Shown here: positions 1 through 64,000 of the stretch, in pieces
Layout of the letters: each line of letters begins with the position of its first letter
Position numbering within the stretch: the first letter of the stretch is position 1
DNA from: Stappia sp.
Lineage (GTDB): Bacteria; Pseudomonadota; Alphaproteobacteria; Rhizobiales; Stappiaceae
Assembly: GCF_048268045.1 (NCBI RefSeq)
Contig: NZ_JBLWWG010000010.1
Coordinates: forward strand, 47,288-111,287
DNA length: 64,000 nucleotides
Reading direction: 5' to 3'
Notes under the pieces: generated by a model
Seen by the model: only the letters and a program-made list of their open reading frames with translations
Told to the model about the DNA's origin: nothing
Database searches by the model: none
Translations under genes and position numbers: made by a program

Positions 1-642
1 ATCAACGTCTTCCGCGCCCATGGCGTGATCGTGCGCGGAAACCGGGTCGCCGACTGCGCCTTCTCGGCGATCCGCTCGAACTCCGGTTCGTCGCTCATTG
101 TCGAGGGCAACTCCTGCCTGCGTTCGGGCGAAACGGCGATCTACTCGGAATTCGCCTTCCAGGGCGCCGTCATCGCCGACAATCTCGTCGACGGCGGAGC
201 CATCGGCATTTCCATAGCCAATTTTCTCGACGGTGGACGGCTCGCCACCTGCTCGGGCAATGTGATCCGCAATATTGCAAATGAAGGCCCCTACCCTGCC
301 GAGGTGCAAGGCTTCGGCATCGGCATCGCCGTGGAAGCCGATACGGCAGTGACAGGGAATGTCATCGAGAAGGCGGCGAGGATCGGACTGCACATGGGCT
401 GGGGGCCGTATCTGCGCGATGTCGCGGCAACCTCCAACGTAATCCGCGACTGCCCGACGGGCATTGCGGTCACGGTCGTCGAGGAGGCGGGCCCCGCGCT
501 CATCGCCAGCAATCTGATCTCGGGCGCAAGCGCGGGCGGCGTCGTCGGCTATCGCTGGAAGGACCCGGTCACCGACGACCTGACGCAGGCAGGCGCAAAG
601 ACCTACCCGCATCTGTCGCTGTCGGGAAACCTCGTGAGCTGA
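1..642 (+). CDS. TIGR03808-family parallel beta-helix repeat protein (5' end outside window)
   Basis: Open frame from base 1. Repeated 'V.GN.I..C....I' beta-helix units and C-terminal 'GVVGYRWKDPVTDDL'. Adjacency to an asparaginase is typical of Hyphomicrobiales. Confidence 0.8.
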   Translation: MNVFRAHGVIVRGNRVADCAFSAIRSNSGSSLIVEGNSCLRSGETAIYSEFAFQGAVIADNLVDGGAIGISIANFLDGGRLATCSGNVIRNIANEGPYPAEVQGFGIGIAVEADTAVTGNVIEKAARIGLHMGWGPYLRDVAATSNVIRDCPTGIAVTVVEEAGPALIASNLISGASAGGVVGYRWKDPVTDDLTQAGAKTYPHLSLSGNLVS

Positions 643-651
643 GGCCTTTGG

Positions 652-1680
652 CTATCCGGCAGCGCGGCGCATGCCCTGAAAAGCCTCGCGCACGGGGCGC
701 ACGTCGCCCACGTGTATGCCGTTCCAGTTCTCCAGCCTCGGCTTCAGCCAGGGCGCCAACGCCTTGCTCTCGTCCTCGTCAAGCTCGATCAGCGCCTCGA
801 TGACGGCAGCCATCATGGTCTCGGAGGCACGCGTCGCGCCATCCTCGCACTTGAGCGCAACGCCCAGGCCCTTTTCCGGGATCGAGGCAATGAACACACC
901 TTCGGCGCCCGTCTTGACGAAGACACGGCCCGCCAATGCGCCCATCACCTGCGAACAGAAACGCCCCGTGCCGGCGACCATGAATGGATTCTCGACGCAG
1001 GCGTCATAAAGACGGGCGGTCGCATCGGCGCGGATCGGATCGAGCCCCTCGCCGGTGCCGAAACAGGCGAACCCTTGCGCCAGACGGTCGAGCGGCATGG
1101 CATAGGTCGGGATAGAGCAGCCATCGGTGCCGCGCGCCATGTCAGAAAGCGACATGCCGATCATGCCCTCCATGGCGGCGCGGGCCTCCATCTGCACCGG
1201 ATGATCCGGCTCGATGTAGCCTCGGGTGGCAACGCCGAGCGTACGGGCGAGCCCCAGAAAACCGGCGTGCTTGCCGGAGCAGTTGTTGTGCAGCGCGCAG
1301 GGGCAGACGTCGGCGCGGTGCAATTGGGCGACATCCTGCATCCGCTTCGGCCAGTGCGTGCCGCACTCGAGCGCCTCCTCGTCCAGACCGGCCTTGACCA
1401 GCATCACGCGCGCGGAATTGACATGCACCTCCTCGCCATTATGCGACGAACAGGCAAGCGCCAGTTCCGCCGGGCTCAGATCGAGCGCGTCCGCCGCCCC
1501 TGATTCCACCAGCGGCAAGGCCTGAAGGGCCTTCACCGCCGAGCGCGGGAACACGGGGCGCGATACGTCGCCAATGGCGGTGATGGTCTTGCCGGCGGCA
1601 TCGACCACGGCGACGGTGCCGCGATGGCGACTTTCGACGGCAGTGCCGCGCAGCACCTCGACCAGAACGGGATTTTCCAT
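652..1680 (-). CDS. ansA: L-asparaginase II, Rhizobium etli type (class 3)
   Basis: MENPVLVEVLRG..VESRHRG start; PRSAVK (Ser-Lys), HNNCSGKH, DGCSIP and KTGAEG motifs. Start reassigned from the track's 1992 to the ATG at 1680. Confidence 0.9.
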   Translation of the reverse strand: MENPVLVEVLRGTAVESRHRGTVAVVDAAGKTITAIGDVSRPVFPRSAVKALQALPLVESGAADALDLSPAELALACSSHNGEEVHVNSARVMLVKAGLDEEALECGTHWPKRMQDVAQLHRADVCPCALHNNCSGKHAGFLGLARTLGVATRGYIEPDHPVQMEARAAMEGMIGMSLSDMARGTDGCSIPTYAMPLDRLAQGFACFGTGEGLDPIRADATARLYDACVENPFMVAGTGRFCSQVMGALAGRVFVKTGAEGVFIASIPEKGLGVALKCEDGATRASETMMAAVIEALIELDEDESKALAPWLKPRLENWNGIHVGDVRPVREAFQGMRRAAG

Positions 1681-1681
1681 C

Positions 1682-2896
1682 TCAGTCCTCTCCGGCGGCG
1701 ACGCGGGCGGCAGGCGCGGACACGCCCGCCAGACGGCGTCCCTCGACCCATGTCCCCAGCCGCTCCAGTGCGGCATCGAGCACCTCGTCGCGCTTGCAGA
1801 AGCAGAAGCGCACGAAGTTCGTCGGCGCATCGGCGACATAGAAGGCGGAGACGGGAACGGCGGCAACGCCCGCCTCCTCCACAAGCTGGCGGCAGATGTC
1901 GACGTCGGTGCCCTCGAGCCCGAGCGTCGACACGTCGCAGGTCGCGAAATAGGTGCCCTCGCAAGGAAGGACACCGAAACCGAGGCCGGCAAGCCCGGTC
2001 AGGATGCGGTCGCGCTTGGCCTGCATCGAGCCGGCCAAGTCCTCGAAATAGCTGTCGTCCTTGCCAAGACCGTAGGCAACGGCGCGCTGCAGGTTCGGCG
2101 GGGTCGTGAAGGTGACGAACTGATGCGCCTTGGCAATCGGGTCGAGCAGGTTCGGCGCGGCCGTCACATAGCCGACCTTCCAGCCGGTCAGCGAGAAGGT
2201 CTTGCCGGCAGAGCCAATGCGCACGCTGCGCTCGCGCATACCGGGGAAAGCCATCAGCGGGCGATGGACACGGCCGTCGAACAGCAGATGCTCGTAGACC
2301 TCATCGCAGATCGCATAGACGCCGTGCTCGTTGCACAGTCTTGCGATCGCCGCGAGCTCCTCCTCGGCGAAGACCTTGCCGGCCGGGTTCATCGGGTTGT
2401 TGAGCAGGATCGCCTTGGTGTTTTCGGTAAAGGCGTTCTCGAGAGCCGTCAGATCGAGCCGCCATTGCGGCGGGGTGACGCGCAGGCGCACCGGAATGCC
2501 GCCCGCCCGCTTCACCAGCGGCAGGTAGCAGTCGTAAAGCGGTTCGATGAGAATGACTTCGTCGCCCGGCTCCAGAAGCGCAAGGAGCACATCGGCAAGC
2601 GCCTCGGTCGCCCCGGAGGTGACCATCACTTCGCTCTGCCAGTCGACGTCGATCCCGTAGAATCGGCTGTTGCTCTGCGCAACGGCCTGTCGCAGCTCCG
2701 GCAGCCCCAGCATCGGCGGGTACTGGTTGGGGCCGGTGATCAATGAGTCGGCCGCGATCCTGCGCACGTCTTCCGGACCGTCGACATCCGGAAAGCCCTG
2801 TCCGAGATTGATCGCGCCGTGAGCCATGGCCAGTCGCGACATTGTCTCGAAGATCGTGGTGGGCAGGCCGGTGAATACGGGATTGGTCGGCTTCAT
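1682..2896 (-). CDS. PLP-dependent class I/II aminotransferase (YbdL/DapC-like)
   Basis: INLGQGFPD, NNPMNPAGK, DEVYEH and SAGKTFSLTGWKVGY motifs. Stop lies 1 nt before the ansA ATG, consistent with an operon. Confidence 0.9.
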   Translation of the reverse strand: MKPTNPVFTGLPTTIFETMSRLAMAHGAINLGQGFPDVDGPEDVRRIAADSLITGPNQYPPMLGLPELRQAVAQSNSRFYGIDVDWQSEVMVTSGATEALADVLLALLEPGDEVILIEPLYDCYLPLVKRAGGIPVRLRVTPPQWRLDLTALENAFTENTKAILLNNPMNPAGKVFAEEELAAIARLCNEHGVYAICDEVYEHLLFDGRVHRPLMAFPGMRERSVRIGSAGKTFSLTGWKVGYVTAAPNLLDPIAKAHQFVTFTTPPNLQRAVAYGLGKDDSYFEDLAGSMQAKRDRILTGLAGLGFGVLPCEGTYFATCDVSTLGLEGTDVDICRQLVEEAGVAAVPVSAFYVADAPTNFVRFCFCKRDEVLDAALERLGTWVEGRRLAGVSAPAARVAAGED

Positions 2897-3233
2897 ATCT
2901 GGCTCGGTTCCTCGCCTGACGCGCCGCGCGTGACGATTGCGGCGCGGAGGCTTTGTAGCCACTCCCAGCGCCGGCGTCGAGCGCGGAACCCGCGCGCATC
3001 GGATTCCGCAACGTAAGGCATTGAATAGAAAGTGAAAACAGATCGAAGATCGCACCATACGTGACGGAGGTCACAGGATTGCCCGACCACTCCGCTAGTG
3101 TCGCTCACGGGTCAGGTGGCGCATCGCGCCGAGCCGTTCCCCCCGGCCAATCGCCAGACCCTGGCAGGCCTTCCATCCCTTGCTTGCCGTCACCCGATCC
3201 GGCTCAGGCTTGCGGGAGGAAAGCGCCGCCACC

Positions 3234-3262
3234 CGACCCCGGTGCGCCCTGCACCGGGGTCG
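3234..3262. terminator. Perfect 12-bp hairpin downstream of hss (probable terminator)
   Basis: CGACCCCGGTGC-gccct-GCACCGGGGTCG, ~20 nt past the hss stop; weak U-tract. Confidence 0.5.
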
Positions 3263-3284
3263 CTTCGTTTCATCCAGGCGCGTT

Positions 3285-4796
3285 TCAGCGAACCAGAATG
3301 TTGCGGAACTGCCAGGGATCGCTCTCGTCGATGTCTTCGGGGAAGAGCCCCGGACGACCGTCAAGCGGGGTCCAGTCGGTGTAGTATCCCTTGACCGGCC
3401 CCAGGTAGGGGCCCTGAACCTCGAGGCAGCGGCGATAATCCATCTCGTCCGCCTCGACGATGCCTTCCTTCGGGTTTTCCAGAGCCCAGACCATGCCGGC
3501 GAGCACGGCGGAGGTCACCTGCAGACCGGTGGCGTTCTGATAGGGAGCGATCTCGCGCGTCTCCTCAATGGAAAGCTGCGAGCCGTACCAATAGGCATTC
3601 TTCTCGTGGCCGTAGAGCAGCACGCCAAGCTCGTCGATGCCGTCGATGATCTCGTCCTCGGTGAGGACGTGCAGCGTCTCCTGAACCTTGCCGGCCGCGC
3701 CGAAGAGCTCGTGCAGCGACAGCACCGCATCGTTCGCCGGATGGTAGGCGTAGTGGCAGGTCGGGCGATACTTGACCTTGCCGTCTTCCTTCACGGTGAA
3801 ATAGTCGGCGATGGAGATCGACTCATTGTGCGTGACGAGGAAGCCATACTGAGCGCCCGGCGTCGGGCACCACGTGCGCACGCGGGTGTTGGCGCCCGGC
3901 TGCTCCAGATAGATCGCCGCCTTGCAGCCCTTCTTGTGCCTGCGGGCGTTCTTCGGCATCCATGTTTCATGAGTGCCCCAGCCAAGCTCGGAAGGCTGAA
4001 AGCCCTCGGAGAGGAACCCTTCGACCGACCAGGTGTTCCAGAAGGCGCCCATCGGCTTGGGCTTCTTGGCGCGCTGGGTATCGCGCTCGGCGATGTGCAC
4101 GCCCTTGACGCCGACCTTCTTCATGAGCTTCGCCCAGCCCTTGCGGTTGGTCGGCTCCTCGAACTTGATCCCGGTGTCGCGGGCGACGTCGACCAGCGCC
4201 TGCTTGACGAACCAGGACACCATTCCCGGGTTTGCGCCACAGCAGGAAACGGCCGTGGTGCCGCCAGGGTTCTTCTTCTTTTCGCGGCGCACGGTCTCGC
4301 GCAGCGCGTAGTTGGTGCGCTCCTCGTTGCCCGCACTCTCGTCGAAATAGAAGCCGAGCCAGGGCTCGACGACAGTGTCGATGTAGAGCACGCCGAGTTC
4401 GCGGCAAAGCTTCATCAGGTCGAGCGACGATGTGTCAACGGAGAGATTGACGCAGAAGCCCTGGCCCTCGCCCTCCGTGAGCAGCGGTGACAGCACCTCG
4501 CGGTAGTTCTCCGGCGTAATCGCGACCTTCTCGAAGCGGTAGCCGCGCTCGTCGACAAGAGCGCGGTCGGTATCAACCGGATCGACAATCGTCACGCGCT
4601 TGGTGTCGAAATTGAAATGCCGCTCGATCAGCGGCAGCGTGCCGCGGCCGATCGAACCGAAGCCGATCATGACGATCGGGCCGGAAATGGTTCCGTAGAC
4701 AGGGTGGCTCTGCCCGGAAGCGATCTCGGCCGCCGGCTTCCGGCTGGCGCCACGCTTGGCGGGCTTTTTCGCGGCCGTGGCCGTCTCATCGGTCAT
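3285..4796 (-). CDS. hss: Homospermidine synthase
   Basis: GPIVMIGFGSIGRG, SCCGANPGMVS, HIAERDTQ, NTWSVEGF, THNESISI and NATGLQV motifs. Confidence 0.95.
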   Translation of the reverse strand: MTDETATAAKKPAKRGASRKPAAEIASGQSHPVYGTISGPIVMIGFGSIGRGTLPLIERHFNFDTKRVTIVDPVDTDRALVDERGYRFEKVAITPENYREVLSPLLTEGEGQGFCVNLSVDTSSLDLMKLCRELGVLYIDTVVEPWLGFYFDESAGNEERTNYALRETVRREKKKNPGGTTAVSCCGANPGMVSWFVKQALVDVARDTGIKFEEPTNRKGWAKLMKKVGVKGVHIAERDTQRAKKPKPMGAFWNTWSVEGFLSEGFQPSELGWGTHETWMPKNARRHKKGCKAAIYLEQPGANTRVRTWCPTPGAQYGFLVTHNESISIADYFTVKEDGKVKYRPTCHYAYHPANDAVLSLHELFGAAGKVQETLHVLTEDEIIDGIDELGVLLYGHEKNAYWYGSQLSIEETREIAPYQNATGLQVTSAVLAGMVWALENPKEGIVEADEMDYRRCLEVQGPYLGPVKGYYTDWTPLDGRPGLFPEDIDESDPWQFRNILVR

Positions 4797-4923
4797 TGCG
4801 GGCTTCCTCTCGTCGTGGAAATTCGCTGCGGCGGCGCGCGACGGCGCCGCCATATCGGGAACATAGCGCCGACCGGCCGCATTCGCGACCGGTCGGCTGG
4901 ATATGGATGGATGATGGCGTCAA

Positions 4924-6057
4924 TCAGATGACGTAGGAGCGCAGCGGCTTGAACCCGTTGAACGCGACCGAAGAATAAGTCGTCGTATAGGCGCCGCAGG
5001 CCTCGATCAGAACCTTGTCGCCAATGGACAGGCTGACCGGGAGTTCATAGGGGGTCTTCTCGTAGAGCACATCGACGCTGTCGCAGGTCGGGCCGGCGAG
5101 CACGCAAGGGGTCTTGCGATCATCGTCCTTGTCCGTGCGGATCGGATAGCGGATCGCCTCGTCCATGGTCTCCGCAAGGCCGTTGAACTTGCCAATGTCG
5201 AGATAGACCCAGCGGATCTCATCCTCGCTGGCGGACTTCTTGGAGATCAGAACCACCTCGGCCTCGATCATGCCCGCATCGCCAACCAGGCCACGGCCGG
5301 GCTCGATGATCGTCTGCGGAATGCGGTTGCCGAAGTGCTTCGACAGGCCGCACAGGATCGCCTCGCCGTACCGCGGCACGCCGGGGACATCCTTCAGGTA
5401 GCGTGCGGGGAAGCCGCCACCAAGGTTGACCATGGACAGCGTGATGCCGCGCTCGGCCATCTCGCGGAAGATGCCGGCTGCCGACGCGAGCGCCGTGTCC
5501 CAGGCATCCACATTGGCCTGCTGGGAGCCGACGTGGAAGGAAACGCCATGAGCGGTCAGGCCCGAGCGATGAGCATGCTCGAGAACGGCCGGAGCCATCT
5601 CCGGCGCGCAGCCGAACTTGCGCGAAAGCGGCCAGTCGGCGCCGGCGCCGTCGCACAGAATGCGGCAGAAAACCTGAGAACCGGCGGCGGCGCGGGCGAT
5701 CTTGTCGACCTCGGCCTCGCAGTCGACGGCAAAGAGGCGAACGCCCAGCTCGAAGGCACGCGCGACATCGCGCTCCTTCTTGATGGTGTTTCCGAAGGAA
5801 ATGCGCTCCGGGCCGGCGCCGGACGCCAGGACCATCTCGATCTCGGCGACAGAGGCACAGTCGAAGGACGAGCCCAGGCGCGCCAGGAGCTCAAGGATCT
5901 CCGGCTCGGGATTGGCCTTCACGGCGTAGAAGACGCGCGTGTCCGGAAGGGCACGCTCGAAGGCCAGATAGTTGTCGTGCACGATATCGAGGTCAACAAC
6001 GACGCAAGGCTCGTCGTCTCGTCGCTGGCGGAGAAAGTTGCGAATGCGCTCGGTCAT
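4924..6057 (-). CDS. odc: Fold-type III PLP ornithine/lysine decarboxylase
   Basis: FYAVKAN (PLP lysine), FHVGSQ, NLGGGF, EPGR and GPTCDSVD motifs; lies directly upstream of hss. Confidence 0.93.
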   Translation of the reverse strand: MTERIRNFLRQRRDDEPCVVVDLDIVHDNYLAFERALPDTRVFYAVKANPEPEILELLARLGSSFDCASVAEIEMVLASGAGPERISFGNTIKKERDVARAFELGVRLFAVDCEAEVDKIARAAAGSQVFCRILCDGAGADWPLSRKFGCAPEMAPAVLEHAHRSGLTAHGVSFHVGSQQANVDAWDTALASAAGIFREMAERGITLSMVNLGGGFPARYLKDVPGVPRYGEAILCGLSKHFGNRIPQTIIEPGRGLVGDAGMIEAEVVLISKKSASEDEIRWVYLDIGKFNGLAETMDEAIRYPIRTDKDDDRKTPCVLAGPTCDSVDVLYEKTPYELPVSLSIGDKVLIEACGAYTTTYSSVAFNGFKPLRSYVI

Positions 6058-6229
6058 GTCAGTCACCCGTTCCGAACTGCGTCACAGGATCGCGAATGCA
6101 CGGCGTCGGCCGGTCCGCTTTGGAGACGGACAGAACACGCGTTGCATTTGCGAGCGATCGGGCTCGAAACCACAGCATGATGCCATGGCACGGCCGTACC
6201 GCGATTGATGCCTTGGATTGGATCGGGTT

Positions 6230-6345
6230 TTCCGAACCGCACAGCGGGCAATGATGTAACAAGTGCCTCTTCAGTGACCCCGGGACTTGGAAACCCGGCA
6301 GAGACCAAAAAAGCCCTCTTACGTCGTTGCTTTAAGCCGTCCGTT
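6230..6345 (-). ncRNA. speF leader: speF leader-like cis-regulatory RNA upstream of ornithine decarboxylase
   Basis: Minus strand reads GGACGGCTTAAAGCAACGACGTAAGAGGGCTTTTTTGGTCTCTGCCGGG...CCCGG..CACTGAAGAGGCAC, resembling the alphaproteobacterial speF element as I recall it and at the expected position. Boundaries approximate. Confidence 0.7.
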
Positions 6346-6630
6346 TTGCTGCTCTCTCCGGAATGATCCGGGCCCTATGAGCAGCTGCCACCTTTCGGTT
6401 GGACGACCACGGGCACGTGCGAATTTGGGCAAGGGGAGATATGAATCAGGAGGCCGTAACAATCAAGGAAAAACTCGTTTTTCACCTCATGTTTTTTATG
6501 ACAGCCGCCAAGGCGGCGCCAAGCGGCAAACGTTGCGGCGTCAAAGGTTTCCCTCTCCCCGACGCGCGTCGTCGCCGGAGCGGAAACCCGCTCCGGCGAC
6601 GACTGCCGGACAGGTGGCTGTCCGCAAGCG

Positions 6631-7590
6631 TCAGCGGGTCTCGGCCGCCGGCGGCTGACCGGGGCCGCCCGGCATGCGCGGTCCACCCGGCATGCCATGG
6701 TGCGGCCTGCCCTTGCCCATACCCATGCCATGCCGGCCACGCGGACGGTCGGCAAAGGAAAGCGCGCCGTCGCCGTTGCGGTCCATGCGGCTCACCAGGT
6801 TCCTGGTCGGGCGCTCCGCCTCGTCCGTGGTCACGGCGAGATCACCGTTGCGGTCGAGGAACTGGAACATGCGGACAATGCGACCGTCGGCGCGCTCCAG
6901 CCAGATCGTGGAGAACTCGTCAAGCGTCAGGACCTTGTCGCCATTGGCGTCGGCCTTGGCGAAACGCTCCGCACGGGCGGCGCGAACCTCATCAGACGTG
7001 ACCTTGCCGTCACCATCGGTGTCGAAGCGCTCCATGGCCGGGCCGTTGCGCTTGCCCCAGCGCTGGCCGCGCTTGTCGCCGCGCTCCTCGTCGTCATCAC
7101 GCTCGTTCATCCGGTCGAGGCGAGACAGCATGCGCTCGGCACGCCGGTTGTATTCCTCCTCGGTGACCTTGCCGTCGCCGTCGCGGTCGAGGCGCTGGAA
7201 AGCCCGCACGCGCGGCGTGACCACGACCTCGGCATAAGCTGCCCTGAATTCCTCGAGCGTGACGCGGCCGTCGCCATCCTTGTCGGCGAGCTTGAAGAGT
7301 TCCTCGCGCTTGGCGTCGATCTCAGCCTGGGTGATCTTGCCGTCGCCATCGGTGTCGAAGATCTCGGCGAAGGTCATCATCATGCCCATGCGCTGCGGGC
7401 CGTGGTGACCGTGGCGCTTGCCCCAGCCGCGCTTGCCGTCCTTGTTGTGATGCCCGCCCTTGTGCATCCAGGACCGCTCCTGGCCCTGCTCGTTGCGCTT
7501 GCCGTCACGATCGGCGAAAGCGGGCATGGCGAAGGCGCCGGTCAGGGCTGCGGTGATCGCCACGAGGGCCAGATTGCGTACGGTTTTCAT
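6631..7590 (-). CDS. Exported EF-hand protein with an internal duplication (6 DxDGDG-type loops)
   Basis: Signal peptide MKTVRNLALVAITAALTGAFAMPAFA; loops DTDGDGKIT, DKDGDGRVT, DRDGDGKVT / DTDGDGKVT, DANGDKVLT, DRNGDLAVT. Confidence 0.88.
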   Translation of the reverse strand: MKTVRNLALVAITAALTGAFAMPAFADRDGKRNEQGQERSWMHKGGHHNKDGKRGWGKRHGHHGPQRMGMMMTFAEIFDTDGDGKITQAEIDAKREELFKLADKDGDGRVTLEEFRAAYAEVVVTPRVRAFQRLDRDGDGKVTEEEYNRRAERMLSRLDRMNERDDDEERGDKRGQRWGKRNGPAMERFDTDGDGKVTSDEVRAARAERFAKADANGDKVLTLDEFSTIWLERADGRIVRMFQFLDRNGDLAVTTDEAERPTRNLVSRMDRNGDGALSFADRPRGRHGMGMGKGRPHHGMPGGPRMPGGPGQPPAAETR

Positions 7591-7675
7591 ATCGAAACTC
7601 CTCATCGAATGTGAAATCGATGAGCAAGAGATAGGCGGCGCCTGTCGCAGAACTATGCCCGGATTGCCCCTGTTG

Positions 7676-7720
7676 TGTCGCAAGCTGTCGCCCTGCGCGG
7701 CTCCGTTACACCTCGATACA
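7676..7720. promoter_or_regulatory. Two 10-bp-period direct repeats, candidate OmpR-family sites between the EF-hand gene and the response regulator
   Basis: TGTCGC-aagc-TGTCGC (7676-7691) and GTTACA-cctc-GATACA (7705-7720). Confidence 0.45.
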
Positions 7721-7787
7721 ATTGGGATTTCCAAGCTGGCGGCGGTCTCGATAGATAGAAGGTGCAGGCCTTATGGATACGAGACAC

Positions 7788-8516
7788 ATGACCGAAAGCG
7801 GACACCACATCCTCGTCGTCGACGACCATCGCGACATCCGGGAATCGCTCGCGCGCTATCTGCGCAAGAATGGCCTGCGCGCCTCCGTCGCGGAAAATGC
7901 CGCCCAGGCACGCAAGTTCCTCAAGGCGGCGTCGGTGGATCTTGTCGTGCTCGATATCATGATGCCGGGCGAGGACGGTCTGTCGCTCTGCCGCCATCTC
8001 ATGGAGAGCGAGGCGACGCCGGTCATCCTGCTCACTGCAATGGCGGAGGAAACCGACCGGATCATCGGCCTAGAGATCGGCGCAGATGACTACGTGACCA
8101 AGCCCTTCAATCCGCGCGAGCTGCTTGCTCGGGTTCGCGCGGTGCTGCGCCGCTCATCCCAGGTGCCAAAGGAACGCGACCCGGTGGAGGCGGAGCAACT
8201 TGCCTTTGCCGGATGGACACTGGACGTGCCGAAGCGGCTGCTCACCGGAGAGGACGGCGTCGCCGTGCCGCTTTCCACCGGCGAGTTCCAGCTCCTCGTG
8301 GCATTCCTGAAGCGTCCCCGCATGGTCCTGTCGCGCGACCAGCTTCTCGATCTCACTTCCGGACGCAGCCCCGGCGTCTTCGACAGGTCGATCGACAATC
8401 AGGTCAGCCGGTTGCGGCGGAAGATCGAAGCAGATCCGAAGACCCCGGAGCTGATCAAGACCGTCTGGGGCGGCGGCTACACATTCACCGCTGAAGTCGA
8501 GGACAGCACCGCATGA
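7788..8516 (+). CDS. OmpR/PhoB-family response regulator
   Basis: ILVVDD, VLDIMMPGEDG, GADDYVTKPF and RSIDNQVSRLRRKIE...KTVWGGGY motifs. Confidence 0.95.
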   Translation: MTESGHHILVVDDHRDIRESLARYLRKNGLRASVAENAAQARKFLKAASVDLVVLDIMMPGEDGLSLCRHLMESEATPVILLTAMAEETDRIIGLEIGADDYVTKPFNPRELLARVRAVLRRSSQVPKERDPVEAEQLAFAGWTLDVPKRLLTGEDGVAVPLSTGEFQLLVAFLKRPRMVLSRDQLLDLTSGRSPGVFDRSIDNQVSRLRRKIEADPKTPELIKTVWGGGYTFTAEVEDSTA

Positions 8517-9949
8517 GCGCCCGCGCCCGCTTCCGCCTCTGGCCGCGCTCGCTGGCCGGCCAGCTTATCGCATTGCTGCTGATCGCCGTCGTCGGCGCGC
8601 AGCTCATCACCCTCTGGCTCTTCACCGACGAGCGCCGCGTCGCGCTGGTGGACCTTGCCCGCAACGTCATCCTGTCGCGCACGGGCTCGCTCGTGCGCTG
8701 GATCGACGCCTCGCCTCCCGACATGCACGACGACATTCTCGGGGCCGTGTCGAGCCCCTTCCTGCGGTTCTGGGTTGCCAGCGATCCGGCGCTTGCCCGC
8801 AGCGGTGATCGCCAAACCGACACGCGGCTGGCCGAAATGCTGAGCGAGGAAATCGGCGACGGGCGCGAGGTGAGGATCGACGTGGTGCGACGCCCGCCGA
8901 TGCCCCCGAAGGGCATGTACCGGATCGGTGAGTCCGATGATGACGATGTTGACAGGGACGCACCGAAAAAGAGCGGAAAGCGCCATCACCGCTGGAAGGA
9001 CGCGCCGACCTTGCTCACACTGTCGGTGTCGCTTTCCGACGGGCGCTGGCTCAATGGTGTCAGCCGCTTCCGCGTGCCCCGCAACACACTGACGCCGCTT
9101 CTCGTAACCGCCGGCCTGATGGCCGCGGCCATCGTTCTCGTCATCGCCTTCACCGTGCGCCGGCTGACGCGCCCCTTGCGCGACCTCTCGGCGGCTGCAG
9201 AGCGACTCGGGCGGGGGGAGGACGTCGATCCGCTCGTCGAACGCGGCCCCTCGGAAGTTCGCGGGACGATCCACGCGTTCAACGTCATGCAGGACCGGTT
9301 GACCCGTTTCGTGCGCGACCGCACCCGCATGCTTGGCGCGATCAGCCACGACCTCAGGACCCCGATCACCTCCTTGCGCATCCGCGCCGAGTTCATCGAC
9401 GACGACGAGAACCGCGAGAAGATGATCGAAACACTCGACGAGATGCAACGCATGGTCGAGGCAACGCTTGCGCTTGCACGCGATGAAGCATCGCGCGAGG
9501 ATGTCGCCCGCATCGACCTCGGCGAATTCCTGGAGGCCATCGTCGAGGACTACCGCGACATCGGACAGACGGTTTCCTTCGAAAAGCCGGGCCGACGCAT
9601 CGTTTCGTCCTTCCGCCCCCTTAGCCTCAAGCGCGCCCTGCGCAATCTTGTCGAGAACGCCCTGCGCTACGGCAAGGGGACTGAAATCAAGCTGGAGGCA
9701 ACCGCCGACACCCTCGCCATCACAGTCCTCGACAATGGCCCCGGCATCCCGGAAGATCGGCTTCAGGACGTGTTTGAACCCTTTGTCCGGCTGGAGGAAT
9801 CCCGTTCGGAAGAAACGGGAGGGATCGGGCTTGGCCTGTCGATCACACGCTCCATCGTGCATGCACACGGCGGCACGCTGGTGTTGTCCAACAGGCCGGA
9901 GGGTGGGCTCTCGGCGCGCATCGTCCTGCCGATGGGCCGGACGGCGTGA
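8513..9949 (+). CDS. EnvZ/CpxA-like sensor histidine kinase (2 TM, HAMP, HisKA, HATPase)
   Basis: ATGA overlap with the regulator; ISHDLRTP H-box; NLVENALRYG, DNGPGI and GGIGLGL motifs. Confidence 0.95.
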   Translation: MSARARFRLWPRSLAGQLIALLLIAVVGAQLITLWLFTDERRVALVDLARNVILSRTGSLVRWIDASPPDMHDDILGAVSSPFLRFWVASDPALARSGDRQTDTRLAEMLSEEIGDGREVRIDVVRRPPMPPKGMYRIGESDDDDVDRDAPKKSGKRHHRWKDAPTLLTLSVSLSDGRWLNGVSRFRVPRNTLTPLLVTAGLMAAAIVLVIAFTVRRLTRPLRDLSAAAERLGRGEDVDPLVERGPSEVRGTIHAFNVMQDRLTRFVRDRTRMLGAISHDLRTPITSLRIRAEFIDDDENREKMIETLDEMQRMVEATLALARDEASREDVARIDLGEFLEAIVEDYRDIGQTVSFEKPGRRIVSSFRPLSLKRALRNLVENALRYGKGTEIKLEATADTLAITVLDNGPGIPEDRLQDVFEPFVRLEESRSEETGGIGLGLSITRSIVHAHGGTLVLSNRPEGGLSARIVLPMGRTA

Positions 9950-10171
9950 TCCAGGCGCTGCGAGCGTCCGGCTCAAGACTCCCCTGGCGAGGGACACCGC
10001 ACGCACCATGTAAACGCGGAAGCGGATGGCGGCACCCGGCAACGACCGGACAGGCGGACGCGGATATGTCGTGAGCGAGTTCCCGCCAAGGCTTGCATTC
10101 ATTTCCGAGAAAATCCAGAAATTCTGGCAAGATACGATTCGTCGACACGCTTATCGGGTGGGAGAGAGAAG

Positions 10172-10630
10172 ATGGCAGAGCCCCCACAGGGCAGCAACTT
10201 CGGTCCGTTCATTCAGATGGTTCTCGAACGCAACCGCACATCACCCGACGAGCCGCTTCGACCGCCGCTTTCCAAGGAGAATTCCCGCCGCCGATCCGAG
10301 GGCGAAAAGCCTGAACGGCGCAGTGCGCCGCGTGCAAGGGGCGAAGCCGATGTCATGGTCCTGACCATGCGCGGCCCGGTCGCCGGCACGCTTGTCGACC
10401 TGAGCCTGACGGGTTGCAGCATCGAGGCCGACGAGCTTCCGAAACTCGCCATCAACGCCAGGATCGCGATCCTGGCGCACGGGCTCGAGATGCGCGCCGA
10501 GCGGCGCTGGGTGCACGGCGCAAGGTCGGGCTGGCGCTTCGTCTACAGCGAAACGGAACAGACCCGGCTCTCCGCCCTCCTGCCGCGACGCGCCGAGCGC
10601 TTCCCGCACCCCTTCACAACCCGCGCCTGA
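10172..10630 (+). CDS. PilZ-domain protein
   Basis: RRSAPR (RxxxR) followed by DLSLTG (DxSxxG); SD-like GGAGAGAG upstream. Confidence 0.75.
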   Translation: MAEPPQGSNFGPFIQMVLERNRTSPDEPLRPPLSKENSRRRSEGEKPERRSAPRARGEADVMVLTMRGPVAGTLVDLSLTGCSIEADELPKLAINARIAILAHGLEMRAERRWVHGARSGWRFVYSETEQTRLSALLPRRAERFPHPFTTRA

Positions 10631-10667
10631 GCGCGGGCGGCAGGACCAGAGGCGGAAAGGTCGAAAG

Positions 10668-12842
10668 TCAGCCGCGCGCGGATGCCTTCACCTCGAGACG
10701 ACGGGCGTGCAGGATCGGCTCGGTGTAGCCCGACGGCTGGCTCGTGCCTTTGAACACCAGATCGCAGGCCGCCTTGAAGGCAATGGAGGCGTCATAGTCC
10801 TTCGCCATCGGCCGATAGAGCGGGTCTCCGGCGTTCTGGCCGTCGACGACGGCCGCCATGCGCTTCATCGTTTCCATGACCTGCGCCTGAGTGCAAACAC
10901 CGTGACGCAGCCAGTTGGCGATGTGCTGCGAGGAAATGCGCAGCGTCGCCCTGTCCTCCATCAGTCCGATATCGTTGATGTCCGGCACCTTGGAACAGCC
11001 GACGCCCTGGTCGACCCAGCGCACCACGTAGCCGAGGATGCCCTGGGCGTTGTTGTCGAGCTCGGCCTGGATCTCTTCCGCCGTCCAGTTCGGCCGCTCA
11101 GCGACCGGGATCGAGAGAATGTCGTCGAGGCTGGCGCGACCGCGCGTGGCCAGCTCCTTCTGCCGGGCGGCGACATCGACCAGATGATAGTGCAGCGCAT
11201 GAAGGGTCGCGGCGGTCGGCGACGGCACCCAGGCGGTGGTGGCGCCCGCCTTCGGATGGCCGATCTTCTGCTCCAGCATCGCCTGCATCAGATCGGGCAT
11301 GGCCCACATGCCCTTGCCGATCTGGGCGTGCCCCGGCAGGCCGCACTCGAGGCCCACGTCCACATTCGAGTTTTCATAGGCCTGGATCCACGCAGCCGAC
11401 TTCATGTCGCCCTTGCGAATCATCGGGCCAGCTTCCATCGACGTGTGCATCTCGTCGCCGGTGCGGTCGAGGAAGCCGGTGTTGATGAAGCAGACGCGGG
11501 CGGATGCAGCGCGGATGCACTCCTTGAGGTTGACCGTGGTGCGGCGCTCCTCGTCCATGATGCCCATCTTGAGCGTGTTGGCGGCAAGGCCCAGCACCTT
11601 CTCGACGCGGGAGAACAGCGTCTGCGCGAAGGCGACCTCCTCCGGCCCGTGCATCTTCGGCTTGACGATGTAGAGCGAGCCCGCGCGCGAGTTGGCGCGC
11701 AGGCCGCCGCCATTGGCGCCACCGCTGCCGATGTCGTGCTTGGCGATCAGCGCCGTCATCATGGCATCGAGAATGCCCTCTGGGATCTCCCCGCCATCCT
11801 CGTCGAGAACCGCCGGCGTCGTCATCAGGTGACCGACGTTACGCACAAGCATCAGCGAACGGCCGTGGAGGGTGAGCGCGCCGCCTTGCGGGGTGGTGTA
11901 GGTTCGATCCCCCTCCATGCGCCGGGTGACCGTCTTGCCGCCCTTCTCGAAACTGGCGGACAGATCGCCCTTCAGCAGGCCGAGCCAGTTGCGATAGGCG
12001 ACGACCTTGTCCTCGGCATCAACCGCGGCGACGGAATCCTCGCAGTCCATGATGGTGGAGACGGCCGCCTCCAGCACCACGTCGGCGATGCCGGCGGCAT
12101 CCGCCTTGCCGATCGGGCTCGTGCGGTCGACCACGATCTCCAGGTGAAGGCCGTTCTTGGTGAGGAGCACCGCGTCGGGGGCGGCGGCATCGCCGCGATA
12201 GCCGGCGAACTGGCCCGCGTCCTTCAACGTCATCTCGCCGCCAGAGGAAGATGCGACCACAAGAGTGCCGTCACGCACGCAAAGCCCGGCGGCCTCCGCC
12301 CAGGAGCCGGACAGTGGGGCGCGCGCGTCGAGAACCTGGCGCGCATAGGCCACCACCTCTGCGCCGCGCGCGGCGTCATAGCCGCCCGGCTTCGGCAGGC
12401 TGCCCATGGCATCCGTGCCGTAGAGCGCATCATAGAGCGAGCCCCAGCGCGCATTCGCCGCATTGAGCGCGTAGCGGGCGTTGGTGATCGGAACGACGAG
12501 CTGCGGGCCTGCGAGCGTGGAGATTTCCGGGTCGACATCGGCGGTCGTCACGGCGAAGTCGCCGCCCTCTTCCACGAGATAACCAATCTCGCGCAGGAAC
12601 GCGGTGTAGGCCTTTAGGTCGACAGGACCGGGATGCGCACGGTGCCAGTCGTCGATCTTCGCCTGAAGCTCGTCGCGGCGCGCAAGAAGCTCGCGGTTCA
12701 CCGGTGCGAGGTCGCGCAGAATGTCCGCGAACCCGGACCAGAAGTCACCGGCTGCGACGCCGGTTCCCGGCAGTGCCTCCTTCTCGACGAAGTCGCGCAA
12801 TTCGGGGGCAATCTTCAGGCCGGCGATTTCGATGCGATCCAT
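10668..12842 (-). CDS. glcB: Malate synthase G
   Basis: [40 protein letters not shown] and [12 protein letters not shown] motifs; ~724 aa. Confidence 0.97.
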
Positions 12843-13237
12843 GATGCGTCGTGCTCCTGGGACTCTGTCTGCTGAAACCTTGTGAAGGGTACGAGGCGGC
12901 ACGCGGCCGAACGCCGGGCGCTTCGCGGCGGATGCCATTGGTCACGGCATCCGGTTTTGCGCATCATCGAAGAAAGAGCGCCTACCGGTCAATCCGTCAC
13001 AAATCGAAAAGACTTCCTCCACAGGAGAAAAAATCACGCGCGCCAAGACACCGGGCCGACTTGCATCGCCCGTGGCGATTGGTCATACGATATGGCAACC
13101 GGGGACCTGCCGCACGGCCTGCCCCCTCCTCCTCACGTTGCCCGATGCGCGGGCATCCCCCAAGACGAGGGCCTGGAACCGCCGGGGTGCCGGCCGATCC
13201 GCTTGCGCCTCCTCGAGAAACCCGGTCGCAATTCGCC

Positions 13238-14182
13238 ATGTCCCAGTCAGGCACGTCCCTCACCGCCCGCTTCTACGCTCAGCCGCTCGTGCTGCTCTTC
13301 CTCACGACGCTGTTCTGGGGCGGCAACGCGGTCGCGGGACGGCTGGTGATCGGCGAGGTCTCGCCGCTTGCGGTGGTGTTCCTGCGCTGGATAGCGGTAT
13401 CGGGTCTGATGCTCGTTCTCTATGGGCGGCAATTGCGCGCCGAGATGCCCTTGCTGCGGCGTCACCTGCCGATGATCGTGGCGATGGGTGTTTGCGGTTT
13501 CACCGCCTTCAACTCCCTCTTCTATGTCGCCGCCCACAGCACGACCGCGGTCAATCTCGGCATCATCCAGGGCGCGCTGCCGGTCTTCGTCCTGATCGGG
13601 GCCTTCATCATCCTGCGCTCACCCATCGGCGTTCTGCAGATCGTCGGAGCGCTGGTCACGCTTTCCGGCGTCGCCCTGATCGCCAGCCAAGGCAATCTCG
13701 CCCGGCTCGCCGCCCTTCAGATCAACCCGGGCGACGGGCTGATGATCGTCGCCTGCCTGCTCTACGCGCTCTACGCGATCCTGCTGCGCAACCGGCCGGC
13801 GGTGTCCGGGATGGTGTTCTTCGCCGCACTCTCGGTCGTCGCGGCGATCTCGTCGGTTCCGGTCGTCGCTTCGGAGATCATCCAGGGCACGGTGCAATGG
13901 CCGACCGCCAAAGGCTGGCTTATCGTCGCCTATATCGCCATCTTTCCGTCCTTCATCGCGCAGATCTTCTTCATGCGCGGTGTGGAACTGATCGGGCCCG
14001 GACGTGCGGGTGTCTTTATCAACCTCGTTCCGATATTCTCTTCACTGCTCGCGGTGGGGCTTTTGGGCGAGCCATTCCATCTTTATCACGCAGCGGCGCT
14101 CGTCCTTGTTCTGGTCGGCATCGCGCTTTCGGAACGCACCCGCCGAAAGCCCACGACACAAGGCAAAGGGGCCGACGCTTGA
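13238..14182 (+). CDS. DMT/EamA-family transporter
   Basis: LFWGGN..AGR start, ~10 hydrophobic segments, GVFINLVP. Confidence 0.88.
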   Translation: MSQSGTSLTARFYAQPLVLLFLTTLFWGGNAVAGRLVIGEVSPLAVVFLRWIAVSGLMLVLYGRQLRAEMPLLRRHLPMIVAMGVCGFTAFNSLFYVAAHSTTAVNLGIIQGALPVFVLIGAFIILRSPIGVLQIVGALVTLSGVALIASQGNLARLAALQINPGDGLMIVACLLYALYAILLRNRPAVSGMVFFAALSVVAAISSVPVVASEIIQGTVQWPTAKGWLIVAYIAIFPSFIAQIFFMRGVELIGPGRAGVFINLVPIFSSLLAVGLLGEPFHLYHAAALVLVLVGIALSERTRRKPTTQGKGADA

Positions 14183-14227
14183 CCGACGCACCATCGATTT
14201 GCCGCAGAGCGGTCCGATAGGAGGTCC

Positions 14228-16741
14228 ATGCAAGCGCCACTTTTCATCGCCGCCATAGCCGGCCTTCTTGTCGTCATATCGCTGATCGAACCGCTGGCAC
14301 GACGCCTCGGGCTGGCGGCGTCCGTGCTTCTCGCCGTGGTCGGCGTTGGCATCGGAGCTGCTTCGGCCTGGCTCTACCACACGCCGCGCACAGACGTTTT
14401 CAACGAGATCGCGAGCGTTTTCGTCAATCTGCCGCTTAACTCGAGCGGCATTTTGAACCTGTTCCTGCCGGTGCTGCTGTTCCAGACCACGCTGACGCTC
14501 GACGTGCGGCGCATGGCGGAGGATGCAGGCGTCATCTTCGCCATGGCGGTGGTGGCGGTGCTGGTGGCGACAGTCTTCATCGGCGCGGCCCTTGCCCCGT
14601 TCGCCGGTCTCTCCCTGGTTGCCTGCTTGCTGCTTGGCTCCATCGTCGCCACGACCGATCCCGTCGCCGTCGTGGCCATCTTCCGAGACATCGGCGCGCC
14701 GGCCCGCCTCGGGCGGTTGGTCGAGGGTGAGAGCCTTCTCAACGACGCGGCGGCGATCGCGCTCTTCGTCATCCTGCTCGGCGTTCTCACTGGCGGCCAG
14801 ACGCCGAGTGTGCTCGACGGATTGTCAATCTTCGGCTGGAGCCTGCTCGGAGGCCTGACACTCGGCTATCTGGGTGCCCAGACGCTCGTCCGCCTGCTGC
14901 CTGTCGTGCGCGAGTTCCGCCTGGCGCAGGTCACGTTGAGCGTGGCGCTGCCCTACCTCGTCTATGTGCTTGCCGAGCATGTGGCAGGCGTTTCCGGTGT
15001 CGTCGCGGTCGTGGCTGCGGGCATCGTCATCAATCTGGTCGGACCGACGCGTGTGAGCCCCGACGGCTGGACTTACCTCAACGACGTCTGGAACCAGATC
15101 GCCTTCTGGGCCTCGTCGCTGATCTTCATGCTCGCCTCGATCCTGATCCCCAAACTGCTGGTCGATGTCGGCTGGTCGGACCTCGGTCTGCTTGTCATCG
15201 TCATCGTCTCCGCGCTGGTCGCACGCGGCGTCGTGCTCTTCGGACTGTTGCCATTGATGTCCGCGCTGAAGCTGTCGCAACCGGTGAGCACACCGTTCAA
15301 GACCGTCATGCTGTGGGGCGGCATGCGCGGCGCGATCACCCTGACGCTGGCGCTCGGCGTCACCGAGAACGCGGCGATTGATCCGCAGGTTCAGCGCTTC
15401 GTCGCCGTTCTTGCCACCGGTTTCGTGTTGTTCACGCTGCTCGTCTACGGCACGACACTGAAACCCCTCATCCGCATCTTCGGCCTCGACAAGCTCGCCC
15501 CCATCGACGTGGCGCTGCGCTCTCAGGTGCTCGCCCTCGCCCTGGCGGAGGTGCGAGAGGGCATCTCTCGTGCCGCCAAGAGCTATGGCATGGCGCCCGA
15601 GATCGCCGAAAACGTCGATCGTCCCTACCGCCAGCGCCTGTCGAACGAAGCGGAAGGGGCCAGTGGCGCGGCCGAGATCCTCGACAGAGACCGGGTCACG
15701 CTCGGACTGGTCGCGCTGTCGAACCGGGAACGTGAGATCGTCCTGCGCCACTTGCTCCAGCGTACCGCCTCAAGCCACACGGCGGAGGTCATGCTCGCGA
15801 AGATCGGACGGATCGGCGATGCCGCGCGCTCCGGCGGACGCATCGAGTACAACCGCGCCGCGCGTGACGCGCTCGCCTTCCCCGCGACAATGCGGATGGC
15901 GCAATGGTGCCAGCGGCGTCTGATGTACGACCGCTGGCTCGCCCGCCTGCTCGCCGACCGCTACGAGATGCTGCTGCTGAAACGCATCGTACTCGACGAG
16001 TTGCTGGCCTTCACCGGCGAGAAGATCGAGCCGCTGCTCGGTCACCGTGTGACGGAGATCCTCACGGAGATCCTGCTGCATCGGCGCGAAGCGACCGTGA
16101 CCGCGCTCGAGGCGCTCAGGCTCCAGTATCCCGACTACGCCGACAGTCTCGACCAGCGTTTCCTGCAAAAGGCGGCCCTGCGCATCGAGGAGGACGGATA
16201 CCGCACGCTGTTCTCGCAGAACCTGATCGGCGCGGAGCTGTTCTCCAATCTTGCACAGACCGCGCACCATCAGCGCGCCCATGCCGACCGCCGTCCGAAG
16301 CTGGACCTCGGCATGCATACCGAGGAGCTTGCCGGCCAGCTCCCCCTCTTCCACGATCTCTCGCCGGAGCGCGTCCACGCGATCTCGAAACTGATGCAGC
16401 CGCGCTTTGCCGTTCCCGGAGAGACCATCATACGCAAGGGGGAGCACGGCGACACGGCCTATTTCATCTCCTCCGGCGCGGTAGAGGTGGTCACCGGACA
16501 ACAACGCATCCGCCTCGGCCGCGGCGACGTCTTCGGCGAGATCGCGCTCCTGACTGGCGGGCTGCGGACTGCGGACGTTCACGCCCTCGGATATTGTCAT
16601 CTGCTGGTGCTGACGCGCTCCGACTTCCGCGAACTGTTGCGCCGGGATCCAGATCTGCAGACGCAGATGAGCGTGATGGTCCGCGAGCGCCAGGCGATGA
16701 ACGCGCAGGCAGTGGAAGACGCGGCAGCCGAGGACACATGA
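14228..16741 (+). CDS. CPA1 (NhaP-type) Na+/H+ antiporter with C-terminal cyclic-nucleotide-binding domain
   Basis: ATTDPVAV, GESLLNDA and WGGMRGAI motifs; C-terminal GDVFGEIALLTGGLRTADV cassette. Confidence 0.9.
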   Translation: MQAPLFIAAIAGLLVVISLIEPLARRLGLAASVLLAVVGVGIGAASAWLYHTPRTDVFNEIASVFVNLPLNSSGILNLFLPVLLFQTTLTLDVRRMAEDAGVIFAMAVVAVLVATVFIGAALAPFAGLSLVACLLLGSIVATTDPVAVVAIFRDIGAPARLGRLVEGESLLNDAAAIALFVILLGVLTGGQTPSVLDGLSIFGWSLLGGLTLGYLGAQTLVRLLPVVREFRLAQVTLSVALPYLVYVLAEHVAGVSGVVAVVAAGIVINLVGPTRVSPDGWTYLNDVWNQIAFWASSLIFMLASILIPKLLVDVGWSDLGLLVIVIVSALVARGVVLFGLLPLMSALKLSQPVSTPFKTVMLWGGMRGAITLTLALGVTENAAIDPQVQRFVAVLATGFVLFTLLVYGTTLKPLIRIFGLDKLAPIDVALRSQVLALALAEVREGISRAAKSYGMAPEIAENVDRPYRQRLSNEAEGASGAAEILDRDRVTLGLVALSNREREIVLRHLLQRTASSHTAEVMLAKIGRIGDAARSGGRIEYNRAARDALAFPATMRMAQWCQRRLMYDRWLARLLADRYEMLLLKRIVLDELLAFTGEKIEPLLGHRVTEILTEILLHRREATVTALEALRLQYPDYADSLDQRFLQKAALRIEEDGYRTLFSQNLIGAELFSNLAQTAHHQRAHADRRPKLDLGMHTEELAGQLPLFHDLSPERVHAISKLMQPRFAVPGETIIRKGEHGDTAYFISSGAVEVVTGQQRIRLGRGDVFGEIALLTGGLRTADVHALGYCHLLVLTRSDFRELLRRDPDLQTQMSVMVRERQAMNAQAVEDAAAEDT

Positions 16742-16808
16742 GGGACCGCGCGAGTCGAGTCCATGCGGTCGCTCGTCGTAATCACCATGCCGCGCGCCGG
16801 CAGTCGGC

Positions 16809-18263
16809 TCAGGACGACGGCGCGTCGCCGGTCTCCCGCTCGCTCCACATCTGGATACGCCGATAGATCGTCGAGGGACTGACCCGAAGCGCCTGGGCGG
16901 CGCGTGGGATGTTGCCACCGCATTGCTCGATGGCGCGTTCGATGGTGCGGCGAATGACCGTTTCCAGCGGTTCGATGGCATGCCGGGCGGACAGGCCTGA
17001 CGGCTCCGCATCGACGATGGGCGGCGCGCCGGCCGACTGCAGGGTGGCCAGCGGAGCGACGACGGCCCTCGCCGCCTCTCTGACCAGGGCGGGCAGCATG
17101 GTTTCATCCATGACCTCGCCATCGTTGAGGACGACGGCCCGGCGGATGGCGTTTTGCAGCTGTCGGATGTTGCCTGGCCAGTCGCAGGCAAGCAGGGCCT
17201 GCTCGCAGCTTTCGCTGAAGCTGCGAAACCGCTTGTCATCCTCCGCCGAAAAGGCGGCCAGAAACTCCCGCGCGATCAGCAGTACGTCGTCCTCACGTTC
17301 GCGCAAGGGAGGCAGCTCCACCGGAACCACATGCAGGCGGTAGAAAAGGTCCTCGCGAAAACGCCCTTCCTCGACCTCGACCTGGGGATTGCGGTTGGTG
17401 GCGCAGACGATGCGCACATCGACCGGCCGCACGGCATCCTCGCCCACCCGCTGCACCGAGCGCTCCTGGAGCACGCGCAGCATCTTCGACTGCAGCTCGA
17501 GGTCCATCTCGCAAATCTCGTCAAGAAACAGCGTCCCCCCGTCGGCGGACAACATCGCTCCCAGCCTGTCCGACACAGCACCGGTGAAAGCGCCGCGGCC
17601 ATGGCCGAAGATCTCGCTTTCGAGCATTCCCTTCGGAATGGCCGCGCAATTGATCGTGATCATCGGCCCCTTGGCCCTGCGGCTCATGCCATGGATCGCG
17701 GCGGCACACAGCTCCTTCCCCGTTCCGCTCTCTCCGGTGATGAAGATCGTGGCGTTGGTGGGGGCGGCATTGTGCAGGATGCGATAGACGGTGCGCATGG
17801 CGCGCGAACGGCCGATCATGCCGGCCAGACGGTCCGGCTCCTCGCTTTCGTCGGCCTCCGCAGCCAGTTCCTCGATGCGGTGAGCCATGCACACCCGGTC
17901 GAGAGCATTGCGCAAGGTGACCCTCAGCCGCTCGGCGGAAAACGGCTTCATGATAAAATCGTAGGCCCCCTCGCGCATGGCCTCCACGGCCATTTTGACA
18001 GACGCCTGACCGGTGACGAGCACAACTTCACAAGCCGCCCGGCGGCGCTTGATGTCACGCATCAGGTCGAGGCCGTTCCCATCGGGAAGGTTGACATCGA
18101 TGACGATGACCGAAGGACAGGCCTCCTCGACCGCCTCCAGGGCGCTGGCGCAGTCAGGCGCGATCAGGACCTCGACGTCCTGCGGCTCGAGATAGGCGCG
18201 ATAGGTCTCGGCGAGGGCACGTGTGTCCTCGACCAGCAAGACCTTGGGCCGGTTCGCTGTCAT
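16809..18263 (-). CDS. Sigma54-dependent response regulator, LuxO-like (REC-AAA+-HTH)
   Basis: LLVEDT and VIDVNLPD REC motifs; ITGESGTGKELC, GAFTGA, LDEICEMDLELQ, RFREDLFYRL, WPGNIRQL; Fis-type HTH at the C-terminus. Confidence 0.9.
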   Translation of the reverse strand: MTANRPKVLLVEDTRALAETYRAYLEPQDVEVLIAPDCASALEAVEEACPSVIVIDVNLPDGNGLDLMRDIKRRRAACEVVLVTGQASVKMAVEAMREGAYDFIMKPFSAERLRVTLRNALDRVCMAHRIEELAAEADESEEPDRLAGMIGRSRAMRTVYRILHNAAPTNATIFITGESGTGKELCAAAIHGMSRRAKGPMITINCAAIPKGMLESEIFGHGRGAFTGAVSDRLGAMLSADGGTLFLDEICEMDLELQSKMLRVLQERSVQRVGEDAVRPVDVRIVCATNRNPQVEVEEGRFREDLFYRLHVVPVELPPLREREDDVLLIAREFLAAFSAEDDKRFRSFSESCEQALLACDWPGNIRQLQNAIRRAVVLNDGEVMDETMLPALVREAARAVVAPLATLQSAGAPPIVDAEPSGLSARHAIEPLETVIRRTIERAIEQCGGNIPRAAQALRVSPSTIYRRIQMWSERETGDAPSS

Positions 18264-18539
18264 CCCCTTCAAAAACCACCCCTGTCGGCGGACGCCCGCT
18301 TTCTCGTGCGGTCAGCAAGGACCAGCGCCTGGCGCGGGTCTCGAGACGAGCCATCCATGTTTCTACCGGATTACCCAGGAAGCCGAAATTCCCAGTTTGA
18401 CTATATAGCCATGCGTTTCCTCCGCGCGCCGATGCCCTGATCGCAAGCCAACTCCCGAAATCGTGCCCGAGAAGGCATGCCACCCGGCAAGGCCAACAGC
18501 TTGCGCTAAGGCAAGTATACGCCAGAAGAGCCCGAATAA

Positions 18540-18561
18540 AATTGACATGCCAACGTCAATT
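18540..18561. promoter_or_regulatory. Inverted repeat AATTGAC-N8-GTCAATT upstream of the LuxO-like gene
   Basis: Perfect 7-bp arms in an AT-rich intergenic patch. Confidence 0.4.
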
Positions 18562-18643
18562 CGCCGCCCTGAGAGCGTTCAGGCAATGGTAGTTCTCACC
18601 ATACGCACCGCCCCGGTGCGGCGCGCCGGCGCCAAGCGGCGCC

Positions 18644-20770
18644 TCACGGCTGCTGCCGCGGATCCGTTGGGGCGAGATCATCGGGAAGAACGATACCTGC
18701 CCGGGCGAGATTGTCGCGCAGGGACGCCCAGACCTCGGGCGAACCGATGGGAAGACAGTTTCCGATCCAACGAAAGATATCCGCGTTCTCCGGCCGGCTC
18801 GGCAGCACCCATCGATCGCGGATACGCTTGCACAGGCGCTCCCCCTGCTGCCGCGCGCCCTCGACGCCGCCCGTCATGACCAGCGCGGCCAGATGCCAGG
18901 CATCGCCGATGAGACAGGCGCCATGCGCCTTTTCCTGGGCCCGCACAGCCGCAGCCCCCTCCCCGCACAAGACCATCGTTCCCGCGAAGAGGTTCCACTG
19001 CAGCGGAGAAAAGGGAAGCCCGCGGTCGCGCACCCGAAGCGCGGTGCTGAGCGCCTCCGCCGAATGCCCGTTGCAGGCCAGGCCATAGGCAGCGGACAAT
19101 GCGACCCAGGGGTCGCTGTCGTTCAGATCGAGCGCCTTTCGGTGATGGCGTTCGGCAATGCCGAACCGGCGTTGCAAGGCGGCGCTCCAGGAAAAACAGG
19201 AATGGGCGCGGCAATCGAACGGATCGAGGCCGAGCGCGGTTCCCGCAAGTGCGCTCGCGCGCTCCAACGAGCGATGGGAGTAGCTCGTGCCCGGAAACAC
19301 CAGGTGACGTGCATTGATAACCTGGGCGAGGCCCGAGTAAGCCGGAGCGTAGCGCGGATGTTCCTCGATCAACGCGCTGAAGACCGCCTCGGCACGCAGC
19401 GAATCCTCGATACGCATGGAATTCAGCAGTCCGCGCCCGCGAAGCAGCCGGTCGTAAACATCGAGTTCCGCGTCCGGCAGGTTTGCCAGTTCCTGAAGCC
19501 GCTCGGCCGAGATATGGGCATTGGTGGCCATGGCGATCTCGCCGAGCAGCGAAAGCTGGCGCGACATCAGGACATCAAGAGGCACTTCCGAAGTCCGCCC
19601 CCAGACATAGTGCCCCGTCCTGTGGTTCTTCACGGTCACCGTATAGGCAGCCCGGTCCTCGGCGCGCATGGCGGCGACGCCGATGCGGTAGACAGGGATG
19701 CTCGAGCGTTCCAACTCGTCATCCACCGTGTCGATCACCGTCCACTCGCGAAAGCGAAGGAGGCGGGCAACGAGGTCGTAGCGGAAAACCTCCGCGAGCG
19801 GTCCGTCGCCGCCGGCGCGCATCACCGCGCTCACCGGATCGACCACCACGACAAGATGCCCGTCAGCGCTACGGCCGGCGGAAGACCGGCCAGCCGGCCG
19901 CGCAGGAGGAAGAGGCGCGGCGGCGGGAGCCTCCGCGAACCCCGGCTGCCCGGAGGCGGTCGCCTCCGACGCAAGATCGAAGTGTTCGGGGAAGCGCCCG
20001 AGCTTAATCTCGACGATCAGTGCCTGGGTCTCGCTGGAGGGTTGGGTGTCGAATTCCTCCTCCAGGACATTCCAGAGGTCTTCGTAGGCGCGAAGCGCCG
20101 TCGCATAGTCCCCGTTCGCGGCACGCGCCCTGATGAAGGCACGGCAGGCCGGTTCGTGAGTCGGATCCAGATTGAGAAGCGCGAGGGCCGCATCCTCGAC
20201 CCGACTCAAGTCGCCGTCGACCGCCGCGATGCGAGGTTCCAGCAGGCCGCGCAACTCGTCGTGCAACTGTTGTCGCCGCACCCGCAGCCATGCGGTGAAC
20301 GGTTCCGCCAGCACCTCCCCTCCCTCGAACAACCGCTCGGACAGCCGCCGCTCGTGCAGCAGGCGCGGAGGCAACCTGTCTCCCGGCTTGAGCAGGACAT
20401 CGACGTCCGTTCTGACCCGCGCCAGGTCGACGGCGATCGCCTGCTTGTCACTCGACAGTCCGTCGAAACCAAGGGTTTCGAGATTGCGCCGGAGGATCAG
20501 CAGCGTCTGACGCAGCGAGGACCGCGCGTGGTGCTCCGAACTGTCTTCCCAGAACAGATTGGCTGCGGCTTCTCGCGGCAAGTGGCCGTCCGGCGACAGG
20601 CACAGGCGCGCCAGCAGCCCCTCGGCCTTGCGCGAGCGGAAGGTGACCGGAATTCCGTCAACGGCAAACCGGGGAGCGCCAAGCACGACGACATCGAGCA
20701 CCGGCCCACTGCGAGCGGTTTCAGAGCGCGACGGCGCGCCCTGCGCGCGTCTGGTTCGCCGGTCTTCCAA
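18644..20770 (-). CDS. SARP/BTAD-domain transcriptional regulator with C-terminal TPR region
   Basis: FRSRKAEGLLARL, LFWEDS.EHHARSSLRQTL and LLNLDPTHEPACR..YATALRAYE motifs; TPR-like helices. Probable TTG start at 20770 behind a GGGGG SD. Confidence 0.82.
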   Translation of the reverse strand: MEDRRTRRAQGAPSRSETARSGPVLDVVVLGAPRFAVDGIPVTFRSRKAEGLLARLCLSPDGHLPREAAANLFWEDSSEHHARSSLRQTLLILRRNLETLGFDGLSSDKQAIAVDLARVRTDVDVLLKPGDRLPPRLLHERRLSERLFEGGEVLAEPFTAWLRVRRQQLHDELRGLLEPRIAAVDGDLSRVEDAALALLNLDPTHEPACRAFIRARAANGDYATALRAYEDLWNVLEEEFDTQPSSETQALIVEIKLGRFPEHFDLASEATASGQPGFAEAPAAAPLPPARPAGRSSAGRSADGHLVVVVDPVSAVMRAGGDGPLAEVFRYDLVARLLRFREWTVIDTVDDELERSSIPVYRIGVAAMRAEDRAAYTVTVKNHRTGHYVWGRTSEVPLDVLMSRQLSLLGEIAMATNAHISAERLQELANLPDAELDVYDRLLRGRGLLNSMRIEDSLRAEAVFSALIEEHPRYAPAYSGLAQVINARHLVFPGTSYSHRSLERASALAGTALGLDPFDCRAHSCFSWSAALQRRFGIAERHHRKALDLNDSDPWVALSAAYGLACNGHSAEALSTALRVRDRGLPFSPLQWNLFAGTMVLCGEGAAAVRAQEKAHGACLIGDAWHLAALVMTGGVEGARQQGERLCKRIRDRWVLPSRPENADIFRWIGNCLPIGSPEVWASLRDNLARAGIVLPDDLAPTDPRQQP

Positions 20771-20974
20771 GCTATTTCCCCCCGCCGCCCGTAATTCGCC
20801 GCGAGCCTGGAACACCCGGTCGACGTTGCCTCATCCCGGTCCGGCGGCGCACCTGCCAAATGCGACCTTCCACCCAAGGCTGAGAAAATCACGGACAGAT
20901 AACGCTAATTGGTGTTGCATCCGAATAACAAGCAATTGTTGCAATCGGTATCGACTACAAGCGCCTATGCGACC

Positions 20975-21222
20975 GTGGGGAGACCGGCCCCGCAGTCATA
21001 AAAGACATATGAATCAGTTCGTTGCCTTCTCCTTCAGGAGGAACGACGCGTTCTTGGGTCGGCCGCTCGGCCAACCCCGCACAGGTGCCATCGAAACGGC
21101 AAGGTCGAGGCCGGCCTCGCTGAGAGGCGTCCGTTTCGATGCACGGCGAGCTTTGGAAGCCTTTTCGGTTTCAGCTCACACGTGACCCAACTGGGCCGGG
21201 GAATTTCCCCCGGCCCGTTTTT
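20975..21222 (+). ncRNA. Candidate structured sRNA A (several hairpins ending in an intrinsic terminator); family unassigned
   Basis: Stems CATCGAAACGG/CCGTTTCGATG (21089-99/21131-41), CGAGG-ccgg-CCTCG, GGGTcGGCC-gctc-GGCCaACCC and GAGCT..AGCTC. No annotated plus-strand gene here. Confidence 0.45.
21193..21222 (+). terminator. Rho-independent terminator
   Basis: GGGCCGGGG-aatttc-CCCCGGCCC-gTTTTT. Confidence 0.75.
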
Positions 21223-21334
21223 CCCGCCACCAGCACAAGAGGCTGGAACGGGGGGGCTTGCGGAAAATGCCCTTCATCGCTTTGGGTAGGGAGCAAGCCG
21301 CCAGAATTGTGGGGAGCAGAATCGCCCGACGACG

Positions 21335-21350
21335 CGGCGCTGTAATTGCG
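21335..21350 (+). promoter_or_regulatory. Candidate sigma54 -24/-12 promoter
   Basis: CGGCGC-TGTAA-TTGCG: GG-N10-GC with TT before GC; deviates from TGGCAC-N5-TTGCW at 3 positions. Confidence 0.4.
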
Positions 21351-21408
21351 CATTCGACGGGCAACGGGTTTTCAGTAGATGCTTTTGGGAGGAAATTCAG
21401 AAGGATCG

Positions 21409-21447
21409 GCCACCCGCACGCGATACTCGCGGCGGGTGGTCTTTTTT
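21409..21447 (+). terminator. Rho-independent terminator, U-tract on plus strand (may also serve the convergent MCP)
   Basis: GCCACCCGC-a-CGCGA-tac-TCGCG-GCGGGTGGT-c-TTTTTT. Confidence 0.75.
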
Positions 21448-21475
21448 GTCGAACTGACTGCCCCGGGCAATCGCC

Positions 21476-22846
21476 TCAGGCCACGTGCACTTTCGTGTCC
21501 TCGCCCTGCAACCGTCGAATATCGGAGAAGAAGTCGCGGATATCCTTGGTGATGGACTTGGCGTGCCCCTGAAGGTCGGACGAGACCACAAGGAAGCTTG
21601 TGGCCGCACCCTCCGTCTTCTCGATCGCATCGCTCACACTCGAGACATTTCGGTTGAGAGTGGAGGTTCCCTGGGCCGCCTGCTGCACGTTGATCGAGAT
21701 CTCGCGCGTCGCCGCACCCTGCTCCTCGACCGCGGCTGCAATTGCAGCGGTAAGACTGTCGATCTCGCCCACAGTCGAGGCAATCGACCCGATGGTGGCA
21801 ACCGCGCGCGTCGTCGCGGCCTGCACCTCCGACACCTGCTTGGCGATGTCCTCGGTTGCCTTGGAAGTCTGGCCGGCCAGCTGCTTCACCTCCTGCGCGA
21901 CGATGGCGAAACCGCGCCCCGCCTCGCCGGCGCGCGCCGCCTCGATGGTGGCGTTCAGCGCCAGCAGGTTGGTCTGCTCGGCAATCGCCTGGATCAGGCC
22001 GATCACATCGCCGATCTTCTGGGCGGTGACCGAGAGCAGGCCGACCTCGGAAGAGGCGTTGTCCGTGATTCCGGTGGCGCGGCGGGCAACGTCGGAAGCT
22101 CCGGAGATCTGACGCGCGATCTCGACGATCGAGCTGGCCAGTTCCTCGGCCGCGGCCGCAACCGTCTGGACGTTGCAACTGGTCTGCTCGGACACCGCAG
22201 AGGCGGACAGGGCCTCCTCCGACGCGGCGTTTGCCACAGCCTTCAGATTTCCGGCGCCGGCGCCGACCTGATCGGCGGTATTGCCGACGGCCTGCAGCGC
22301 ACCATCCACCTTGACCTGGAAGCGGTCGACAGCTTCCTTCAGGGTCTTGGTCCGGTTCTCCTGCGCCTCCATCAGAATCTCTTGATAGGTGGAGATCGCA
22401 TAGTCGAGATCGAGCATGACCGCACGGTTCATCGCCTGGATCGTCACCGTCAGGCGCTTCGGCGACAAGCGGTACTTTCGCACCACGATCGCGACAAGTT
22501 CGTTCAGGACAAACTGATAGCCGGCGATGTACCAGCGCGGCTCGAGGCCGATACGGACGTGAGCCCGCCCGATCCGGTTGATGCTGTCGACATATTCCTG
22601 GTCGAACGCGGCGTGAAACAGACGCCCCCAATGGGCTTTCTGCGCGCTCTCCAGCGAGGCTTGTCGGCTGCCGACCAGATTCTTCAACGCAGGCTCGGAC
22701 ATGACGTGCTTGTAAAAGCGACGCAAAATGTCGTCCAGATGCGCTTCCACCACAGGCCAGAGCGCGCGAAGGCAGTCTCTGGTTTCATCGGTAATGCAGG
22801 CAAAGGAGACGCGACGCCCGACTTGCTCAATTTCTGTTTTCGACAT
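21476..22846 (-). CDS. Globin-coupled (HemAT-like) soluble methyl-accepting chemotaxis protein
   Basis: [22 protein letters not shown] globin motif; [30 protein letters not shown] signalling hairpin; no TM segment. Confidence 0.93.
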
Positions 22847-23277
22847 CTGGGGGGCCTCTATTCAATTCCGAAAACAAGTTTCCCCTATATTTCTTGAGAT
22901 TCGACTAATTTTTGCCAGCCCTTCCGTAGGGTTTTTAAAAAACAAACCACAACAACCAATCGCACGAAGATCAAAATAATCCTTTGAAATCAAATGCATA
23001 AAAGCGAGACCCAAAATTCCCACGCGAAAATCTCCCCAAAGGCCGCACTGCCGCTGCGTTCCAGGATACCCCCGAAAAATGAATACTGACACAGAAAATC
23101 AAAAACCCGCAGACTTACGCAATTTACCGAAAATATTCATTTAAATATGAAAGAAAGCTCCTGCAATCGCAGCAGGAAATCTGCAACAGCGAATTCATGT
23201 CGCAATAAAACGGAATTAAGGGCGCGCTGCCGGCAAAGCCATTGGTGGAAACTCCGGCCGAGGCAGCGCTCGGAAAC

Positions 23278-23352
23278 TGGCTGGGGCGGCAGGATTCGAA
23301 CCTGCGCATGACGGTACCAAAAACCGTTGCCTTACCACTTGGCGACGCCCCA
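23278..23352 (-). tRNA. tRNA-Gln(TTG)
   Basis: TGGGGCGTCGCCAAGTGGTAAGGC...ACGGT-TTTTGGT-ACCGT...GGTTCGAATCC...CCAGCCA; CCA end encoded. Confidence 0.97.
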
Positions 23353-23368
23353 CCGTTTGCGGTCGCCT

Positions 23369-23397
23369 GTATAGCCAGCAGCCATCGGAGACGCAAG
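23369..23397 (-). promoter_or_regulatory. RpoD-type promoter of tRNA-Gln
   Basis: CTTGCG-N17-CTATAC, matching the alphaproteobacterial CTTGAC-N17-CTATAT pattern. Confidence 0.6.
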
Positions 23398-23499
23398 CAC
23401 GGCATTGTCATGGCCACCTTCCCCGACGGCGCGAACAAGCACCTACCGGCGGCAACGCCTGTCATCCACAGGCTGATTCAATTTCGAGGCAACGTCGGG

Positions 23500-23528
23500 C
23501 TTGCAGTCGCAAAATCATGGTGCTAATA
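23500..23528 (+). promoter_or_regulatory. RpoD-type promoter of tRNA-Pro
   Basis: CTTGCA-N17-CTAATA. Confidence 0.55.
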
Positions 23529-23592
23529 ACCCGCCACACAGACGAAATGCCTGCGGCGGCGACGCTCGACACGGCAGGTTTTCTGAAAATGT

Positions 23593-23669
23593 CGGAGTGT
23601 AGCGCAGCCTGGTAGCGCACCTCGTTCGGGACGAGGGGGTCGCAGGTTCAAATCCTGCCACTCCGACCA
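23593..23669 (+). tRNA. tRNA-Pro(CGG)
   Basis: CGGAGTGTAGCGCAGCCTGGTAGCGCA-CCTCG-TTCGGGA-CGAGG...GGTTCAAATCC...CTCCGACCA. Confidence 0.97.
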
Positions 23670-24146
23670 TTATTTGAAGACATCTAGTTGTGCACTGTAA
23701 GTGGACCTCCTGTCGTCCCAGCAGAAACACACCATCGCTGATACGGTTCCTGGAGGTCACGCACCCTAGGTCCTCTTGCCAGTCAGCGTAGATCGCTGCC
23801 CCCCCATATCAAGAAACACGGCTCACGACCCTTGTTTGGGTATTTTTCGGCGACCCTAACGCTGGCCCGCCGAATCCTGCGGAACCTGCCGCGCGAATTC
23901 TTGCCCGCACAAAGATCCTTGCCGACAACGATGATTTTTAACTTCGTACCGTCGGCGGGGAGCTGCACCCAACAATCATGCCATTGCAGGCGAGACTACG
24001 AAAAGCAGGTTTTCCCGGCGCGAGCAGAACATTGCCCCCTCCGCGCGTGCAATCGCGGTCAAATGTCTTCAGCAGCCAAGCTTGCCCCCAGCCCCTTGCC
24101 CTGGCTCTCACGACATCTCAGCCCGGACCTATCCCTCGCCCTCCTG

Positions 24147-24611
24147 TCACGCCTCAAGCTGCGCTTCCTCGGGAACCGGGTGCACAAGCCGAGCACTGAC
24201 CGCAATTCGGTTCCAGATGTTTATCGTGCCTATGGCTATGGTCAGCTGCGCGACTTCGGTCTCGGAGAAAACGGAGCGAACTGCATCGAATGCAGCGTTC
24301 GGGACACCCGTTTGGGCAATCAACGTGACGCTTTCGGTCCATTCCAGCGCGGCGCGGTCCCTGTTGTCGAAAAAGGGAGATTCACGCCAGACCGACACCA
24401 GATGCAGCGTTTGCGGATCCAGCCCGTCCGCGAGAGCTTCCTTGACGTGCAGATCGACGCAGAACGCGCATCCGTTGATCTGCGAGGCGCGCAGCTTGAC
24501 CAGATGCAGCAAGCGACTGCTGATGCCGGATTTCTTCACCACCCCATCCAACTGCGCGACGGCGCGGTAGAGTTCGGGGGCGAGTTGCGCGATGTTGAGT
24601 CTGGGTTGCAT
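24147..24611 (-). CDS. Carboxymuconolactone decarboxylase/AhpD-family protein
   Basis: LVKLRASQINGCAFCVDLH (CxxC) and INIWNRIAV motifs. Confidence 0.92.
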   Translation of the reverse strand: MQPRLNIAQLAPELYRAVAQLDGVVKKSGISSRLLHLVKLRASQINGCAFCVDLHVKEALADGLDPQTLHLVSVWRESPFFDNRDRAALEWTESVTLIAQTGVPNAAFDAVRSVFSETEVAQLTIAIGTINIWNRIAVSARLVHPVPEEAQLEA

Positions 24612-24636
24612 GACAGGTCCTTCAGATATCGGCTTA

Positions 24637-24673
24637 CCGCTAATCATGGATATATTATATCCATGATTAGCGG
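24637..24673. promoter_or_regulatory. Perfect 18-1-18 palindrome, probable operator of the Rrf2 regulator
   Basis: CCGCTAATCATGGATATA-T-TATATCCATGATTAGCGG between divergent genes; core GGATA-N5-TATCC. Confidence 0.75.
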
Positions 24674-24712
24674 ATGCAACCCTCATGATCCGCGGAAGGT
24701 GGGAGAAACTGA

Positions 24713-25207
24713 ATGAGGCGATTGAGCGATGGGGTCGAGGCTGCGTTGCACTGCGCGTTGGTGCTCACCGGCCTGCCGGACGGAAAAGTTCTGCCCGGCA
24801 AGAGCCTGGCCGAACTTCACGGCGTCTCGGAGACCTACCTGCTCAAGCACCTTCGCGCCCTGACGGCAGCCGGAGTGATCAGGGCGTTGCCGGGTCCGCG
24901 TGGCGGCTATCGGCTGTCGCGCGCACCGGCGAGCATCACGTTGCTCGACATAGTGGAAGCCATTGACGGTCGTGAACCCGCCTTCCTTTGTCGTGAAATC
25001 CGGCGTCGTGGCCCTGAACAGACCAAGGACCCTTGCGCGTACAAAACAGACTGCTTCATCAAATCTCGCATGCTGGCGGCGGAAGACGCCTGGCGGGACG
25101 CCCTTCGTGTTCAAACGCTCGCCGATCTGGTGCGTGACGGGGAGACATTGATTGACGAACGCAACAAGGAAGCCATCTCCGCTTTCGTACAAAACGCGCA
25201 GCGTTAA
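24713..25207 (+). CDS. Rrf2-family regulator, RsrR-like
   Basis: GVEAALHC, LAELHGVS..YL.K, GP.GGY.L, AF.C.EIR.RGP and C.I...M..AE.AWR motifs follow the Streptomyces RsrR pattern. Confidence 0.9.
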   Translation: MRRLSDGVEAALHCALVLTGLPDGKVLPGKSLAELHGVSETYLLKHLRALTAAGVIRALPGPRGGYRLSRAPASITLLDIVEAIDGREPAFLCREIRRRGPEQTKDPCAYKTDCFIKSRMLAAEDAWRDALRVQTLADLVRDGETLIDERNKEAISAFVQNAQR

Positions 25208-25255
25208 GCTCTCCCGCTTTCGCCCCTCCCCTTTTCCAAGCTGTCGCCTTGCGGT

Positions 25256-26458
25256 TCAGCGGTGGCGCGGGCGCAGGAAAAGCATGGGGAAATAGCCTGC
25301 CGCGAAGAGCAGATAGGCGAGCGACCAGCAGCCGGCCGCGCCGTGAAACAGAGGCATCGCCTCCTGCGGGACAAAACCGGCGAGCACACGGGCGAGCGCG
25401 CCTGCGAAAACCAGCACAAAGATCGCCAGCTCCAGCCGCCCGGCGACAAGTCCCCTGCCGGAGTGTCCCCGGCTTGCGCGTGTCATGACCGCAAGCGTCA
25501 TCATGCCCACCGTACCGGCTGTCCACACATGCACCATGGCCAAGGGGTCGATCGCGGCAACGCCGAGCACGCCGGCTCCGACCAGCAGGAAGCCGGCGGG
25601 AATCGTGGCATAGGCCGCGTGCAGCACGAAGAGCAGCGGCTCGCTGCGGGTGGCAAGGCCACGCCAGCGAGCAACGCGCACGCTGTTTGCAAGGCCTGCG
25701 AGGACAAGAAGTACGCCGGTTGCGCCCGCCTCCGGCCAGGCGATCCAGCTTACCAGGGCAATGACGGACATAAGCATGGCACTGCCATCAACGCGCGAAA
25801 AGGGCGCGGGAAGCCGGTCGCTGCCACGCATCATCAGCCAGTTTCGCGTGAAAGCCGGAATGATCCGGCCACCCACAAGCATGATCATGGCCAGCACGAC
25901 GGCCACGGCCGCGCGGAGTGAATGATCGGCGGCGCCGGCAAGCGCGCTTTCCAGATGGAAGCAGGCATTTGTCAGGCCAAAGACCGCGACCAGAGCGACA
26001 ATGCGCAGGTTGCGATAGTTCCCTCCGGCGATCACCTCGCGTGCAAACACAAAGACCAGTGCCAGCGGGAAAAGCATGTCGAGGGCCGCAGCAAGCCAGG
26101 GGCCGAGCAGAGCGGACGTCGAGACGGCGACGCGGCCGATCACCCACAGAACAACGAGCGCGAACAGCAAGCCTCCGCTTACCAACGGCCGTCCCGTCCA
26201 GTTGCTGACCGCCGTGAGCGCAAATCCCGCGATGATTGCCGAAACTCCGCCGAAAAGCAGCGTATGGACATGCCATTCGACCGGCAGGAAGCGGGTTGGC
26301 ACTTCAAGACTGCCGGAAAATACCGGGAGCCACACCAGTATGCTCGCGACCATTGCGATGGCTCCGAGAAAGAAGAACGGCCGGAAGCCGCCGGAGAGCC
26401 AATAGGCATCGGCGAAAGGGAAGGCAGCACGGTCGGCGTGCGGGAGGGCCTGCGACAT
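25256..26458 (-). CDS. nnrS: NnrS-family membrane protein (copy 1)
   Basis: GFRPFF, WHVH..LFG, NWTGR, GGRIIPAFTRNW and TLAVMTRASRGHSGR motifs. Confidence 0.92.
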   Translation of the reverse strand: MSQALPHADRAAFPFADAYWLSGGFRPFFFLGAIAMVASILVWLPVFSGSLEVPTRFLPVEWHVHTLLFGGVSAIIAGFALTAVSNWTGRPLVSGGLLFALVVLWVIGRVAVSTSALLGPWLAAALDMLFPLALVFVFAREVIAGGNYRNLRIVALVAVFGLTNACFHLESALAGAADHSLRAAVAVVLAMIMLVGGRIIPAFTRNWLMMRGSDRLPAPFSRVDGSAMLMSVIALVSWIAWPEAGATGVLLVLAGLANSVRVARWRGLATRSEPLLFVLHAAYATIPAGFLLVGAGVLGVAAIDPLAMVHVWTAGTVGMMTLAVMTRASRGHSGRGLVAGRLELAIFVLVFAGALARVLAGFVPQEAMPLFHGAAGCWSLAYLLFAAGYFPMLFLRPRHR

Positions 26459-26575
26459 TGGGTGATGCCTCGAGCGTTTCGTGGAGTGGAACAAGACGGC
26501 AGGCGTGGCGAAATGCCCGTCACTGCCGCCTTCAGCGGAAGGACCGGGCTCATGCGCCCGGCCCTTGCCGAAGGA

Positions 26576-27013
26576 TCAAAGACCGCCGAGCAGGGTCTCG
26601 AACTTCTTGCCTGCCCGGCCGGGGTTCTTAACCGCCTTTACCTCGGCGAGATTGACCGGCTCGCCGACGACGACCGCCGCCACCATACCCATGGCGAAAT
26701 GTGGCTTGCACTTGATGCCGTAGACCCCCGGGGTGTCGAAGGTCACCGTCACATCCTTGCTCATCTTGCCGGCAAAGGGCTCCGCGCCTTGCGGGATCAT
26801 GCCCTTGATCGTCTCGGCGTTGTGACCCGGATTGGTCGACACGAAGCGAACCGTGTCCCCAGGGGCGATCTGAAGGAGGTCGGGTTCAAAAACCATGACG
26901 CCCGTCGCCCCCTTGTTGAGCATCTTCACTTCGTGCTCCGCAGCCTGAGCCACGCCCATCATCGCGACGAGACCGGTGGCGAGCGCAAGGGTGAAAATCC
27001 TGATCCTGTTCAT
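26576..27013 (-). CDS. paz: Pseudoazurin (blue copper protein)
   Basis: Signal peptide; HEVKMLNKG..G.MVFEP, GHNAETI and YGIKCKPHFAMGMV (His/Cys/His/Met ligands). Confidence 0.95.
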   Translation of the reverse strand: MNRIRIFTLALATGLVAMMGVAQAAEHEVKMLNKGATGVMVFEPDLLQIAPGDTVRFVSTNPGHNAETIKGMIPQGAEPFAGKMSKDVTVTFDTPGVYGIKCKPHFAMGMVAAVVVGEPVNLAEVKAVKNPGRAGKKFETLLGGL

Positions 27014-27111
27014 CTTCCTGCTCCGAATTTGGTTTCCGGGGGACTTTCCCGCGGGGGCGGGCTCGCAAAGCCCCGTCCCTTTCTGTCTAGCGCCCCGCGC
27101 CTTTGCGAACG

Positions 27112-27125
27112 TTGTGCGAGCGCAA
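27112..27125. promoter_or_regulatory. NnrR/FNR-type box upstream of paz
   Basis: TTGTG-CGAG-CGCAA, ~100 bp upstream of the paz start. Confidence 0.6.
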
Positions 27126-27145
27126 ACTCGGGGCGACTTGAAAGA

Positions 27146-28660
27146 TCAGGGCAGCTTGAAGAAGTTGACGATCTCGACGCGGTCACCGCTCGCCTCGTCA
27201 ATCAGGGCAAACGTTAGGTCACCCGCGAGGTCGGGAGTTCCCGCGACGGTGACGCGAAGCTGGCGTGACTGGCCCGCCTCAAGCGGGATCACCGCGATCC
27301 CGTCGTCGAACTTGCCTTCACCGACCACGCCGAGCACCAGCGGCGCCTGTCCATTCACCTCGAGACGAAGCCCGCCCGAACCCTGCGAGACACGCGACAG
27401 GCGAACCTCATAGGCGTTGCGAATGCGCCCCTCCGACAATGCCACGGCGATGGGATTGCGCTCGTGCGCGACCGTCATCGAGATCGTCGAGCGGGTCGAG
27501 ACGGAAACAACAACCGTCGCGAGGATCGCGACCAGCGCCACCGTGAGGGCTACGATCTTGGGCCTGACCAAGCGGACGGGCTTGCGCGCCGAACCGGAGC
27601 GGCCGCGCTCGATGTTGGTCCAGGCTTCATAGTCGATGAGCCCGCGCTCGCGGCCGACCTTCGACATGGTGGAGTCGCAGGCATCGACACACAGTCCGCA
27701 GTTGATGCAGGCGAGATTCGGTCCCTCGCGAATGTCGATGCCCATCGGACAGACTTGGACGCAAGCCATGCAGTCAACGCAATCGCCGGCCGGCTCGCCA
27801 AGAGCGCGTGCGGCAGCCGCCTTCTTGACCGACATCCGCTCTTCACCGCGATAGTCGCGGTAAGCGACGACGAAGGCATCCTCATCCCAGACGGCGCCCT
27901 GCAGGCGGGGCCAAGGGCACATGTAGGTGCACATCTTCTCGCGCGCGAAGCCGGCCAGTGCATAGGTCGTGAGCGTCAACGTGAGAATGGCACCATAGGC
28001 GGCGACCGAGGCCTCGCCCGCAAGCGCCTGGGAGATGAATGTCGGCGCATCGACAAAATAAAGCACGAAGGCTCCACCCGTGCCGATGCCGATGGCAAGC
28101 CAGATCACATGCTTGAGGCTCTTGCGAAGGACCCGGCCGACAGTCATCGGCAGATGCATCTGCCGAAGTTGCTCCCGGCGGTCGCCCTCGAGCCAGCGCT
28201 CCGTCAGCAAGTAAAGGTCCGTCCAAACCGTCTGCGGGCAAAAATAGCCACACCAGATACGTCCGGCGATCACGTTGGTGAGCACCAGCATGATCGTCGC
28301 GGCGACCAGAACCGCCGTCAGATAGTAGAGCTCCTGCGGGCGGATCTCGAGAGCGAAGAGGAAGAAGCGAACATGCGCGAGGTCGAACAACACCGCCTGC
28401 CCCGGAAGCTCCGCCCCGCGATCCCAGCGCAGGAACGGCACGGTGTAGTAGACCGCAAGGCACAGGACGACCATCACCCACTTGAGGCGCCGATAGAAAC
28501 CGGACACCGACTGCGGCACCACCGGCTCGCCCGTCTGGGCGGGCGGGCGCACAATCGGCTTTCTGCGACGCGTCGGCCTCGCCGCCGCAGTCGGTGACGC
28601 GGCCGGCAGCGTGGCGGTCACGGCTTCGGATTTCAGGAAGTCTGCGGGGATATAGGTCAT
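27146..28660 (-). CDS. ccoG: CcoG/FixG/RdxA-family 4Fe-4S membrane protein
   Basis: GRIWCGYFCPQTVW, CTYMCPWPR, DCVDCMACVQVCPMGIDIR and CINCGLCVDAC motifs. Confidence 0.92.
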   Translation of the reverse strand: MTYIPADFLKSEAVTATLPAASPTAAARPTRRRKPIVRPPAQTGEPVVPQSVSGFYRRLKWVMVVLCLAVYYTVPFLRWDRGAELPGQAVLFDLAHVRFFLFALEIRPQELYYLTAVLVAATIMLVLTNVIAGRIWCGYFCPQTVWTDLYLLTERWLEGDRREQLRQMHLPMTVGRVLRKSLKHVIWLAIGIGTGGAFVLYFVDAPTFISQALAGEASVAAYGAILTLTLTTYALAGFAREKMCTYMCPWPRLQGAVWDEDAFVVAYRDYRGEERMSVKKAAAARALGEPAGDCVDCMACVQVCPMGIDIREGPNLACINCGLCVDACDSTMSKVGRERGLIDYEAWTNIERGRSGSARKPVRLVRPKIVALTVALVAILATVVVSVSTRSTISMTVAHERNPIAVALSEGRIRNAYEVRLSRVSQGSGGLRLEVNGQAPLVLGVVGEGKFDDGIAVIPLEAGQSRQLRVTVAGTPDLAGDLTFALIDEASGDRVEIVNFFKLP

Positions 28661-28782
28661 TCAGGTCTCCACGGCCGGAGCCGTCCGCAAGGAGGGCCGC
28701 GACGGGGACCGGTGGTAAAACGGGGGGCACCGGTCTCCAAAAGTGCTGGAGACCACACTAGGAAACGTTCGCCGCCACTTCT

Positions 28783-28796
28783 TTGTGCTGGAACAA
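28783..28796. promoter_or_regulatory. FNR/NnrR-like box upstream of the ccoG-like gene
   Basis: TTGTG-CTGG-AACAA (TTG-N8-CAA), ~130 bp upstream. Confidence 0.4.
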
Positions 28797-28837
28797 ACTG
28801 AAAAGCGATCCGGCGCACCGCCGGCGGAGGCGATGCC

Positions 28838-29671
28838 TCAAAGCCCGATCCAGCTACGCAGGCGACTGAAGGCACCCTGCTCCTCGCGCACCAGACGGAT
28901 GCCGAGGTTCGAGGGCGGAATGCCGACCGAGCAGGCCCCGGCCTTCGGGTCGCGGATGAACGCCGTCATATAGGCGCGGTGGCTCCCCTCCGCGATCCGT
29001 GCGCCGCAGTTCTCGTGGCTCGTCATTGCGCCGGTTTGCGGGTCGATGCGGGTTCGCACATAGCAGGTACTTGTCCATTCCCAGACGTTTCCGGACAGGT
29101 CGTAGAGGCCGTTCTCATTGACGCCAAAACTGCCGAGCGGACGGGGATGAGGGTTGGGCGCACGTGCCCGGGCCGCCTCTTCCTGATATTCCTGCAACCA
29201 CCGGAGAGCGGGGTTGGCAGGATCGTCAACACCCTGGAACGCGTCGTCGGAAAAGCGCGATCCGGCGGCAAGCGCCCATTCGACATCGCTCGGCAAGCGC
29301 CAGCGATCGCCGGTCCTGCGGCTCAGCCATTCAGCGTAGGCGACCGCATCGTCCCAGTTCACACCGACGACCGGCAGGTCCGCTGCCTGGTCGGAAGCGA
29401 GCGCGACACACGCCCCATCCTCGACGCAAAGCCGGTACTCTCCCGCAGTTACCTGCCGCTTCATGATCTCGAACGGCTCATCCGCCACCAGCGTGACGAG
29501 GGCGCCATTGACCGCTCTCTCGCCCTTCAGGAACTCGCCCGGCTGCCTGTATTCAACCCGCACACCCTCGATGCGCACGCGCTCGGGGAGCTCAATCTCA
29601 CCGGCCAACGTTGTCACGGGCGCGATGGATACCAACAGGCAGGCAAGTGTTCGAATGAAACGCGGTTCCAT
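28838..29671 (-). CDS. nirV: NirV (formylglycine-generating-enzyme-like fold)
   Basis: PVVGVNWDDAVAYAEWLS, RLPSDVEW, NENGLYDLSGNVWEWT and GIRLVRE motifs; directly downstream of nirK. Confidence 0.88.
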   Translation of the reverse strand: MEPRFIRTLACLLVSIAPVTTLAGEIELPERVRIEGVRVEYRQPGEFLKGERAVNGALVTLVADEPFEIMKRQVTAGEYRLCVEDGACVALASDQAADLPVVGVNWDDAVAYAEWLSRRTGDRWRLPSDVEWALAAGSRFSDDAFQGVDDPANPALRWLQEYQEEAARARAPNPHPRPLGSFGVNENGLYDLSGNVWEWTSTCYVRTRIDPQTGAMTSHENCGARIAEGSHRAYMTAFIRDPKAGACSVGIPPSNLGIRLVREEQGAFSRLRSWIGL

Positions 29672-29746
29672 GGCAGGACGCCTTTCGCGGAGGGTTGGGC
29701 CGCCCCACCGCGGGGCAGCCCTGCCTTCAATTGACCAACCACCACC

Positions 29747-30868
29747 TCACTGGACAACAATCGGACCGGGTGCGCTGATCTGTGTCATCAGGTCGTCGTC
29801 CCAGTCGCCCTCGACCGTGACATGCCCCGTCGCGCCGAGTTCGGCCGCCTCGATCAGGTTGTGGTTGACATAGGCGTAGATGCCCGGCTGCAGGAAGGTG
29901 TAGAGCGCCGCTGCCGCGCTGCCGCCGCGCACGAACCAGGTCTCCTGATCACGCTGCGGGAGGTTGGCGAACTTGCCGTTCTCCCAGACCCAGTCGCCAT
30001 GGCCACCGATCAGGTGCGGACGGGTGTCCCGGTTGGCAGTGCTGTGGATGAAGAGCACCGTCTCGCCGACCTTCGCCTTCATCGCGTTGTCGCCGGTCAG
30101 CGATCCCTTGGCGCCGTTGAAGACGACATGGGTCGGGATCAGGCCACGCATCACCTCGATGGTATCGGCGAAAGCATCGCCAGCGCTCTCATAGGTCTTG
30201 TAGTTGCCGTCCTCGTCCCGCGGGATATAGAGGTCGAACTCGCCGATGGTATAGATGCGGTCATAGCGGACCGGGTTGCCGTCGCCGTCCTTGAGCCCGT
30301 CGCGCGGCAGTACCATCAGAGCGCCGCTCATGCCGCTGACCACATGCCAGGGAACCATGCCCGGAGGGGCGCAGTGATAGACAAAGGTGCCGGTGCGGGT
30401 CGCCTTGAAGCGCAGCGTCGCCTGTTCGCCCGGATTGACGAGCGTCAGTTGCGCGCCACCCAGAGCGCCTGTGGCGGCGTGGAAATCGATGTTGTGCGGC
30501 ATCGAGTTGGCTTCGGGATTGATCAGCGTCAGCTGGACATAGTCGCCCTCGTGCACCACCATGGTGGGACCGGGCATCGATCCATCGAAGGTCATGGCCT
30601 GGAAGGTCGTGCCTTCGTCGTCGACGACAACCGTCTTTTCCTCAATGGTCATGGTGAACTCGACCACTTTCGGAGCGCCTGTCGCAACCTGATCATGCTC
30701 CATGACGAACGGCGGACGCAGGAGCTTGGCCTTGACATGCTCGAGCGTGTCGGCGCTCTTGTCCGGGCCGGTGTAGCTGACTGTCCGAGCCTCCTCGGCG
30801 ACAACCGGGGTGGCAGCCAGAAGTGCAGCTGCGGCGGTGCCGATGAGTGCGGTGCGGCGGGTGATCAT
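29747..30868 (-). CDS. nirK: Copper-containing nitrite reductase
   Basis: Tat signal TRR; [37 protein letters not shown] and YVNHNLIEA motifs. Confidence 0.98.
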
Positions 30869-30937
30869 GGCTGTGTCCTTTCGTGTCGTCGGTCGTTATC
30901 GACGCCACGACTGAACACCACGTCGCGGTTTCCCTAT

Positions 30938-30951
30938 TTGAGAAAACGCAA
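30938..30951. promoter_or_regulatory. NnrR box of the nirK promoter
   Basis: TTGAG-AAAA-CGCAA (reverse strand TTGCG-TTTT-CTCAA) between divergent nirK and nnrR. Confidence 0.75.
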
Positions 30952-31036
30952 ACAAGATCGACATTCGGCCCGGATTTCTCAGGAAGTGCCGTTGCCGGGA
31001 ACAGAAACTGCAAGGAACCCTTACGGGAGATTACAC

Positions 31037-31738
31037 ATGCCGCAAGGGAATCTCGACCGCTCGCTGATCCGCGACCTCACGATCTTCCAATCGATGGGCG
31101 AGGAAGATCTCGACGCTGTTCTGGCGATGGCCGTGTCGCGACGCTTCGCGCCCGGCGCCTCTGTCTTCGAGCAGGGATTTGAGGCGAAGGAGTTCTTCGC
31201 GCTACTGCACGGCAGACTCAAGGTCGTGCAGACGACACCGAACGGCCAGCAGGTGGTGGTCCGCCACGTCAGCCCCGGCGATATCTTCGGCATCGCCAAG
31301 GCGATGCGGCGCACGGATTATCCAGCGACAGCGCTTGCGGTCACGGACAGCATCGCGCTGGTCTGGCCGTCGAGCCAGTGGGACAGCTTCATCGCCAGAA
31401 GCCCCGTGCTCGCGATGAACGCGCTGCAGACGGTGGGTCAGAGACTGCAGGACGCCCACACCCGCATTCGCGAACTCTCGACGGAGGAAGTCGAGCGACG
31501 CGTCGCGCATGCGCTCCTGAGGCTCGTCAATCAGGCCGGGCGGAAAACCGAGGACGGCATCCTGATCGATTTTCCGGTAACCCGGCAGGACATTGCCGAG
31601 ATGACCGGAACGACATTACACACCGTCAGCCGGGTAATGACAGCCTGGGAGGGCAAGGGCCTCGTCTCCAGCGCGCGCAAGAAGGTTGTCGTGTGCGATG
31701 CTCACAAGCTTTTCATGATCGCAGAACGTCAGACCTAG
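31037..31738 (+). CDS. nnrR: Crp/Fnr-family NO-responsive regulator NnrR
   Basis: PGDIFG.A....R.DYPATA, EVERRVAHALLRL and FPVTRQDIAEMTGTTLHTVSR motifs; divergent from nirK. Confidence 0.93.
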   Translation: MPQGNLDRSLIRDLTIFQSMGEEDLDAVLAMAVSRRFAPGASVFEQGFEAKEFFALLHGRLKVVQTTPNGQQVVVRHVSPGDIFGIAKAMRRTDYPATALAVTDSIALVWPSSQWDSFIARSPVLAMNALQTVGQRLQDAHTRIRELSTEEVERRVAHALLRLVNQAGRKTEDGILIDFPVTRQDIAEMTGTTLHTVSRVMTAWEGKGLVSSARKKVVVCDAHKLFMIAERQT

Positions 31739-31763
31739 CGGGGCGGAGCGCCCTGCGGCTCCC

Positions 31764-32078
31764 CTAGTGCGACAGCTTCATCGTCACGATGCCGGCAATA
31801 ATGAGCAGGGCAGCCACGACACGCTGCGGCGAGATTGCCTCGCCCAAAAACAACACGCCGACGCAGAAGGCGCCCACGGCTCCAATGCCCGTCCAGACCA
31901 TATAGGCGGTGCCGAGCGGGAGATCGCGCATCGCAAGCGCGAGCAGGCCGAACGAGCCCAGCATCGCAACGATCATGACCAAGGTGGAGGGAAGATGGGT
32001 GAACCCTTGCGATTGCTTCATCGCATAGGCCCAGACGACCTCGAGCAGGCCAGCAACGAACAGAAGACCCCAGGACAT
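31764..32078 (-). CDS. sugE: SMR-family guanidinium exporter (SugE/Gdx)
   Basis: 104 aa; AGLLEVVW and LPLGTAYMVWTGIGAVG motifs; preceded by a guanidine-II riboswitch. Confidence 0.93.
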   Translation of the reverse strand: MSWGLLFVAGLLEVVWAYAMKQSQGFTHLPSTLVMIVAMLGSFGLLALAMRDLPLGTAYMVWTGIGAVGAFCVGVLFLGEAISPQRVVAALLIIAGIVTMKLSH

Positions 32079-32089
32079 AGCATCCCCGT

Positions 32090-32142
32090 ATGCGGGCCGT
32101 CCCGAGCGCTATACCCACCATGGGTGGAGGTCGTCCTCTCCG
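32090..32142 (-). ncRNA. Guanidine-II (mini-ykkC) riboswitch
   Basis: Minus strand: GAGG-ACGA-CCTC ... CGGG-ACGG-CCCG, two short stems with ACGR tetraloops, ending 14 nt before the sugE ATG. Confidence 0.9.
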
Positions 32143-32189
32143 CCAGCAGATAAACCACCCTTCACCGCCTGGCAAGAGGTGACGACGCC

Positions 32190-32420
32190 TCAGAGGGCAC
32201 CCTCCCCTCGCGCCATCGCCAGGTTGAGATCCTCGATGAACCGGGGGAGCGCGACACCGTGCTCGCGGCAGGCCTCTTCGAGGTCGTGAAGACGCGCGAC
32301 CGGGCAGCCGACGCACATCATGCGGTGACTTAGAAAGACGGCGATCGTCGCGCTGTGCGTTGCCATGAGCTCGCCAACGATGGTTTCAGCGCCGATCGGC
32401 AGCAGATTTTTCCTGACCAT
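32190..32420 (-). CDS. DUF1858 (ScdA_N-like) small protein
   Basis: IVGELM...SATIAVFLSHRMMCVGCP......LEEACREHGV pattern. Confidence 0.85.
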   Translation of the reverse strand: MVRKNLLPIGAETIVGELMATHSATIAVFLSHRMMCVGCPVARLHDLEEACREHGVALPRFIEDLNLAMARGEGAL

Positions 32421-32478
32421 TCGAATGCTCCTCGCAGCTTGCAGGCTCCATCGCTACACCCGTTTTCTCTGCCGTTCT

Positions 32479-32492
32479 TTGTCCCCGCGCAA
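32479..32492. promoter_or_regulatory. NnrR-type box between divergent DUF1858 and the second nnrS
   Basis: TTGTC-CCCG-CGCAA. Confidence 0.6.
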
Positions 32493-32576
32493 CGAAGACA
32501 GCCATCGGGCGGGCTAAACGGGACCTTTCGAAGATCCGCGCGGGCGCAGTGTCCCGCGCCAACCGGGAGAGCCCTG

Positions 32577-33752
32577 ATGGCAACCGCCACCTTCCGACGC
32601 GGACAGGAAACACGCGCAAACATCGGCGGGTGGTGGTTCGCGGTCGCATTTCGTCCGCTTTTCGCCGCCGCTTCGCTGTTTGCCGCAGCAGCCATTCCTC
32701 TTTGGATCTGGATCTACCTGACCGGCATTGCGACCATCGCCGGCATGCCGGCCGCCATATGGCACGCTCACGAGATGGTTTTTGGCTTTGTTCCTCCGAT
32801 CATGGCCGGCTACCTGCTTGCAGCCACGCCCAACTGGTCCGGCAAGCTGCCGACCCAGGGACTGCCTCTTGCGGGGCTTGTGCTGCTCTGGGCGCTTGGC
32901 CGGCTGGTTCCGCTCGCAAGCCCGCTTGTTCCAGCCATTGTTGCCGAGAGCCTGTTTCCCCTCGCGGTTGCCGCGGTGCTCTGGCGCGAAGCGCGCCATC
33001 GCCGGCCCGGGCAATCCCGCCACGGACTGGCGTTGTTTCCCGTCATTGCGGCGGCGGCGGCGGCGCACCGCGTGTTCGCGTTCGATCCCGAGGTCGCAGC
33101 ACTTTTCGCCAGGGGCGGTGTGGCGGTCGCGATGCTGCTGATCTCTGCCGTCGGCGGTCGGCTGGTGCCGAGCCTGACACGCAACAGCCTTGCGGGACGC
33201 TGCGCAGACCGTGTGCCCGTGCCCTACGGCCGGTTCGACGTGATCGTCCTGCTGATCGCAAGCCAAGCGCTCGCGGTGTGGGTCGCCTCGCCGCTCAGCC
33301 CCGCCTCGGCGGCCACCATGACCATCGCCGGCCTGCTCCAGGCCCTGCGCCTCGCGCGTTGGCGGGGGTGGCTGCTTCGCAGGGCCGATATTCTGGCGCT
33401 GCACGCCGGCTATGCCTGGCTTGTGGCCGGCACCCTGCTTGCCGGAGCCGCGGCCGAGCCGCTGTCGCTCGCGCCGCCGGACGCGGCACTCCATGCCATG
33501 ACGGCAGGAGCCATCGGCTGCATGACGCTCGCGGTGATGTCCCGCCTTGCCGTGCACCGGGGTCCTGGCGGCAAGGCCAGCGGGCGACTTGCCGCCATTG
33601 CTCTCGTCGCGGTCAATCTGGGTGCAACGCTACGTGTCGCGGCGCCGCTGCTCCCCGAGCACATGCCGGTTCTGCTGATCGCCGGGGCAACCGTGTGGAG
33701 CGTTGCCTTCCTCCTCTTTGCGCTCGCACTCGCGCGCGGCCGAAGGCAATGA
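32577..33752 (+). CDS. nnrS: NnrS-family membrane protein (copy 2)
   Basis: AFRPLF, WHAHEMVFGF, PNWSG, GGRLVPSLT, LHAGY and HAMTAGAIG motifs. Confidence 0.9.
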   Translation: MATATFRRGQETRANIGGWWFAVAFRPLFAAASLFAAAAIPLWIWIYLTGIATIAGMPAAIWHAHEMVFGFVPPIMAGYLLAATPNWSGKLPTQGLPLAGLVLLWALGRLVPLASPLVPAIVAESLFPLAVAAVLWREARHRRPGQSRHGLALFPVIAAAAAAHRVFAFDPEVAALFARGGVAVAMLLISAVGGRLVPSLTRNSLAGRCADRVPVPYGRFDVIVLLIASQALAVWVASPLSPASAATMTIAGLLQALRLARWRGWLLRRADILALHAGYAWLVAGTLLAGAAAEPLSLAPPDAALHAMTAGAIGCMTLAVMSRLAVHRGPGGKASGRLAAIALVAVNLGATLRVAAPLLPEHMPVLLIAGATVWSVAFLLFALALARGRRQ

Positions 33753-33819
33753 CCCAAGCGCCACAGAGCGAGGTGACTGAGCAAGAAGACCTATGCCGCG
33801 TATCCGCCCGGAAGCGGCG

Positions 33820-34950
33820 TCACGGAACGGCAGCGACGAGCAGGAAGCTGCCGAAGATTACCAGATGCACAGCCCCCTGGACGATCGTCGTGCGACCGCT
33901 TGCAAGCGTCAGCGTGCCGATGAAGAGCGTCAGCGCCAGAAACAGGACGTGCTCCGTATCGAGGCCCAGCGTCAGGTTCTTGTGCGTTACAAGCGACGCG
34001 ATGGCGATCGCCGGGATCGACAGGCCGATGCTGGCCAACGCGGATCCGGTGGAAACGTTGAGGCTGGTCTGCAGCCGGTTGTCCGCGGCGGCTCGCAGAG
34101 CCGTGAGCGCCTCGGGCAACAGCACGATGGCGGCGATGATGACGCCGACAAAGGCATCGGCGAAACCGATGCTTGCAACTCCATGCTCAATACCCGGCGC
34201 CAGCGCTTCCGCCAGCAGAATGACGGCGACGAGCGCGATCACCAACAACACCCCGCTCAGGACCGCCTGCCTTTTGGTCGGCATATGCGTACCTTCGAGT
34301 ATCTCGTCGTCCATATCGACGAAATCGGCACGGTGGCGCACGGTCTGGGCGAACAGGAAGGTGGCATAGAGGATCGCCGAAACGACAGCCACGAAGATGA
34401 GCTGTACCGGCGAGTAGAACGGCCCGGCGACCGCCGTCGTGTAATTCGGCAGCGCAAGAGCGAGCACCGCAAGCGCGCCGAGCACGCTGAAGGCGGCAAT
34501 CGCGCCGTGGCTTCGGAAGAGCTGCTCCTTGTGCCGGATGCCGCCAATGAGCAGGCTGAGACCGATGATGCCGTTGAGGACAAGCATCAGCGTCGCGAAG
34601 ACGGTGTCGCGAGCAATTGTCGTATCTCCCTCGGAGGGCGCCATCATCATCGAAATGATCAGCGAGACCTCGATCACCGTCACCGCGGTGGCAAGCACGA
34701 TGGAACCGAAAGGCTGTCCGAACCGCGCCGAGACAATCTCGGCATAATGCACCGCCCCGAAGACGGAGATGATCAGCAGCGGAACGGCAGGAACGATGAA
34801 GAATACGCTCTCCTCTGCGACGAGGTGCAACTGCTCGACAGCGACCAGCACGAAGGCAAGAGCAAGGCTTGCCAGTCCTTTCCAGGTGGCGACCGGATGC
34901 CCTGGCGCGCCCGCCACCGCCTTGGTCGTGCCGCTGCTTTCGCCAGTCAT
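33820..34950 (-). CDS. chaA: Ca2+/H+ (CaCA family) antiporter, ChaA-like
   Basis: AVHYAEIVS...GQPFGSIVLA..V..IEV, ARDTVFA and LLPEALTA motifs. Confidence 0.88.
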   Translation of the reverse strand: MTGESSGTTKAVAGAPGHPVATWKGLASLALAFVLVAVEQLHLVAEESVFFIVPAVPLLIISVFGAVHYAEIVSARFGQPFGSIVLATAVTVIEVSLIISMMMAPSEGDTTIARDTVFATLMLVLNGIIGLSLLIGGIRHKEQLFRSHGAIAAFSVLGALAVLALALPNYTTAVAGPFYSPVQLIFVAVVSAILYATFLFAQTVRHRADFVDMDDEILEGTHMPTKRQAVLSGVLLVIALVAVILLAEALAPGIEHGVASIGFADAFVGVIIAAIVLLPEALTALRAAADNRLQTSLNVSTGSALASIGLSIPAIAIASLVTHKNLTLGLDTEHVLFLALTLFIGTLTLASGRTTIVQGAVHLVIFGSFLLVAAVP

Positions 34951-35070
34951 GGAGCCCCTTCCTGAATCCGCGCGCCGTTACGGCCCTTAAAGAGCGAGCT
35001 TTAGCCATGCGGCATGACGAAACTGTAAAGGTCTGCCTGCCCGCTGGTCTTTCGCGGCGAAAGCCCGTCC

Positions 35071-36348
35071 TCAGGGCAAGGGCGCGGATGAGGGCGCAAG
35101 GCGTCCGGCGCGCAATTCCGCGACGAGGATGCCAAGCGCGACCAAAGCGAGCGGATAGGCAATCGCGAGCCCCTGTGCCAGCACGAGAGCAAGGGCCAGC
35201 AGGCCGACGCCGACGGCCAGCATCCTTTCCAGGAGATTGCGTCCGACCCGGAACAGCGCCATCGCAGCGACGCCGTAAAGGATCAGGAAGTTCTGGCCCG
35301 AAAGCGCCAGCATCCAGTCGAGCCGGAAGAGCCCCGCGCCGCTGGCGCCGATCACCGCGGCAAGCGCCAGCGCGGTCGTCATGACCGCCACCCAGGGCGA
35401 GCCGCCCCGCGTCCGGGCGAAGACCTCCGGCAGAACGCCCTCGCGGCTAAGGGAAAAGACAAGGCGCGAGACCGCCCATATCGCTCCGGCGAGATTGGCC
35501 AGGATGATCGTGCCCGCGAGAAGCGCCACCGCGGTCTCTCCGGCCGCGCCCAGGCTTGCCCGAGCGATGGTGGCAAAGGCCGTCTCGTAGCGCCCACCGA
35601 GGTCCAGCCGCTGCGCGAGGTAGGCAATGGCGAGATAGAGCGCCACTGTCACGGCGTAGGAGGCGAGCATCGCCAGTGGAAAATCCCGCCGAGGATTGCG
35701 GAATTCCTCGGCCGTGTTCGCCGCGATCTCCCAGCCAGTGAAGGCGAAGAACAGCATCATGAAGGGCGCTGCGGCGCGCGAAAGGCTGATTTCCTCCGGG
35801 ATCAGGGGACCGACGCCGCCCTGCGCGCCGCCATCCGCCGCTGCCCCGGCGAAGGCAAGACCGGCGATGGCCAGACCGACCACTGCCAGCGTGATCGTCA
35901 CCGCCATCACGGAGTTGACCCGCGAGACCGCTTCGCTGGGGGCGAGATGCAGGAGCGTTGCGCAGGCGAGAAGCATCAGGCCCGTCGCATAGGGCGGCAG
36001 GCCTGTGAGCGCCGCCAGATAATGCCCGCCCGTTAACGCAATGGACGGCAAGCCGAACAGGACGGCACCCAACAGCAGGAAGGAGGCGGCGACATAGCCG
36101 CGCCGGCCGAAGCCCACATCGGCATAATGGGCGATGCCACCGGCGTTCGGATAGCGCCGGCCGAGGAGGATAAAGGCGCCCAGCAAGGGCAGCGAGGCCA
36201 GCGCGCAGAGCACCCAACCCAGGAACGCATGGTCACCCGCCTGCCGCACGGCCAGGCCCGGCAGCGCGAGAAGTCCCGCGCCGATGACGATGTTCATCAT
36301 CAAGGCGATGCCCCGGGGAACTGTCAGGGGATGGCGAAGTCCGGACAT
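35071..36348 (-). CDS. APC-family amino-acid exporter, YjeH-like
   Basis: IVIGAGLLALPG, YPNAGGIAHY, FFAFTGWE and EEFRNPRRDFP motifs. True start 36348; the track ORF extends spuriously to 37248. Confidence 0.8.
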   Translation of the reverse strand: MSGLRHPLTVPRGIALMMNIVIGAGLLALPGLAVRQAGDHAFLGWVLCALASLPLLGAFILLGRRYPNAGGIAHYADVGFGRRGYVAASFLLLGAVLFGLPSIALTGGHYLAALTGLPPYATGLMLLACATLLHLAPSEAVSRVNSVMAVTITLAVVGLAIAGLAFAGAAADGGAQGGVGPLIPEEISLSRAAAPFMMLFFAFTGWEIAANTAEEFRNPRRDFPLAMLASYAVTVALYLAIAYLAQRLDLGGRYETAFATIARASLGAAGETAVALLAGTIILANLAGAIWAVSRLVFSLSREGVLPEVFARTRGGSPWVAVMTTALALAAVIGASGAGLFRLDWMLALSGQNFLILYGVAAMALFRVGRNLLERMLAVGVGLLALALVLAQGLAIAYPLALVALGILVAELRAGRLAPSSAPLP

Positions 36349-36699
36349 TCCTGCCTCATTCTCGCATTGCGTGCGGGCCGCGAGCGTCTGAACGGGCGCG
36401 CGCAGTCCCCTTCGCGAACAATCCGCGCGGCGCAACGGCCTTTCCCGGTCGCTCGGGCTGTATTGCCGAACTTGCGGGAACGGCCGCCGCTTGCCAGACA
36501 TGAAGCGCCCAGACCCCATCGGACAGCGGACTTCCGCTGCGGCGAACCCGGTCGCGTCTCCCTCTCGCGTCCTCAACGCAATCGCAAAAGCCCTGCTCTC
36601 TGGATAGTCAGACAAACCGAAAGGCGATATCTTGCGATTTGACAAATAGCTATCGAAATGCGAAAAAATTCGCGTATCGGTTGCATATCGGGAAGCAAC

Positions 36700-37272
36700 A
36701 TGACCGGATCCAACGGAAATGCCCGTGCGGACATCGTACTGTCCCCCCTCGACAGGAAACTGCTTCATCTGCTTGAGGAAGATGCCCGCCGGTCCTACAC
36801 CGAGCTTGCCGGGCTGCTTGATGTGTCGCGCATGACCGTCAAGAACCGCATTGATCGCCTGCTGGAGAAGGGCGTCATCGAGACGTTCACCATCAAGCTC
36901 GCAGATGCGGTCGCCGGGCGCACCGCCGGAGGCTCCGAGGGTGAGACTGCGTTCTTCCACCTGAAGTTGAAACGCCCGTTTTGCAAGACGGTCTATGACA
37001 CCGTTCGCTCCTGGCCGGAGATTATCGGCGCCTGGTCGATTGCAGGCGAAACCGACATGACATTGCTCGTCCGCTGCGCTCCCGACGGCACGCTGGAGGA
37101 GGTTCGCGACCGGCTGGCCAGGCATCCGGAAGTGCAATCGCTGTCGACGGCGATGATCCTGCGCCAATGGCGACACCGCACAACGCCCGCGGCAAGCGGA
37201 ATGGCAAGTGTCGTGGCCGAGGACGAAGAAGCGGATCGCACGATCCACGCAATGCCGGAGGGCGTAATGTGA
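36700..37272 (+). CDS. Lrp/AsnC-family regulator
   Basis: LDRKLL.LL.EDARRSYTELA..L.VS..TV.NRI..L HTH; C-terminal RAM domain; divergent from the exporter. Confidence 0.9.
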   Translation: MTGSNGNARADIVLSPLDRKLLHLLEEDARRSYTELAGLLDVSRMTVKNRIDRLLEKGVIETFTIKLADAVAGRTAGGSEGETAFFHLKLKRPFCKTVYDTVRSWPEIIGAWSIAGETDMTLLVRCAPDGTLEEVRDRLARHPEVQSLSTAMILRQWRHRTTPAASGMASVVAEDEEADRTIHAMPEGVM

Positions 37273-37469
37273 AGACAGAAACGAAAGCGAATTCCTTCGT
37301 CCTCATCTCCACCGAGATCAATCGCTGCATCTTCGAAGGGGATGTCGACCAGGCGCTCAGCCTGATCGGTGACTACATGCAGCAGAACGGCATGAAGGCC
37401 TCGCTTGAGGTGGTCGCGGCAATTCCCACCGACGCCGTGCCGCGCGTCACGCGCCACTCCGTCCAGTAG
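37269..37469 (+). CDS. Small hypothetical protein (66 aa), translationally coupled to the Lrp gene
   Basis: GTG start overlaps the Lrp TGA (GTGA); GC3-rich codons; fills the gap to the next gene. Confidence 0.6.
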   Translation: MKTETKANSFVLISTEINRCIFEGDVDQALSLIGDYMQQNGMKASLEVVAAIPTDAVPRVTRHSVQ

Positions 37470-37499
37470 CAAGGGGCCCCGACGACCCGGTGCCTGCCC

Positions 37500-38984
37500 T
37501 CAGAGCAATGCACGGGTGCCATGAGCTGCCGTCTGGCAGTCTAGATCGATCAGCGTGACGATGCGGTTGCCGCGCAGGTCGTTGGCGCAGACGATAAATC
37601 CCTGCTCTTCCATATGGGTGAGAAGCCAGCGCGCACGCCCGGGCGACCGCGTTCCATAGGCTGTCGCGATGTCCTGGTCCGATGGGCAGGGCTCCCCCTT
37701 CAACGCCGAGCGCGCAAGCAGAAGGTAGACGCCGCGCATCTCCTCAGGCAGGCTTGCCGCGACCGTCTCCGCGTTGGCCCACACCTCGGGATCGAGATCG
37801 GTCGCCTCAACGCCGGCCCGAGCCAGCGCCACCCGCTGGCGGAAAGCCGCCAGATCCGGCGGCCTGCCCGGCAGCCGGGCAATCCGGCAGCGGACCTGAA
37901 AATCCTGGTAGAGCGCCGCGACCGGCTGGAAGGCCGCTTCGGGATCGCCGAGAAGTTCCGCGATGATCGCATCGACCGCCTGGTCGAGCGCAGCATCATC
38001 CCTCGGCGCAGCCGTTTCAAGCGCCTCGCGCGCCGTGGCCTGCCGGGTCAGCCGCTCAAGCACCTCGGATGCGGGGACGGTCTCCTGAACGGGCGGCCGC
38101 TCGGCCTCCGTCCGCTCGACATGGGACGCCGGCTGGAAGAGCAGGTCCTGCAGTTCCTCCGGCCGCCCCTGCGGAAGCGGTGTCAGCTTCGGCCCACCTC
38201 CCCGGCCGACGGTCTCGACCACGCCGATGCGGACCTGCGTTGGCCGGCGCGATACCGCCGGACCGAGGGCGACGAAATGACCCCGGTCGAGATTGCGGAA
38301 GGCTTCCGCCTGACGCTTCTCCATGCCGAGAAGGTCTGCAGCGCGCGCCATGTCGATGTCGAGAAACGTCCGCCCCATGAGGAAGTTGGAGGCTTCGGCG
38401 GCAACGTTCTTGGCCAGCTTCGCCAGCCGCTGGGTGGCGATGACGCCGGCCAACCCGCGCTTGCGGCCACGACACATGAGGTTGGTCATGGCCCCGAGCG
38501 AGACGCGGCGGGCGTCCTCACCCGTGTCGCCGGAAGCTGCGGGTGCGAAGAGCTGCGCCTCGTCCACGACCACGAGTACCGGGTACCAATGGTCGCGGTC
38601 CGCCTCGAAAAGAGCGTTGAGGAACACCGCCGCCGCCTTCATCTGGCGGTCGGGGTCGAGACCCTCGAGATTGAGCACGACAGACACTCGATGCGCACGA
38701 ACGCGCGCCGCGATGACCGCAAGGTCGCGCTCGCTCGCCGCCGCGTCGACGACCACATGGCCGAAGCGGTCGGACAAGGTGACGAAGTCCCCTTCCGGAT
38801 CGACGATCACCTGCTGCACCCAGGCCGCGCTCTGCTCAAGCAACCGCCGCAGCAGGTGGGACTTGCCAGAACCGGAATTGCCCTGGACGAGCAGTCGGGT
38901 CGCGAGCAGTTCCTCGAGATCGAAGCAGCACGGGCCGGACATTCCCGCACCCATAAGCTCTCCCATGTCGATCGTGACTGTCAT
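37500..38984 (-). CDS. HerA/FtsK-like P-loop ATPase (DUF87/DUF853-type) with C-terminal wHTH-like region
   Basis: GNSGSGKS Walker A, VVVDEAQLF Walker B, RGRKRG and ATQR motifs. Confidence 0.85.
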   Translation of the reverse strand: MTVTIDMGELMGAGMSGPCCFDLEELLATRLLVQGNSGSGKSHLLRRLLEQSAAWVQQVIVDPEGDFVTLSDRFGHVVVDAAASERDLAVIAARVRAHRVSVVLNLEGLDPDRQMKAAAVFLNALFEADRDHWYPVLVVVDEAQLFAPAASGDTGEDARRVSLGAMTNLMCRGRKRGLAGVIATQRLAKLAKNVAAEASNFLMGRTFLDIDMARAADLLGMEKRQAEAFRNLDRGHFVALGPAVSRRPTQVRIGVVETVGRGGGPKLTPLPQGRPEELQDLLFQPASHVERTEAERPPVQETVPASEVLERLTRQATAREALETAAPRDDAALDQAVDAIIAELLGDPEAAFQPVAALYQDFQVRCRIARLPGRPPDLAAFRQRVALARAGVEATDLDPEVWANAETVAASLPEEMRGVYLLLARSALKGEPCPSDQDIATAYGTRSPGRARWLLTHMEEQGFIVCANDLRGNRIVTLIDLDCQTAAHGTRALL

Positions 38985-39261
38985 TCGCTCGGCTGATCTC
39001 GTGCTTGGATGGCGGTGGTGGCCTCTGAGTGCCACAAAGCGGGGCGCAGCGAAACCGCGTCCTCGCGGGGCAAGGAGGCCGCACACGTTTTCCCCTTTTG
39101 AGGCGGCGGATGCAAGTCCGCAGGCAACTGCCACACCGCTTTGGCAGTAGGACGCGGAGAGGGTGCCCCATCGACAAATTACCCTTACGTCACAAACCTT
39201 TAATCGCTTTGTTAGCCTGTCGTTTACGCGTCTACCGATAAGCCGGAGGCACAGCGCAATT

Positions 39262-41109
39262 ATGGAAGATGCCGAAATGACCACCTCCCCCGCCGAAAAC
39301 CCCTCCTCTTCCTCGTTCGAGGCCCTTTCCAGGGAGATTGAGCATTTTCTCGGTATCGAGGGGCGGAACACGGCGGAAAGCAAGGCGGTCTGGCAGAAGG
39401 TGCGCCCGGCTCTCCCGCAGATTCTCGACGCCTTCTACGGCGCGATCACCAAAAACGAGGAGCTTCGCGAGAAGCTCGGCGATGTCAGCAAGGCCGTTCC
39501 GCGCCTGAAGTCCGCGCAGGTCGACCATTGGGACCACATCTTCACCAATAAGCTGGGCCGCAGCACGGCGGACCGCTCGAAGCTGGTGGGTGAGGCGCAT
39601 GTGCGCATCGGCCTCGAGCCGAAATGGTATCTTGCCGCGTACGGACGGCTTCTCGTCGATGCGATTCCCGCGCTCGCCGGCGCCTACCCGCTTCAGCCTG
39701 GCCGGCTTGCCGCCGCGCTCCAGGTTCTGATCGGACGCATCTTCGTCGACATGATCGTGTCCTACGACGCCTATGAGACCGGCGTTCTGCAGCAGCAGGC
39801 CGAGGAAAACCGGCAGGAAAACCAGCTCACCGCACTGCGCAGCCTCGCTGGCACGGTCTCCGATATCAACGATGTTGCGATCGGCATGGCGTCCTTCTCT
39901 CGCAACACCAAGCGCGCCCGCGAGAGTGGCCAGGCGATCTCGGCCGCGGCGACGGAACTCGTCACCTCCGTCGAACAGATCGCCGCCAACAGCGACAGCG
40001 CCGCGCACCAGGCCGACGCTACCAACGAGGCGGTGGCCCACGGCCTGAGCGCAATGGACGACGTTTCGCAGTGCATGAGCGACATTGCCGCGACAGCCAA
40101 GGAAAGCGCGAACAACCTCGCCGACCTGCAGCAGGCCTCCGAGCAGATCGGGGAATTCCTGTCTGTGATCGAGAGCATCGCCAGCCAGACGAACCTGCTG
40201 GCGCTGAACGCGACCATCGAGGCAGCGCGCGCGGGCGAGGCCGGCCGGGGCTTCGCCGTTGTCGCCAGTGAAGTCAAGACGCTGGCGTCGCAGACAGCAC
40301 GGGCGACCGAGGACATCACCCAGCGCATCGGCGCGCTGCGAGCAGGCATGACGACCACGCAGCAAGCCATCGCCAGCTCGAGCGAGGCGGTGACGCGCGG
40401 CCAGAAGACGATCGAGGGCGCCAACGAACGCATGCATACGATCAGCTCGCAGATCGGCGAAGTGTCCGAGCGCATGAAGGAAATCTCCCAGATCCTGCAG
40501 CAGCAGAAGCACTCCAGCCAGGAGATCGCCGAGAGCATCAATGGCGTCGCCGATCTCGCGGCGGAGAACGACCGGCAACTCGTCGAGATGAGCACGACGC
40601 TGCAGCAGAGCAACGACCGCTTCGCCCAGGATGCGCAGAAGTGGTTCAACGACAGCTCGAACAGGTCCATGTGCGAGATGGCGAAAATCGATCACGTGCT
40701 GTTCAAGAAGCGCGTGATCGACACGGTCATCGGACGCGACGACTGGTCGGCCGGCGACGTGCCCGATCATCACGCCTGCCGATTCGGCAAGTGGTATGCT
40801 TCCATCGACAGCGAAGCGGTGCGTCGCCACCCCGCTTACAAGGCGATCCAGGATCCGCACCAGCGCGTGCACCTGGCGGCAAAGGCCGCTCTTGAGTCTC
40901 ATGCCGCCGGCAACGCGCAAGAAACCGCCGCGCATCTCCACGACCTCGACAAGGCAAGCCGCGACGTGCTGACCGCGCTGGCAGCCCTTTCGCAGATGTT
41001 CGCAGCCGGCGGTGTCGCGGACGACCGGCGCAAGCCGTCGTCGTCTCACGCGCACGGCAGGGGTTGCGCCCATGCGACCACCGCACCTGTCCGGGCAGCC
41101 GCAGGCTGA
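39262..41109 (+). CDS. Soluble chemoreceptor: globin sensor + MCP signal domain + C-terminal CZB domain
   Basis: [14 protein letters not shown]; [30 protein letters not shown]; [16 protein letters not shown] and HQRVH (CZB ligands). Confidence 0.92.
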
Positions 41110-41232
41110 GAACCCCGTGTCAGGCGCGCAAGAGGCTCGTCGCTTTTGCGACTTGCGCTTTGTCTTCACATTCGAAATCATCAATCTGTTTTCAGAGGCC
41201 GACAGAATTGGCCCGTTCGGGAGGATGATTTC

Positions 41233-41835
41233 ATGAAGACGACCCGCATGCCCGCACCCACGCGGCACAACGCTTGCCTGTTTGCCCTTGGGCTGGGGCT
41301 CTGGCTCGGGGCCGGATTTGCCCCGGCCTCCGCCGAGGATGCACTGCAGATCACGCCGGACGTCACGTCGGTGACGATCGAGACCGAGGACGGGCCGGTC
41401 GACATCACCCGCACGCGCAACGACATGCAGCTCATCGGCGGTGTGCTGCAGCCGCTCATTCCGGTGCCAGGCGTGCATCCCGCCGGCGAGCTGGAGGTTC
41501 TCGCAGCGCTGGGCGACGAAAACGCCCGGGTCGTCGACATGCGCACGACGGAATGGCGCGTGAAGGCCACCATTCCGGGTTCGATCCACATTCCCTACAC
41601 CGAGGTCGCGATGCGCCTCGATGAGCTCGGCTGCTCGGGTGAACAGGGCAAGTGGGACTGTTCCGGGGCGCTGGAGGTCTTCGCCTTCTGCAACGGCCCC
41701 GCCTGCCCGCAGAGCCCCACCGCCATCAAGGCGATGGTTCGCGAGGGCTTTCCGCCCGAGAAGATCCACTATTATCGCGGCGGCATGCAGGACTGGATTG
41801 TCCTCGGCCTGACCACCGTCGAGAACATGTTCTAG
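41233..41835 (+). CDS. Exported rhodanese-like protein
   Basis: Signal peptide ending ASA; VVDMRT.EW....TIPGSIHIP, AFCNGPACPQS and YYRGGMQDW motifs. Confidence 0.85.
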   Translation: MKTTRMPAPTRHNACLFALGLGLWLGAGFAPASAEDALQITPDVTSVTIETEDGPVDITRTRNDMQLIGGVLQPLIPVPGVHPAGELEVLAALGDENARVVDMRTTEWRVKATIPGSIHIPYTEVAMRLDELGCSGEQGKWDCSGALEVFAFCNGPACPQSPTAIKAMVREGFPPEKIHYYRGGMQDWIVLGLTTVENMF

Positions 41836-41858
41836 GGCGATTTTGTTTCGCCAATGCG

Positions 41859-41894
41859 AAAAAGGGCGAGGTGCCCAAAGCCCCCGCCCCTTTT
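41859..41894. terminator. Probable bidirectional terminator between convergent rhodanese and matB
   Basis: AAAAGGGCG...CGCCCCTTTT arms with flanking A/T tracts; large loop. Confidence 0.5.
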
Positions 41895-41922
41895 CTCAGG
41901 TCCGCCTTTGTCTCTGCACCGC

Positions 41923-43446
41923 TCAGGCGGCGGAGAACGTCTCCTTGAAGCGATCCCGCAGCACGTTCTTCTGGATCTTGCCCATCGTGTTGCGCGGCAG
42001 TTCGTCGACCACATAGACCTTCTTGGGCTGCTTGAATTTGGCGAGCCTGTCGGCCAGCGGTGCAACGATCAGGTCCGGATCGAGATTCGCGCCCTTGTGG
42101 GGCGCGACGACGGCAACGACCGCTTCGCCGAAGTCGGCATGGGGCACACCGATCACCGCGCTTTCCGCCACGCCCTCGATCTCGTCGATCACCGCCTCGA
42201 CCTCGGCCGGATAGACATTGAAACCACCGGTGATGATCAGGTCCTTCGACCGCCCGACGATGGAGACATAACCGCGCTCATCGACGCGGCCCATGTCGCC
42301 GGTGATGAAGAAGCCGTCGACCCGGAACTCGGATGCGGTCTTCTCCGGCATCTGCCAGTAGCCCTGGAAGACATTGGGGCCCTTCACCTCGATGCCCCCG
42401 ACCTCGCCCTGCGCCAGCACCTTGCCCGTCTCCGGATCGGCGATGCGCAGCTCGACGCCCGGCAGCGGGAACCCGACGGTTCCCGGCCGCCGGTCGCCCC
42501 GGTAGGGGTTCGAGGTGTTCATATTGGTTTCGGTCATGCCGTAGCGCTCGAGAATGGCGTGTCCCGTGCGTGCGCTGAAAGCCTTGTGAACCTCTGCCGA
42601 AAGCGGTGCCGAGCCGGAGACGAACAGACGCATGTGCGCAGCCAGCTCGCGGGTGAACGCGTCGCTGCCGAGCAGGCGGGCATAGAAGGTTGGCACCCCC
42701 ATCAGCGCCGTTGCGCGCGGCATCAGCCGCAGGATCTCGGCAAGATCGAATTTCGCAAGAAACAGCAGCGAGCCGCCGGCAAGCAGCGTCACATTGGTGG
42801 CGACGAAAAGACCGTGCGTGTGGAAGATCGGAAGCGCGTGCAGGAGCACGTCGTCGGATGTGAACTCCCACTCCTTCACCAGAACCCGCGCGTTGGAGGC
42901 AAGGTTCTCGTGAGACAGCATTGCGCCCTTGGAGCGCCCCGTCGTGCCGGAAGTGTAGAGAATCGCGGCCAGGTCGTTCGCTCCGCGCGCGACATCCTCG
43001 AAGGTCTCGGAGGCCGCGTCGGCGGCATCTCGCAGCGAGCCCTTGCCATCGGCACCAAGCGTTTCGAGACGCGCTTCGCTCTGTTCGGCAATGGGGCCGA
43101 TGGCATCGGCGCGCGCCGGATCGCAGACAACCAGCGCCGGCTTGGCGTCGCCGACGAAATACGCCACTTCCGCCGGCGTGTAGGCGGTGTTGAGCGGCAG
43201 GAAGACGCCACCGGCACGCACCGTGCCGAGATAGAGCATCAGGGCCTCGGGCGTCTTTTCCACCTGCACCGCGACCCGGTCGCCAGGCTTGACGCCCATG
43301 GCAACCAGCGCATTGGCGAAGGCGGAGGAGCGCGCGATCAGCCCGTCATAGGTGAGACGCGTGCCGTCCGGGGTCTCCAGGAACAGCGCGTCGCCATCAC
43401 GGATGGCGGAGCGGATCTGAGAAAAAAGGTGGTTCTGCTGTGTCAT
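41923..43446 (-). CDS. matB: Malonyl-CoA synthetase
   Basis: LYTSGTTGRSKGAMLSH, ILERYGMTET, RPGTVG and GRSKDLIITGGFNVYP motifs; mat cluster context. Confidence 0.95.
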   Translation of the reverse strand: MTQQNHLFSQIRSAIRDGDALFLETPDGTRLTYDGLIARSSAFANALVAMGVKPGDRVAVQVEKTPEALMLYLGTVRAGGVFLPLNTAYTPAEVAYFVGDAKPALVVCDPARADAIGPIAEQSEARLETLGADGKGSLRDAADAASETFEDVARGANDLAAILYTSGTTGRSKGAMLSHENLASNARVLVKEWEFTSDDVLLHALPIFHTHGLFVATNVTLLAGGSLLFLAKFDLAEILRLMPRATALMGVPTFYARLLGSDAFTRELAAHMRLFVSGSAPLSAEVHKAFSARTGHAILERYGMTETNMNTSNPYRGDRRPGTVGFPLPGVELRIADPETGKVLAQGEVGGIEVKGPNVFQGYWQMPEKTASEFRVDGFFITGDMGRVDERGYVSIVGRSKDLIITGGFNVYPAEVEAVIDEIEGVAESAVIGVPHADFGEAVVAVVAPHKGANLDPDLIVAPLADRLAKFKQPKKVYVVDELPRNTMGKIQKNVLRDRFKETFSAA

Positions 43447-44834
43447 GCAACCGGGTCCGGTGTCTGTTTTCTTGGTTCTGGCACGGCCTTCAGGAGGCGG
43501 GACACGCCGCTGGAGGCGGCAACGTGACCAGTCGCCGCGAAGGCTTCGTGGTTCCTTTCGATCTCACCGAGATCGTAAAGATAGTTGACCATCACGCCGA
43601 AGGACTGGCGGCGGCCGTTGGCGGAGGGATCGGCATCCCAGTTGACGCGCTCGAGACGCGCGCCATTGCCGAGGTGGAACCTGGCGACGGGATCGAGCGG
43701 TCGATTGCCCCGTCCCTTTTCGCGCACGAGATAGTGGGCGGCCAACGCACGCAGCGGCTCACGCAGTTCCTCGGCCTGCGTCTCATCGGCGAGCAGGCCG
43801 GCGATGGCCGCGTCCGCGTCGGGCGCCGACAGAGCCTCGCGGAAGGAGGCCGGCAACGCCTTCACCGCCACCCCTTCCCCGTCCGTGACCGCAGAGGATA
43901 GCCATGTCCTGAAGCCCGGCATCGGCGACAAGGTGATGAAGGTCTTCAGGTTAGGCAGGTCGCGGCGCAGTTCCTCAACCACCTGCTTGATCAGGAAATT
44001 GCCGAAGGAAATGCCGCGCAGCCCCTCCTGGCAGTTGGAGATCGAGTAGAAGACCGCTGTTGTCGCTTCATGCGCCGGCAACTCAGGCCGCGTCTCGGCA
44101 AGGATCGGCGGGATCGCCTCTGGAATCGCCCGCAGCAGCGCCACTTCGACAAAGATCAGCGGATCGTCGACGAGCGCGGGATGGAAGAATGCGTAGAGCC
44201 GGCGGTCGGCGAGCGCGATGCGCCGGCGCAGGTCATCCCAGCCGTGAATCTCGTGCACCGCCTCGTAGCGGATAATCCGCTCAAGAATCGCGGCCGGAGT
44301 CGACCAGTCGATCCGCTGCATGACGAGAAAGCCACGGTTGAACCAGGACGAGAACAGATGCTCGAAATCCTTGTCGACATCGCGCAGCTCCGGCATCTCG
44401 CGCGTCATCGCGAGCAAGTCCTTGCGCATCCGCACCAGCGCCGTGGTGCCGCCGGGTGAGAGGTTGAGACGCCGGATCAGTTCCTGCCGGCGCGGCTCGG
44501 AAGCTGCGTGAAGCTGGCGCAGAAGCGCATCATCGCCCGGGGTCTCGAGCACCGCGCGCGCGGCTTCGGCGACACGCTGCTCGTCGACGCCGAACCGCGC
44601 GTGAAGCTCGCCGAAGAATATCTTGCGCTCCTCGGGGACGAGCGTCGCGTAGCTCGTCAGCACATCGCGGGCCAGCGCGACGCCGGAGGCCTCGCCACGC
44701 CCGGAGATGAGCGCCTCGCACAGGTCGCCAAGCCCGTGGCCACTTGGCGTGCGCTCACGCCTGAGATCGAGAAGCTGGCGCCCCTGCTCCGCGATCGAGG
44801 ACAGGAGGTCATTGAAGAAACTGCCACTGCTCAT
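43443..44834 (-). CDS. matA: Malonyl-CoA decarboxylase
   Basis: FSSWFNRGFL, YEAVHEI, FYSISNCQEGLRGISFGNFLIKQVV, TLSPMPGF and DPVARFHLGNGA motifs. Confidence 0.95.
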   Translation of the reverse strand: MSSGSFFNDLLSSIAEQGRQLLDLRRERTPSGHGLGDLCEALISGRGEASGVALARDVLTSYATLVPEERKIFFGELHARFGVDEQRVAEAARAVLETPGDDALLRQLHAASEPRRQELIRRLNLSPGGTTALVRMRKDLLAMTREMPELRDVDKDFEHLFSSWFNRGFLVMQRIDWSTPAAILERIIRYEAVHEIHGWDDLRRRIALADRRLYAFFHPALVDDPLIFVEVALLRAIPEAIPPILAETRPELPAHEATTAVFYSISNCQEGLRGISFGNFLIKQVVEELRRDLPNLKTFITLSPMPGFRTWLSSAVTDGEGVAVKALPASFREALSAPDADAAIAGLLADETQAEELREPLRALAAHYLVREKGRGNRPLDPVARFHLGNGARLERVNWDADPSANGRRQSFGVMVNYLYDLGEIERNHEAFAATGHVAASSGVSRLLKAVPEPRKQTPDPVA

Positions 44835-46147
44835 TGGCCGGGTCCCATCAGAAGATTCGGGAGCCAGAGCGCGATCTCGGGCACGAGGCAGAGAAGAAGG
44901 ATCCCGACCACCATGCAGCCCACATAGGGCATCGAGCCGCGCAGGACTTCCCCGAGGGTGATATTCGGAGCGATCCCGTTGATCACATACAGGTTTAGCC
45001 CCACCGGCGGCGTGATCAAGCCGATTTCCATGTTGATCGTCAGGATAACCGCGAACCAATAGGGGTCGAACCCAGCCTGAATGATGATCGGCAGCAGGAT
45101 CGGCGCCGTCATCAGGATCACCGCCACCGGCGGAAGGAAGAACCCCGCAAAGAGCAGGAAGGCGTTGATGATCGCCATCAGCACCCAGCGGTTGACGTCG
45201 AGGGCTGCGATCCATCCGGCGATGGTCTGAGTGATGAACAGCGACGACAGCGCGAAGGAGAAGAGTTCGGAAGCGCCGATAATCATCATGATCATCACGC
45301 TTTCCTTCAGCGTGTCGCGAAAGAGACCGGCATAGAGCGAGGGACGGAACAGACGGTAGATCACCGCGACGAAGACGAGACACAGCAACGCCCCGACGCC
45401 GGCCGCCTCCGATGGCGTCGCGAGCCCGCCGTAGAGTACGTAGAGGATCGCCACGATGATGGCCAGGAATGGCAGCACTCGCGGCAGCACCTCGAAGCGC
45501 TCTCGGAAGGAGAAGCGCCGGCCGAGCATATCGAGGCCGACGCCGCGACGGTGACAGTCGTAGATCGTCCAGACCATGAACAGCACGGTCAGCATGAAGC
45601 CCGGCAGCAGCCCGGCCAGGAACAGCCGGCCGATGGATGTCTCCGTGGCGATACCGTAGACGATCATCGTCAGGGAGGGCGGAATCAGGATGCCGAGCGT
45701 GCCGCCGGCGGCGATGGACCCGGCGGCGATCTCGTTGGGATAGCCGCGCTTGGTCATCTCCGGGATGCCCATCTTGCCGATGGCGGCGCAGGTGGCCGGC
45801 GACGACCCGGAAAGCGCTGCAAAGATCGAGCATGCCCCCAGATTGGAGAGCACCAAGCCACCCGGAATCCGATTGAGCCAGCGATCGAGCGCCTCGTAGA
45901 GATCCTTGCCTGCCGGCGACGAGGCAACCGCTGCACCCATCAGGATGAACATCGGGATCGAGACGAGGCTGAAGGAGGCAAGCCCGCCGAAGAAGGTTTC
46001 GCCGAGTATGCTGAGACTGCCCCAGCCGTCGGCGAGGATGAGCACGGCGATGGAAACGAAGCCGAGCGCGAAAGCGATGGGTACGCCCATGGCGAGAAAG
46101 ACAAGCAGCGCGGCGAGAACCAGCGCGCCCCAGAGCATCGGGGTCAT
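44831..46147 (-). CDS. matM: TRAP large permease (DctM), malonate uptake
   Basis: SGSSPATCAAIG, GGTLGILIPPS and EIGLITPPVGLNL motifs. Confidence 0.92.
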   Translation of the reverse strand: MTPMLWGALVLAALLVFLAMGVPIAFALGFVSIAVLILADGWGSLSILGETFFGGLASFSLVSIPMFILMGAAVASSPAGKDLYEALDRWLNRIPGGLVLSNLGACSIFAALSGSSPATCAAIGKMGIPEMTKRGYPNEIAAGSIAAGGTLGILIPPSLTMIVYGIATETSIGRLFLAGLLPGFMLTVLFMVWTIYDCHRRGVGLDMLGRRFSFRERFEVLPRVLPFLAIIVAILYVLYGGLATPSEAAGVGALLCLVFVAVIYRLFRPSLYAGLFRDTLKESVMIMMIIGASELFSFALSSLFITQTIAGWIAALDVNRWVLMAIINAFLLFAGFFLPPVAVILMTAPILLPIIIQAGFDPYWFAVILTINMEIGLITPPVGLNLYVINGIAPNITLGEVLRGSMPYVGCMVVGILLLCLVPEIALWLPNLLMGPGQ

Positions 46148-46632
46148 TCGACGCCTCCGTAGATCTTGATGATCTCGGCGAGGTACTGAAGCACCAGCAC
46201 GCCGATACCCAGCGGCAACGGGAAAAGCGGGATCCACAGCGGAATGCGCGCGACTGAATCCGTGGTCCAGTCATAGACCCACGCCTCGTGCAGGTAGAGC
46301 CAGCCCGACCAGGCCAGAAGCGCGCAGAAGGCGACGCCCACAAGACCTGACACCGTCTGCATCAGCCGCCTGAGACCCGGAGAAGCCTGAAGCTGGAGCA
46401 GGTCGACATTCACGTGCCCCTTGTGCAGAAGCACATAGGGCGAGCCGAGGAAGGTCGCCGCGACCAGCGAGTAGATCACATATTCGGTCTGCCAGACCGT
46501 CGACCCGTTCAGGAAGTAACGAACAATCACCATGTGGGTCACGACCAGGGCAGCCGACCCGGTGAGGCACATCGCGACAAGGCCAAGCAGGCGCGAGATC
46601 GCCGAAATGAGAGAAACATACGCTGCTGTCAT
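46144..46632 (-). CDS. matQ: TRAP small permease (DctQ)
   Basis: 4 TM segments; RY.L.....WQTE and H..VD motifs; ATGA overlap with dctM. Confidence 0.9.
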   Translation of the reverse strand: MTAAYVSLISAISRLLGLVAMCLTGSAALVVTHMVIVRYFLNGSTVWQTEYVIYSLVAATFLGSPYVLLHKGHVNVDLLQLQASPGLRRLMQTVSGLVGVAFCALLAWSGWLYLHEAWVYDWTTDSVARIPLWIPLFPLPLGIGVLVLQYLAEIIKIYGGVE

Positions 46633-46787
46633 CGAAATCTGCTTCCAGCTCGTTCGCGCGCCGGCGGATTCAAGGCGCGCCGCAGGGAAGCCGCCGGTCG
46701 GCGACGGGACGCGCTCCGGACGGAGCGCCGATGCAGGAAGAATGCGGCCCCCCGACGGGAGGGTTGCCGTCGGGGGCCCGCGTTCGA

Positions 46788-47792
46788 TCAATCAACGGCC
46801 AGCGCCTTCGCGATGAGCTCCTCGCCACCGGGCACGTTCTCGGAGAAGTTCTTGTAGGAAGTCTCCTTGGCGATCGCGAGCCAGGCGTCATAGTTCTCCG
46901 GGCTCATTTCCACGACCTCGACGCCGGCGTCCTTGAACGCCTTGATCATCTTGTCGTCGAGCCCCTTGGCCTCGGCAGCGAAATAGGTCTCCGCCACTTT
47001 CCCGGCCGCCATCAGCGCGTCCTGCTGTTCCTTGCTCAGCTTGTCCCAGCTGCGCTTGGACATCAGGATCGGCTCATACATGAACCACAGGGCATTGGCG
47101 CCCGGTGCCGTCAGGCAGGTTGTCTGCTCGTAGAGCCGGTAGGACACGAAGGACCCGGACGAGGTGTTGGCGGCGTCGAGAACGCCGGTCTGAAGGCCGG
47201 TATAGATCTCCGAGGACGGCATCGAGGCAATCGAGCCACCGGCACCGACCAGCATCTGCTCGAAAGCCGGACCCGCAGCGCGCGTCACCTGTCCCTTCAT
47301 GCTCTCAGGCGAGGTGATGCACTGCTTCTTGGAGGCGAAGCCGCCGGCAAGCCAGGCATCGGCAATGACAACCACGCCGGCATCGTTCACAATCTTTTTG
47401 ATGTCACCCATGAACGGAGAGCTGTTGAGACGGGCGGCGCGGTCGTGGTTGCGCACGAGGCCCGGCATCAGCGTCGCCGAGAATTGCGGATGGCGGCCTG
47501 AGGCGTAGTCGAGCGGGAAAGCCGAAATGTCGAGCTGCCCCTTGGTCATGGCACCCCATTGTTCGCGAGCCTTGAACAGCGACTGCCCCGGATAGACCAC
47601 GATCTCGACACCGACATCGGCCTTGGCGACCTCGCGGGCAAGGATCTGGACCATCTCGTCGCGCACGTCGCCCTTGCCGCCCGGCCACTGGTGCGAGGCC
47701 TTGAGCTTCACGTCGGCCGCCTGGGCGGCGGGAATTGCAAGCGCGAGCGCAGTCGTCAGCGCAAGCGCAGTCCTGGTGAATGTCTTCAGCAT
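46788..47792 (-). CDS. matP: TRAP substrate-binding protein (DctP)
   Basis: Signal peptide; LKASHQWPG, RAAG and SEIYTGLQTGVLDA motifs. Confidence 0.92.
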   Translation of the reverse strand: MLKTFTRTALALTTALALAIPAAQAADVKLKASHQWPGGKGDVRDEMVQILAREVAKADVGVEIVVYPGQSLFKAREQWGAMTKGQLDISAFPLDYASGRHPQFSATLMPGLVRNHDRAARLNSSPFMGDIKKIVNDAGVVVIADAWLAGGFASKKQCITSPESMKGQVTRAAGPAFEQMLVGAGGSIASMPSSEIYTGLQTGVLDAANTSSGSFVSYRLYEQTTCLTAPGANALWFMYEPILMSKRSWDKLSKEQQDALMAAGKVAETYFAAEAKGLDDKMIKAFKDAGVEVVEMSPENYDAWLAIAKETSYKNFSENVPGGEELIAKALAVD

Positions 47793-47929
47793 GTCGTCCT
47801 CCCTTCGACACCCGACGATCTCCCACCGCCGGGTTGAAACGTTCGTCCGGCAACGGCGCCTGTGTTTCGCGCTTCTCCCCCGGTCGTTCCTCAAGGCAAC
47901 CATGCGGCAGGTATCCAAGTCAACGGATT

Positions 47930-47939
47930 TTGTATACAA
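47930..47939. promoter_or_regulatory. GntR/MatR operator
   Basis: Palindrome TTGTATACAA between matP and matR, similar to the TCTTGTA/TACACGA site described for Rhizobium MatR. Confidence 0.75.
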
Positions 47940-47967
47940 GAGAGATCGAGTTGCATATCTTTGCCCC

Positions 47968-48678
47968 ATGGATACCATGACCGCCCCTTCGAAAGCCGCC
48001 ACGAGAACGGCAAAGGCACTGCGCGAAGCGCTGGAGGACGACATTGCCGTTGGTGTTTACCCGCCCGGCACCCGTCTCGATGAAGTCTCGCTCGCGACCC
48101 GCTTCTCGGTCTCGCGCACACCGATCCGCGAAGCACTGATTGAGCTTTCCGCCTCCGGTCTGATCGAGATCCGGCCCCGACGCGGCGCCTTCGTCCGCGA
48201 GATCGGCATTCCCGGACTGATCGAGATGTTCGAGGTAATGGCGGAACTCGAGGGCATGTGCGGCCGACTGGCTGCGCGGCGCATGTCGCCAGCCGAAAGC
48301 GCGGAACTCGTCGCCGTGCATGAGGCATGCGAGACGGCCGCCGCCTCGGGCGAGCCCAACGCCTATTTCGGCGCCAACGAACGCTTTCATCACACCATCT
48401 ACCGCTTGAGCGGCAACGGCTTTCTGGCCGAACAGGCACGCGCATTGCAAAACAGGCTGAAGCCCTATCGTCGCCTCCAGCTGCGGGTGCGCAACCGTGT
48501 GCACAATTCCTTTTCCGAGCACCAGACCATCGTCGACGCCCTTCTTGCCGGAGACGCCGCCGGTGCGGAAGCGGCCATGCGTGCCCACATCCTTATCCAG
48601 GGCGAGCGCTTCAACGACTTCGTGGCCTCTCTCGCCGCAGCCGGCAAGACCGGTATCAATGGTACGGACGGGTCTTGA
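47968..48678 (+). CDS. matR: GntR (FCD) regulator of malonate genes
   Basis: LDEVSLATRFSVSRTPIREAL HTH; FCD domain; divergent from the mat operon. Confidence 0.88.
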   Translation: MDTMTAPSKAATRTAKALREALEDDIAVGVYPPGTRLDEVSLATRFSVSRTPIREALIELSASGLIEIRPRRGAFVREIGIPGLIEMFEVMAELEGMCGRLAARRMSPAESAELVAVHEACETAAASGEPNAYFGANERFHHTIYRLSGNGFLAEQARALQNRLKPYRRLQLRVRNRVHNSFSEHQTIVDALLAGDAAGAEAAMRAHILIQGERFNDFVASLAAAGKTGINGTDGS

Positions 48679-48779
48679 GCCCGCAAAATCCCCGGCCAAA
48701 CGAACCGCCGGAAATGCAAAAAGGCGCGGCCACTCCCGGTGACCGCGCCTTTGGCGTCATGCAAAGCAGGTCCAGCGTA

Positions 48780-49499
48780 TCAGGAGGACCCGGCCTTGCT
48801 CAGGACAACGACCCGGGTGTGCGTCGGCACGCGCTCGAACAGGTCCATCACATCCTGGTTCCACATGCGGATGCAGCCGGAAGACACGCTGCGGCCGATG
48901 CTCGACGGATCCTTGGTACCGTGGATCCGGTAGAGCGTATCCTTGCTCCCCTGCCAAAGATCGAGGGCGCGCGCGCCGAGCGGGTTCTGCGGACCGCGCG
49001 GGTAGCCGTCCTTCCAGTATTTCTCAAGGCCAGGATTGCGGGCAATCATCTCCCGCGGAGGGCGCCAGAGCGGCCACACGCGCTTGACGCGGATCTTGGC
49101 GTCGCCTGACCATGCGAAACCCGCCTTGCCGACACCGATGCCGTAGCGCAACGCCTTGCCGCCGGGAAGCGTCAGGTACAGGAACTTGGAATAGGGATCG
49201 ACCACAACGGTTCCCGCCGGCTGACCACCCTTGTAGTCAACGACCTGGCGCCAGTACTTGCGGTCGAACTTCTTGTAGGGGATCGCCGGGATCTTGAAAT
49301 CATAATCCGTGCGCGCGGCATAAGCGGCCGCGTAGTCGAAATCCTCGCCCGGAAGGGGAGGTTTACTGGACGAGCCGGTGAGCGCCGTCGTCGCGCCGCC
49401 TGTCGACTGGCAGGCTGCCAGCAGCATCGGCAAGCCGACCATCAGACTGCGGCGCGTCAGCACCGCACTGCCGGACCCATCCTCGGAATTGGAACCCAT
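48780..49499 (-). CDS. L,D-transpeptidase (YkuD/ErfK), Tat-lipoprotein signal
   Basis: TRR..LLAAC signal; RYGIGVG, NPLGARAL and YRIHGT...SIG..VSSGCIRM motifs. Confidence 0.93.
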   Translation of the reverse strand: MGSNSEDGSGSAVLTRRSLMVGLPMLLAACQSTGGATTALTGSSSKPPLPGEDFDYAAAYAARTDYDFKIPAIPYKKFDRKYWRQVVDYKGGQPAGTVVVDPYSKFLYLTLPGGKALRYGIGVGKAGFAWSGDAKIRVKRVWPLWRPPREMIARNPGLEKYWKDGYPRGPQNPLGARALDLWQGSKDTLYRIHGTKDPSSIGRSVSSGCIRMWNQDVMDLFERVPTHTRVVVLSKAGSS

Positions 49500-49763
49500 G
49501 CACATCGCTCCAAGAGAAAAAACGCCTCGCCCAATTGCCCTTCTAGCCGATCCTTTCGACAAGTGCGAGTGCGACGAAACGCCTGACCGCGCCGAGTGCG
49601 CATCCAACGCGCGATCTCCCACCGCTGTTGCCGAGATACCGCATCGGCGGCGGAAAACCCCACGTCTTGCGTGCATCCATGAGCCCGCTGGCCGGTTGGG
49701 CTTGATTTGTGGCGGGCGATGGCCAAAGGCTGCATCCCTGATCCCTTTACGGCACCCGACACC

Positions 49764-50492
49764 ATGACCTTTCGCCCTGCCGGCAGCACCGCGCGACGTG
49801 CAACGCTCAAGTCCGCGGTCGCGGAAACCATCGCGATCCGCATCCTCGATGGGACCTATCCGTCCGCCAGGACGCTGCCGACCGAAGCAGAGCTTCTCGC
49901 GGAATTTGGCGTCAGCCGCACCTGCCTGCGCGAGGCGATGCAGACGCTCGTCGGCAAGGGCCTGATCGCTTCCCGTCCGAAGCACGGCACCAGCGTTCGC
50001 CCGCAGGTGGACTGGAACTTTCTCGACGGCGACATGCTCACCTGGCGGCGGAAGGTGGTGGCTCAGCACACGTTCCTCGGCGAACTCGTTGCCGTTCGGG
50101 ATCTTGTCGAGCCGGAAGCAGCCGCGCTCGCCGCGCACCACGCGAGCGCCCGGCAGATCGCGGAAATGCGCGAGGCGCTCGAGGCGATGGGCAGTGCCGA
50201 CGGTGCGCGCACGCCGGTCACCCTCGACGCCGACGTGCGCTTTCATCGCCTGATCCTTGCAGCAAGCGACAACGCGCTCATTTCCGGCCTTGGCGCCTGC
50301 ATCGAGAACGCGCTGCGGGCGCTGATCGAGATCACCTCGGACCCGACGATCACCGCGCGGCTGCCGCTTGAGGAGCACGCACGGGTGCTCGAGGCGATCG
50401 AAGCGCGCGACGCGGATGCCGCCCGCTCGGCCATGGCTCAACTGATGGGCATGACCCGGGCCATCCTGACGAAGGCCCGCGCCCTCGCCTGA
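49764..50492 (+). CDS. FadR/GntR-family regulator
   Basis: LPTEAELLAEFGVSRTCLREA, RPKHGT and DVRFHRLI motifs. Confidence 0.9.
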   Translation: MTFRPAGSTARRATLKSAVAETIAIRILDGTYPSARTLPTEAELLAEFGVSRTCLREAMQTLVGKGLIASRPKHGTSVRPQVDWNFLDGDMLTWRRKVVAQHTFLGELVAVRDLVEPEAAALAAHHASARQIAEMREALEAMGSADGARTPVTLDADVRFHRLILAASDNALISGLGACIENALRALIEITSDPTITARLPLEEHARVLEAIEARDADAARSAMAQLMGMTRAILTKARALA

Positions 50493-50641
50493 CGCCATAA
50501 ACCGGCGCGGGAATCCCTTGCGCCTGCGACGCACGGCTTGTCTGCCGGCCCGTCCTCTCCTACCAATGCGCGCGGTGGCCGCGTCCCGTCGCGAAGATGG
50601 GGCGGCGGCCTTTCGCCTTTCACGACCACGAAACGGACTCC

Positions 50642-52462
50642 ATGGCTCCTCCGCTGCTCCACATCCGCGATATCGCCCTTACCTTCGGCGGCACGCCGCT
50701 TCTCACCTCGGCCGAATTGCAGGTCGGCGAAGGTGACCGCATCGGGCTTGTCGGGCGCAACGGCTGCGGCAAGTCAACCTTGCTCAAGATCGCCGCCGGC
50801 CTGATCGAGGCCGACGCGGGCGACCGTTTCGTGCAACCGGGACGCACCATCCGCTACCTGCCGCAGGAACCGGACCTCGCCGGTCACGCAAATGTGCTCG
50901 ACTACGTCACCGAGGGTCTCGCCCCTGGCGACGATCCCTACCGGGCGCAATATCTGCTCGAGGTTCTGGGCCTCACTGGTCAGGAAAACCCGGTGTCTCT
51001 CTCCGGCGGCGAGAAGCGCCGCGCCGCGCTTGCGCGCACGCTCGCCCCGGAGCCGGACATCCTGCTTCTCGACGAGCCGACCAATCACCTCGACCTGCCG
51101 GCCATCGAATGGCTCGAGGGAGAGCTTTCCTCGATGAAGTCCGCCCTTGTGCTCATCAGCCATGATCGGCGCTTTCTCTCCGACCTGACTCGCGCCACCG
51201 TGTGGATAGATCGCGGCGTCGCGCGTCGTCTCGACAAGGGGTTCGCTCATTTCGAGGCCTGGCGGGACGAGGTGTTCGAGCAGGAGGAAAGGGACCAGCA
51301 AAAGCTCGCGCAGAAGATCAAGCGCGAAGAGCACTGGATGACCTACGGCGTCACCGCTCGGCGCAAGCGCAACATGCGCCGTGTGCGCGAACTTGCCGAC
51401 CTGCGTGCCCAGAAGCGGGACCATCGCGGCCCCCAGGGAACGGTCAAGCTGAACATCGGCGAGACGGAGGTGTCCGGGAAGCGCGTCATCGAGGCGACCG
51501 GCATCTCGAAGGATTTCGGCGGCGGACCGGTGGTTCGCGATTTCTCAGCACGCATCCTGCGCGGCGACAGGGTCGGGCTTGTCGGCGCCAATGGTGCAGG
51601 CAAGACGACGCTGCTGAAAATGCTGACCGGCGAGCTCGCACCCGACACCGGATCGGTGGTCATCGGCACGGGCCTTACCATGGTGACCATGGATCAGGGG
51701 CGCGCCTCCCTGAAGGACGACGACACGGTGTCCGAGGTCCTGACCGGATCGGGCGGCGACACGGTGATGCTGCCCGACGGCCCGCGTCACGTCGTCTCCT
51801 ACATGAAGGACTTTCTGTTCTCTCCCGAGCAGGCGCGCACACCCGTTTCGGCGCTGTCGGGCGGAGAGCGCGGTCGGCTGATGCTGGCGCGCGCCCTTGC
51901 CCGAGCCTCGAATCTTCTCGTGCTCGACGAGCCGACCAACGACCTCGATCTTGAGACGCTCGATCTCCTGCAGGAAATGCTGTCCGACTATCCAGGCACC
52001 GTGCTTCTGGTCTCGCATGATCGAGACTTCCTCGACCGGGTCGCCTCTTCGGTGATCTTTGCCGAAGGCGACGGCCTGTGGCGGGAATACGCAGGCGGAT
52101 ATACCGACATGCTGGCACAGCGGGGCGCCGGCGTGACCGCGCGAAAGCAGCGCGCGAACGGTGGCGGCTCCGAGGACAAGCGCAAGGACGGCGGCGAGGC
52201 CAAGCAGGTGCCGCAGAAAAAGAAGTCCGCGTTGAGCTTTACCCAGCAGCATCAGCTCAAGTCGCTGCCCGGCGAAATCGAGAAGCTCGGCAAGGAGATC
52301 GCGAAGATCCAAGCTGAACTTGAGGACCCGGACATGTTCGCCAAGGACCCGAAGCGGTTCGAGAGGCTGATGGCTTCTCTCGCTGCAGCCGAGACACGGC
52401 TGACGGAGGCCGAGGACGCCTGGCTCGAGCTGGAAATGCTGGCCGCAGGCGAGGCGGGCTAA
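50642..52462 (+). CDS. uup: ABC-F ATPase, Uup-like
   Basis: Two ABC cassettes (GRNGCGKST/LSGGE; GANGAGKTT/LSGGE) and a C-terminal LS..Q..EL..LP..IE coiled coil. Confidence 0.9.
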   Translation: MAPPLLHIRDIALTFGGTPLLTSAELQVGEGDRIGLVGRNGCGKSTLLKIAAGLIEADAGDRFVQPGRTIRYLPQEPDLAGHANVLDYVTEGLAPGDDPYRAQYLLEVLGLTGQENPVSLSGGEKRRAALARTLAPEPDILLLDEPTNHLDLPAIEWLEGELSSMKSALVLISHDRRFLSDLTRATVWIDRGVARRLDKGFAHFEAWRDEVFEQEERDQQKLAQKIKREEHWMTYGVTARRKRNMRRVRELADLRAQKRDHRGPQGTVKLNIGETEVSGKRVIEATGISKDFGGGPVVRDFSARILRGDRVGLVGANGAGKTTLLKMLTGELAPDTGSVVIGTGLTMVTMDQGRASLKDDDTVSEVLTGSGGDTVMLPDGPRHVVSYMKDFLFSPEQARTPVSALSGGERGRLMLARALARASNLLVLDEPTNDLDLETLDLLQEMLSDYPGTVLLVSHDRDFLDRVASSVIFAEGDGLWREYAGGYTDMLAQRGAGVTARKQRANGGGSEDKRKDGGEAKQVPQKKKSALSFTQQHQLKSLPGEIEKLGKEIAKIQAELEDPDMFAKDPKRFERLMASLAAAETRLTEAEDAWLELEMLAAGEAG

Positions 52463-52494
52463 AGGCCCGCCCGCCATTGTGCTGCTGTCGTCGG

Positions 52495-53064
52495 CTAGAA
52501 GGCGCCGTCGCTCAGCAGCACCTCGCCGTTCGAAACGAGATGCAGCGGGGCAGACGACCCATCGGCCGTGACGGCCACGACCAGACGCACGCTGTCGCGT
52601 TCCGCTCGCTCGATCTCAAGCCCCGCGCCCTCCGGAACGAAGAACGCGTCGATCCCGTAGTCGACGATCAGTGTCCTGACGTCCGCAACGCGGCGCACGA
52701 CACCACGAAGAGCGATGCGGCCGGCAGGGGCCTCTTCGGACAGGGCGTCGACGGCGCGAAAAACGCCCTGCCCGTCCGGCTCGACCAAGGTCCAGACCGT
52801 ATCCCCCACCTGAGGCGTCCCGCGGGACTGGCGGTCGGCGGGCAGTTCAACCCGCTCGATTTCGAGATTGATGATCACATAATCGCCGCGCAGCAGGTCA
52901 CGTGGGTCGACCGGACGCAACGCGAGCGTCACCTCCGTCCCCATGGCGTGAACAAAAAGGCGTTCTCCGAGCGGAAGAGCGATCAATGCGAGCTGCACGA
53001 GCGCCGCAATGCTCCAGAGGATCCACGGCGAGAGGCGGCGCTCCTTTCGATCTTTCGCGATCAT
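52495..53064 (-). CDS. GDYXXLXY-domain protein
   Basis: PVDPRDLLRGDYVIIN and YGIDAFFVPEG motifs; ATGA overlap with DUF2157. Confidence 0.92.
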   Translation of the reverse strand: MIAKDRKERRLSPWILWSIAALVQLALIALPLGERLFVHAMGTEVTLALRPVDPRDLLRGDYVIINLEIERVELPADRQSRGTPQVGDTVWTLVEPDGQGVFRAVDALSEEAPAGRIALRGVVRRVADVRTLIVDYGIDAFFVPEGAGLEIERAERDSVRLVVAVTADGSSAPLHLVSNGEVLLSDGAF

Positions 53065-54413
53065 TGGCTTTCCTCTCCCGTTTCCGCGGCCCGGGGCTTG
53101 CGCAGGCGTCGCGATATCACGAATGCCGCGATGACAAGAACTGTGCCCGCGACGAGGAAGAACACCGACTGGTCGAGCAGCGACCCCACGGTCTCGTAGA
53201 GCAGTAGCAACAGACAGACGGTGATGGCCAGATTGCCAAAGGCGCTCCAAGCGCGCGAGGAAATGAGCGTGCCGACAACCGTCAGCCCGATGGCGGCGGC
53301 AAACGTCGCTGCCCCGTTCAACACCAGAAAATCAGGCATATAGAGAAAGACCCACGGCACCGCCACGGCGAGCGCGACGGCTCCGACGACGGCGAACGCC
53401 TGGTTCTCGATTGCCCGGTGCGACAGCAACGCACCGGCGGCAGCGGCCGCTATCGCGAATGCCGCCCAGACCGGCCACGGTATGGCGGGAAGTATCAAGC
53501 CGCTCATGTTGAACTCGTCGATGAGCGCGAGAAGCAGCGTCAGGCAGACGACGCCGGCCAGAATCAAAACGCCGAAGGAGGACGCGGAGGCGGCGAAGGC
53601 GGACACCTCGCCGATCATTCCTTCACGCCGGCGCGGCAGAAAACCTTGCACTCCGACGCGCCCGGCAAGCGTCAGCAGCGCACCAAGCGCAACCGGCGCC
53701 AGAAGGCCGAGCACGACGAATTCCGTATCCTGGGACCAGCTGCTGTCCGTTGCGGTGGCAAGCACGAGCCAGCCGTAGACCGCCAGCCCCTGAAACAGCA
53801 CTGCCCAGCGGCCGGCAAAGGAGGGATGGCGGACGACATGAAGACCGGTGGCGCCAAGCAGCGCCAGCGCGATGCCGCCGGCCTGAAGCGTCAGATGCGG
53901 ATGCTCGTCGATCCAGATCAGCCAGCAGGTCGCCGCGATCGAGGCGACGACAAGGCTGCCGCGCGAGGCGCAGGCCCAGGCCGCTGCAAGCGCGCCGAAC
54001 GCCACAAGCAGCGCCCCGCCCGACCAGTCGGAGGGCAGATGATACATCTGCCCGACGAGCGCCATGCCGCAGACGAAGACGAGTGTCGCAAAAACCGTGA
54101 GAAGATCGGCCAGGATCCGCCGGCCGCGCGAGGCGGCGAAGGCCGCCAGCCAATGCGCACCCAGGAGCAACGCGGCAATGCCGACCAGCTTCACCGGACG
54201 CGGGATTGCCGGCCAGTTCGAGGCAACGAAGGCGGCAAGCGCGAGCGCCAGACAAATCGTGCCCACGGCCCCCAGAAGCGACGGCAGGCGAGATCCGCCC
54301 GTCTGTCGCGTGGCAAGATCAGCGCGGATCTTGCTGGCCGCCTCCGCATCCACCCATCCTTCGTCGACCCAGCGCGCGAGGTCGGTGCTCAGGCGTTTGC
54401 TATATGTCGAAAT
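53061..54413 (-). CDS. DUF2157 membrane protein; probable non-canonical ATT start
   Basis: FVASNWPAIP, GQMYHL and GSLLDQS.FF motifs. The conserved-looking N-terminus STYSKRL..DLARW lies upstream of the first standard start (54353); strong SD before the ATT at 54413. Confidence 0.85.
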   Translation of the reverse strand: MSTYSKRLSTDLARWVDEGWVDAEAASKIRADLATRQTGGSRLPSLLGAVGTICLALALAAFVASNWPAIPRPVKLVGIAALLLGAHWLAAFAASRGRRILADLLTVFATLVFVCGMALVGQMYHLPSDWSGGALLVAFGALAAAWACASRGSLVVASIAATCWLIWIDEHPHLTLQAGGIALALLGATGLHVVRHPSFAGRWAVLFQGLAVYGWLVLATATDSSWSQDTEFVVLGLLAPVALGALLTLAGRVGVQGFLPRRREGMIGEVSAFAASASSFGVLILAGVVCLTLLLALIDEFNMSGLILPAIPWPVWAAFAIAAAAAGALLSHRAIENQAFAVVGAVALAVAVPWVFLYMPDFLVLNGAATFAAAIGLTVVGTLISSRAWSAFGNLAITVCLLLLLYETVGSLLDQSVFFLVAGTVLVIAAFVISRRLRKPRAAETGEESQ

Positions 54414-54485
54414 AACGGGCCCCTCCTGCTGTCCATGGCCATTCCATCTGTCGGGAACGCGTCAAAATTGCGGCTGGTGTCGGGT

Positions 54486-55973
54486 TCACGCAAGCAGATA
54501 ATGGATGACGGCGGCCAGAAGAGCGCTTGCCGGAACGGTCACCATCCAAGCGGTGACGATGGTCAGAACATGGGCGCGACGCACCAGACGGCGCCGCCGC
54601 ATATCAGCAGCTTCCCGCCGCCAACGACGCCGAAAACCGACGTTCGCCTCCGGCTCCATCCCGATCACACTGCGCACTCTGGCGCGGTTGGTCGACCATT
54701 CGCGGAAGAAGCCAACACCGAACACAGCGCCGACGGCGATATGAGTCGAGGAGACCGGCAGGCCAAGCGCGCTTGCCACAAGCACGACCGATGCGGTGGC
54801 AAGCACCACGCAGAAACCTCGAATCGGATTGAGCCGGGTGATGCGCTCGCCGACCATGCGCACCAGCCGGGGGCCGAAAAGCATGATGCCAAACGATATG
54901 CCGACGGCAGCAATGGCAAGCACTGGAAGGCCGGAGCCGCCCGGCAACGCCGAAGGCGCGAACTGAAGAGCCGTGAAGATCGCGGCAACCGGACCGACCG
55001 CATTGGCGACGTCGTTGGCGCCATGCGCGAAAGACAGGATCGCCGCCGCCGCGATCAGCGGCACGCGGAAGAGCTGACGCAGGGACTGGTTGCGGTTCTC
55101 CAACCCCCGTGCGCTTGCCCGAACCAGCGGAACCGATAGCCCGCCGCCGCATAGCGCCGCCAATGCGGCAAGACCGGCGGAGGCAGACGAGGACAGGTCC
55201 AGGGTCGCGGGCGGAGCGACAGTCAGGAGATAGAGCACGAATGTTCCCGACATCACGCCGAAAAGCACCGGCAACCAGCACCGCGCGGCACCGATCTTGT
55301 CTTCACGCTCCGAAATTCCGGCCTTGATGGCCGCAAGCAGCAAGGCGGCGCAGATGCCGCCGATCACCGGCGTCACCAGCCAGGAAAAGGCGATGGCGAC
55401 CAGCGTGCCGGTTTCCACCGCGACAGTGCCTGCCGCGCCGATGCCTGCCCCGACGACGCCGCCGACCACCGCGTGGGTGGTGGAGACCGGCGCGCCGATC
55501 AGCGTCGCAACGTTGATCCAGACGGCGGCAGCGACGAGCGCGCTCATCATCGCCAGCGCGAAGGCGGGAGGCGAGGAGAAGGCGGAGACATCGAGCAAGC
55601 GGGAGGAAATCGTCGCAACCACATTGCTGCCGACCAGAAGCGCGCCAGCGGCCTCGCAGACTGCGGCCAGGAGCAATGCTCCCCCCATCGTCATGGCGCG
55701 CGCGCCAACTGCCGGCCCCATGTTGTTGGAGACGTCATTGGCGCCGATATTCAGCGCCATGTAGCCACCGATAGCCAGCGCCAGCGTCAGCATCAGGACA
55801 TGCGGATGACCGGAAAAGAAGACCGCCCCGGCCGCCGTCGTCGCGACCAGAAACAGAGCCCCCACTCCCAGCGCGATACGTGAGCGCGACAGGAATGCGG
55901 TGGCCTCCTCGACATAGGTGAACTTGTCGAGATCCTTGTCTAGGGTGGTTCGGCGGGGTTTGTGAAGGGTCAT
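54486..55973 (-). CDS. pit: PiT-family inorganic phosphate transporter
   Basis: GANDVSN, PVSTTH, SFAHGANDVANAVGP and PVSSTHIAVG motifs. Confidence 0.93.
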   Translation of the reverse strand: MTLHKPRRTTLDKDLDKFTYVEEATAFLSRSRIALGVGALFLVATTAAGAVFFSGHPHVLMLTLALAIGGYMALNIGANDVSNNMGPAVGARAMTMGGALLLAAVCEAAGALLVGSNVVATISSRLLDVSAFSSPPAFALAMMSALVAAAVWINVATLIGAPVSTTHAVVGGVVGAGIGAAGTVAVETGTLVAIAFSWLVTPVIGGICAALLLAAIKAGISEREDKIGAARCWLPVLFGVMSGTFVLYLLTVAPPATLDLSSSASAGLAALAALCGGGLSVPLVRASARGLENRNQSLRQLFRVPLIAAAAILSFAHGANDVANAVGPVAAIFTALQFAPSALPGGSGLPVLAIAAVGISFGIMLFGPRLVRMVGERITRLNPIRGFCVVLATASVVLVASALGLPVSSTHIAVGAVFGVGFFREWSTNRARVRSVIGMEPEANVGFRRRWRREAADMRRRRLVRRAHVLTIVTAWMVTVPASALLAAVIHYLLA

Positions 55974-56037
55974 TGCGAATTCCGGCTGCAGGCAAGTCGG
56001 GAGAACGGCCCGCTCCGCTTGCAGGCAAACCGTTGCA

Positions 56038-56547
56038 TCATACCAGCCGTTCGAAGACAGCCTTGTTACGCAGCAACGCGGAAAGCTCAGGCTCCTGGAC
56101 AAAGTCCGCAGCCTCTTCCGGGCGGAACCAGCGCATCTCGCGCTGTCCCTTCTCCGGCCAGTCATCGGCCTGCCCGCTCACACGCAACGCGAACACCTGC
56201 ACCCGCACGCGACGGTCCAGGCCGTTGTCGAGGCCCTTGAGATAGAAGAAACTGCCGAGCGCACGCTCGCCAATGACGCCGGTGAACCCTGTCTCTTCCC
56301 AGGCCTCCTGTGCGGCGGAGCCAGCAAGCGACAGCTTCTTGTGCGGCCAGCCCTTGGGCAGAACCCAACGCCCTGTATCCCGACTGGTTGCCAGCAGAAT
56401 CTCAACACCACCATCCAAACGCCGACGCCAGGGCAATGCCGCGACCTGCACGGCGCACGGCTTTCCACCCAGCCACAGCCGTAGCGTCTCCAGCACGCGG
56501 TCGAGCCGGAGGGTCAGCTTCGGAAAGGAGGCGTCGGTAAGGGCCAC
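56038..56547 (-). CDS. NUDIX hydrolase (DIPP/Ap4A-hydrolase-like)
   Basis: QVAALPWR, TSRDTGRWVLPKGW, A.QEAWEETG and WPEK..R..RW motifs. GTG at 56547 sits 8 nt after SD AGGAGGG; start uncertain. Confidence 0.88.
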   Translation of the reverse strand: MALTDASFPKLTLRLDRVLETLRLWLGGKPCAVQVAALPWRRRLDGGVEILLATSRDTGRWVLPKGWPHKKLSLAGSAAQEAWEETGFTGVIGERALGSFFYLKGLDNGLDRRVRVQVFALRVSGQADDWPEKGQREMRWFRPEEAADFVQEPELSALLRNKAVFERLV

Positions 56548-56722
56548 GACATGAGCCCTCCTGCTCATTAAGTCGAAACGGGAGTTGGCGGAATCAATTG
56601 CGCCAGCTAAGCTGTGCAATCGATCTTCTAGATAGTTCAATCTAGGTGAATCCGCAAGTGAAAGGCGCACATATTACGCCTCACTCCGCGAACCCTGCGC
56701 GTGCCCCACGTTCCGAAAACCG

Positions 56723-58357
56723 TCAACTCTCAGGGAAATGAACGATTTCGCGGGTTTCACGGAAGCGAATATCAGGATTTTTCTCACCGATGTAGGAAAC
56801 TTCCCAAGCATTCTTGAAGAGGAATACGGGTCGATCATCGCGATCCTGTGCCAGGCTACCGCGATTCGTCTCGAGAAACTTCTTCAGAACAAGTTCGTCG
56901 TCGCACTCGACCCAACGCGCCGTGCTGTAGGGAACAAGGTCAAAACCGATATCGGTGCTGTATTCAGTAGAAAGACGGTCAACCACCACGTCAAGCTGCA
57001 GGACGCCGACGACACCGACGATCCAGTTCGAGCCGATCTGCGGCTTGAAGATCTGCACAAGCCCCTCTTCCGCGAGATCCATCAGGCCCTGACGCATCTG
57101 CTTGACGCGCATCGTGTCGCTGAGGCGCACGCGCCGCAGGACCTCGGGCGCGAAGGCCGGAAGTCCGGTGACGTGGATCTCCTCGCCCTCGCTGAGCGTA
57201 TCGCCGACGCGCAACTGACCGTGGTTGGGTACACCAATGACATCGCCGGGATAGGCCGTCTCGGCGAGTTCGCGCTCCTCGGCGAAGAAGAAGATCGGGG
57301 CGGAAACCGCGATGGTCTTGCCCGCGCGCACATGCTTCAGCTTCATGCCGCGCTTGAAGGTGCCCGAACACAAGCGCACGAAAGCGATGCGATCGCGGTG
57401 CTTGGGGTCCATGTTGGCCTGCACCTTGAACACGAAGCCGGTCACCTTGGGCTCGTCCGGCCGAATGACCCGCAGAGTCGCCGGCTGGGCATGCGGCGCC
57501 GGGCCAAAGCCGGCGATGAACTCGATGATCTCCTCGACACCGTAGTCGCGCAGCGCCGACCCGAAGAAGACAGGCGTCATATGGCCCTCGAGAAAGGCCT
57601 CGCGGTCAAAGGCCGGATAGGCTTCCGCGCCGAGTTCGACGTTCTCCTCCAGTTCCGCCATCACGTTCTCGAAAACCGTATCGGTGAGGATCGGATCGTC
57701 GAGACCTGTGACCTCGCGGACGGTGTCAAAGCGCTGACCGCGCCCCTCGCTGGAGGTGAGGAAGCGCTTGTTGCGCCAGTCGTAGACGCCGAAGAAGTCA
57801 GAGCCCATGCCCACCGGCCAGGTCATCGGCGACACGTCAAGGGCAAGCGCTTCCTGGATCTCGTCGAGCGCCTCCAGCGGATGGCGGCCCTCGCGGTCGA
57901 TCTTGTTGACGAAGGTGATGATCGGGATGTCGCGCAGCCGACAAACCTCGAAGAGCTTGCGTGTCTGCGTCTCGATGCCCTTGGCGGCGTCGATGACCAT
58001 GATCGCCGCGTCGACGGCCGTCAGCGTGCGATAGGTGTCCTCGGAGAAGTCCTCGTGACCTGGCGTGTCGAGCAGGTTGAAGGTGATGCCGTCGCGCTCG
58101 AAGGTCATCACGGAGGATGACACCGAGATGCCGCGCTCCTGCTCGATCTTCATCCAGTCCGAACGTGCGCGGCGGCGTTCGCCTCGCGCGCGCACCTGCC
58201 CGGCTGCACGGATGGCGCCGCCCGAAAACAGCAACTTTTCCGTCAGCGTGGTCTTGCCCGCATCCGGATGCGAGATGATGGCGAAGGTTCGCCGGGAAAG
58301 ATAGGGCGTGTCCGCGCCGCCGGTGGCGGCCGGGCTTTGCGTATCGGTCAGGCTCAT
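56723..58357 (-). CDS. prfC: Peptide chain release factor 3
   Basis: [49 protein letters not shown] and QANMDP.HRDRIAF motifs. Confidence 0.97.
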
Positions 58358-58549
58358 GCCGTCTCCTTGGCCGCATCTGGGCCTGGCGTTCTGGAATTCG
58401 TGGCGCAGCCCGCCGAGCCGGCAGGGCGCTGCTTCGCGCAGAGATCTAGTGGAAGCGGGGCCAAAACGCCAGAGCGGATGCGGATTGCCGCAGCGCGCCG
58501 GCCACGCTATGGCTTGCCGCCCCTGCCCGCCGCCGGAGACAAAAGCCAG

Positions 58550-59125
58550 ATGACGCCGACCGGAAAGACGCTTGCCCCCCTCGCGACAGCGGTCGCCCTG
58601 CTCGCGCTCACCGCCGCAATCCTGCTTGCCATGGGTCGCGTGCCGATTTGCACCTGCGGGGAGGTCAAGTTGTGGACGGGAGATGTCACTTCCTCGGACA
58701 ACTCCCAGCACATCTCGGACTGGTACACCTTCTCCCACATCATCCACGGCATGCTGTTCTACGGCCTCTTCCATCTGGCAACGCCGCGCCTTTCCATGGG
58801 ATGGCGGGCGGTCGGCTCCATCGTCATCGAAGCCGCTTGGGAAATCCTCGAGAACAGCCCCTGGATCATCGACCGCTACCGCGAGGCGACCATTGCGGTC
58901 GGCTACACCGGCGACAGTGTTCTCAACTCCGTGTTCGACGTCATCTGGATGCTGGTCGGGTTCTGGCTGGCGCTGCGCCTGCCTGTGTGGCTGACCGTCG
59001 TGCTGGCGCTCGCCATGGAAATTGTCGTCGCCGCGGTCATTCGCGACAATCTCACCCTCAATATCATCATGCTCGTCTGGCCGCTCGACGCGATCCGGGA
59101 CTGGCAGTCGGCCGCAGGTATCTGA
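58550..59125 (+). CDS. DUF2585 (UPF0314) membrane protein
   Basis: [28 protein letters not shown]...II.RYR, GDSVLNS and IRDNLTLN motifs. Confidence 0.93.
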
Positions 59126-59224
59126 GCAGCACCGGACGCTCAGCCCCGCGCCTCGCCGCGTGTCTTGACACGTCGGAGCGCCCCGGCGACTGTCCGCCCC
59201 TCTTCAACAGGCGGATCTGTCTCG

Positions 59225-60253
59225 ATGTCCCTGCTCGTCCCTCTATCCCTTGCCGCGATCTGCGGTGGGGCCGCGACTGCCATCGCCGCTCATGATTTCT
59301 TCGAGGGGGAGACGCTGGTTGCCGACATGATCCGCGCCGCGCGCCTCGCGCGCGCGGACCTTGGCGATCTCGACCGCAAGGTGGCGGCGCGCGCGAAGAG
59401 CCCGCTCGTCATGACGCTGACAACGATCCCGAGCCGCATCGGCCTTCTCGACATGACGCTGAAGAGCTTGCTCGACCAATCGCTGGCACCGGCCGAAATC
59501 CGCCTCAACGTGCCTCATCATTCCCGCCGCGAGGATTGCGCCTACGAGATCCCCTCATGGCTCGAGAAACTCGAAACGGTCAAGATCGTACGCTGCGATG
59601 ACTCCGGCCCGGCGACAAAGCTCTTTCCGACCCTCCCCTGCGTTGAAGCCGACGCCCCCGTCGTCGTGGTCGACGACGACCGCATCTATCCGCCACGCTT
59701 CCTCGAAACGCTCGCGGCGGCGGCCGACGCGGATCCTGACAGCGCCTTCGGCCTGTCGGGCTGGGTGGTACCGGAGGACTTTATCGACCGGCCAACGACG
59801 ATCCGCAGCAATCTCTACCTGCAACCGCCAGCTCCGGTGCGCGCGCGCCGCCTGCGCAAGCCCTTCGAGATCGACATCCTCCAAGGGTTCTCAGGCTATC
59901 TGGTGCGTCCGCGCTTCTTCCCGGAACTTCAGGCGATGCTCGCGCATGAGGGTGCTCCGCGCGAGGCGTTCTTCGTCGACGATGTATGGATTTCGGGCTT
60001 CTGCCGCGCCCGCAAGTTCGTGGTTCCGGCGAAGCGCGCCGGCTTCCAGCAGTGGAGCCGGCGGGAACACTACCGCGCGTCGAGCCTCGGCCTCGTCAAC
60101 AGGGGCGAGGGAACGCCGGAAAGCCGCAACAACACCATCGTCATCCGCCATCTGGCAGATCGCTGGACAGTCGGAGGTCATGCTGCGGCCTCCCGTCGAG
60201 CGGGCGCACCTGGGCAACAAGCTCCGGCAGAAGCCGGGCAAGCGCGTCCGTAA
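59225..60253 (+). CDS. GT-A-fold (GT2-like) glycosyltransferase with N-terminal anchor
   Basis: TLTTIPSRI, SLLDQ, GPATKL, VVDDD (DxD) and FFVDDVWISG motifs. Confidence 0.75.
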   Translation: MSLLVPLSLAAICGGAATAIAAHDFFEGETLVADMIRAARLARADLGDLDRKVAARAKSPLVMTLTTIPSRIGLLDMTLKSLLDQSLAPAEIRLNVPHHSRREDCAYEIPSWLEKLETVKIVRCDDSGPATKLFPTLPCVEADAPVVVVDDDRIYPPRFLETLAAAADADPDSAFGLSGWVVPEDFIDRPTTIRSNLYLQPPAPVRARRLRKPFEIDILQGFSGYLVRPRFFPELQAMLAHEGAPREAFFVDDVWISGFCRARKFVVPAKRAGFQQWSRREHYRASSLGLVNRGEGTPESRNNTIVIRHLADRWTVGGHAAASRRAGAPGQQAPAEAGQARP

Positions 60254-62012
60254 TCGCGCGTTCGCCGGACAGGAAACGCTTCGCCGCAGGGTCCAGCCCA
60301 CTCAGCCTGCGCCCAAGCCAGGGAATGCCCGAGACGAATCCCAGCCGGGTGCGAAGATCGAAGGCGACACAATCGCCCGCCATCGAGACGTGATGCGGTG
60401 AAGTCAGTCGCGCGAATTCCGCAAGCGGGTGTTCATCGCCGACAGGTGTTTCCAGATAGGCCCCGTCGGCGTCGAGGCCGATGCGCCGCACCTCCACCGC
60501 CTGGCCGTAGTAGCTCCGGTTGTTCTGCATGACCCGCATGGGTCCCTCCGCGTCGGCGAAGACATCCCCGGCGCCCCGGCCGAGCCCGTGCGAGCCGTCG
60601 GCGAAGATCCCCTTTGCATTGACCGGATCGGCGACAAGACCGCCCGTCGCCGGATCGTCCATATGGTAGACTGCAAGCGTACGTGCGCCATCTGCTCCTT
60701 CCGGCTTCTCGCACAGGACAAGGCGCCAGCCGCCGCCCTCCTTGAAGATCACCGCATCCACCGCATTCGTGCTCCCCTTCATCCGGCGCACGCGGCGCCA
60801 TTTGTCGGGAAACCGCTCGCACCGGTAAAGATCGAGCGCGCCCATGGCGCAGGTCTCCGGCAACATGTGGAGCACGCCACCGACCTCGAACAGGAAGGGA
60901 TAGGACGCATGTTCGCGGATCGGCAGCACCGGCACCGGCGGGCCCGGCTTCAACGCCTCGTCCAGTTCCATGGCAACCAGACGTCCGCGTTGCTCAAGAT
61001 ACTCGAATTCCTCGACGAAGAGCCATAGCCGCCCATCGATCCGGCGCAGGAACGGGTCCGCGTAATAGCTGAATGCAGGTGCGGAAACAGCCGTTGGCCG
61101 GATGTCGCCGGAGCGCATGACGAAAACCTGAAAATGCTCCTTGGGAAGGCGATGCAGGCCGAGCAAACGCCGGCGATAAAAGTCCTGCCAGCGCAGGTTG
61201 GCCCGATCTCCCGCCTTGTAGAGCCGATGCCAGAGGCGTTGCAGCGGGTCGGTCCAGGATGGACGGTTCGGGGTGATCTTGTTGCGCGTGCTCGCCCAGC
61301 GTATCGGTCGGGGCGAGGAAATGTCGACGTCGTCGCCATTGAGAACCAGATCGCCCGCGGCCTCTGCCCTCAAGAGCAGGATGGTCAGCACCGTCTGGTC
61401 GGCGTTGTGGCGGGGCGTCGCCGGGCGGAAGGCAAGCGGATCACCTGCAAGCCGGGCCCAGTCCTCGACAAGCCGTCGCACCGCTGCCCGCTCCAGATCG
61501 AACCCCAGCAGCCCGCCGATCCGGATCTGCCGGTCGAGGAACTCCGGCTCCACCCGCAGATAGGTCAGAACCTCCGGCAGGCAGCGCTCGCTCAGGTTCG
61601 CCTGCCCCTTCAGCGTGTAGCTGCCATTTTGGGCCAGAACCGACAGTGGCTCGGACAGATCCGCACGAAGGAGCGTCGCGCTGTCGAACCAGAAGAGGTG
61701 CCCGCCAAAACGCTCCGCCGCGTCGGCAATGGCCAGAGGCTTCCAGGCATAGGTGCCCGCCGCAACCGCCACATGCGGCGGGTGGTCGGCAAACGGGAAA
61801 CGAATGACCTCGGCGAAGGGGAAGCGGGCCGCGATCAAGGCGCGGTCTTCATTCGAGAGGCCAAGATCGTAAACGAGGACGCGGGCGCTCTCGCACACAC
61901 GGCACCGCTTCAGGTTCGTCAGAAGCTGAAAGAGCGTGCGGGCGAAACGCGCGTCCGAGCCGGTCGCTATCGTGCAATTCGTCCCGGCACCGGTCCTGCC
62001 TGTGCTTGTCAT
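60141..62012 (-). CDS. Two-domain protein: DUF1647-like GT module + GINT1-N-like beta-propeller (glycoside hydrolase-like)
   Basis: N-terminal YDLGL, RFPFADHPPHV, YAWKP, WFDSA and RHNADQ motifs; C-terminal YADPFL..LFVEEF, HASYPFLF, MLPET and LYR...FPDKW motifs. Confidence 0.65.
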   Translation of the reverse strand: MTSTGRTGAGTNCTIATGSDARFARTLFQLLTNLKRCRVCESARVLVYDLGLSNEDRALIAARFPFAEVIRFPFADHPPHVAVAAGTYAWKPLAIADAAERFGGHLFWFDSATLLRADLSEPLSVLAQNGSYTLKGQANLSERCLPEVLTYLRVEPEFLDRQIRIGGLLGFDLERAAVRRLVEDWARLAGDPLAFRPATPRHNADQTVLTILLLRAEAAGDLVLNGDDVDISSPRPIRWASTRNKITPNRPSWTDPLQRLWHRLYKAGDRANLRWQDFYRRRLLGLHRLPKEHFQVFVMRSGDIRPTAVSAPAFSYYADPFLRRIDGRLWLFVEEFEYLEQRGRLVAMELDEALKPGPPVPVLPIREHASYPFLFEVGGVLHMLPETCAMGALDLYRCERFPDKWRRVRRMKGSTNAVDAVIFKEGGGWRLVLCEKPEGADGARTLAVYHMDDPATGGLVADPVNAKGIFADGSHGLGRGAGDVFADAEGPMRVMQNNRSYYGQAVEVRRIGLDADGAYLETPVGDEHPLAEFARLTSPHHVSMAGDCVAFDLRTRLGFVSGIPWLGRRLSGLDPAAKRFLSGERAITDALARLLPELVAQVRPLDGRPQHDLRLSSDLPDGG

Positions 62013-62105
62013 GTTCCGCGCTACCCGGCCCAATTTCACTTGAGGCCTTTGACCACGCCGGACAAGGCCAAGGCAAGGAAAAGGGGCAAGGCGACGCCAG
62101 TCCTG

Positions 62106-63500
62106 CTAGCCCTGCGTTCCCGCAGCCCGACCGGCGACAAGACCGAGGGCAACGGCCGTGAGCAGACCGTTACCGGACAGATAGCCTGAAGCGTCATTTC
62201 CCGAGACCCCGCAAGCGGCCCCGCCGACGGCATAGAGGTTGGGCAGTGCCTCGCCTCCCTGTCCGATGACGCGCGCTGTCTCGTCGACCACGAGACCGCC
62301 CTGTGTGTGGAACAACGCCCCCGTCACCCGTACCGCATGGAAGGGCCCCTCGAGCTGCGCGACGCCCTCGAAACTCCGGCCGAATCGGTCGACCGCGCCC
62401 TCCGTCTTGGCCCGCGCGACGTCGGCAAAGCTCTCCTTCAGGGCTGCCGCCGGAACGTTCATCCGCTCGGCCAGCTCTTCCGGGCTCGCACCCGACAAGA
62501 CGATGCCCATGGCCTCGGCCCGCCGGTAGTCCTCGAACTGACGAACGATGCCGGCAATGCGCGCATCGAAGACGGTGAAGGCAAGGCCAGCGGGCTGGCG
62601 CAGCACTTCCGCCGCCTGCTCGGAATAGCCTTTCGCCTCGTTGGAAAACCGCTCACCCGCGCTATTCACCTGAAAGCCCCCCTCGGTGACGGTCGCCCAG
62701 GAGATCAGGATACCGGCGGGATGCGCCACCGAGCCATGACCCTGATGGCCATTGAGATGCCGGGTCGAAGCGCCCAGCGCCTCGCCCCAGACCAGTGCGT
62801 CGCCCTGGTTCCCCTCGTGGCCGAAGTAGAGCGCGCCGGACAGCGAGGAAATGTGTTCAGCGACCAGTGCCTTGTTGCCGCCATAGCCGTTGCAGGCCAG
62901 GACGAGGCGAGCGCAACCGACCTCATCCCGTGCTCCGTCGGGACGGGCGAAGGCCAGACCGCGCACGCGGCCGCTTCCATCGGCATAGAGATCGGTCACA
63001 TGGGCGTCGCACAGCACCTCGATGCCAGCGTTCTCTACCGCCTGTCGCAGCGCGTCGATCAGTTCCTCACCGGACCGCGAAGGCAGCCCGTGCATCCGTC
63101 GCGCCGAGTGGCCCGGATAGGTGAAATCCTCGATTACCGAAAAATTCAGCCCGTGCCGGTCGGCGAGCCATTCGATCGCCGGCCCAACGGTTTCGGCCAC
63201 AAGTGAGACCAGACCTGCATCGGGCTCGCCATGGGCCTTGGCCATGATATCGCGCGCGAAAAGCTCTGGACTGTCCTGGATGCCGGCGGCCTTCTGGAAG
63301 CGGGTGCCCGGCGCGGGTATCAGCCCTGCCGACAGCGCCGTGGAGCCACGCGGCAGCGGATCTCGCTCCAGGACCAGTACGTCGGCCCCGGCCTCGTGTG
63401 CGGCAAGGGCCGCAACAAGACCCGCCGCACCGGCGCCAACAATGACCACCGGAACCTCGAACTCAAACCCCTTCCCCTCGACCCGGGACACCTGTGACAT
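62106..63500 (-). CDS. FAD-dependent oxidoreductase (FAD_binding_2; TcuA/flavocytochrome-like)
   Basis: VIVGAGAAGL, GSTALSAG, HTQGGL, LYAVG and SGNGLLTA motifs. Confidence 0.88.
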   Translation of the reverse strand: MSQVSRVEGKGFEFEVPVVIVGAGAAGLVAALAAHEAGADVLVLERDPLPRGSTALSAGLIPAPGTRFQKAAGIQDSPELFARDIMAKAHGEPDAGLVSLVAETVGPAIEWLADRHGLNFSVIEDFTYPGHSARRMHGLPSRSGEELIDALRQAVENAGIEVLCDAHVTDLYADGSGRVRGLAFARPDGARDEVGCARLVLACNGYGGNKALVAEHISSLSGALYFGHEGNQGDALVWGEALGASTRHLNGHQGHGSVAHPAGILISWATVTEGGFQVNSAGERFSNEAKGYSEQAAEVLRQPAGLAFTVFDARIAGIVRQFEDYRRAEAMGIVLSGASPEELAERMNVPAAALKESFADVARAKTEGAVDRFGRSFEGVAQLEGPFHAVRVTGALFHTQGGLVVDETARVIGQGGEALPNLYAVGGAACGVSGNDASGYLSGNGLLTAVALGLVAGRAAGTQG

Positions 63501-63634
63501 GCGACCTTCACCCTCTTCAGACAGCTACCTGACGTTTTTCGAAAACAATAATCTGTATTACTTTTAAAACAAGATTTGATTCAGACAGCGCGTCGTGCGC
63601 TAATTTCGGTGCGTAGCCGGGGAAGGAGCAAGGC

Positions 63635-64000
63635 ATGGCCAAGCCAGGGCAATCGGGAGCCAGGACGCTTTTCGACAAGGTCTTCGACAGCCACGTGGTC
63701 ACGGAAGGCGACAGCGGGCAGTGCCTGCTGTGGATCGACCGGCACCTGTTGCATGAAGGTTCGTTTCACGCCTTCAACAAGCTGAAGGAGCGCAGCGCCT
63801 CCGTCTTTCGCCCTGACCTCACCTTCGGCATCGAGGATCACTACGTCCCCACACGCACGCATGACCTGACGAAGGTCGACCCGGCGATCCGCGGCATGAT
63901 CGAACAGTTGCGGGGCAATGCCCGCCATCACGGCCTGCGGCTCTTCGGTCTCGACGACCCAGCGCAAGGCATCGTCCATGTGGTCGGCCCTGAGCAGGGG
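63635..64000 (+). CDS. Aconitase-family hydro-lyase large subunit, LeuC paralog (truncated by window end)
   Basis: MAKPGQSGARTLFDKVFDSHVV...LLWIDRHLLHEGSFHAF...DHYVPT...QGIVHVVGPEQG; not in the ORF track because it has no stop within the window. Confidence 0.88.
   Translation, partial: MAKPGQSGARTLFDKVFDSHVVTEGDSGQCLLWIDRHLLHEGSFHAFNKLKERSASVFRPDLTFGIEDHYVPTRTHDLTKVDPAIRGMIEQLRGNARHHGLRLFGLDDPAQGIVHVVGPEQG

Follow-up and report, generated by a model that had tools for sequence, protein, structure and literature searches.

A conserved, structured RNA locus beside SARP-type and LuxO-family regulator genes in the Stappia lineage

In Vibrio, phosphorylated LuxO acts with sigma-54 to transcribe the Qrr small RNAs, while the ShkA–ShpA–TacA relay of Caulobacter feeds an orphan sigma-54 activator from a hybrid kinase and a separate HPt protein. 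Regulators of the SARP family (AfsR, EmbR and ActII-ORF4 type), studied almost only in actinomycetes, use direct repeats of about 11-bp periodicity that stand in place of a −35 element, and the AbcR and ar15 families of small RNA carry CU-rich anti-Shine–Dalgarno motifs. Here we compare with these systems a locus found within a 64-kb stretch of Stappia DNA (the whole stretch analysed, hereafter the window). An earlier note on this DNA had proposed a LuxO/Qrr-like circuit, in which an orphan LuxO-like activator would drive small RNAs from a sigma-54-type promoter. The features of the locus are collected in Table 1.

Table 1 Features of the regulator and RNA locus, in window coordinates.
Feature	Position	Strand	Remarks
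LuxO-family sigma-54-dependent response regulator	16809–18263	−	Assigned by Pfam and NCBIfam; orphan, no adjacent kinase or HPt gene
Spacer between SARP-like gene and activator gene	18264–18643		Site of the peroxidase/small-protein operon in relatives
SARP-type transcription regulator	18644–20701	−	OmpR-like winged helix, BTAD, long C-terminal region
Conserved operator-like block AAAATCACGGACAGATAACGC	20886–20908		Two direct hexamers, 11 bp apart
TTGCAT, −10-like hexamer (putative)	20915–20920	+	10 nt past the second repeat, on the RNA strand
Non-coding RNA 1	20928–21222	+	Putative 5′ end; 5′ part variable; ends at T1
Second plus-strand unit	21223–21447	+	Ends at intrinsic terminator T2

The activator gene lies in an open reading frame of 487 amino acids (16809–18272), and its probable start (18263) was borrowed from a 99%-identical protein cluster of 484 amino acids (P0001). 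Pfam matches to Response_reg, Sigma54_activat, AAA_lid_14 and HTH_8 give the protein a receiver domain, a sigma-54 AAA+ domain and a Fis-type helix–turn–helix, and the translation holds an intact GAFTGA motif. Among 114 NCBIfam models the Vibrio LuxO model NF041946 came top with 560.6 bits (AtoC, 395; NtrC, 380), a score below that model's equivalog cut-off of 800 bits. The nearest solved structure was LuxO 5EP0 (393 bits; NtrC1, 306), and identity to the LuxO proteins of Aeromonas and Enterovibrio was 48–51%. Profile scores and nearest solved relative thus place the activator in the LuxO family and not with NtrC, NtrX or FlbD, and the LuxO-type signatures quoted in the earlier note are common to the activator and 5EP0. 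Automatic annotation gives the LuxO label to hundreds of clusters, and LuxO-family activators are widespread in Alphaproteobacteria; our literature search found no described function for any alphaproteobacterial member. A LuxO annotation alone is not evidence for Vibrio-type quorum sensing.

Within the window the activator is indeed an orphan, as had been claimed. A scan of the approximately 40 larger open reading frames across it turned up no hybrid kinase and no HPt gene, the sole kinase being a classical HAMP–HisKA protein paired with an OmpR-type regulator (7773–9949), and the gene downstream of the activator is a convergent Na+/H+ exchanger, not luxU or an HPt gene. Other alphaproteobacterial LuxO-like genes directly follow a hybrid kinase–REC–HPt gene, and in most of these relatives the hybrid kinase and HPt are fused and adjacent to the LuxO-like gene. 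In the Stappia lineage this usual neighbour is missing, and a SARP-type regulator stands there instead.

That second regulator belongs to an open reading frame (18644–20815) carrying a BTAD domain (Pfam, E = 2e-12), with a start (20701) borrowed from a cluster of 685 amino acids (P0173). An AlphaFold model of the N-terminal 260 amino acids (pLDDT 91) matched the SARP domains of AfsR in two transcription-initiation complexes (8K60 and 8HVR; E = 2.5e-8) and also EmbR (2FF4), each with a match probability of 1.0; a weak match to EmbR was seen in sequence as well. Homologues are annotated as SARP-family activators, two of them with a Trans_reg_C match, and the annotations of some assign TolB-like or TPR domains to the C-terminal region. 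With a winged helix followed by BTAD in the predicted structure, the product is a SARP-family protein. The BTAD regulator described earlier as co-oriented with the activator is confirmed by Pfam, and its gene is a conserved partner of the activator gene in the Stappia lineage.

Upstream of the SARP-like gene, the spacer contains two plus-strand intrinsic terminators, structured RNA and no plus-strand protein gene, all as first described. T1 occupies 21192–21222 (stem 21192–21217, U-tract to 21222) and T2 occupies 21409–21447 (stem 21409–21440, U-tract to 21447), and no plus-strand open reading frame of the spacer was conserved in relatives. The conserved 3′ domain of RNA 1 (21083–21222, approximately 140 nt) folds far better than shuffled sequences (z = −5.3), and a covariance model built from 11 loci recovered two held-out loci with 73–78 bits (E about 1e-15). 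In the RNA alignment, 92.7% of cells were paired, against 44% or fewer when partners were slid, and five base pairs had changed on both sides. RNAalifold, run on a MAFFT alignment of the whole 3′ domain, recovered the terminator alone; helix P2 was defined by hand on a shorter module. A stretch of 21 bases, ACGTGACCCAACTGGGCCGGG (21180–21200), is unchanged across loci; it extends from P2 (3′ strand) across the unpaired segment ACCCAACU and reaches into the terminator. Every one of the 13 loci with the SARP gene contains the RNA with both conserved blocks, invariably on the opposite strand to the regulators. We conclude from sequence comparison that this is a genuine RNA locus: it is conserved and structured, does not code for protein and is bounded by terminators. 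The RNA is also previously undescribed. It matched no Rfam family at the gathering threshold, and a search at E up to 10 across 18200–21550 gave only a sub-threshold match to ar15 (RF02345; 21120–21222), with 17.6 bits against a threshold of 40 (E = 2.4).

The stretch that follows T1 is a second RNA in tandem or else an extension of RNA 1 by read-through. Past T1, at a distance of 119–404 nt, 10 of the 11 loci examined have a strong same-strand terminator, the stem of which varies in sequence by sub-clade while its pairing is kept. T2 is not simply the terminator of the neighbouring chemoreceptor gene, because it does not lie beside the chemoreceptor stop codon in loci L092 and L093. The distance from the operator-like block to the conserved RNA domain ranges from approximately 220 to 750 nt across loci, so the domain may be transcribed from a promoter of its own that escaped recognition, or be cut from a precursor. 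Just upstream of the domain no −35/−10 or −24/−12 element was shared across loci; the sequence there is a hairpin that varies between loci, which points to a longer precursor, and the RNA is probably a structured transcript of 230–850 nt. No conserved local targets complementary to the invariant stretch were found. None of the RNA sequencing runs searched held the region; the DNA runs that did were wastewater, bioreactor, sludge and phycosphere metagenomes and one coded organism.

On the minus strand, the operator-like block consists of the hexamers CGTTAT (20899–20904) and CGTGAT (20888–20893). The SARP-bearing loci, 13 in all, each have one copy of the pattern CGTKAT-N5-CGTKAT, invariably on the SARP-gene strand, and L084 and L097 have a second copy ahead of the activator gene; 82 other loci yielded a single chance match. 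In the promoter region these repeats are the only conserved element, and they are specific to loci with the SARP gene. By analogy with sites bound by SARP/OmpR-type proteins, they constitute a predicted operator, which may work in either direction as judged from sequence alone. At the −10-like position all 13 loci follow the pattern T..(A)T (TTGCAT, TTTCAT, TTTGAT, TTGTAT, TTGGAT, TGTCAT, TCAGAT, TCAACT or TCTTGT), and we infer that this hexamer is a promoter element of the RNA. Its second position is not the usual A.

Relatives carry a fuller island. Read on the regulators' strand, the RNA or RNAs point leftward, followed by the direct-repeat operator, YcaO and SARP-like genes pointing rightward, a haem-peroxidase-like gene and a gene for a protein of approximately 130 amino acids pointing leftward, the LuxO-family activator pointing rightward and the convergent Na+/H+ exchanger. 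No YcaO remnants were detected by tblastn in the spacer of the window, and the best reading is that YcaO and peroxidase genes once present in its genome are gone, while both regulators and the RNA locus remain. Between the two regulator genes, the only conserved parts are activator leader motifs, ACAGGGGTGG (18276–18285) and CTTGCTGACC (18310–18319), both on the minus strand; blastn found nothing in this spacer that resembles relatives, the direct-repeat motif is missing from it, no sigma-54 promoter is conserved there, and the portion nominated earlier as a small-RNA candidate (18480–18640) has no conservation at all. A suggested tie to the globin chemoreceptor also proved weak, as that gene adjoins the RNA in only 4 of 13 distinct loci (the window, L081, L092 and L093). 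Scanning metagenomes with the SARP-like protein as query added three further loci only.

We then weighed what might transcribe the RNA and what it might do. According to the earlier proposal, the phosphorylated LuxO-like activator and sigma-54 would transcribe the adjacent RNA or RNAs, which would act on master-regulator mRNAs in the manner of Qrr. The family of the activator and its intact GAFTGA motif agree with this, as does the presence of the RNA and activator gene in one neighbourhood in 13 of 13 loci; in an Enterovibrio control locus Qrr was found (83.6 bits) approximately 225 nt upstream of, and divergent from, luxO, a layout of the same kind. In addition, SARP-less L096 (the L001 sequence) retains a weak, diverged RNA module (22.7 bits), placed 410 nt upstream of its activator gene in divergent orientation, with the sigma-54-like string CGGGACGCAAGTTGCT (two mismatches) approximately 280 nt before it, and this keeps a LuxO link alive, although we estimate that such a string is expected about 0.16 times by chance in that spacer. 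However, a scan for sigma-54 promoters that covered the window together with all spacers from 12 related loci and allowed one to five mismatches revealed no −24/−12 element that was positionally conserved upstream of either terminator-bounded unit across the 13 loci. The window's best sigma-54-like strings, CGGCGCTGTAATTGCG (21335–21350) and AGGCCAACAGCTTGCG (18490–18505), have 3–5 mismatches to the consensus and are missing from the closest relatives, and the GG-N10-GC motif put forward earlier is at chance frequency (19 in the 774-bp spacer; 13.2 ± 3.7 in shuffles; approximately 20 per kb in the whole window). Neither spacer contains a LuxO box (TTGCAW3TGCAA), for which matches are at chance level. 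Qrr (RF00378) gave no match in 18200–21550 at E up to 10, and none passed the gathering threshold when the search took in the whole window and four related loci. Consensus sigma-54 promoters beside LuxO-like genes of Rhodospirillales relatives drive protein-coding genes, not small RNAs, and the window holds one copy of a long structured RNA, not a family of paralogues of approximately 100 nt. The lone near-consensus sigma-54 match in the window (48434–48449) was set aside, as it reads as lying inside a GntR/FCD-type coding region. Of the proposed activator-to-small-RNA module, the LuxO family, the orphan status and the plus-strand RNA therefore stand, whereas the sigma-54 link is not supported, and the conserved repeats track the SARP gene; only conserved neighbourhood appears to tie the activator to the RNA. 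We consider direct transcription of the RNA by the activator unlikely.

The RNA could instead act in cis, either as a leader or attenuator of a downstream gene or as a terminator module, antisense or insulating, protecting the chemoreceptor or LysR genes that converge on it. A same-strand LysR gene does follow in L084, L085, L088 and L096, starting approximately 110 nt past the last terminator in L084 and L096, and 29 nt separate T2 from the stop codon of the chemoreceptor gene in the window; yet the next gene is convergent in the window, L081, L092 and L093 and unrelated in L094 and L095, the invariant stretch and structure are retained regardless of the downstream gene, and tandem strong terminators would stop any leader, which makes a role in cis improbable in our judgement. 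That the plus-strand transcript encodes a small peptide, such as a precursor peptide for the ancestral island's YcaO enzyme, is barely credible. The YcaO gene lies immediately beyond the operator in 7 of 13 loci, and a 73-codon frame from 20968 in the window ends at a TGA within the invariant stretch, but stops break all three frames, indel lengths are not divisible by three, peptide conservation is confined to the DNA-invariant blocks, the invariant stretch is without wobble-type variation and the RNA is kept in the six loci that lost YcaO. With broken frames and no conserved peptide, coding potential was rejected.

The reading that we favour, and to which we give roughly an even chance, is that of a reduced Stappia-lineage regulatory island in which the RNA is probably SARP-driven and the LuxO-like activator acts elsewhere. 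The SARP-like protein would bind both 11-bp-spaced repeats and, as AfsR-type SARPs do, would activate a sigma-70-type promoter reading into the RNA, which would then act in trans. The LuxO-family activator, for its part, would be fed by a distant hybrid kinase and HPt protein and would drive sigma-54 promoters located outside this region. A more elaborate arrangement, which we regard as doubtful, is an alphaproteobacterial counterpart of LuxO–Qrr with an extra tier, where the phosphorelay-fed LuxO-family activator and the SARP-like regulator jointly control a two-unit RNA that governs the YcaO/peroxidase accessory genes, or a wider regulon, post-transcriptionally. If this is true, the RNA would be the first regulatory RNA under SARP control, and LuxO-family proteins would gain their first functional context beyond Gammaproteobacteria. 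In either case a SARP-type regulator is adjoined by a conserved non-coding RNA without an Rfam family, the predicted operator provides a testable hypothesis of activation of the RNA by the SARP-like protein, and the invariant stretch offers a handle for target finding.

Compared with the Vibrio LuxO–Qrr circuit, the locus has an activator of the same family, with the same REC–AAA+–HTH architecture and approximately 50% identity to gammaproteobacterial LuxO, and as Vibrio qrr1 lies upstream of and divergent from luxO, so the RNA gene lies here relative to the regulator cluster. Unlike in Vibrio, the activator has no adjacent luxU or HPt gene and scores below the equivalog cut-off, neither a sigma-54 promoter nor a LuxO box nor any resemblance to Qrr was detected, the RNA exceeds Qrr in length and has one copy in the window, and a SARP-type gene separates the RNA from the activator gene. 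The Caulobacter TacA relay also centres on an orphan alphaproteobacterial activator of REC–AAA+–HTH type, and the one described here is presumably fed by a phosphorelay from elsewhere; no Caulobacterales proteins were among the best 120 matches of two activator protein searches, and a literature search found no link between the activator and TacA.

With AbcR/ar15-like alphaproteobacterial small RNAs, the RNA shares an intergenic, terminator-bounded position, a structured body with a conserved unpaired stretch beside the terminator, a tandem second same-strand unit and, in some loci, a LysR-type neighbour. It differs from them in its sub-threshold ar15 score, in its distinct invariant stretch GUGACCCAACU and in apparently being without CU-rich anti-Shine–Dalgarno motifs. 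Where actinomycete SARPs are concerned, the protein here comes from a proteobacterium and has an extended TolB-like/TPR region at its C terminus, the CGTKAT repeats differ in sequence from actinomycete SARP boxes, and the putative target, through predicted binding, is a non-coding RNA versus an antibiotic gene cluster. What the locus shares with SARP systems is the winged helix and BTAD fold, together with a putative operator of two 11-bp-periodic direct repeats, set at a short and constant spacing ahead of a −10-like hexamer.

This locus is a conserved, undescribed non-coding RNA beside an orphan LuxO-family sigma-54 activator, and the most plausible candidate for controlling the RNA is the SARP-type regulator encoded next to it, here called the BTAD protein.

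Positions in the window of the genes, spacers and RNA features of the locus and its surroundings
Feature	Position	Strand	Remark
Na+/H+ exchanger with cNMP-binding domain	14228-16741		convergent with the activator gene and next after it
Sigma-54 activator	16809-18272	minus	likely start 18263, from 99%-identical cluster P0001
Spacer ahead of activator gene	18264-18643		
BTAD protein	18644-20815	minus	likely start 20701, from 685-aa, 99%-identical cluster P0173
Spacer upstream of BTAD gene	20702-21475		
Wider RNA domain	21083-21222	plus	folding z = -5.3
RNA module	21138-21222	plus	only copy in the window
Terminator T1	21192-21222	plus	
Terminator T2	21409-21447	plus	
Protoglobin-coupled chemoreceptor	21476-22846	minus	
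tRNA gene	23281-23352	minus	beyond the chemoreceptor gene
tRNA gene	23593-23666	plus	divergent from the other tRNA gene
speF leader	6169-6300	minus	Rfam, 50.8 bits
ar45 (alphaproteobacterial sRNA)	6309-6430	minus	Rfam, 49.2 bits

Each of the 13 distinct loci recovered from Stappia and its close relatives has the order BTAD gene, activator gene, convergent exchanger gene, while no such BTAD neighbour was present at any of the 80 LuxO-like loci of the genome scan. L095, L097 and L099 have fuller versions, in which a YcaO gene precedes the BTAD gene and the two regulator genes flank an opposite-strand pair made up of a haem-peroxidase-like gene and a gene for a protein of ~130 aa. Of these additions, L092-L094 retain YcaO and the small-protein gene. 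Both accessory sets have been lost from L081, L087, L098 and the window, which lacks all three genes and has no YcaO remnants in its spacer. In the relatives, the accessory set (L095 942-6481, L097 851-6533 and L099 997-7204; also in L092-L094) is interleaved with both regulators, and comprises a stand-alone YcaO (~440 aa), the haem-peroxidase-like protein (~490-565 aa; Pfam An_peroxidase gives a weak match in L097 and none in L099) and the conserved ~130-aa protein, which had no Pfam match. The island is undescribed in the literature searched. Upstream of the chemoreceptor gene, G+C drops sharply to 0.41 at 22850-23700, and this low-G+C stretch with its tRNA genes could be an edge of the syntenic block.

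Aligning the window's upstream spacer with that of the closest relative revealed three conserved blocks, two of which were found in every BTAD locus, invariably on the strand opposite the regulators. Block 2 ends at T1 and holds ACGTGACCCAACTGGGCCGGG, whose 21 bases are unchanged in 12 of the 13 loci (in the exception, L097, two bases differ near the 3′ end of the stretch), whereas the adjacent activator is only 61-74% identical. No conserved peptide was found on the RNA strand, where stops break all three frames. Single-sequence folds agreed on one architecture, comprising from 5′ to 3′ a GGRGUGCC motif, a long helix that carries variable inserts, helix P2 (CACAUGCG paired with CGCACGUG), an unpaired ACCCAACU and the terminator. 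In the 3′ module, 92-93% of cells were paired, compared with at most 44% when the partners were slid, and five pairs had changed on both sides. A covariance model built from 11 loci scored 58-91 bits on those same loci and 73-78 bits (E about 1e-15) on two loci fetched afterwards; no Rfam family matched the RNA, the best, ar15, scoring 17.6 bits where 40 are required. In L099, a second GGGGTGCC...ATCGAAACG stretch (about 640-700, locus minus strand), resembling window 21083-21100, precedes the conserved RNA domain by about 100 nt, a hint that the 5′ part may be built of repeated modules.

In 10 of the 11 loci examined, a second strong terminator lies on the same strand 119-404 nt beyond T1, its stem varying in sequence by sub-clade with pairing kept. 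Because ~200 nt separate it from the chemoreceptor stop codon in L092 and L093, it belongs to the RNA strand, not to the chemoreceptor gene. The stretch ahead of it is conserved within sub-clades and holds a small hairpin with compensatory changes; the unit ending there is either an RNA of its own or the first RNA extended by read-through.

BTAD was the only Pfam domain detected in the BTAD protein, and its N-terminus showed a weak alignment to the winged helix of EmbR. Residues 1-260 were modelled with AlphaFold, using 23 homologues (pLDDT 91, pTM 0.83), and the model matched the AfsR SARP domain of two transcription-initiation complexes, 8K60 and 8HVR (E 2.5e-8, probability 1.0), and also EmbR; homologues, at least 46% identical in Stappia and at most 38% elsewhere (for example, Bradyrhizobium and Labrys), are annotated 'SARP family transcriptional activator/TolB-like'. 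The BTAD protein is thus, by its predicted fold, a SARP.

At the promoters that AfsR-type SARPs activate, two protomers occupy direct repeats that stand in for the -35 element a few bases ahead of the -10. Block 1 reads AAAATCACG-N-A-N3-ATAACGC, that is, two CGTKAT hexamers on the regulators' strand with 11-bp spacing. Every BTAD locus has one exact copy of this pattern, L084 and L097 a further one in the spacer ahead of the activator gene, where L085, L094 and L095 have imperfect related copies; across 82 other loci the exact pattern matched once, by chance. On the RNA strand, a T...(A)T hexamer lies 10 nt past the second repeat in every locus, a geometry that would fit a SARP-dependent promoter reading into the RNA. 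Two features caution against this reading: the -10-like hexamer is without the usual A at position 2, and the distance from the block to the conserved RNA domain ranges between loci from about 220 to about 750 nt, the intervening stretch being variable and hairpin-rich.

The earlier note had instead proposed a LuxO/Qrr-like circuit, in which the activator drives sRNAs from a sigma-54 promoter in the spacer. The window holds 240 matches to TGGCAC-N5-TTGCW (at most 3 mismatches) against 252 in shuffles, and GG-N10-GC, pointed out in the earlier note, occurs 19 times in the spacer upstream of the BTAD gene against 13 ± 3.7 in shuffles. The two candidate sites, 21335-21350 and 18490-18505, are weak and lack conservation; positionally conserved sigma-54 candidates were absent from every spacer of the related loci, and neither spacer of the window has a LuxO-box-like palindrome. 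A search that detected Qrr in an Enterovibrio locus used as positive control (83.6 bits, ~225 nt upstream of and divergent from luxO) gave no match in the window or four related loci. The earlier observations were largely right, but the proposed bEBP-to-sRNA mechanism is not supported. The window's best consensus match (48434-48449, plus strand, one mismatch, within 48360-48680) appears, from our reading of the translation, to lie inside a coding region resembling the FCD domain of a GntR-type regulator.

Two observations leave room for a LuxO link: the activator and RNA remain neighbours in 13 of 13 loci, and L096 (the same sequence as L001), from which the BTAD gene is entirely missing, has a diverged RNA-module match (22.7 bits) 410 nt upstream of and divergent from its activator gene, with CGGGACGCAAGTTGCT further upstream, although we estimate from window match counts that ~0.16 such strings would be expected in that spacer by chance. 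L096 has no direct-repeat motif and its RNA core sequence has drifted, which, as a single case, fits dependence of the RNA on the SARP-like protein. In Rhodospirillales relatives, the LuxO-like gene is immediately followed by consensus sigma-54 promoters that drive receiver-domain protein genes, so that such local targets of the family as can be seen encode proteins. Consensus or near-consensus sites of this type lie in L057 (11732-11747), L073 (11435-11450 and 11973-11988) and L076 (2100-2115); receiver-domain-only genes, which look like the local targets, follow them in L057, L076 and, at its first site, L073, the second preceding a different small protein.

Elsewhere in the window, the tandem speF leader and ar45 lie upstream of an ornithine/arginine decarboxylase-type gene (4924-6066). 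The stretch 25256-33752 looks like a nitric-oxide or denitrification-related cluster, with NnrS genes (25256-26494 and 32355-33752), a FixG-like ferredoxin gene (27146-28660), an FGE-sulfatase-domain gene and a multicopper oxidase gene (29747-30868). A second protoglobin chemoreceptor, with a zinc-binding CZB domain, is at 39163-41109.

Pfam analysis of the translated activator found receiver, sigma-54 AAA+, lid and Fis-HTH domains, and GAFTGA is intact. The best of 114 NCBIfam models was, by a wide margin, the Vibrio LuxO equivalog at 560.6 bits, below its 800-bit cut-off (AtoC 395, NtrC 380, NtrX 333 and FlbD 312 bits), and among solved structures LuxO 5EP0 led with 393 bits (NtrC1, 306); the LuxO-type motifs previously quoted are visible in the 5EP0 alignment. 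In a scan of one genome per species, Aeromonas and Enterovibrio LuxO were 48-51% identical to the activator, a range shared by many alphaproteobacterial relatives, many of which JGI labels 'repressor protein LuxO'; no Caulobacterales protein was among the best 120 matches in protein searches. A LuxO reciprocal best hit was recorded in Bradyrhizobium japonicum in 2004 (PMC524169). The activator is thus by sequence a LuxO-family member, without equivalog status. Its leader carries ACAGGGGTGG (18276-18285) and CTGCTGACC (18310-18319) on the minus strand, conserved at the same positions in related loci, 12-60 nt ahead of the start codon; ACAGGGGTGG resembles the GGRGUGCC at the 5′ edge of the conserved RNA domain.

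That no cognate hybrid kinase or HPt gene lies near the activator was borne out: across ~40 larger ORFs of the window, Pfam found one kinase, a classical HAMP-HisKA protein paired with an OmpR-type regulator (7773-9949). In many other alphaproteobacterial loci, a hybrid kinase with fused receiver and C-terminal HPt directly precedes the LuxO-like gene (L003-L011, L023, L031, L062, L067 and L072; 600-1240 aa), and the three examples read, from L004, L006 and L067, have PAS regions, a receiver and the fused C-terminal HPt. This hybrid kinase is a one-gene version of LuxQ/LuxU.

Follow-up and report, generated by a model that had tools for sequence, protein, structure and literature searches.

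A structured, lineage-restricted small RNA gene with a conserved repeat box beside a SARP-family activator gene in Stappia

The window analysed here, that is, the whole stretch of 64,000 nucleotides of Stappia sp. DNA, contains an intergenic gap of 660 bp, flanked by two minus-strand genes (18644-20815 and 21476-22846), which holds a stand-alone, structured, non-coding RNA gene with its own terminator that is not the leader of a 3' gene. This RNA represents a genuine, uncatalogued and lineage-restricted family of structured sRNAs, confined to marine Stappia and Hongsoonwoonella. The RNA probably spans positions ~20927-21222 of the plus strand, with a length of ~296 nt that is predicted from the layout of the promoter. 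As for its function, the reading that we favour, by a modest balance of probability, is that of a SARP-activated regulatory RNA of ~296 nt acting in trans via a single-stranded 13-mer, ACGUGACCCAACU. In what follows, G000 denotes the genome of the window, and other G numbers denote its relatives.

Architecture, covariation and distribution of the RNA

The conserved unit of the RNA is a 3' module of 150 nt (21073-21222), whereas the 5' region (20927-21084, plus strand) varies by species in both sequence and length, from ~90 to 240 nt, and carries hairpins that are specific to G000 and show up in its MFE folds, including those at 20975-20993 and 21025-21041. The preliminary description of this DNA had delimited a unit of ~245 nt at 20975-21222. 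The stems of this unit are present, but those of its 5' part are not conserved, and the 5' end of the transcript probably lies, by analogy of promoter layout, at ~20927, namely, ~48 nt upstream of the start then given at 20975. Similarly, the anti-SD-like tract that was stressed in that description, CCTTCTCCTTC (21025-21035), is indeed paired, in the MFE fold, with GGAGG (21037-21041), yet the resulting CCUUCUCC/GGAGG hairpin belongs to the variable 5' part, is specific to G000 and is absent from relatives.

Within the conserved module, the first element is a long stem, P1 (21085-21099/21131-21144, plus strand), of 14 bp with one bulged C, which encloses a CGAGG/CCTCG hairpin (21106-21119, plus strand); both had been recognized beforehand as a bulged 14-bp stem around a smaller hairpin, and both were found. 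In most species, the hairpins P2 and P3 make up the interior of P1, and P3 has the loop UUCGCCC; in G000 itself and in G007, the genome closest to it, this interior has shrunk to the single hairpin that occupies the place of P2 and P3. P1 is followed by the hairpin P4 (21146-21179, plus strand), composed of a base (21146-21152/21173-21179), an apical stem (21156-21161/21167-21172) and a U-rich loop (21162-21166), which also appears in the MFE fold of G000. The 13-mer ACGUGACCCAACU (21180-21192, plus strand) lies between P4 and the terminator, and it is unpaired in the consensus when P4 forms. Its sequence is identical in 11 out of 15 Stappia genomes, with four showing a C to U change at one position, and it is kept in Hongsoonwoonella; we consider it a candidate seed or protein-contact site. 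The module ends with an intrinsic terminator on the plus strand, detected by a terminator scan, which has a G+C stem of 9-10 bp and a loop of 6 nt (21192-21217), followed by a tail of five U residues that reaches 21222, as anticipated by the GC-rich, U-tailed terminator of the initial account. P1, P4 and the terminator are included in the MFE fold of the ~296-nt stretch.

The folding energy yields similar z values for both strands, namely, -3.9 for the plus and -4.2 for the minus strand, and was therefore not used as evidence. Since folding energy alone does not decide, it is comparative covariation that marks this RNA as more than a chance fold. BLAST comparison with relatives revealed two conserved blocks (20885-20921 and 21161-21228), separated by a variable stretch. 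A structure alignment of the 3' 150-180 nt was constructed from 15 Stappia genomes, with the following results. First, standard pairs are found in 92.8% of the 543 helix cells, and in only 26-41% of them after sliding the 3' partners by one to three columns. Second, changes on both sides occur at 19 of the 37 pairs, a number matched by none of 500 shuffles. Third, RNAalifold, independently, reported 18 covarying pairs. When both genera are considered (22 sequences), 91.8% of the cells pair and 25 of the 37 pairs covary, although the 22-sequence alignment was fitted to the covariance model, which favours structure somewhat. Overall, ~92% of the helix cells pair, compared with 26-42% for slid partners.

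Covariation across these 15-22 homologues involves P1, the position of the inner hairpin, P4 and the terminator. In P1, both-side changes are seen in 10 of 15 pairs, with 93% of the cells paired, and 11 of its 12 inner pairs covary in the 22-sequence alignment. P4 shows compensatory changes among G000, G006 and the majority, and the terminator has 99% of its cells paired and three covarying apical pairs. Covariation in a collection of homologues, which the preliminary description had named as a check, is evident at 19 to 25 of the 37 pairs. Moreover, G-U cells number 39 and A-C cells 5, and this excess, together with the U tract on the plus strand, identifies the plus strand as the functional one.

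A covariance model built from the 15-genome alignment was used for the search of homologues. One copy each was found in 16 out of 16 genomes of Stappia (genus g1), and the RNA is also present in four out of four genomes of the genus that includes Hongsoonwoonella zoysiae, 'Stappia' albiluteola and 'S.' sediminis (g10). With this model, the RNA was found in none of 111 genomes from other genera of the same family, nor outside its own family in a 151-genome sample of the order. An exact-motif scan over ~185,000 species returned the same taxa plus chance matches, which fail the model. A second match in G008, scoring 31 bits, lies behind a coding region and was discarded as probably false.

Regarding known RNA families, Rfam 15 at gathering thresholds provided no family for positions 20700-21500, ar15/AbcR, ar45, Qrr and 6S included; the best sub-threshold scores were 22.9 against a threshold of 45 for RF_site4 and 17.6 against 40 for ar15, the latter mostly on the terminator. 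Likewise, ten homologous loci gave no relevant match to Rfam at gathering and permissive thresholds. The earlier failure to match this RNA to a riboswitch or an alpha-r family is therefore borne out by covariance models, as no family reaches its threshold, and what emerges is an RNA family with covariation across two genera that is lacking in Rfam.

The next gene 3' of the RNA (21476-22846, minus strand) encodes a protoglobin-MCP, namely, a HemAT-like chemoreceptor, which agrees with the previous remark that there is no plus-strand gene 3' of the RNA to be attenuated. In G010 and G015 the gene at this place is a different one, and the structure of the RNA is kept. A riboswitch or an attenuator of a 3' gene was rejected, given that a same-strand gene is absent and that the 3' genes vary among relatives. 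The locus thus has the attributes of an independent transcription unit, namely, a putative promoter of its own, a Rho-independent terminator and no conserved ORF.

The upstream repeat box and the SARP-family regulator

Two 11-bp direct repeats, AAATCACGgac (20886-20896) and AgATAACGcta (20897-20907), form a box on the plus strand (b1, 20886-20907), which we take as a putative SARP operator over the -35 position. The preliminary description was silent on this box, as well as on its obligate SARP neighbour. The repeats are followed by a gap of 7 nt and by the -10-like hexamer TTGCAT (20915-20920, plus strand), which predicts a start near 20926-20928; in Stappia, TTNNAT is found at a fixed distance of 10 nt past the core of the second repeat. 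The core AAATCACG-N6-ATAACG is kept in 21 out of 21 RNA-bearing genomes, from two genera, and the full box has a single occurrence in the G000 genome. No sigma-70 consensus promoter was found ahead of the RNA, and the only sigma-54 GG-N10-GC motif within 20600-21500 is the one at 21335, downstream of the RNA.

The arrangement of 11-bp repeats that lie over the -35 and end 6-8 bp before the -10 is found here as in afs boxes. The afs box of AfsR comprises 22 bp, with two 11-bp direct repeats that extend from -40 to -19 over a poor -35, and in each repeat the first 8 bp are the contact site of one SARP protomer (PMC10936776). It is by analogy with this layout that a start at ~20927, and with it an RNA of ~296 nt, is predicted. 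From co-location and repeat geometry, and by the same analogy, we infer that the box at 20886-20907 is the operator of the adjacent SARP activator.

The gene for this SARP-family activator (18644-20815, minus strand), which combines wHTH, BTAD and C-terminal TPR and has a Pfam BTAD match, probably has its true start near 20701. A BTAD-family profile searched against the PDB matched the DNA-binding domain of EmbR (2fez, E 7e-7) and the SARP domain of AfsR (residues 7-267; 8hvr and 8k60, E 1e-6 to 4e-6), and its C-terminal part matched TPR proteins. A cognate SARP-domain protein, of the OmpR-type wHTH plus BTAD kind, is accordingly encoded next to the box. In 20 out of 20 other genomes, the RNA has a SARP-TPR orthologue at its promoter side, so that the gene accompanies the RNA in all 21 loci. 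Within the family, SARP homologues were detected in three of three Stappia genomes, in three of three from the Hongsoonwoonella genus and in none of six from other genera.

Other genes of the cluster are less constant. In 15 of the 21 genomes, a SagD-type YcaO gene separates the SARP gene from the box, and it is missing at that position in G000, G007, G006, G004, G011 and G012; it has been lost from the region 20816-20884 in G000 and the five other species. Such a YcaO is absent from the entire G000 genome, and all six species keep the RNA and the SARP gene all the same. The LuxO-like sigma-54 response regulator gene (16809-18272, minus strand) has the same orientation as the SARP gene and is near the RNA in 14 of the 21 genomes. 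Its product has Vibrio LuxO as top NCBIfam match, with 560 bits against a family cut-off of 800, followed by AtoC with 395. No kinase gene was seen near it in the stretch examined.

Full-length homologues of the regulator, with 33-36% identity, are found in other Rhizobiales, mostly again next to YcaO. The exact pattern TCACG-N6-T[CA]ACG was counted 21 times in ten of these distant SARP-YcaO loci (288 kb of strand sequence), compared with 0.16 occurrences expected from the rate of the pattern in the G000 genome (Poisson 5e-37); in Stappia the second repeat is TAACG, not TCACG. The distant boxes are accompanied by a -10-like signal, whose final T falls 16 nt past the second repeat, as does that of TTGCAT in Stappia (+16). 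This enrichment, together with the shared -10 offset, makes the repeat a credible operator of the regulator family.

At least eight of the ten distant Rhizobiales loci (L134-L143) have a gene pair formed by a SagD-type YcaO and a SARP-TPR gene, and nine of the ten have from one to four boxes with exact TCACG-N6-TCACG, for instance at L135:7944 (+) and L138:6858 (+). The distant sites that were examined front genes for small proteins (84-185 aa), haem-peroxidase-like and amidase-like genes. Altogether, the SARP-YcaO boxes of these loci look like an undescribed regulon.

Further boxes were noted closer to G000. Genomes of the Hongsoonwoonella group have a second box (AAATAACGAAGAAATAACG), located ahead of an animal-haem-peroxidase-like gene (PF03098; L071:1858-3648 (+) and L072:1932 (+)) that sits between the SARP and LuxO-like genes; the loci of G015, G008 and G012 likewise contain homologues of this gene. 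In G000 itself, outside the window, a direct repeat, TATAACG-N4-ACATAACG, is located at contig position C11:132584 (+), with a hairpin, a Shine-Dalgarno (GGAGG) and an ORF of 66 codons (MNDTLEGTIDPAKELQ...) after it. This site may represent another target of the SARP regulator.

Mode of action and competing explanations

The mechanism that we propose has two steps. In the first, the RNA would be transcribed from an activator-dependent promoter, in which the two 11-bp repeats (20886-20907) replace the -35 at 7 nt from a weak -10, and to which the divergently encoded SARP-TPR protein would bind as a side-by-side dimer, in the manner of AfsR on the afs box. In this way, the RNA would serve as the local output of the cluster of this regulator, whose ancestral set may have included YcaO, SARP, haem-peroxidase-like and LuxO-like genes. 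In the second step, which is the weaker of the two, the RNA would base-pair in trans via ACGUGACCCAACU, with Hfq engaging the terminator and the U tail. A gene for Hfq is present in the G000 genome, in which a gene with a ProQ/FinO domain was not found. A conserved single strand followed by a terminator is the typical layout of pairing sRNAs, and this layout, with Hfq encoded, suits a base-pairing sRNA; typical Hfq sRNAs are smaller than ~300 nt.

Target searches with the 13-mer gave the following results. First, its complement, with up to two mismatches, is not found above chance in the G000 genome. Second, RNAduplex of the 13-mer against 4203 crude translation-initiation regions reached a minimum of -21.3 kcal/mol, and ten shuffled seeds gave -20.1 to -23.1, so that the duplexes predicted for the 13-mer are no stronger than those of the controls. 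Third, no conserved site for the 13-mer was found across genomes in the leaders of the divergent, HemAT-like, LuxO-like and SARP genes. Near-matches to the complement of the 13-mer do recur across the genus. Pairing of the 13-mer with the 3' strand of P1 was also considered and dropped, as the 13-mer is invariant and this strand varies.

SARP activators have been characterised mainly on antibiotic-biosynthesis and related protein-coding genes of actinobacteria. A broader proposal, which we advance tentatively and hold somewhat less probable than its opposite, is that in marine alphaproteobacteria a SARP has a structured RNA as its dedicated output, and that Rhizobiales also have an undescribed SARP-YcaO regulon, characterised by TCACG-N6-TCACG boxes, whose small protein genes have given way to this RNA in Stappia. 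One box and one neighbouring SARP gene provide the RNA family with a concrete regulator candidate, for which the comparative case is strong. If the SARP link is true, this would be, to our knowledge, the first sRNA under SARP control, and it would offer a way into an uncharacterised YcaO-SARP cluster with a wide distribution among Rhizobiales; should the link prove false, the RNA would be an ordinary lineage-restricted sRNA.

The competing explanation that survives best, albeit as an unlikely one, is that of a protein-binding RNA, acting as a sponge, scaffold or cofactor, with the invariant base of P1, junction and 13-mer as the recognition surface for a protein possibly encoded in the cluster, instead of an mRNA-pairing seed. 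The size of ~300 nt, the multi-branch core and the lack of a signal in the target searches leave room for such a role, and the core is made of several covarying helices with invariant junctions (GUGCC...CAC and GCG), in an RNA that is strictly tied to one gene cluster. However, the RNA carries none of the known protein-binding motifs, for instance the repeated GGA for CsrA, and the cluster genes other than SARP are dispensable, with YcaO absent from 6 and the LuxO-like gene from 7 of the 21 loci. In addition, pairing sRNAs typically have a terminator placed behind a conserved single strand.

A coding or dual-function transcript is far less probable, and we give it very little credit. According to this explanation, a 58-codon or other ORF would be translated, for instance into a precursor peptide for YcaO, which would fit with the SagD-type YcaO gene that abuts the box in 15 of the 21 genomes and with the small protein genes that are fronted by the same type of box in distant Rhizobiales. 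The ATG ORF of 58 codons (21009-21185) that had been reported to span the RNA is indeed present in G000, and it lacks a Shine-Dalgarno, as was also reported. Nevertheless, translation of 15 homologues in three frames revealed no conserved reading frame, and the ORF is therefore regarded as incidental; indels are not multiples of three, and only in some species is the frame up to a conserved TGA open, via different frames, with stops that break it in G010, G015 and others. Furthermore, the conserved part changes by compensatory base pairs, and G000 keeps the RNA despite the absence of such a YcaO from its genome. Thus, from the original suggestion of a trans-acting or dual-function RNA, the stand-alone non-coding gene holds, but dual function does not, as the 58-codon frame is lost in relatives.

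Equally improbable is a cis element whose product has no function, be it a structured terminator or insulator, or the remnant of a decaying gene. The position between convergent and divergent genes and the loss of the adjacent YcaO in G000 would suit such an element, but a promoter-like box is retained at constant spacing, the 150 nt of covarying structure are kept in two genera while the flanking genes change, and the G-U bias indicates one transcribed strand.

Finally, a Qrr-like sRNA switched on by the LuxO-like sigma-54 response regulator of the same cluster (16809-18272; 560 bits; near the RNA in 14 of the 21 genomes) is scarcely credible and largely refuted by the missing -24/-12 promoter, as there is no GG-N10-GC ahead of the RNA and the sole such motif, at 21335, precedes the second element described below, while the LuxO score is under the family cut-off, the RNA is found in seven genomes whose fetched stretch lacks a LuxO-like gene, and both size and structure are unlike Qrr, with no match to Qrr in Rfam.

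Related systems and a second downstream element

Read as a SARP-activated regulatory RNA, the locus resembles the AfsR-afsS system of Streptomyces in three respects, namely, a regulator with a SARP domain (wHTH plus BTAD) and TPRs, two 11-bp direct repeats over the -35 and a few bp before a weak -10, and a small adjacent gene as the dedicated output, which in our case is putative. In contrast, the output of AfsR-afsS is a protein of 63 aa and here it is a structured non-coding RNA, the host here is an alphaproteobacterium, and the regulator has no match to a NOD/ATPase domain. The sequence of the afs box is also unrelated to the repeat found here (A-AT[C/A]ACG), to which binding is proposed by analogy.

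With AbcR/ar15 (RF02345, clan CL00108), the RNA shares the condition of a stand-alone intergenic gene, with its own promoter (putative here), in an Hfq-encoding host, as well as a conserved single strand beside a Rho-independent terminator with a U tail. However, the ar15 score of only 17.6 bits, against a gathering threshold of 40, comes mainly from the terminator, and the CUCCCA anti-SD loops of AbcR/ar15 are missing from our RNA. Moreover, AbcR/ar15 is ~110 nt long, whereas the RNA described here has ~300 nt, a multi-branch core and a distribution limited to two genera. The likeness to the Qrr genes found beside luxO in Vibrio consists of a small RNA gene in a locus with a LuxO-like sigma-54 response regulator; unlike in Vibrio, a sigma-54 promoter is lacking, no relation is seen in size, fold or sequence, and the LuxO-like gene is dispensable for the RNA.

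Downstream of the RNA, a second small element was observed at 21335-21447 (plus strand), in which a sigma-54-like CGGCGC-N5-TTGC (21335-21349) is followed by a terminator (21424-21447). Most Stappia and Hongsoonwoonella genomes have a terminator-ended element at this position, with a sequence that differs by subgroup, and many of its copies share CATTGGCCTGGCGGCA upstream.

Follow-up and report, generated by a model that had tools for sequence, protein, structure and literature searches.

A convergent, overlapping glycosyltransferase gene pair of Stappia and its probable link to an alphaproteobacterial inositol phospholipid pathway

Two genes of Stappia sp. that run towards each other and overlap at their 3' ends, here called A and B, raise the question of which acceptor their products glycosylate and whether the pair forms a system of its own. 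Both lie in a stretch of 64,000 nucleotides (the window), in which an earlier note had described a GT-A protein overlapping tail to tail by 113 bp with a protein of about 623 residues, and both open reading frames were recovered where it had placed them (Table 1). The neighbouring genes, identified as ORFs and with Pfam, were prfC, DUF2585, a FAD oxidoreductase and leuC; as the note had stated, no Wzx/Wzy or sugar-nucleotide genes were found adjoining the pair in the window. A published description of an A/B system was not found in the literature searched, which took in few subscription journals. Inositol lipids are considered rare in bacteria, where glycosylated forms are known chiefly in Actinobacteria (PIMs), and GIPCs and GPI anchors occur in eukaryotes.

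Table 1. Features of the A/B locus; positions are counted from the first letter of the window.
Feature	Position	Strand	Details
Gene A	59225..60253	+	342 aa; ORF, start at the ATG common to homologues
A, N-terminal hydrophobic helix, residues 4-27	59234..59305	+	Sequence and helix in model; basic residues after it
A, TTIPSR motif, residues 66-71	59420..59437	+	T66, P69 and R71 invariant in 32 homologues
A, DDD, residues 150-152	59672..59680	+	Within VVVDDDRIYP; invariant in 32 homologues
A, DDVWISG, residues 252-258	59978..59998	+	D252, D253 and W255 invariant among 32 homologues
A/B convergent 3'-3' overlap	60141..60253	.	113 bp; final 37 codons of each gene plus stops
Gene B	60141..62012	-	623 aa; ORF; soluble two-domain protein
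B, C-terminal extension, residues 561-623	60144..60332	-	Only in Stappia; distant homologues stop near residue 557
B, five-bladed beta-propeller, residues 290-560	60333..61145	-	Foldseek, Pfam
B, Pfam GINT1_N (PF24793) match, residues 315-524	60441-61070	-	51 bits against a cut-off of 27
B, GT-A domain, DUF1647 type, GT8-like fold, residues 11-285	61158..61982	-	Foldseek; DUF1647 matches of homologues

In 16/16 other Stappia genomes searched, A and B were adjacent and convergent with overlapping ends, and this recurrence shows that the arrangement exceeds chance. The two genes co-occur elsewhere, and in genome G130 A also adjoins an N-domain-only homologue of B, encoded on the same strand. The stop codon of B was at the same place in 15/15 Stappia loci examined, with an overlap of 74 bp in 13, of 113 bp in the window and of 170 bp in one. 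The overlap exists because the Stappia-specific C-terminal extension of B reaches into the 3' end of A. This extension is predicted to form helices up to about residue 610, its final 11 residues have low confidence in the pLDDT profile, and the tail lies antisense to the conserved VIRHLADRWTVGGH of A. For these reasons, and since the extension is missing outside Stappia, a regulatory function of the overlap was rejected and the conservation of the tail was read as a by-product of the constraint on A. The left flank, PitA-NUDIX-prfC-DUF2585, was common to two sister genera without the pair; in these the right flank was not found within the approximately 7 kb searched, and no clean empty site was obtained.

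The hydrophobic helix of A was read as a membrane anchor, and the positive-inside rule would place the catalytic domain in the cytoplasm. This helix and the DDD and DDVWISG motifs pointed out in the earlier note were all present. The DDD sequence represents a DxD-type metal and nucleotide-sugar motif and aligns with 'CDDDIIYP' of PmHS2, and TTIPSR aligns with 'SIPSR' of the PmHS2 GT45 domain in the profile alignment; within DDVWISG, V254, I256 and S257 were conserved in at least 90% of the 32 homologues. The AlphaFold model (pLDDT 91) had KfiA (5z8b; E 8e-10, TM 0.70) and PmHS2 (8vh7/8vh8; E 1e-9) as its best Foldseek matches, and the family profile matched residues 298-425 of PmHS2 (E 5e-5, about 19% identity) with the IPSR and DDDxIYP segments aligned. 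By fold and profile, A appears to be a membrane-anchored GT-A glycosyltransferase closest to GT45, to which the link is distant. The Pfam GT2 models Glycos_transf_2 and Glyco_tranf_2_3 gave only 15.2-15.3 bits on A, under their cut-offs of 23.3 and 27. Considering A as a GT64 enzyme, and A and B together as a 'split GINT1', was discarded, since the Pfam model Glyco_transf_64 was found in neither protein and the nearest relatives of A belonged to GT45.

B was modelled as a single confident chain (pLDDT 92, pTM 0.88), and its full-length two-domain homologues formed 38 clusters at 50% identity. A frameshift artefact was rejected on these grounds, and the DUF1647-GINT1 fusion that had been suggested proved to be genuine. 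The motifs reported for the N-half (YDLGL, FPFADHPPHV, YAWKP, WFDS and HNADQ) and for the C-half (YADPF, SYPFLF, PET and FPDKW) were likewise found. The GT-A half matched WbbM (6u4b), glycogenin (1ll0), LgtC (1ss9/1g9r) and the UGGT (GT24) catalytic domain in Foldseek, with E values of about 1e-7; together with the matches of A, this supported both proteins as glycosyltransferase-type. In searches of PDB sequences with B, either as a single sequence or as a profile, nothing meaningful was returned, and only the fold comparison was informative. Residues H80, D110, D230, R243, N244, D255 and K266 were invariant in the homologue alignment. At the DxD position, B has WFD110-S-A, with an unvarying D110 and with A, G or T as the third residue among homologues; the canonical DxD is absent, and Glyco_transf_8 had no Pfam match on B. 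The N-half of B itself was matched by no Pfam GT family and not by DUF1647 (PF07801), even at E<=10. DUF1647 did match homologues about 40% identical to B (P0184 with 52.3 bits and P0227 with 26.1 bits; cut-off 25.7), as well as 14/36 members of the B family at E<=0.01, and the membership of B is thus by transitivity through these homologues.

The propeller model GINT1_N was matched by 36/36 aligned homologues of B. The proposed likeness to plant GINT1 was upheld for the propeller, through PF24793, and failed for the GT64 catalytic domain, which is absent. Describing the pair as eukaryote-like was an overstatement, given that the nearest structural relatives of A are bacterial (KfiA, PmHS2, GT45). 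The protein is named in NCBI as a 'glucosamine inositolphosphorylceramide transferase family protein', though it has no GT64 catalytic domain; this name derives solely from the propeller, and its application to proteins without that domain constitutes an annotation problem.

Regarding the function of the propeller, its top Foldseek matches were GH117 (4ak5, 5ta7, 3r4z) and GH43 (3k1u, 5jow, 6ms3) structures, with E values of about 1e-7, and weak Pfam GH43 matches were obtained in 7/36 B family members. Across 97 propellers from three architectures, D319, E334, H368, S370, E386, D419, R479, R493, Y502, E521 and H540 were at least 96% conserved and D552 was 94% conserved. The invariant D319 (in ADPF), D419, E386 and E521 are candidate catalytic residues, and the invariant set of Asp, Glu, His and Arg residues speaks for catalysis more than for simple binding. 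It is possible, though doubtful, that the propeller has no catalytic role and serves as a scaffold or an acceptor-binding module, positioning the adjoining transferase on its glycan. This would agree with its fusion to transferases of at least four kinds that are unrelated to one another (DUF1647, GT4, GT11 and, in plants, GT64; PMC9113257), and with G130, in which the DUF1647 domain pairs with A and no propeller exists anywhere in the genome; moreover, hydrolase activity is known for no member of the family. Nevertheless, conservation of 11 polar residues at this level is stricter than a binding module would predict, and the set resembles the Asp/Asp/Glu pattern of the GH43-clan enzymes.

Among bacteria the propeller module is widespread, occurs alongside transferases of several types and is not tied to inositol. 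Indeed, myo-inositol-phosphate synthase (MIPS) was present in 13/62 propeller-only genomes, which equals the background (54/301 overall), and an inositol-specific role of GINT1_N was rejected. In four of the widespread propeller proteins of about 515 residues, the N-domain matched neither a formyltransferase nor any other Pfam family.

A link to inositol emerged from the neighbourhoods of the orthologues. Outside Stappia, orthologues of A and B sit inside a conserved alphaproteobacterial inositol cluster, which contains MIPS, PIP-synthase-like, PgpA-like, CdsA-like, FGGY, Stealth, GT4 and LptF/G-like genes and Frag1. This was the case at the metagenome loci L021, L035 and L036 and at L054 (G130) and L056 (G105), where the cluster genes were approximately 30-65% identical to their Stappia orthologues. 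Homologues of B were located 1.5-3 kb from MIPS in L021, L024, G105, G187 and G279; no MIPS was found within 10 kb of the B homologue P0049, a GT11 fusion. MIPS was present in 17/17 genomes with an A-like gene (6 genera) versus 54/301 overall, and the 13/13 non-Stappia genomes of this group carried it on the same contig, at most 25 kb away. It was also present in 9/9 genomes with a B N-domain at E < 1e-50. No Wzx, Wzy, Wzz, polyprenyl-phosphate transferase or sugar-nucleotide genes were observed in any cluster seen.

The Stappia genome has its own inositol-lipid cluster, of about 17 genes, on contig C6 (approximately 281000-300000), separate from contig C10, where the A/B pair lies among housekeeping genes. 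Its lipid genes encode MIPS, a CdsA-like cytidylyltransferase, a PIP-synthase-like CDP-alcohol phosphatidyltransferase and a PgpA-like phosphatase. These are accompanied by a second CDP-alcohol transferase with a cytidylyltransferase, an FGGY kinase, a Stealth sugar-phosphate transferase and a GT4, and the cluster is completed by an SPT-like alpha-oxoamine synthase with an SDR, aminoethylphosphonate genes and LptF/G-like permeases. The Stappia CDPOH_2 protein was most like archaetidylinositol-phosphate and PIP synthases, and the best NCBIfam match of MIPS was the mycothiol-type INO1 model, under its cut-off. The PIG-L/LmbE/MshB-type de-N-acetylase family (PF02585) had no match in this genome (G000, 96% complete), and a GPI-like route with de-N-acetylation, in which PIG-A is followed by PIG-L, was discarded for want of a PIG-L family gene. 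The self-contained two-gene system of the earlier note was not borne out: A and B lie apart from the pathway encoded on C6 and are probably accessory members of it. Accessory status is indicated by the sister genus g26 (G120), which carries the complete cluster with an unchanged gene order and has neither A nor B.

Taken together, A and B are probably accessory enzymes of an inositol phospholipid, whose sugar head group they would extend, as judged from gene neighbourhood and from co-occurrence in genomes that are related and not independent. The glycolipid role proposed from the window was strongly backed by the context of the orthologues. That both are ordinary surface-polysaccharide enzymes (LPS core, O-antigen, capsule or exopolysaccharide), with the inositol neighbourhood as a shared envelope island and not a shared substrate, is decidedly unlikely. 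GINT1_N propellers are indeed widespread in bacterial glycan loci with GT4 and GT11 partners, the Stealth, MsbA-like and LptF/G-like genes of the clusters are of kinds usual in capsule and LPS systems, and the Stappia pair adjoins no lipid gene. However, the confinement of A-like genes to MIPS genomes, close to MIPS wherever they occur outside Stappia, the lack of polymerisation and sugar-nucleotide genes in the clusters seen, and the nature of the constant partners, which are phospholipid head-group enzymes (CDP-alcohol transferases, PgpA, CdsA-like), all argue against it. A soluble inositol conjugate as the acceptor (a glycosylated inositol-phosphate solute or a mycothiol-like GlcNAc-inositol), in place of a membrane lipid, is very improbable: the INO1-type match of MIPS, the HexNAc-inositol compound that a GT45-like HexNAc transferase could in principle yield and the usefulness of compatible solutes to a marine organism such as Stappia are outweighed by the predicted membrane anchor of A, by clusters with CdsA-like, PgpA-like and PIP-synthase-like proteins, an MsbA-like ABC exporter and LptFG-like permeases, and by the lack of a PIG-L/MshB-type deacetylase in the Stappia genome.

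We infer, then, that the acceptor is an inositol lipid, and the donor sugars, the order of the steps, the topology of A and the export are proposed in the same way. In this head-group extension, the core pathway encoded on C6 would produce a lipid of the phosphatidylinositol or inositol-phosphoceramide type, by analogy with Bacteroides and mycobacteria, and the first sugar would most likely be added by the GT4. A, with a single N-terminal helix as its inner-membrane anchor and presumably facing the cytoplasm, would act as a GT45-like retaining GT-A enzyme and most likely transfer an alpha-linked HexNAc from a UDP-sugar onto the growing lipid head group. The DUF1647/GT8-like domain of B may add a further sugar, and its GH43/GH117-like propeller would provide a second, probably catalytic, glycan-handling site. 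Export would be carried out by the MsbA-like and LptFG-like proteins. Because Stealth and LptFG-like genes are also part of the clusters, the product may be a phosphoglycan or related to LPS.

A bolder and unlikely version is that Stappia and some Alphaproteobacteria make a GIPC-like sugar-sugar-inositol-phosphate-lipid, with the N-domain of B in the role of IPUT1, A in that of GINT1, a catalytic GINT1_N propeller (hydrolase- or phosphorylase-like and engaged in glycan building) and B as a bifunctional enzyme. If this were true, the N-terminal domain of plant GINT1 would gain a function and a bacterial origin.

The evidence suggests a pathway, conserved among Alphaproteobacteria, that would make an inositol lipid decorated with sugars and that has Lpt-like export genes of its own. 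It would give a first functional context to three orphan families: DUF1647, the GINT1_N propeller, whose presence in plant GINT1 and numerous bacterial glycan loci is otherwise unexplained, and the GT45-like family of A, with more than 500 members. Furthermore, the presence of A and B in culturable Stappia strains and their absence from the sister genus offer a clean contrast for comparative lipidomics.

Compared with the enzymes of plant GIPC synthesis, IPUT1 and GINT1, B shares the GINT1_N domain, the predicted class of substrate is the same (a glycosylated inositol-phosphate lipid), and the N-domain of B is GT8-like, IPUT1 being a member of GT8. Plant GINT1 combines GT64 with a GINT1_N domain and acts on GlcA-IPC (PMC9113257), and the enzymes that A resembles, retaining alpha-HexNAc transferases, likewise act on GlcA. 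In contrast, B has no GT64, the propeller is carried by the GT8-like and not by the HexNAc-transferase-like enzyme, A falls with bacterial GT45 instead of GT64, and A and B are predicted to be cytoplasmic, whereas the plant enzymes are in the Golgi. KfiA of E. coli K5 and the C-terminal domain of PmHS2 of Pasteurella multocida are heparosan alpha-1,4-GlcNAc transferases of CAZy family GT45. Both are the best structural matches of A, and PmHS2 has IPSR and DDDxIYP in common with it; nevertheless, identity is only about 19%, the N-terminal anchor and the conserved C-terminal DDVWISG...RW.VGG set A apart, and it is found in inositol-lipid clusters and not in heparosan capsule loci.

DUF1647, which comprises mostly uncharacterised nematode Golgi-type proteins, has no member of known function, and PMC7614267 lists it solely as one of the domains in the 'glycoclusters' of C. 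elegans. B resembles it in W.DS and H..DQ, and its homologue P0184 lies above the cut-off; on the other hand, B itself is unmatched, and bacterial members occur together with a propeller and a GT45-like enzyme, either by fusion or by pairing. The mycobacterial PIM pathway (PgsA1 and the GT4 enzymes PimA/PimB) is similar in that PI is made via PIP and the inositol is then glycosylated at the cytoplasmic face by soluble or peripheral nucleotide-sugar transferases, and the GT4 of the cluster is presumably of the PimA/PIG-A/MshA class. It differs in having no counterpart of the GT-A enzymes A and B, and Stappia is a diderm with Lpt-like export genes in its cluster.

Finally, BT_1522-BT_1526 of B. 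thetaiotaomicron, with MIPS, PIP synthase and a PgpA-like PIP phosphatase, represent a proven route to PI (Heaver et al. 2022, PMC9246714). The core of MIPS, CDP-alcohol phosphatidyltransferase and PgpA-like protein is also present in Stappia C6 and its alphaproteobacterial counterparts; no AUR1/PAP2-type IPC synthase was seen in the alphaproteobacterial clusters. The Bacteroides cluster is without glycosyltransferases, and its products are unglycosylated PI and PI-dihydroceramide, whereas the alphaproteobacterial clusters extend beyond it with GT4, Stealth, FGGY, a second CDP-alcohol transferase, LptFG-like proteins and Frag1, and, in some lineages, with A and B.

Genes A and B, coding for a membrane-anchored GT-A glycosyltransferase and for a two-domain DUF1647/propeller protein, converge and overlap at their 3' ends, and all of the motifs quoted for them in the earlier note were found in the sequence. 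The length taken for protein B is that of an NCBI protein 98% identical to it. The pair has housekeeping genes as direct neighbours. One flank carries those for a PitA-type phosphate transporter and a NUDIX protein together with prfC and DUF2585; the opposite flank carries an FAD oxidoreductase gene and leuC. The position of DUF2585 upstream of gene A was maintained across Stappia, and it is possible that both genes are co-transcribed. This linkage is probably positional, since the prfC-DUF2585 pair also occurs in sister genera that lack A and B.

Location of the genes and loci considered in this analysis (G000, the Stappia genome studied, with the window on its contig C10; G, other genomes; C, contigs; L, loci)
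Feature	Location	Strand	Details
DUF2585 membrane-protein gene	window 58571-59125	+	99 bp upstream of gene A, same strand
Gene A, open reading frame	window 59165..60253	+	homologues start at ATG 59225, giving 342 aa
Gene B, open reading frame	window 60141..62039	-	start set at 62012; 623 aa
A/B convergent overlap	window 60141-60253		113 bp
Inositol-lipid cluster of Stappia	G000 C6 ~281000-300000 (L034, L045)		outside the window; ~17 genes
Frag1 gene of Stappia	G000 C19:26960-27634 (L053)		contig separate from the C6 cluster
Frag1 genes elsewhere	L035 12221-13006; L036 4180-4911; L037 6889-7671; L055; L057
Distant A-like genes	G046:C1:216191-216799; G145:C68:42250-43068		examples
Gene for P0049	L026 10001-12910		three-domain protein
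Tandem paralogues	L021 9698-11367		after a B homologue
GT32 gene	L024 2182-2988		Gly_transf_sug
Propeller protein of ~505-550 aa	G281:C1:4440229-4440843		example

The Pfam search with protein A gave GT2 matches below threshold only (15 bits). In its structural model (pLDDT 91), residues 4-27 formed an N-terminal helix ahead of the GT-A domain, and the best fold match in the PDB was E. coli K5 KfiA (E 8e-10, TM 0.70); the heparosan synthase PmHS2 was, with KfiA, among the best matches, and the GalNAc-T family ranked lower. Furthermore, a profile of 32 homologues of A matched residues 298-425 of PmHS2 (E 5e-5), with IPSR and DDDxIYP aligned, the region that forms the alpha-GlcNAc-transferase (GT45) half of that enzyme. 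As judged from these fold and profile matches, A is predicted to be a distant GT45-like transferase, and it is probably a retaining enzyme of the HexNAc type, a donor that we infer. The anchor helix precedes basic residues, which suggests that the catalytic domain would be cytoplasmic, at the inner membrane.

In protein B, residues 315-524 matched GINT1_N in Pfam (51 bits; cut-off 27). The presence of DUF1647 in the N-terminal half, proposed in the earlier note, held only indirectly: B itself gave no Pfam match there even at E<=10, and the domain was recognized in its homologues, namely in P0184, 40% identical to B over the whole length (52 bits; cut-off 25.7), and at E<=0.01 in 14 of the 36 aligned family members. 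The AlphaFold model obtained with 36 homologues was confident (pLDDT 92, pTM 0.88). In it, a long helix (252-288) separates an alpha/beta domain (~11-250) from an all-beta domain (~290-557), and the C-terminal extension is helical. In fold comparison with the PDB (E about 1e-7 in all cases), the alpha/beta domain resembled the GT8-type GT-A transferases glycogenin, LgtC and WbbM, and likewise the related domain of UGGT, and the beta domain resembled five-bladed GH117 and GH43 propellers. The motif WFD-S-A of the N-domain, in which D110 is invariant, occupies the usual place of the GT-A DxD.

The family of B was searched among 1.84 billion cluster representatives, yielding 109 proteins at E<=1e-30. 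A near-full propeller was present in 97 of the best 150 proteins: in 38 as full-length DUF1647-plus-propeller proteins, in 33 on its own and in 26 with other N-domains. The fusion is hence genuine, as the full-length two-domain homologues rule out a frameshift as its origin. The B-type N-domain was also found alone in this search, and other propeller fusions included GT4 (P0240) and GT11 (P0049). Across the 97 propellers and all three architectures, D319 (in ADPF), E334, H368, S370, E386, D419, R479, R493, Y502, E521 and H540 were at least 96% conserved, and for this reason they were read as a putative active site rather than as scaffold.

Several relatives deserve mention on their own. P0049 (969 aa) joins a DUF1647-like N-domain, a propeller and a GT11 fucosyltransferase domain; its neighbours are GT6, methyltransferase and MsbA-like genes, and no gene for myo-inositol-phosphate synthase (MIPS) was found within 10 kb. 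P0007 (608 aa, 63% identical to B) is a EukProt entry under the green alga Tetraselmis striata; since all of its closest relatives are Stappia proteins, it is probably a bacterial contamination of the algal assembly and not a eukaryotic gene. The GINT1_N propeller was also located at the C-terminus of ~505-550-aa proteins in 62 of 301 genomes; these proteins are common in the order, lack an association with MIPS, and their N-terminal ~300 aa gave no Pfam match, to a formyltransferase or to any other family, in the four that were scanned.

Genes A and B were adjacent and convergent in the 16 other Stappia genomes (16/16); a search of 8 further genera of the family found neither. The order prfC-DUF2585-A-B was constant wherever the fetched flanks extended to those genes. 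The stop codon of B kept its position relative to A in 15/15 loci. Thirteen of them have an overlap of 74 bp and one has 170 bp; in the window it reaches 113 bp because of 13 additional codons in A. The overlap is therefore real and stable. Its best explanation is a lineage-specific extension of B that reads into the constrained 3' end of A, since the tail (RPxDGRxPSSDRxDGG in most strains) is antisense to the conserved VIRHLADRWTVGGH of A, its final 11 residues are of low confidence in the model, and B homologues outside Stappia end ~65 residues sooner. The segment VIRHLADRWTVGGH is also conserved in those homologues of A that lack an overlapping partner.

The distribution of both genes was followed in 301 genomes, evenly drawn from the order, with E<=1e-20 as the limit for A-like genes. 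These were present in 17 genomes of 6 genera, and MIPS was found in 17/17 of them versus 54/301 overall, counts that serve as a description and not as a test, as the genomes are related. Outside Stappia, MIPS was on the same contig as the A-like gene and at 25 kb or less in 13/13 cases. The N-domain of B (E below 1e-50) occurred in 9 genomes, all with MIPS (9/9), and 62 further genomes had the propeller alone, in ~515-aa proteins with a different N-domain; MIPS was present in 13 of these, the background rate. A more distant A-like gene, ~40% identical, was present 1.6-6 kb from MIPS in another family of the order (7/8 genomes of f23, genus g32, and G145), some of the open frames covering only ~280-300 aa; inositol genes are therefore associated with this GT45-like family beyond the A orthologues.

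The key result came from the genetic context of the homologues, examined in related genomes and in metagenome contigs of unknown taxonomy. The B homologue P0030 (metagenome) belongs to a cluster with MIPS, an SDR, a CdsA-like gene, a CDP-alcohol phosphatidyltransferase, PgpA, DUF4833, FGGY, Stealth, GT4 and an MsbA-like exporter, with an A homologue at its edge. Another, P0024 (metagenome), is 2.7 kb from MIPS, amid GT4, GT32 and GT2 genes. The A homologue P0175 (Aestuariivirga) lies in a cluster of the P0030 type, with a B homologue, LptF/G and Frag1, while P0138 is accompanied by an alpha-oxoamine synthase, an SDR, a CdsA-like gene, Frag1, MIPS, GT4, two CDP-alcohol transferases and FGGY, and P0167 adjoins FGGY, a CDP-alcohol transferase and Frag1. 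In G130, A directly adjoins an N-domain-only homologue of B. In L021, two tandem ~270-aa paralogues without a Pfam match come after the B homologue, and a GT32 gene takes the matching place in L024; GT32 includes fungal inositol-phosphoceramide mannosyltransferases.

Stappia carries its own cluster on contig C6. It comprises, in order, aminoethylphosphonate genes (a PEP mutase-NTP transferase (cytidylyltransferase) fusion, a phosphonopyruvate-decarboxylase-like TPP enzyme and an aminotransferase); an alpha-oxoamine synthase with serine palmitoyltransferase as its best match in the PDB; DUF4833, MIPS, an SDR, a CdsA-like gene and PgpA; two LptF/G-like genes, an NTP transferase, a CDP-alcohol transferase, GT4 and Stealth; and FGGY with another CDP-alcohol transferase, closest to archaetidylinositol-phosphate and phosphatidylinositol-phosphate (PIP) synthases. 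With this gene set, the product may be an inositol glycolipid that bears phosphonate decoration and has Lpt-like export of its own. In a tblastn comparison, orthologues of the C6 proteins (about 30-65% identical) lay together with A and B in clusters of L021, L035, L036, G105 and G130. The sister genus g26 (G120) has a complete cluster of this type in the same gene order, with Frag1 last, and neither A nor B anywhere in its genome; hence, both genes are accessory to the core pathway. The Frag1-family membrane protein (PF10277) recurs within or near these bacterial clusters, and the search that found these copies gave none in 14 control genomes (0/14). Its family contains the eukaryotic GPI-anchor lipid-remodelling proteins PGAP2 and Cwh43 (N-domain).

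From the observed folds, motifs, linkage and distribution of A and B, we infer the acceptor, donors, order of steps and export. The triad of MIPS, PIP synthase and PgpA-like PIP phosphatase constitutes the experimentally proven phosphatidylinositol route of Bacteroides thetaiotaomicron (PMC9246714). The same triad, with a CdsA-like enzyme, is present in the alphaproteobacterial clusters, and a phosphatidylinositol-type lipid is proposed by analogy as their product; it would instead be of the inositol-phosphoceramide type if the serine palmitoyltransferase-like and SDR genes supplied a long-chain base. The GT4, a member of the class of PimA, PIG-A and MshA, would be the likeliest first transferase to act on inositol. 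The head group would then be extended at the cytoplasmic face by A, probably adding an alpha-HexNAc, and by B, whose GT8-like domain would add another sugar and whose propeller would have a second, probably catalytic, glycan-handling function. MsbA-like and LptFG-like proteins would export the product. That A and B are accessory enzymes extending the sugar head group of an inositol lipid is thus the reading that we favour, with a fair degree of confidence.

Among known systems, a GPI-like route is argued against by the absence of a PIG-L-type deacetylase from the genome, and no description of an alphaproteobacterial A/B inositol-lipid system was found in the literature search. Plant GINT1, a HexNAc transferase of family GT64 with GlcA-IPC as its substrate, has about twice the length of GMT1 (PMC9113257). 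B has the N-terminal domain of GINT1 but lacks its catalytic domain, and therefore is not a GINT1-family enzyme despite the database name. A GT8-like enzyme together with an alpha-HexNAc-transferase-like enzyme, with an inositol lipid as predicted target, recalls the IPUT1/GINT1 steps of the plant glycosylated inositol sphingolipids (GIPC), a parallel that would be one of fold classes and not of proven function.
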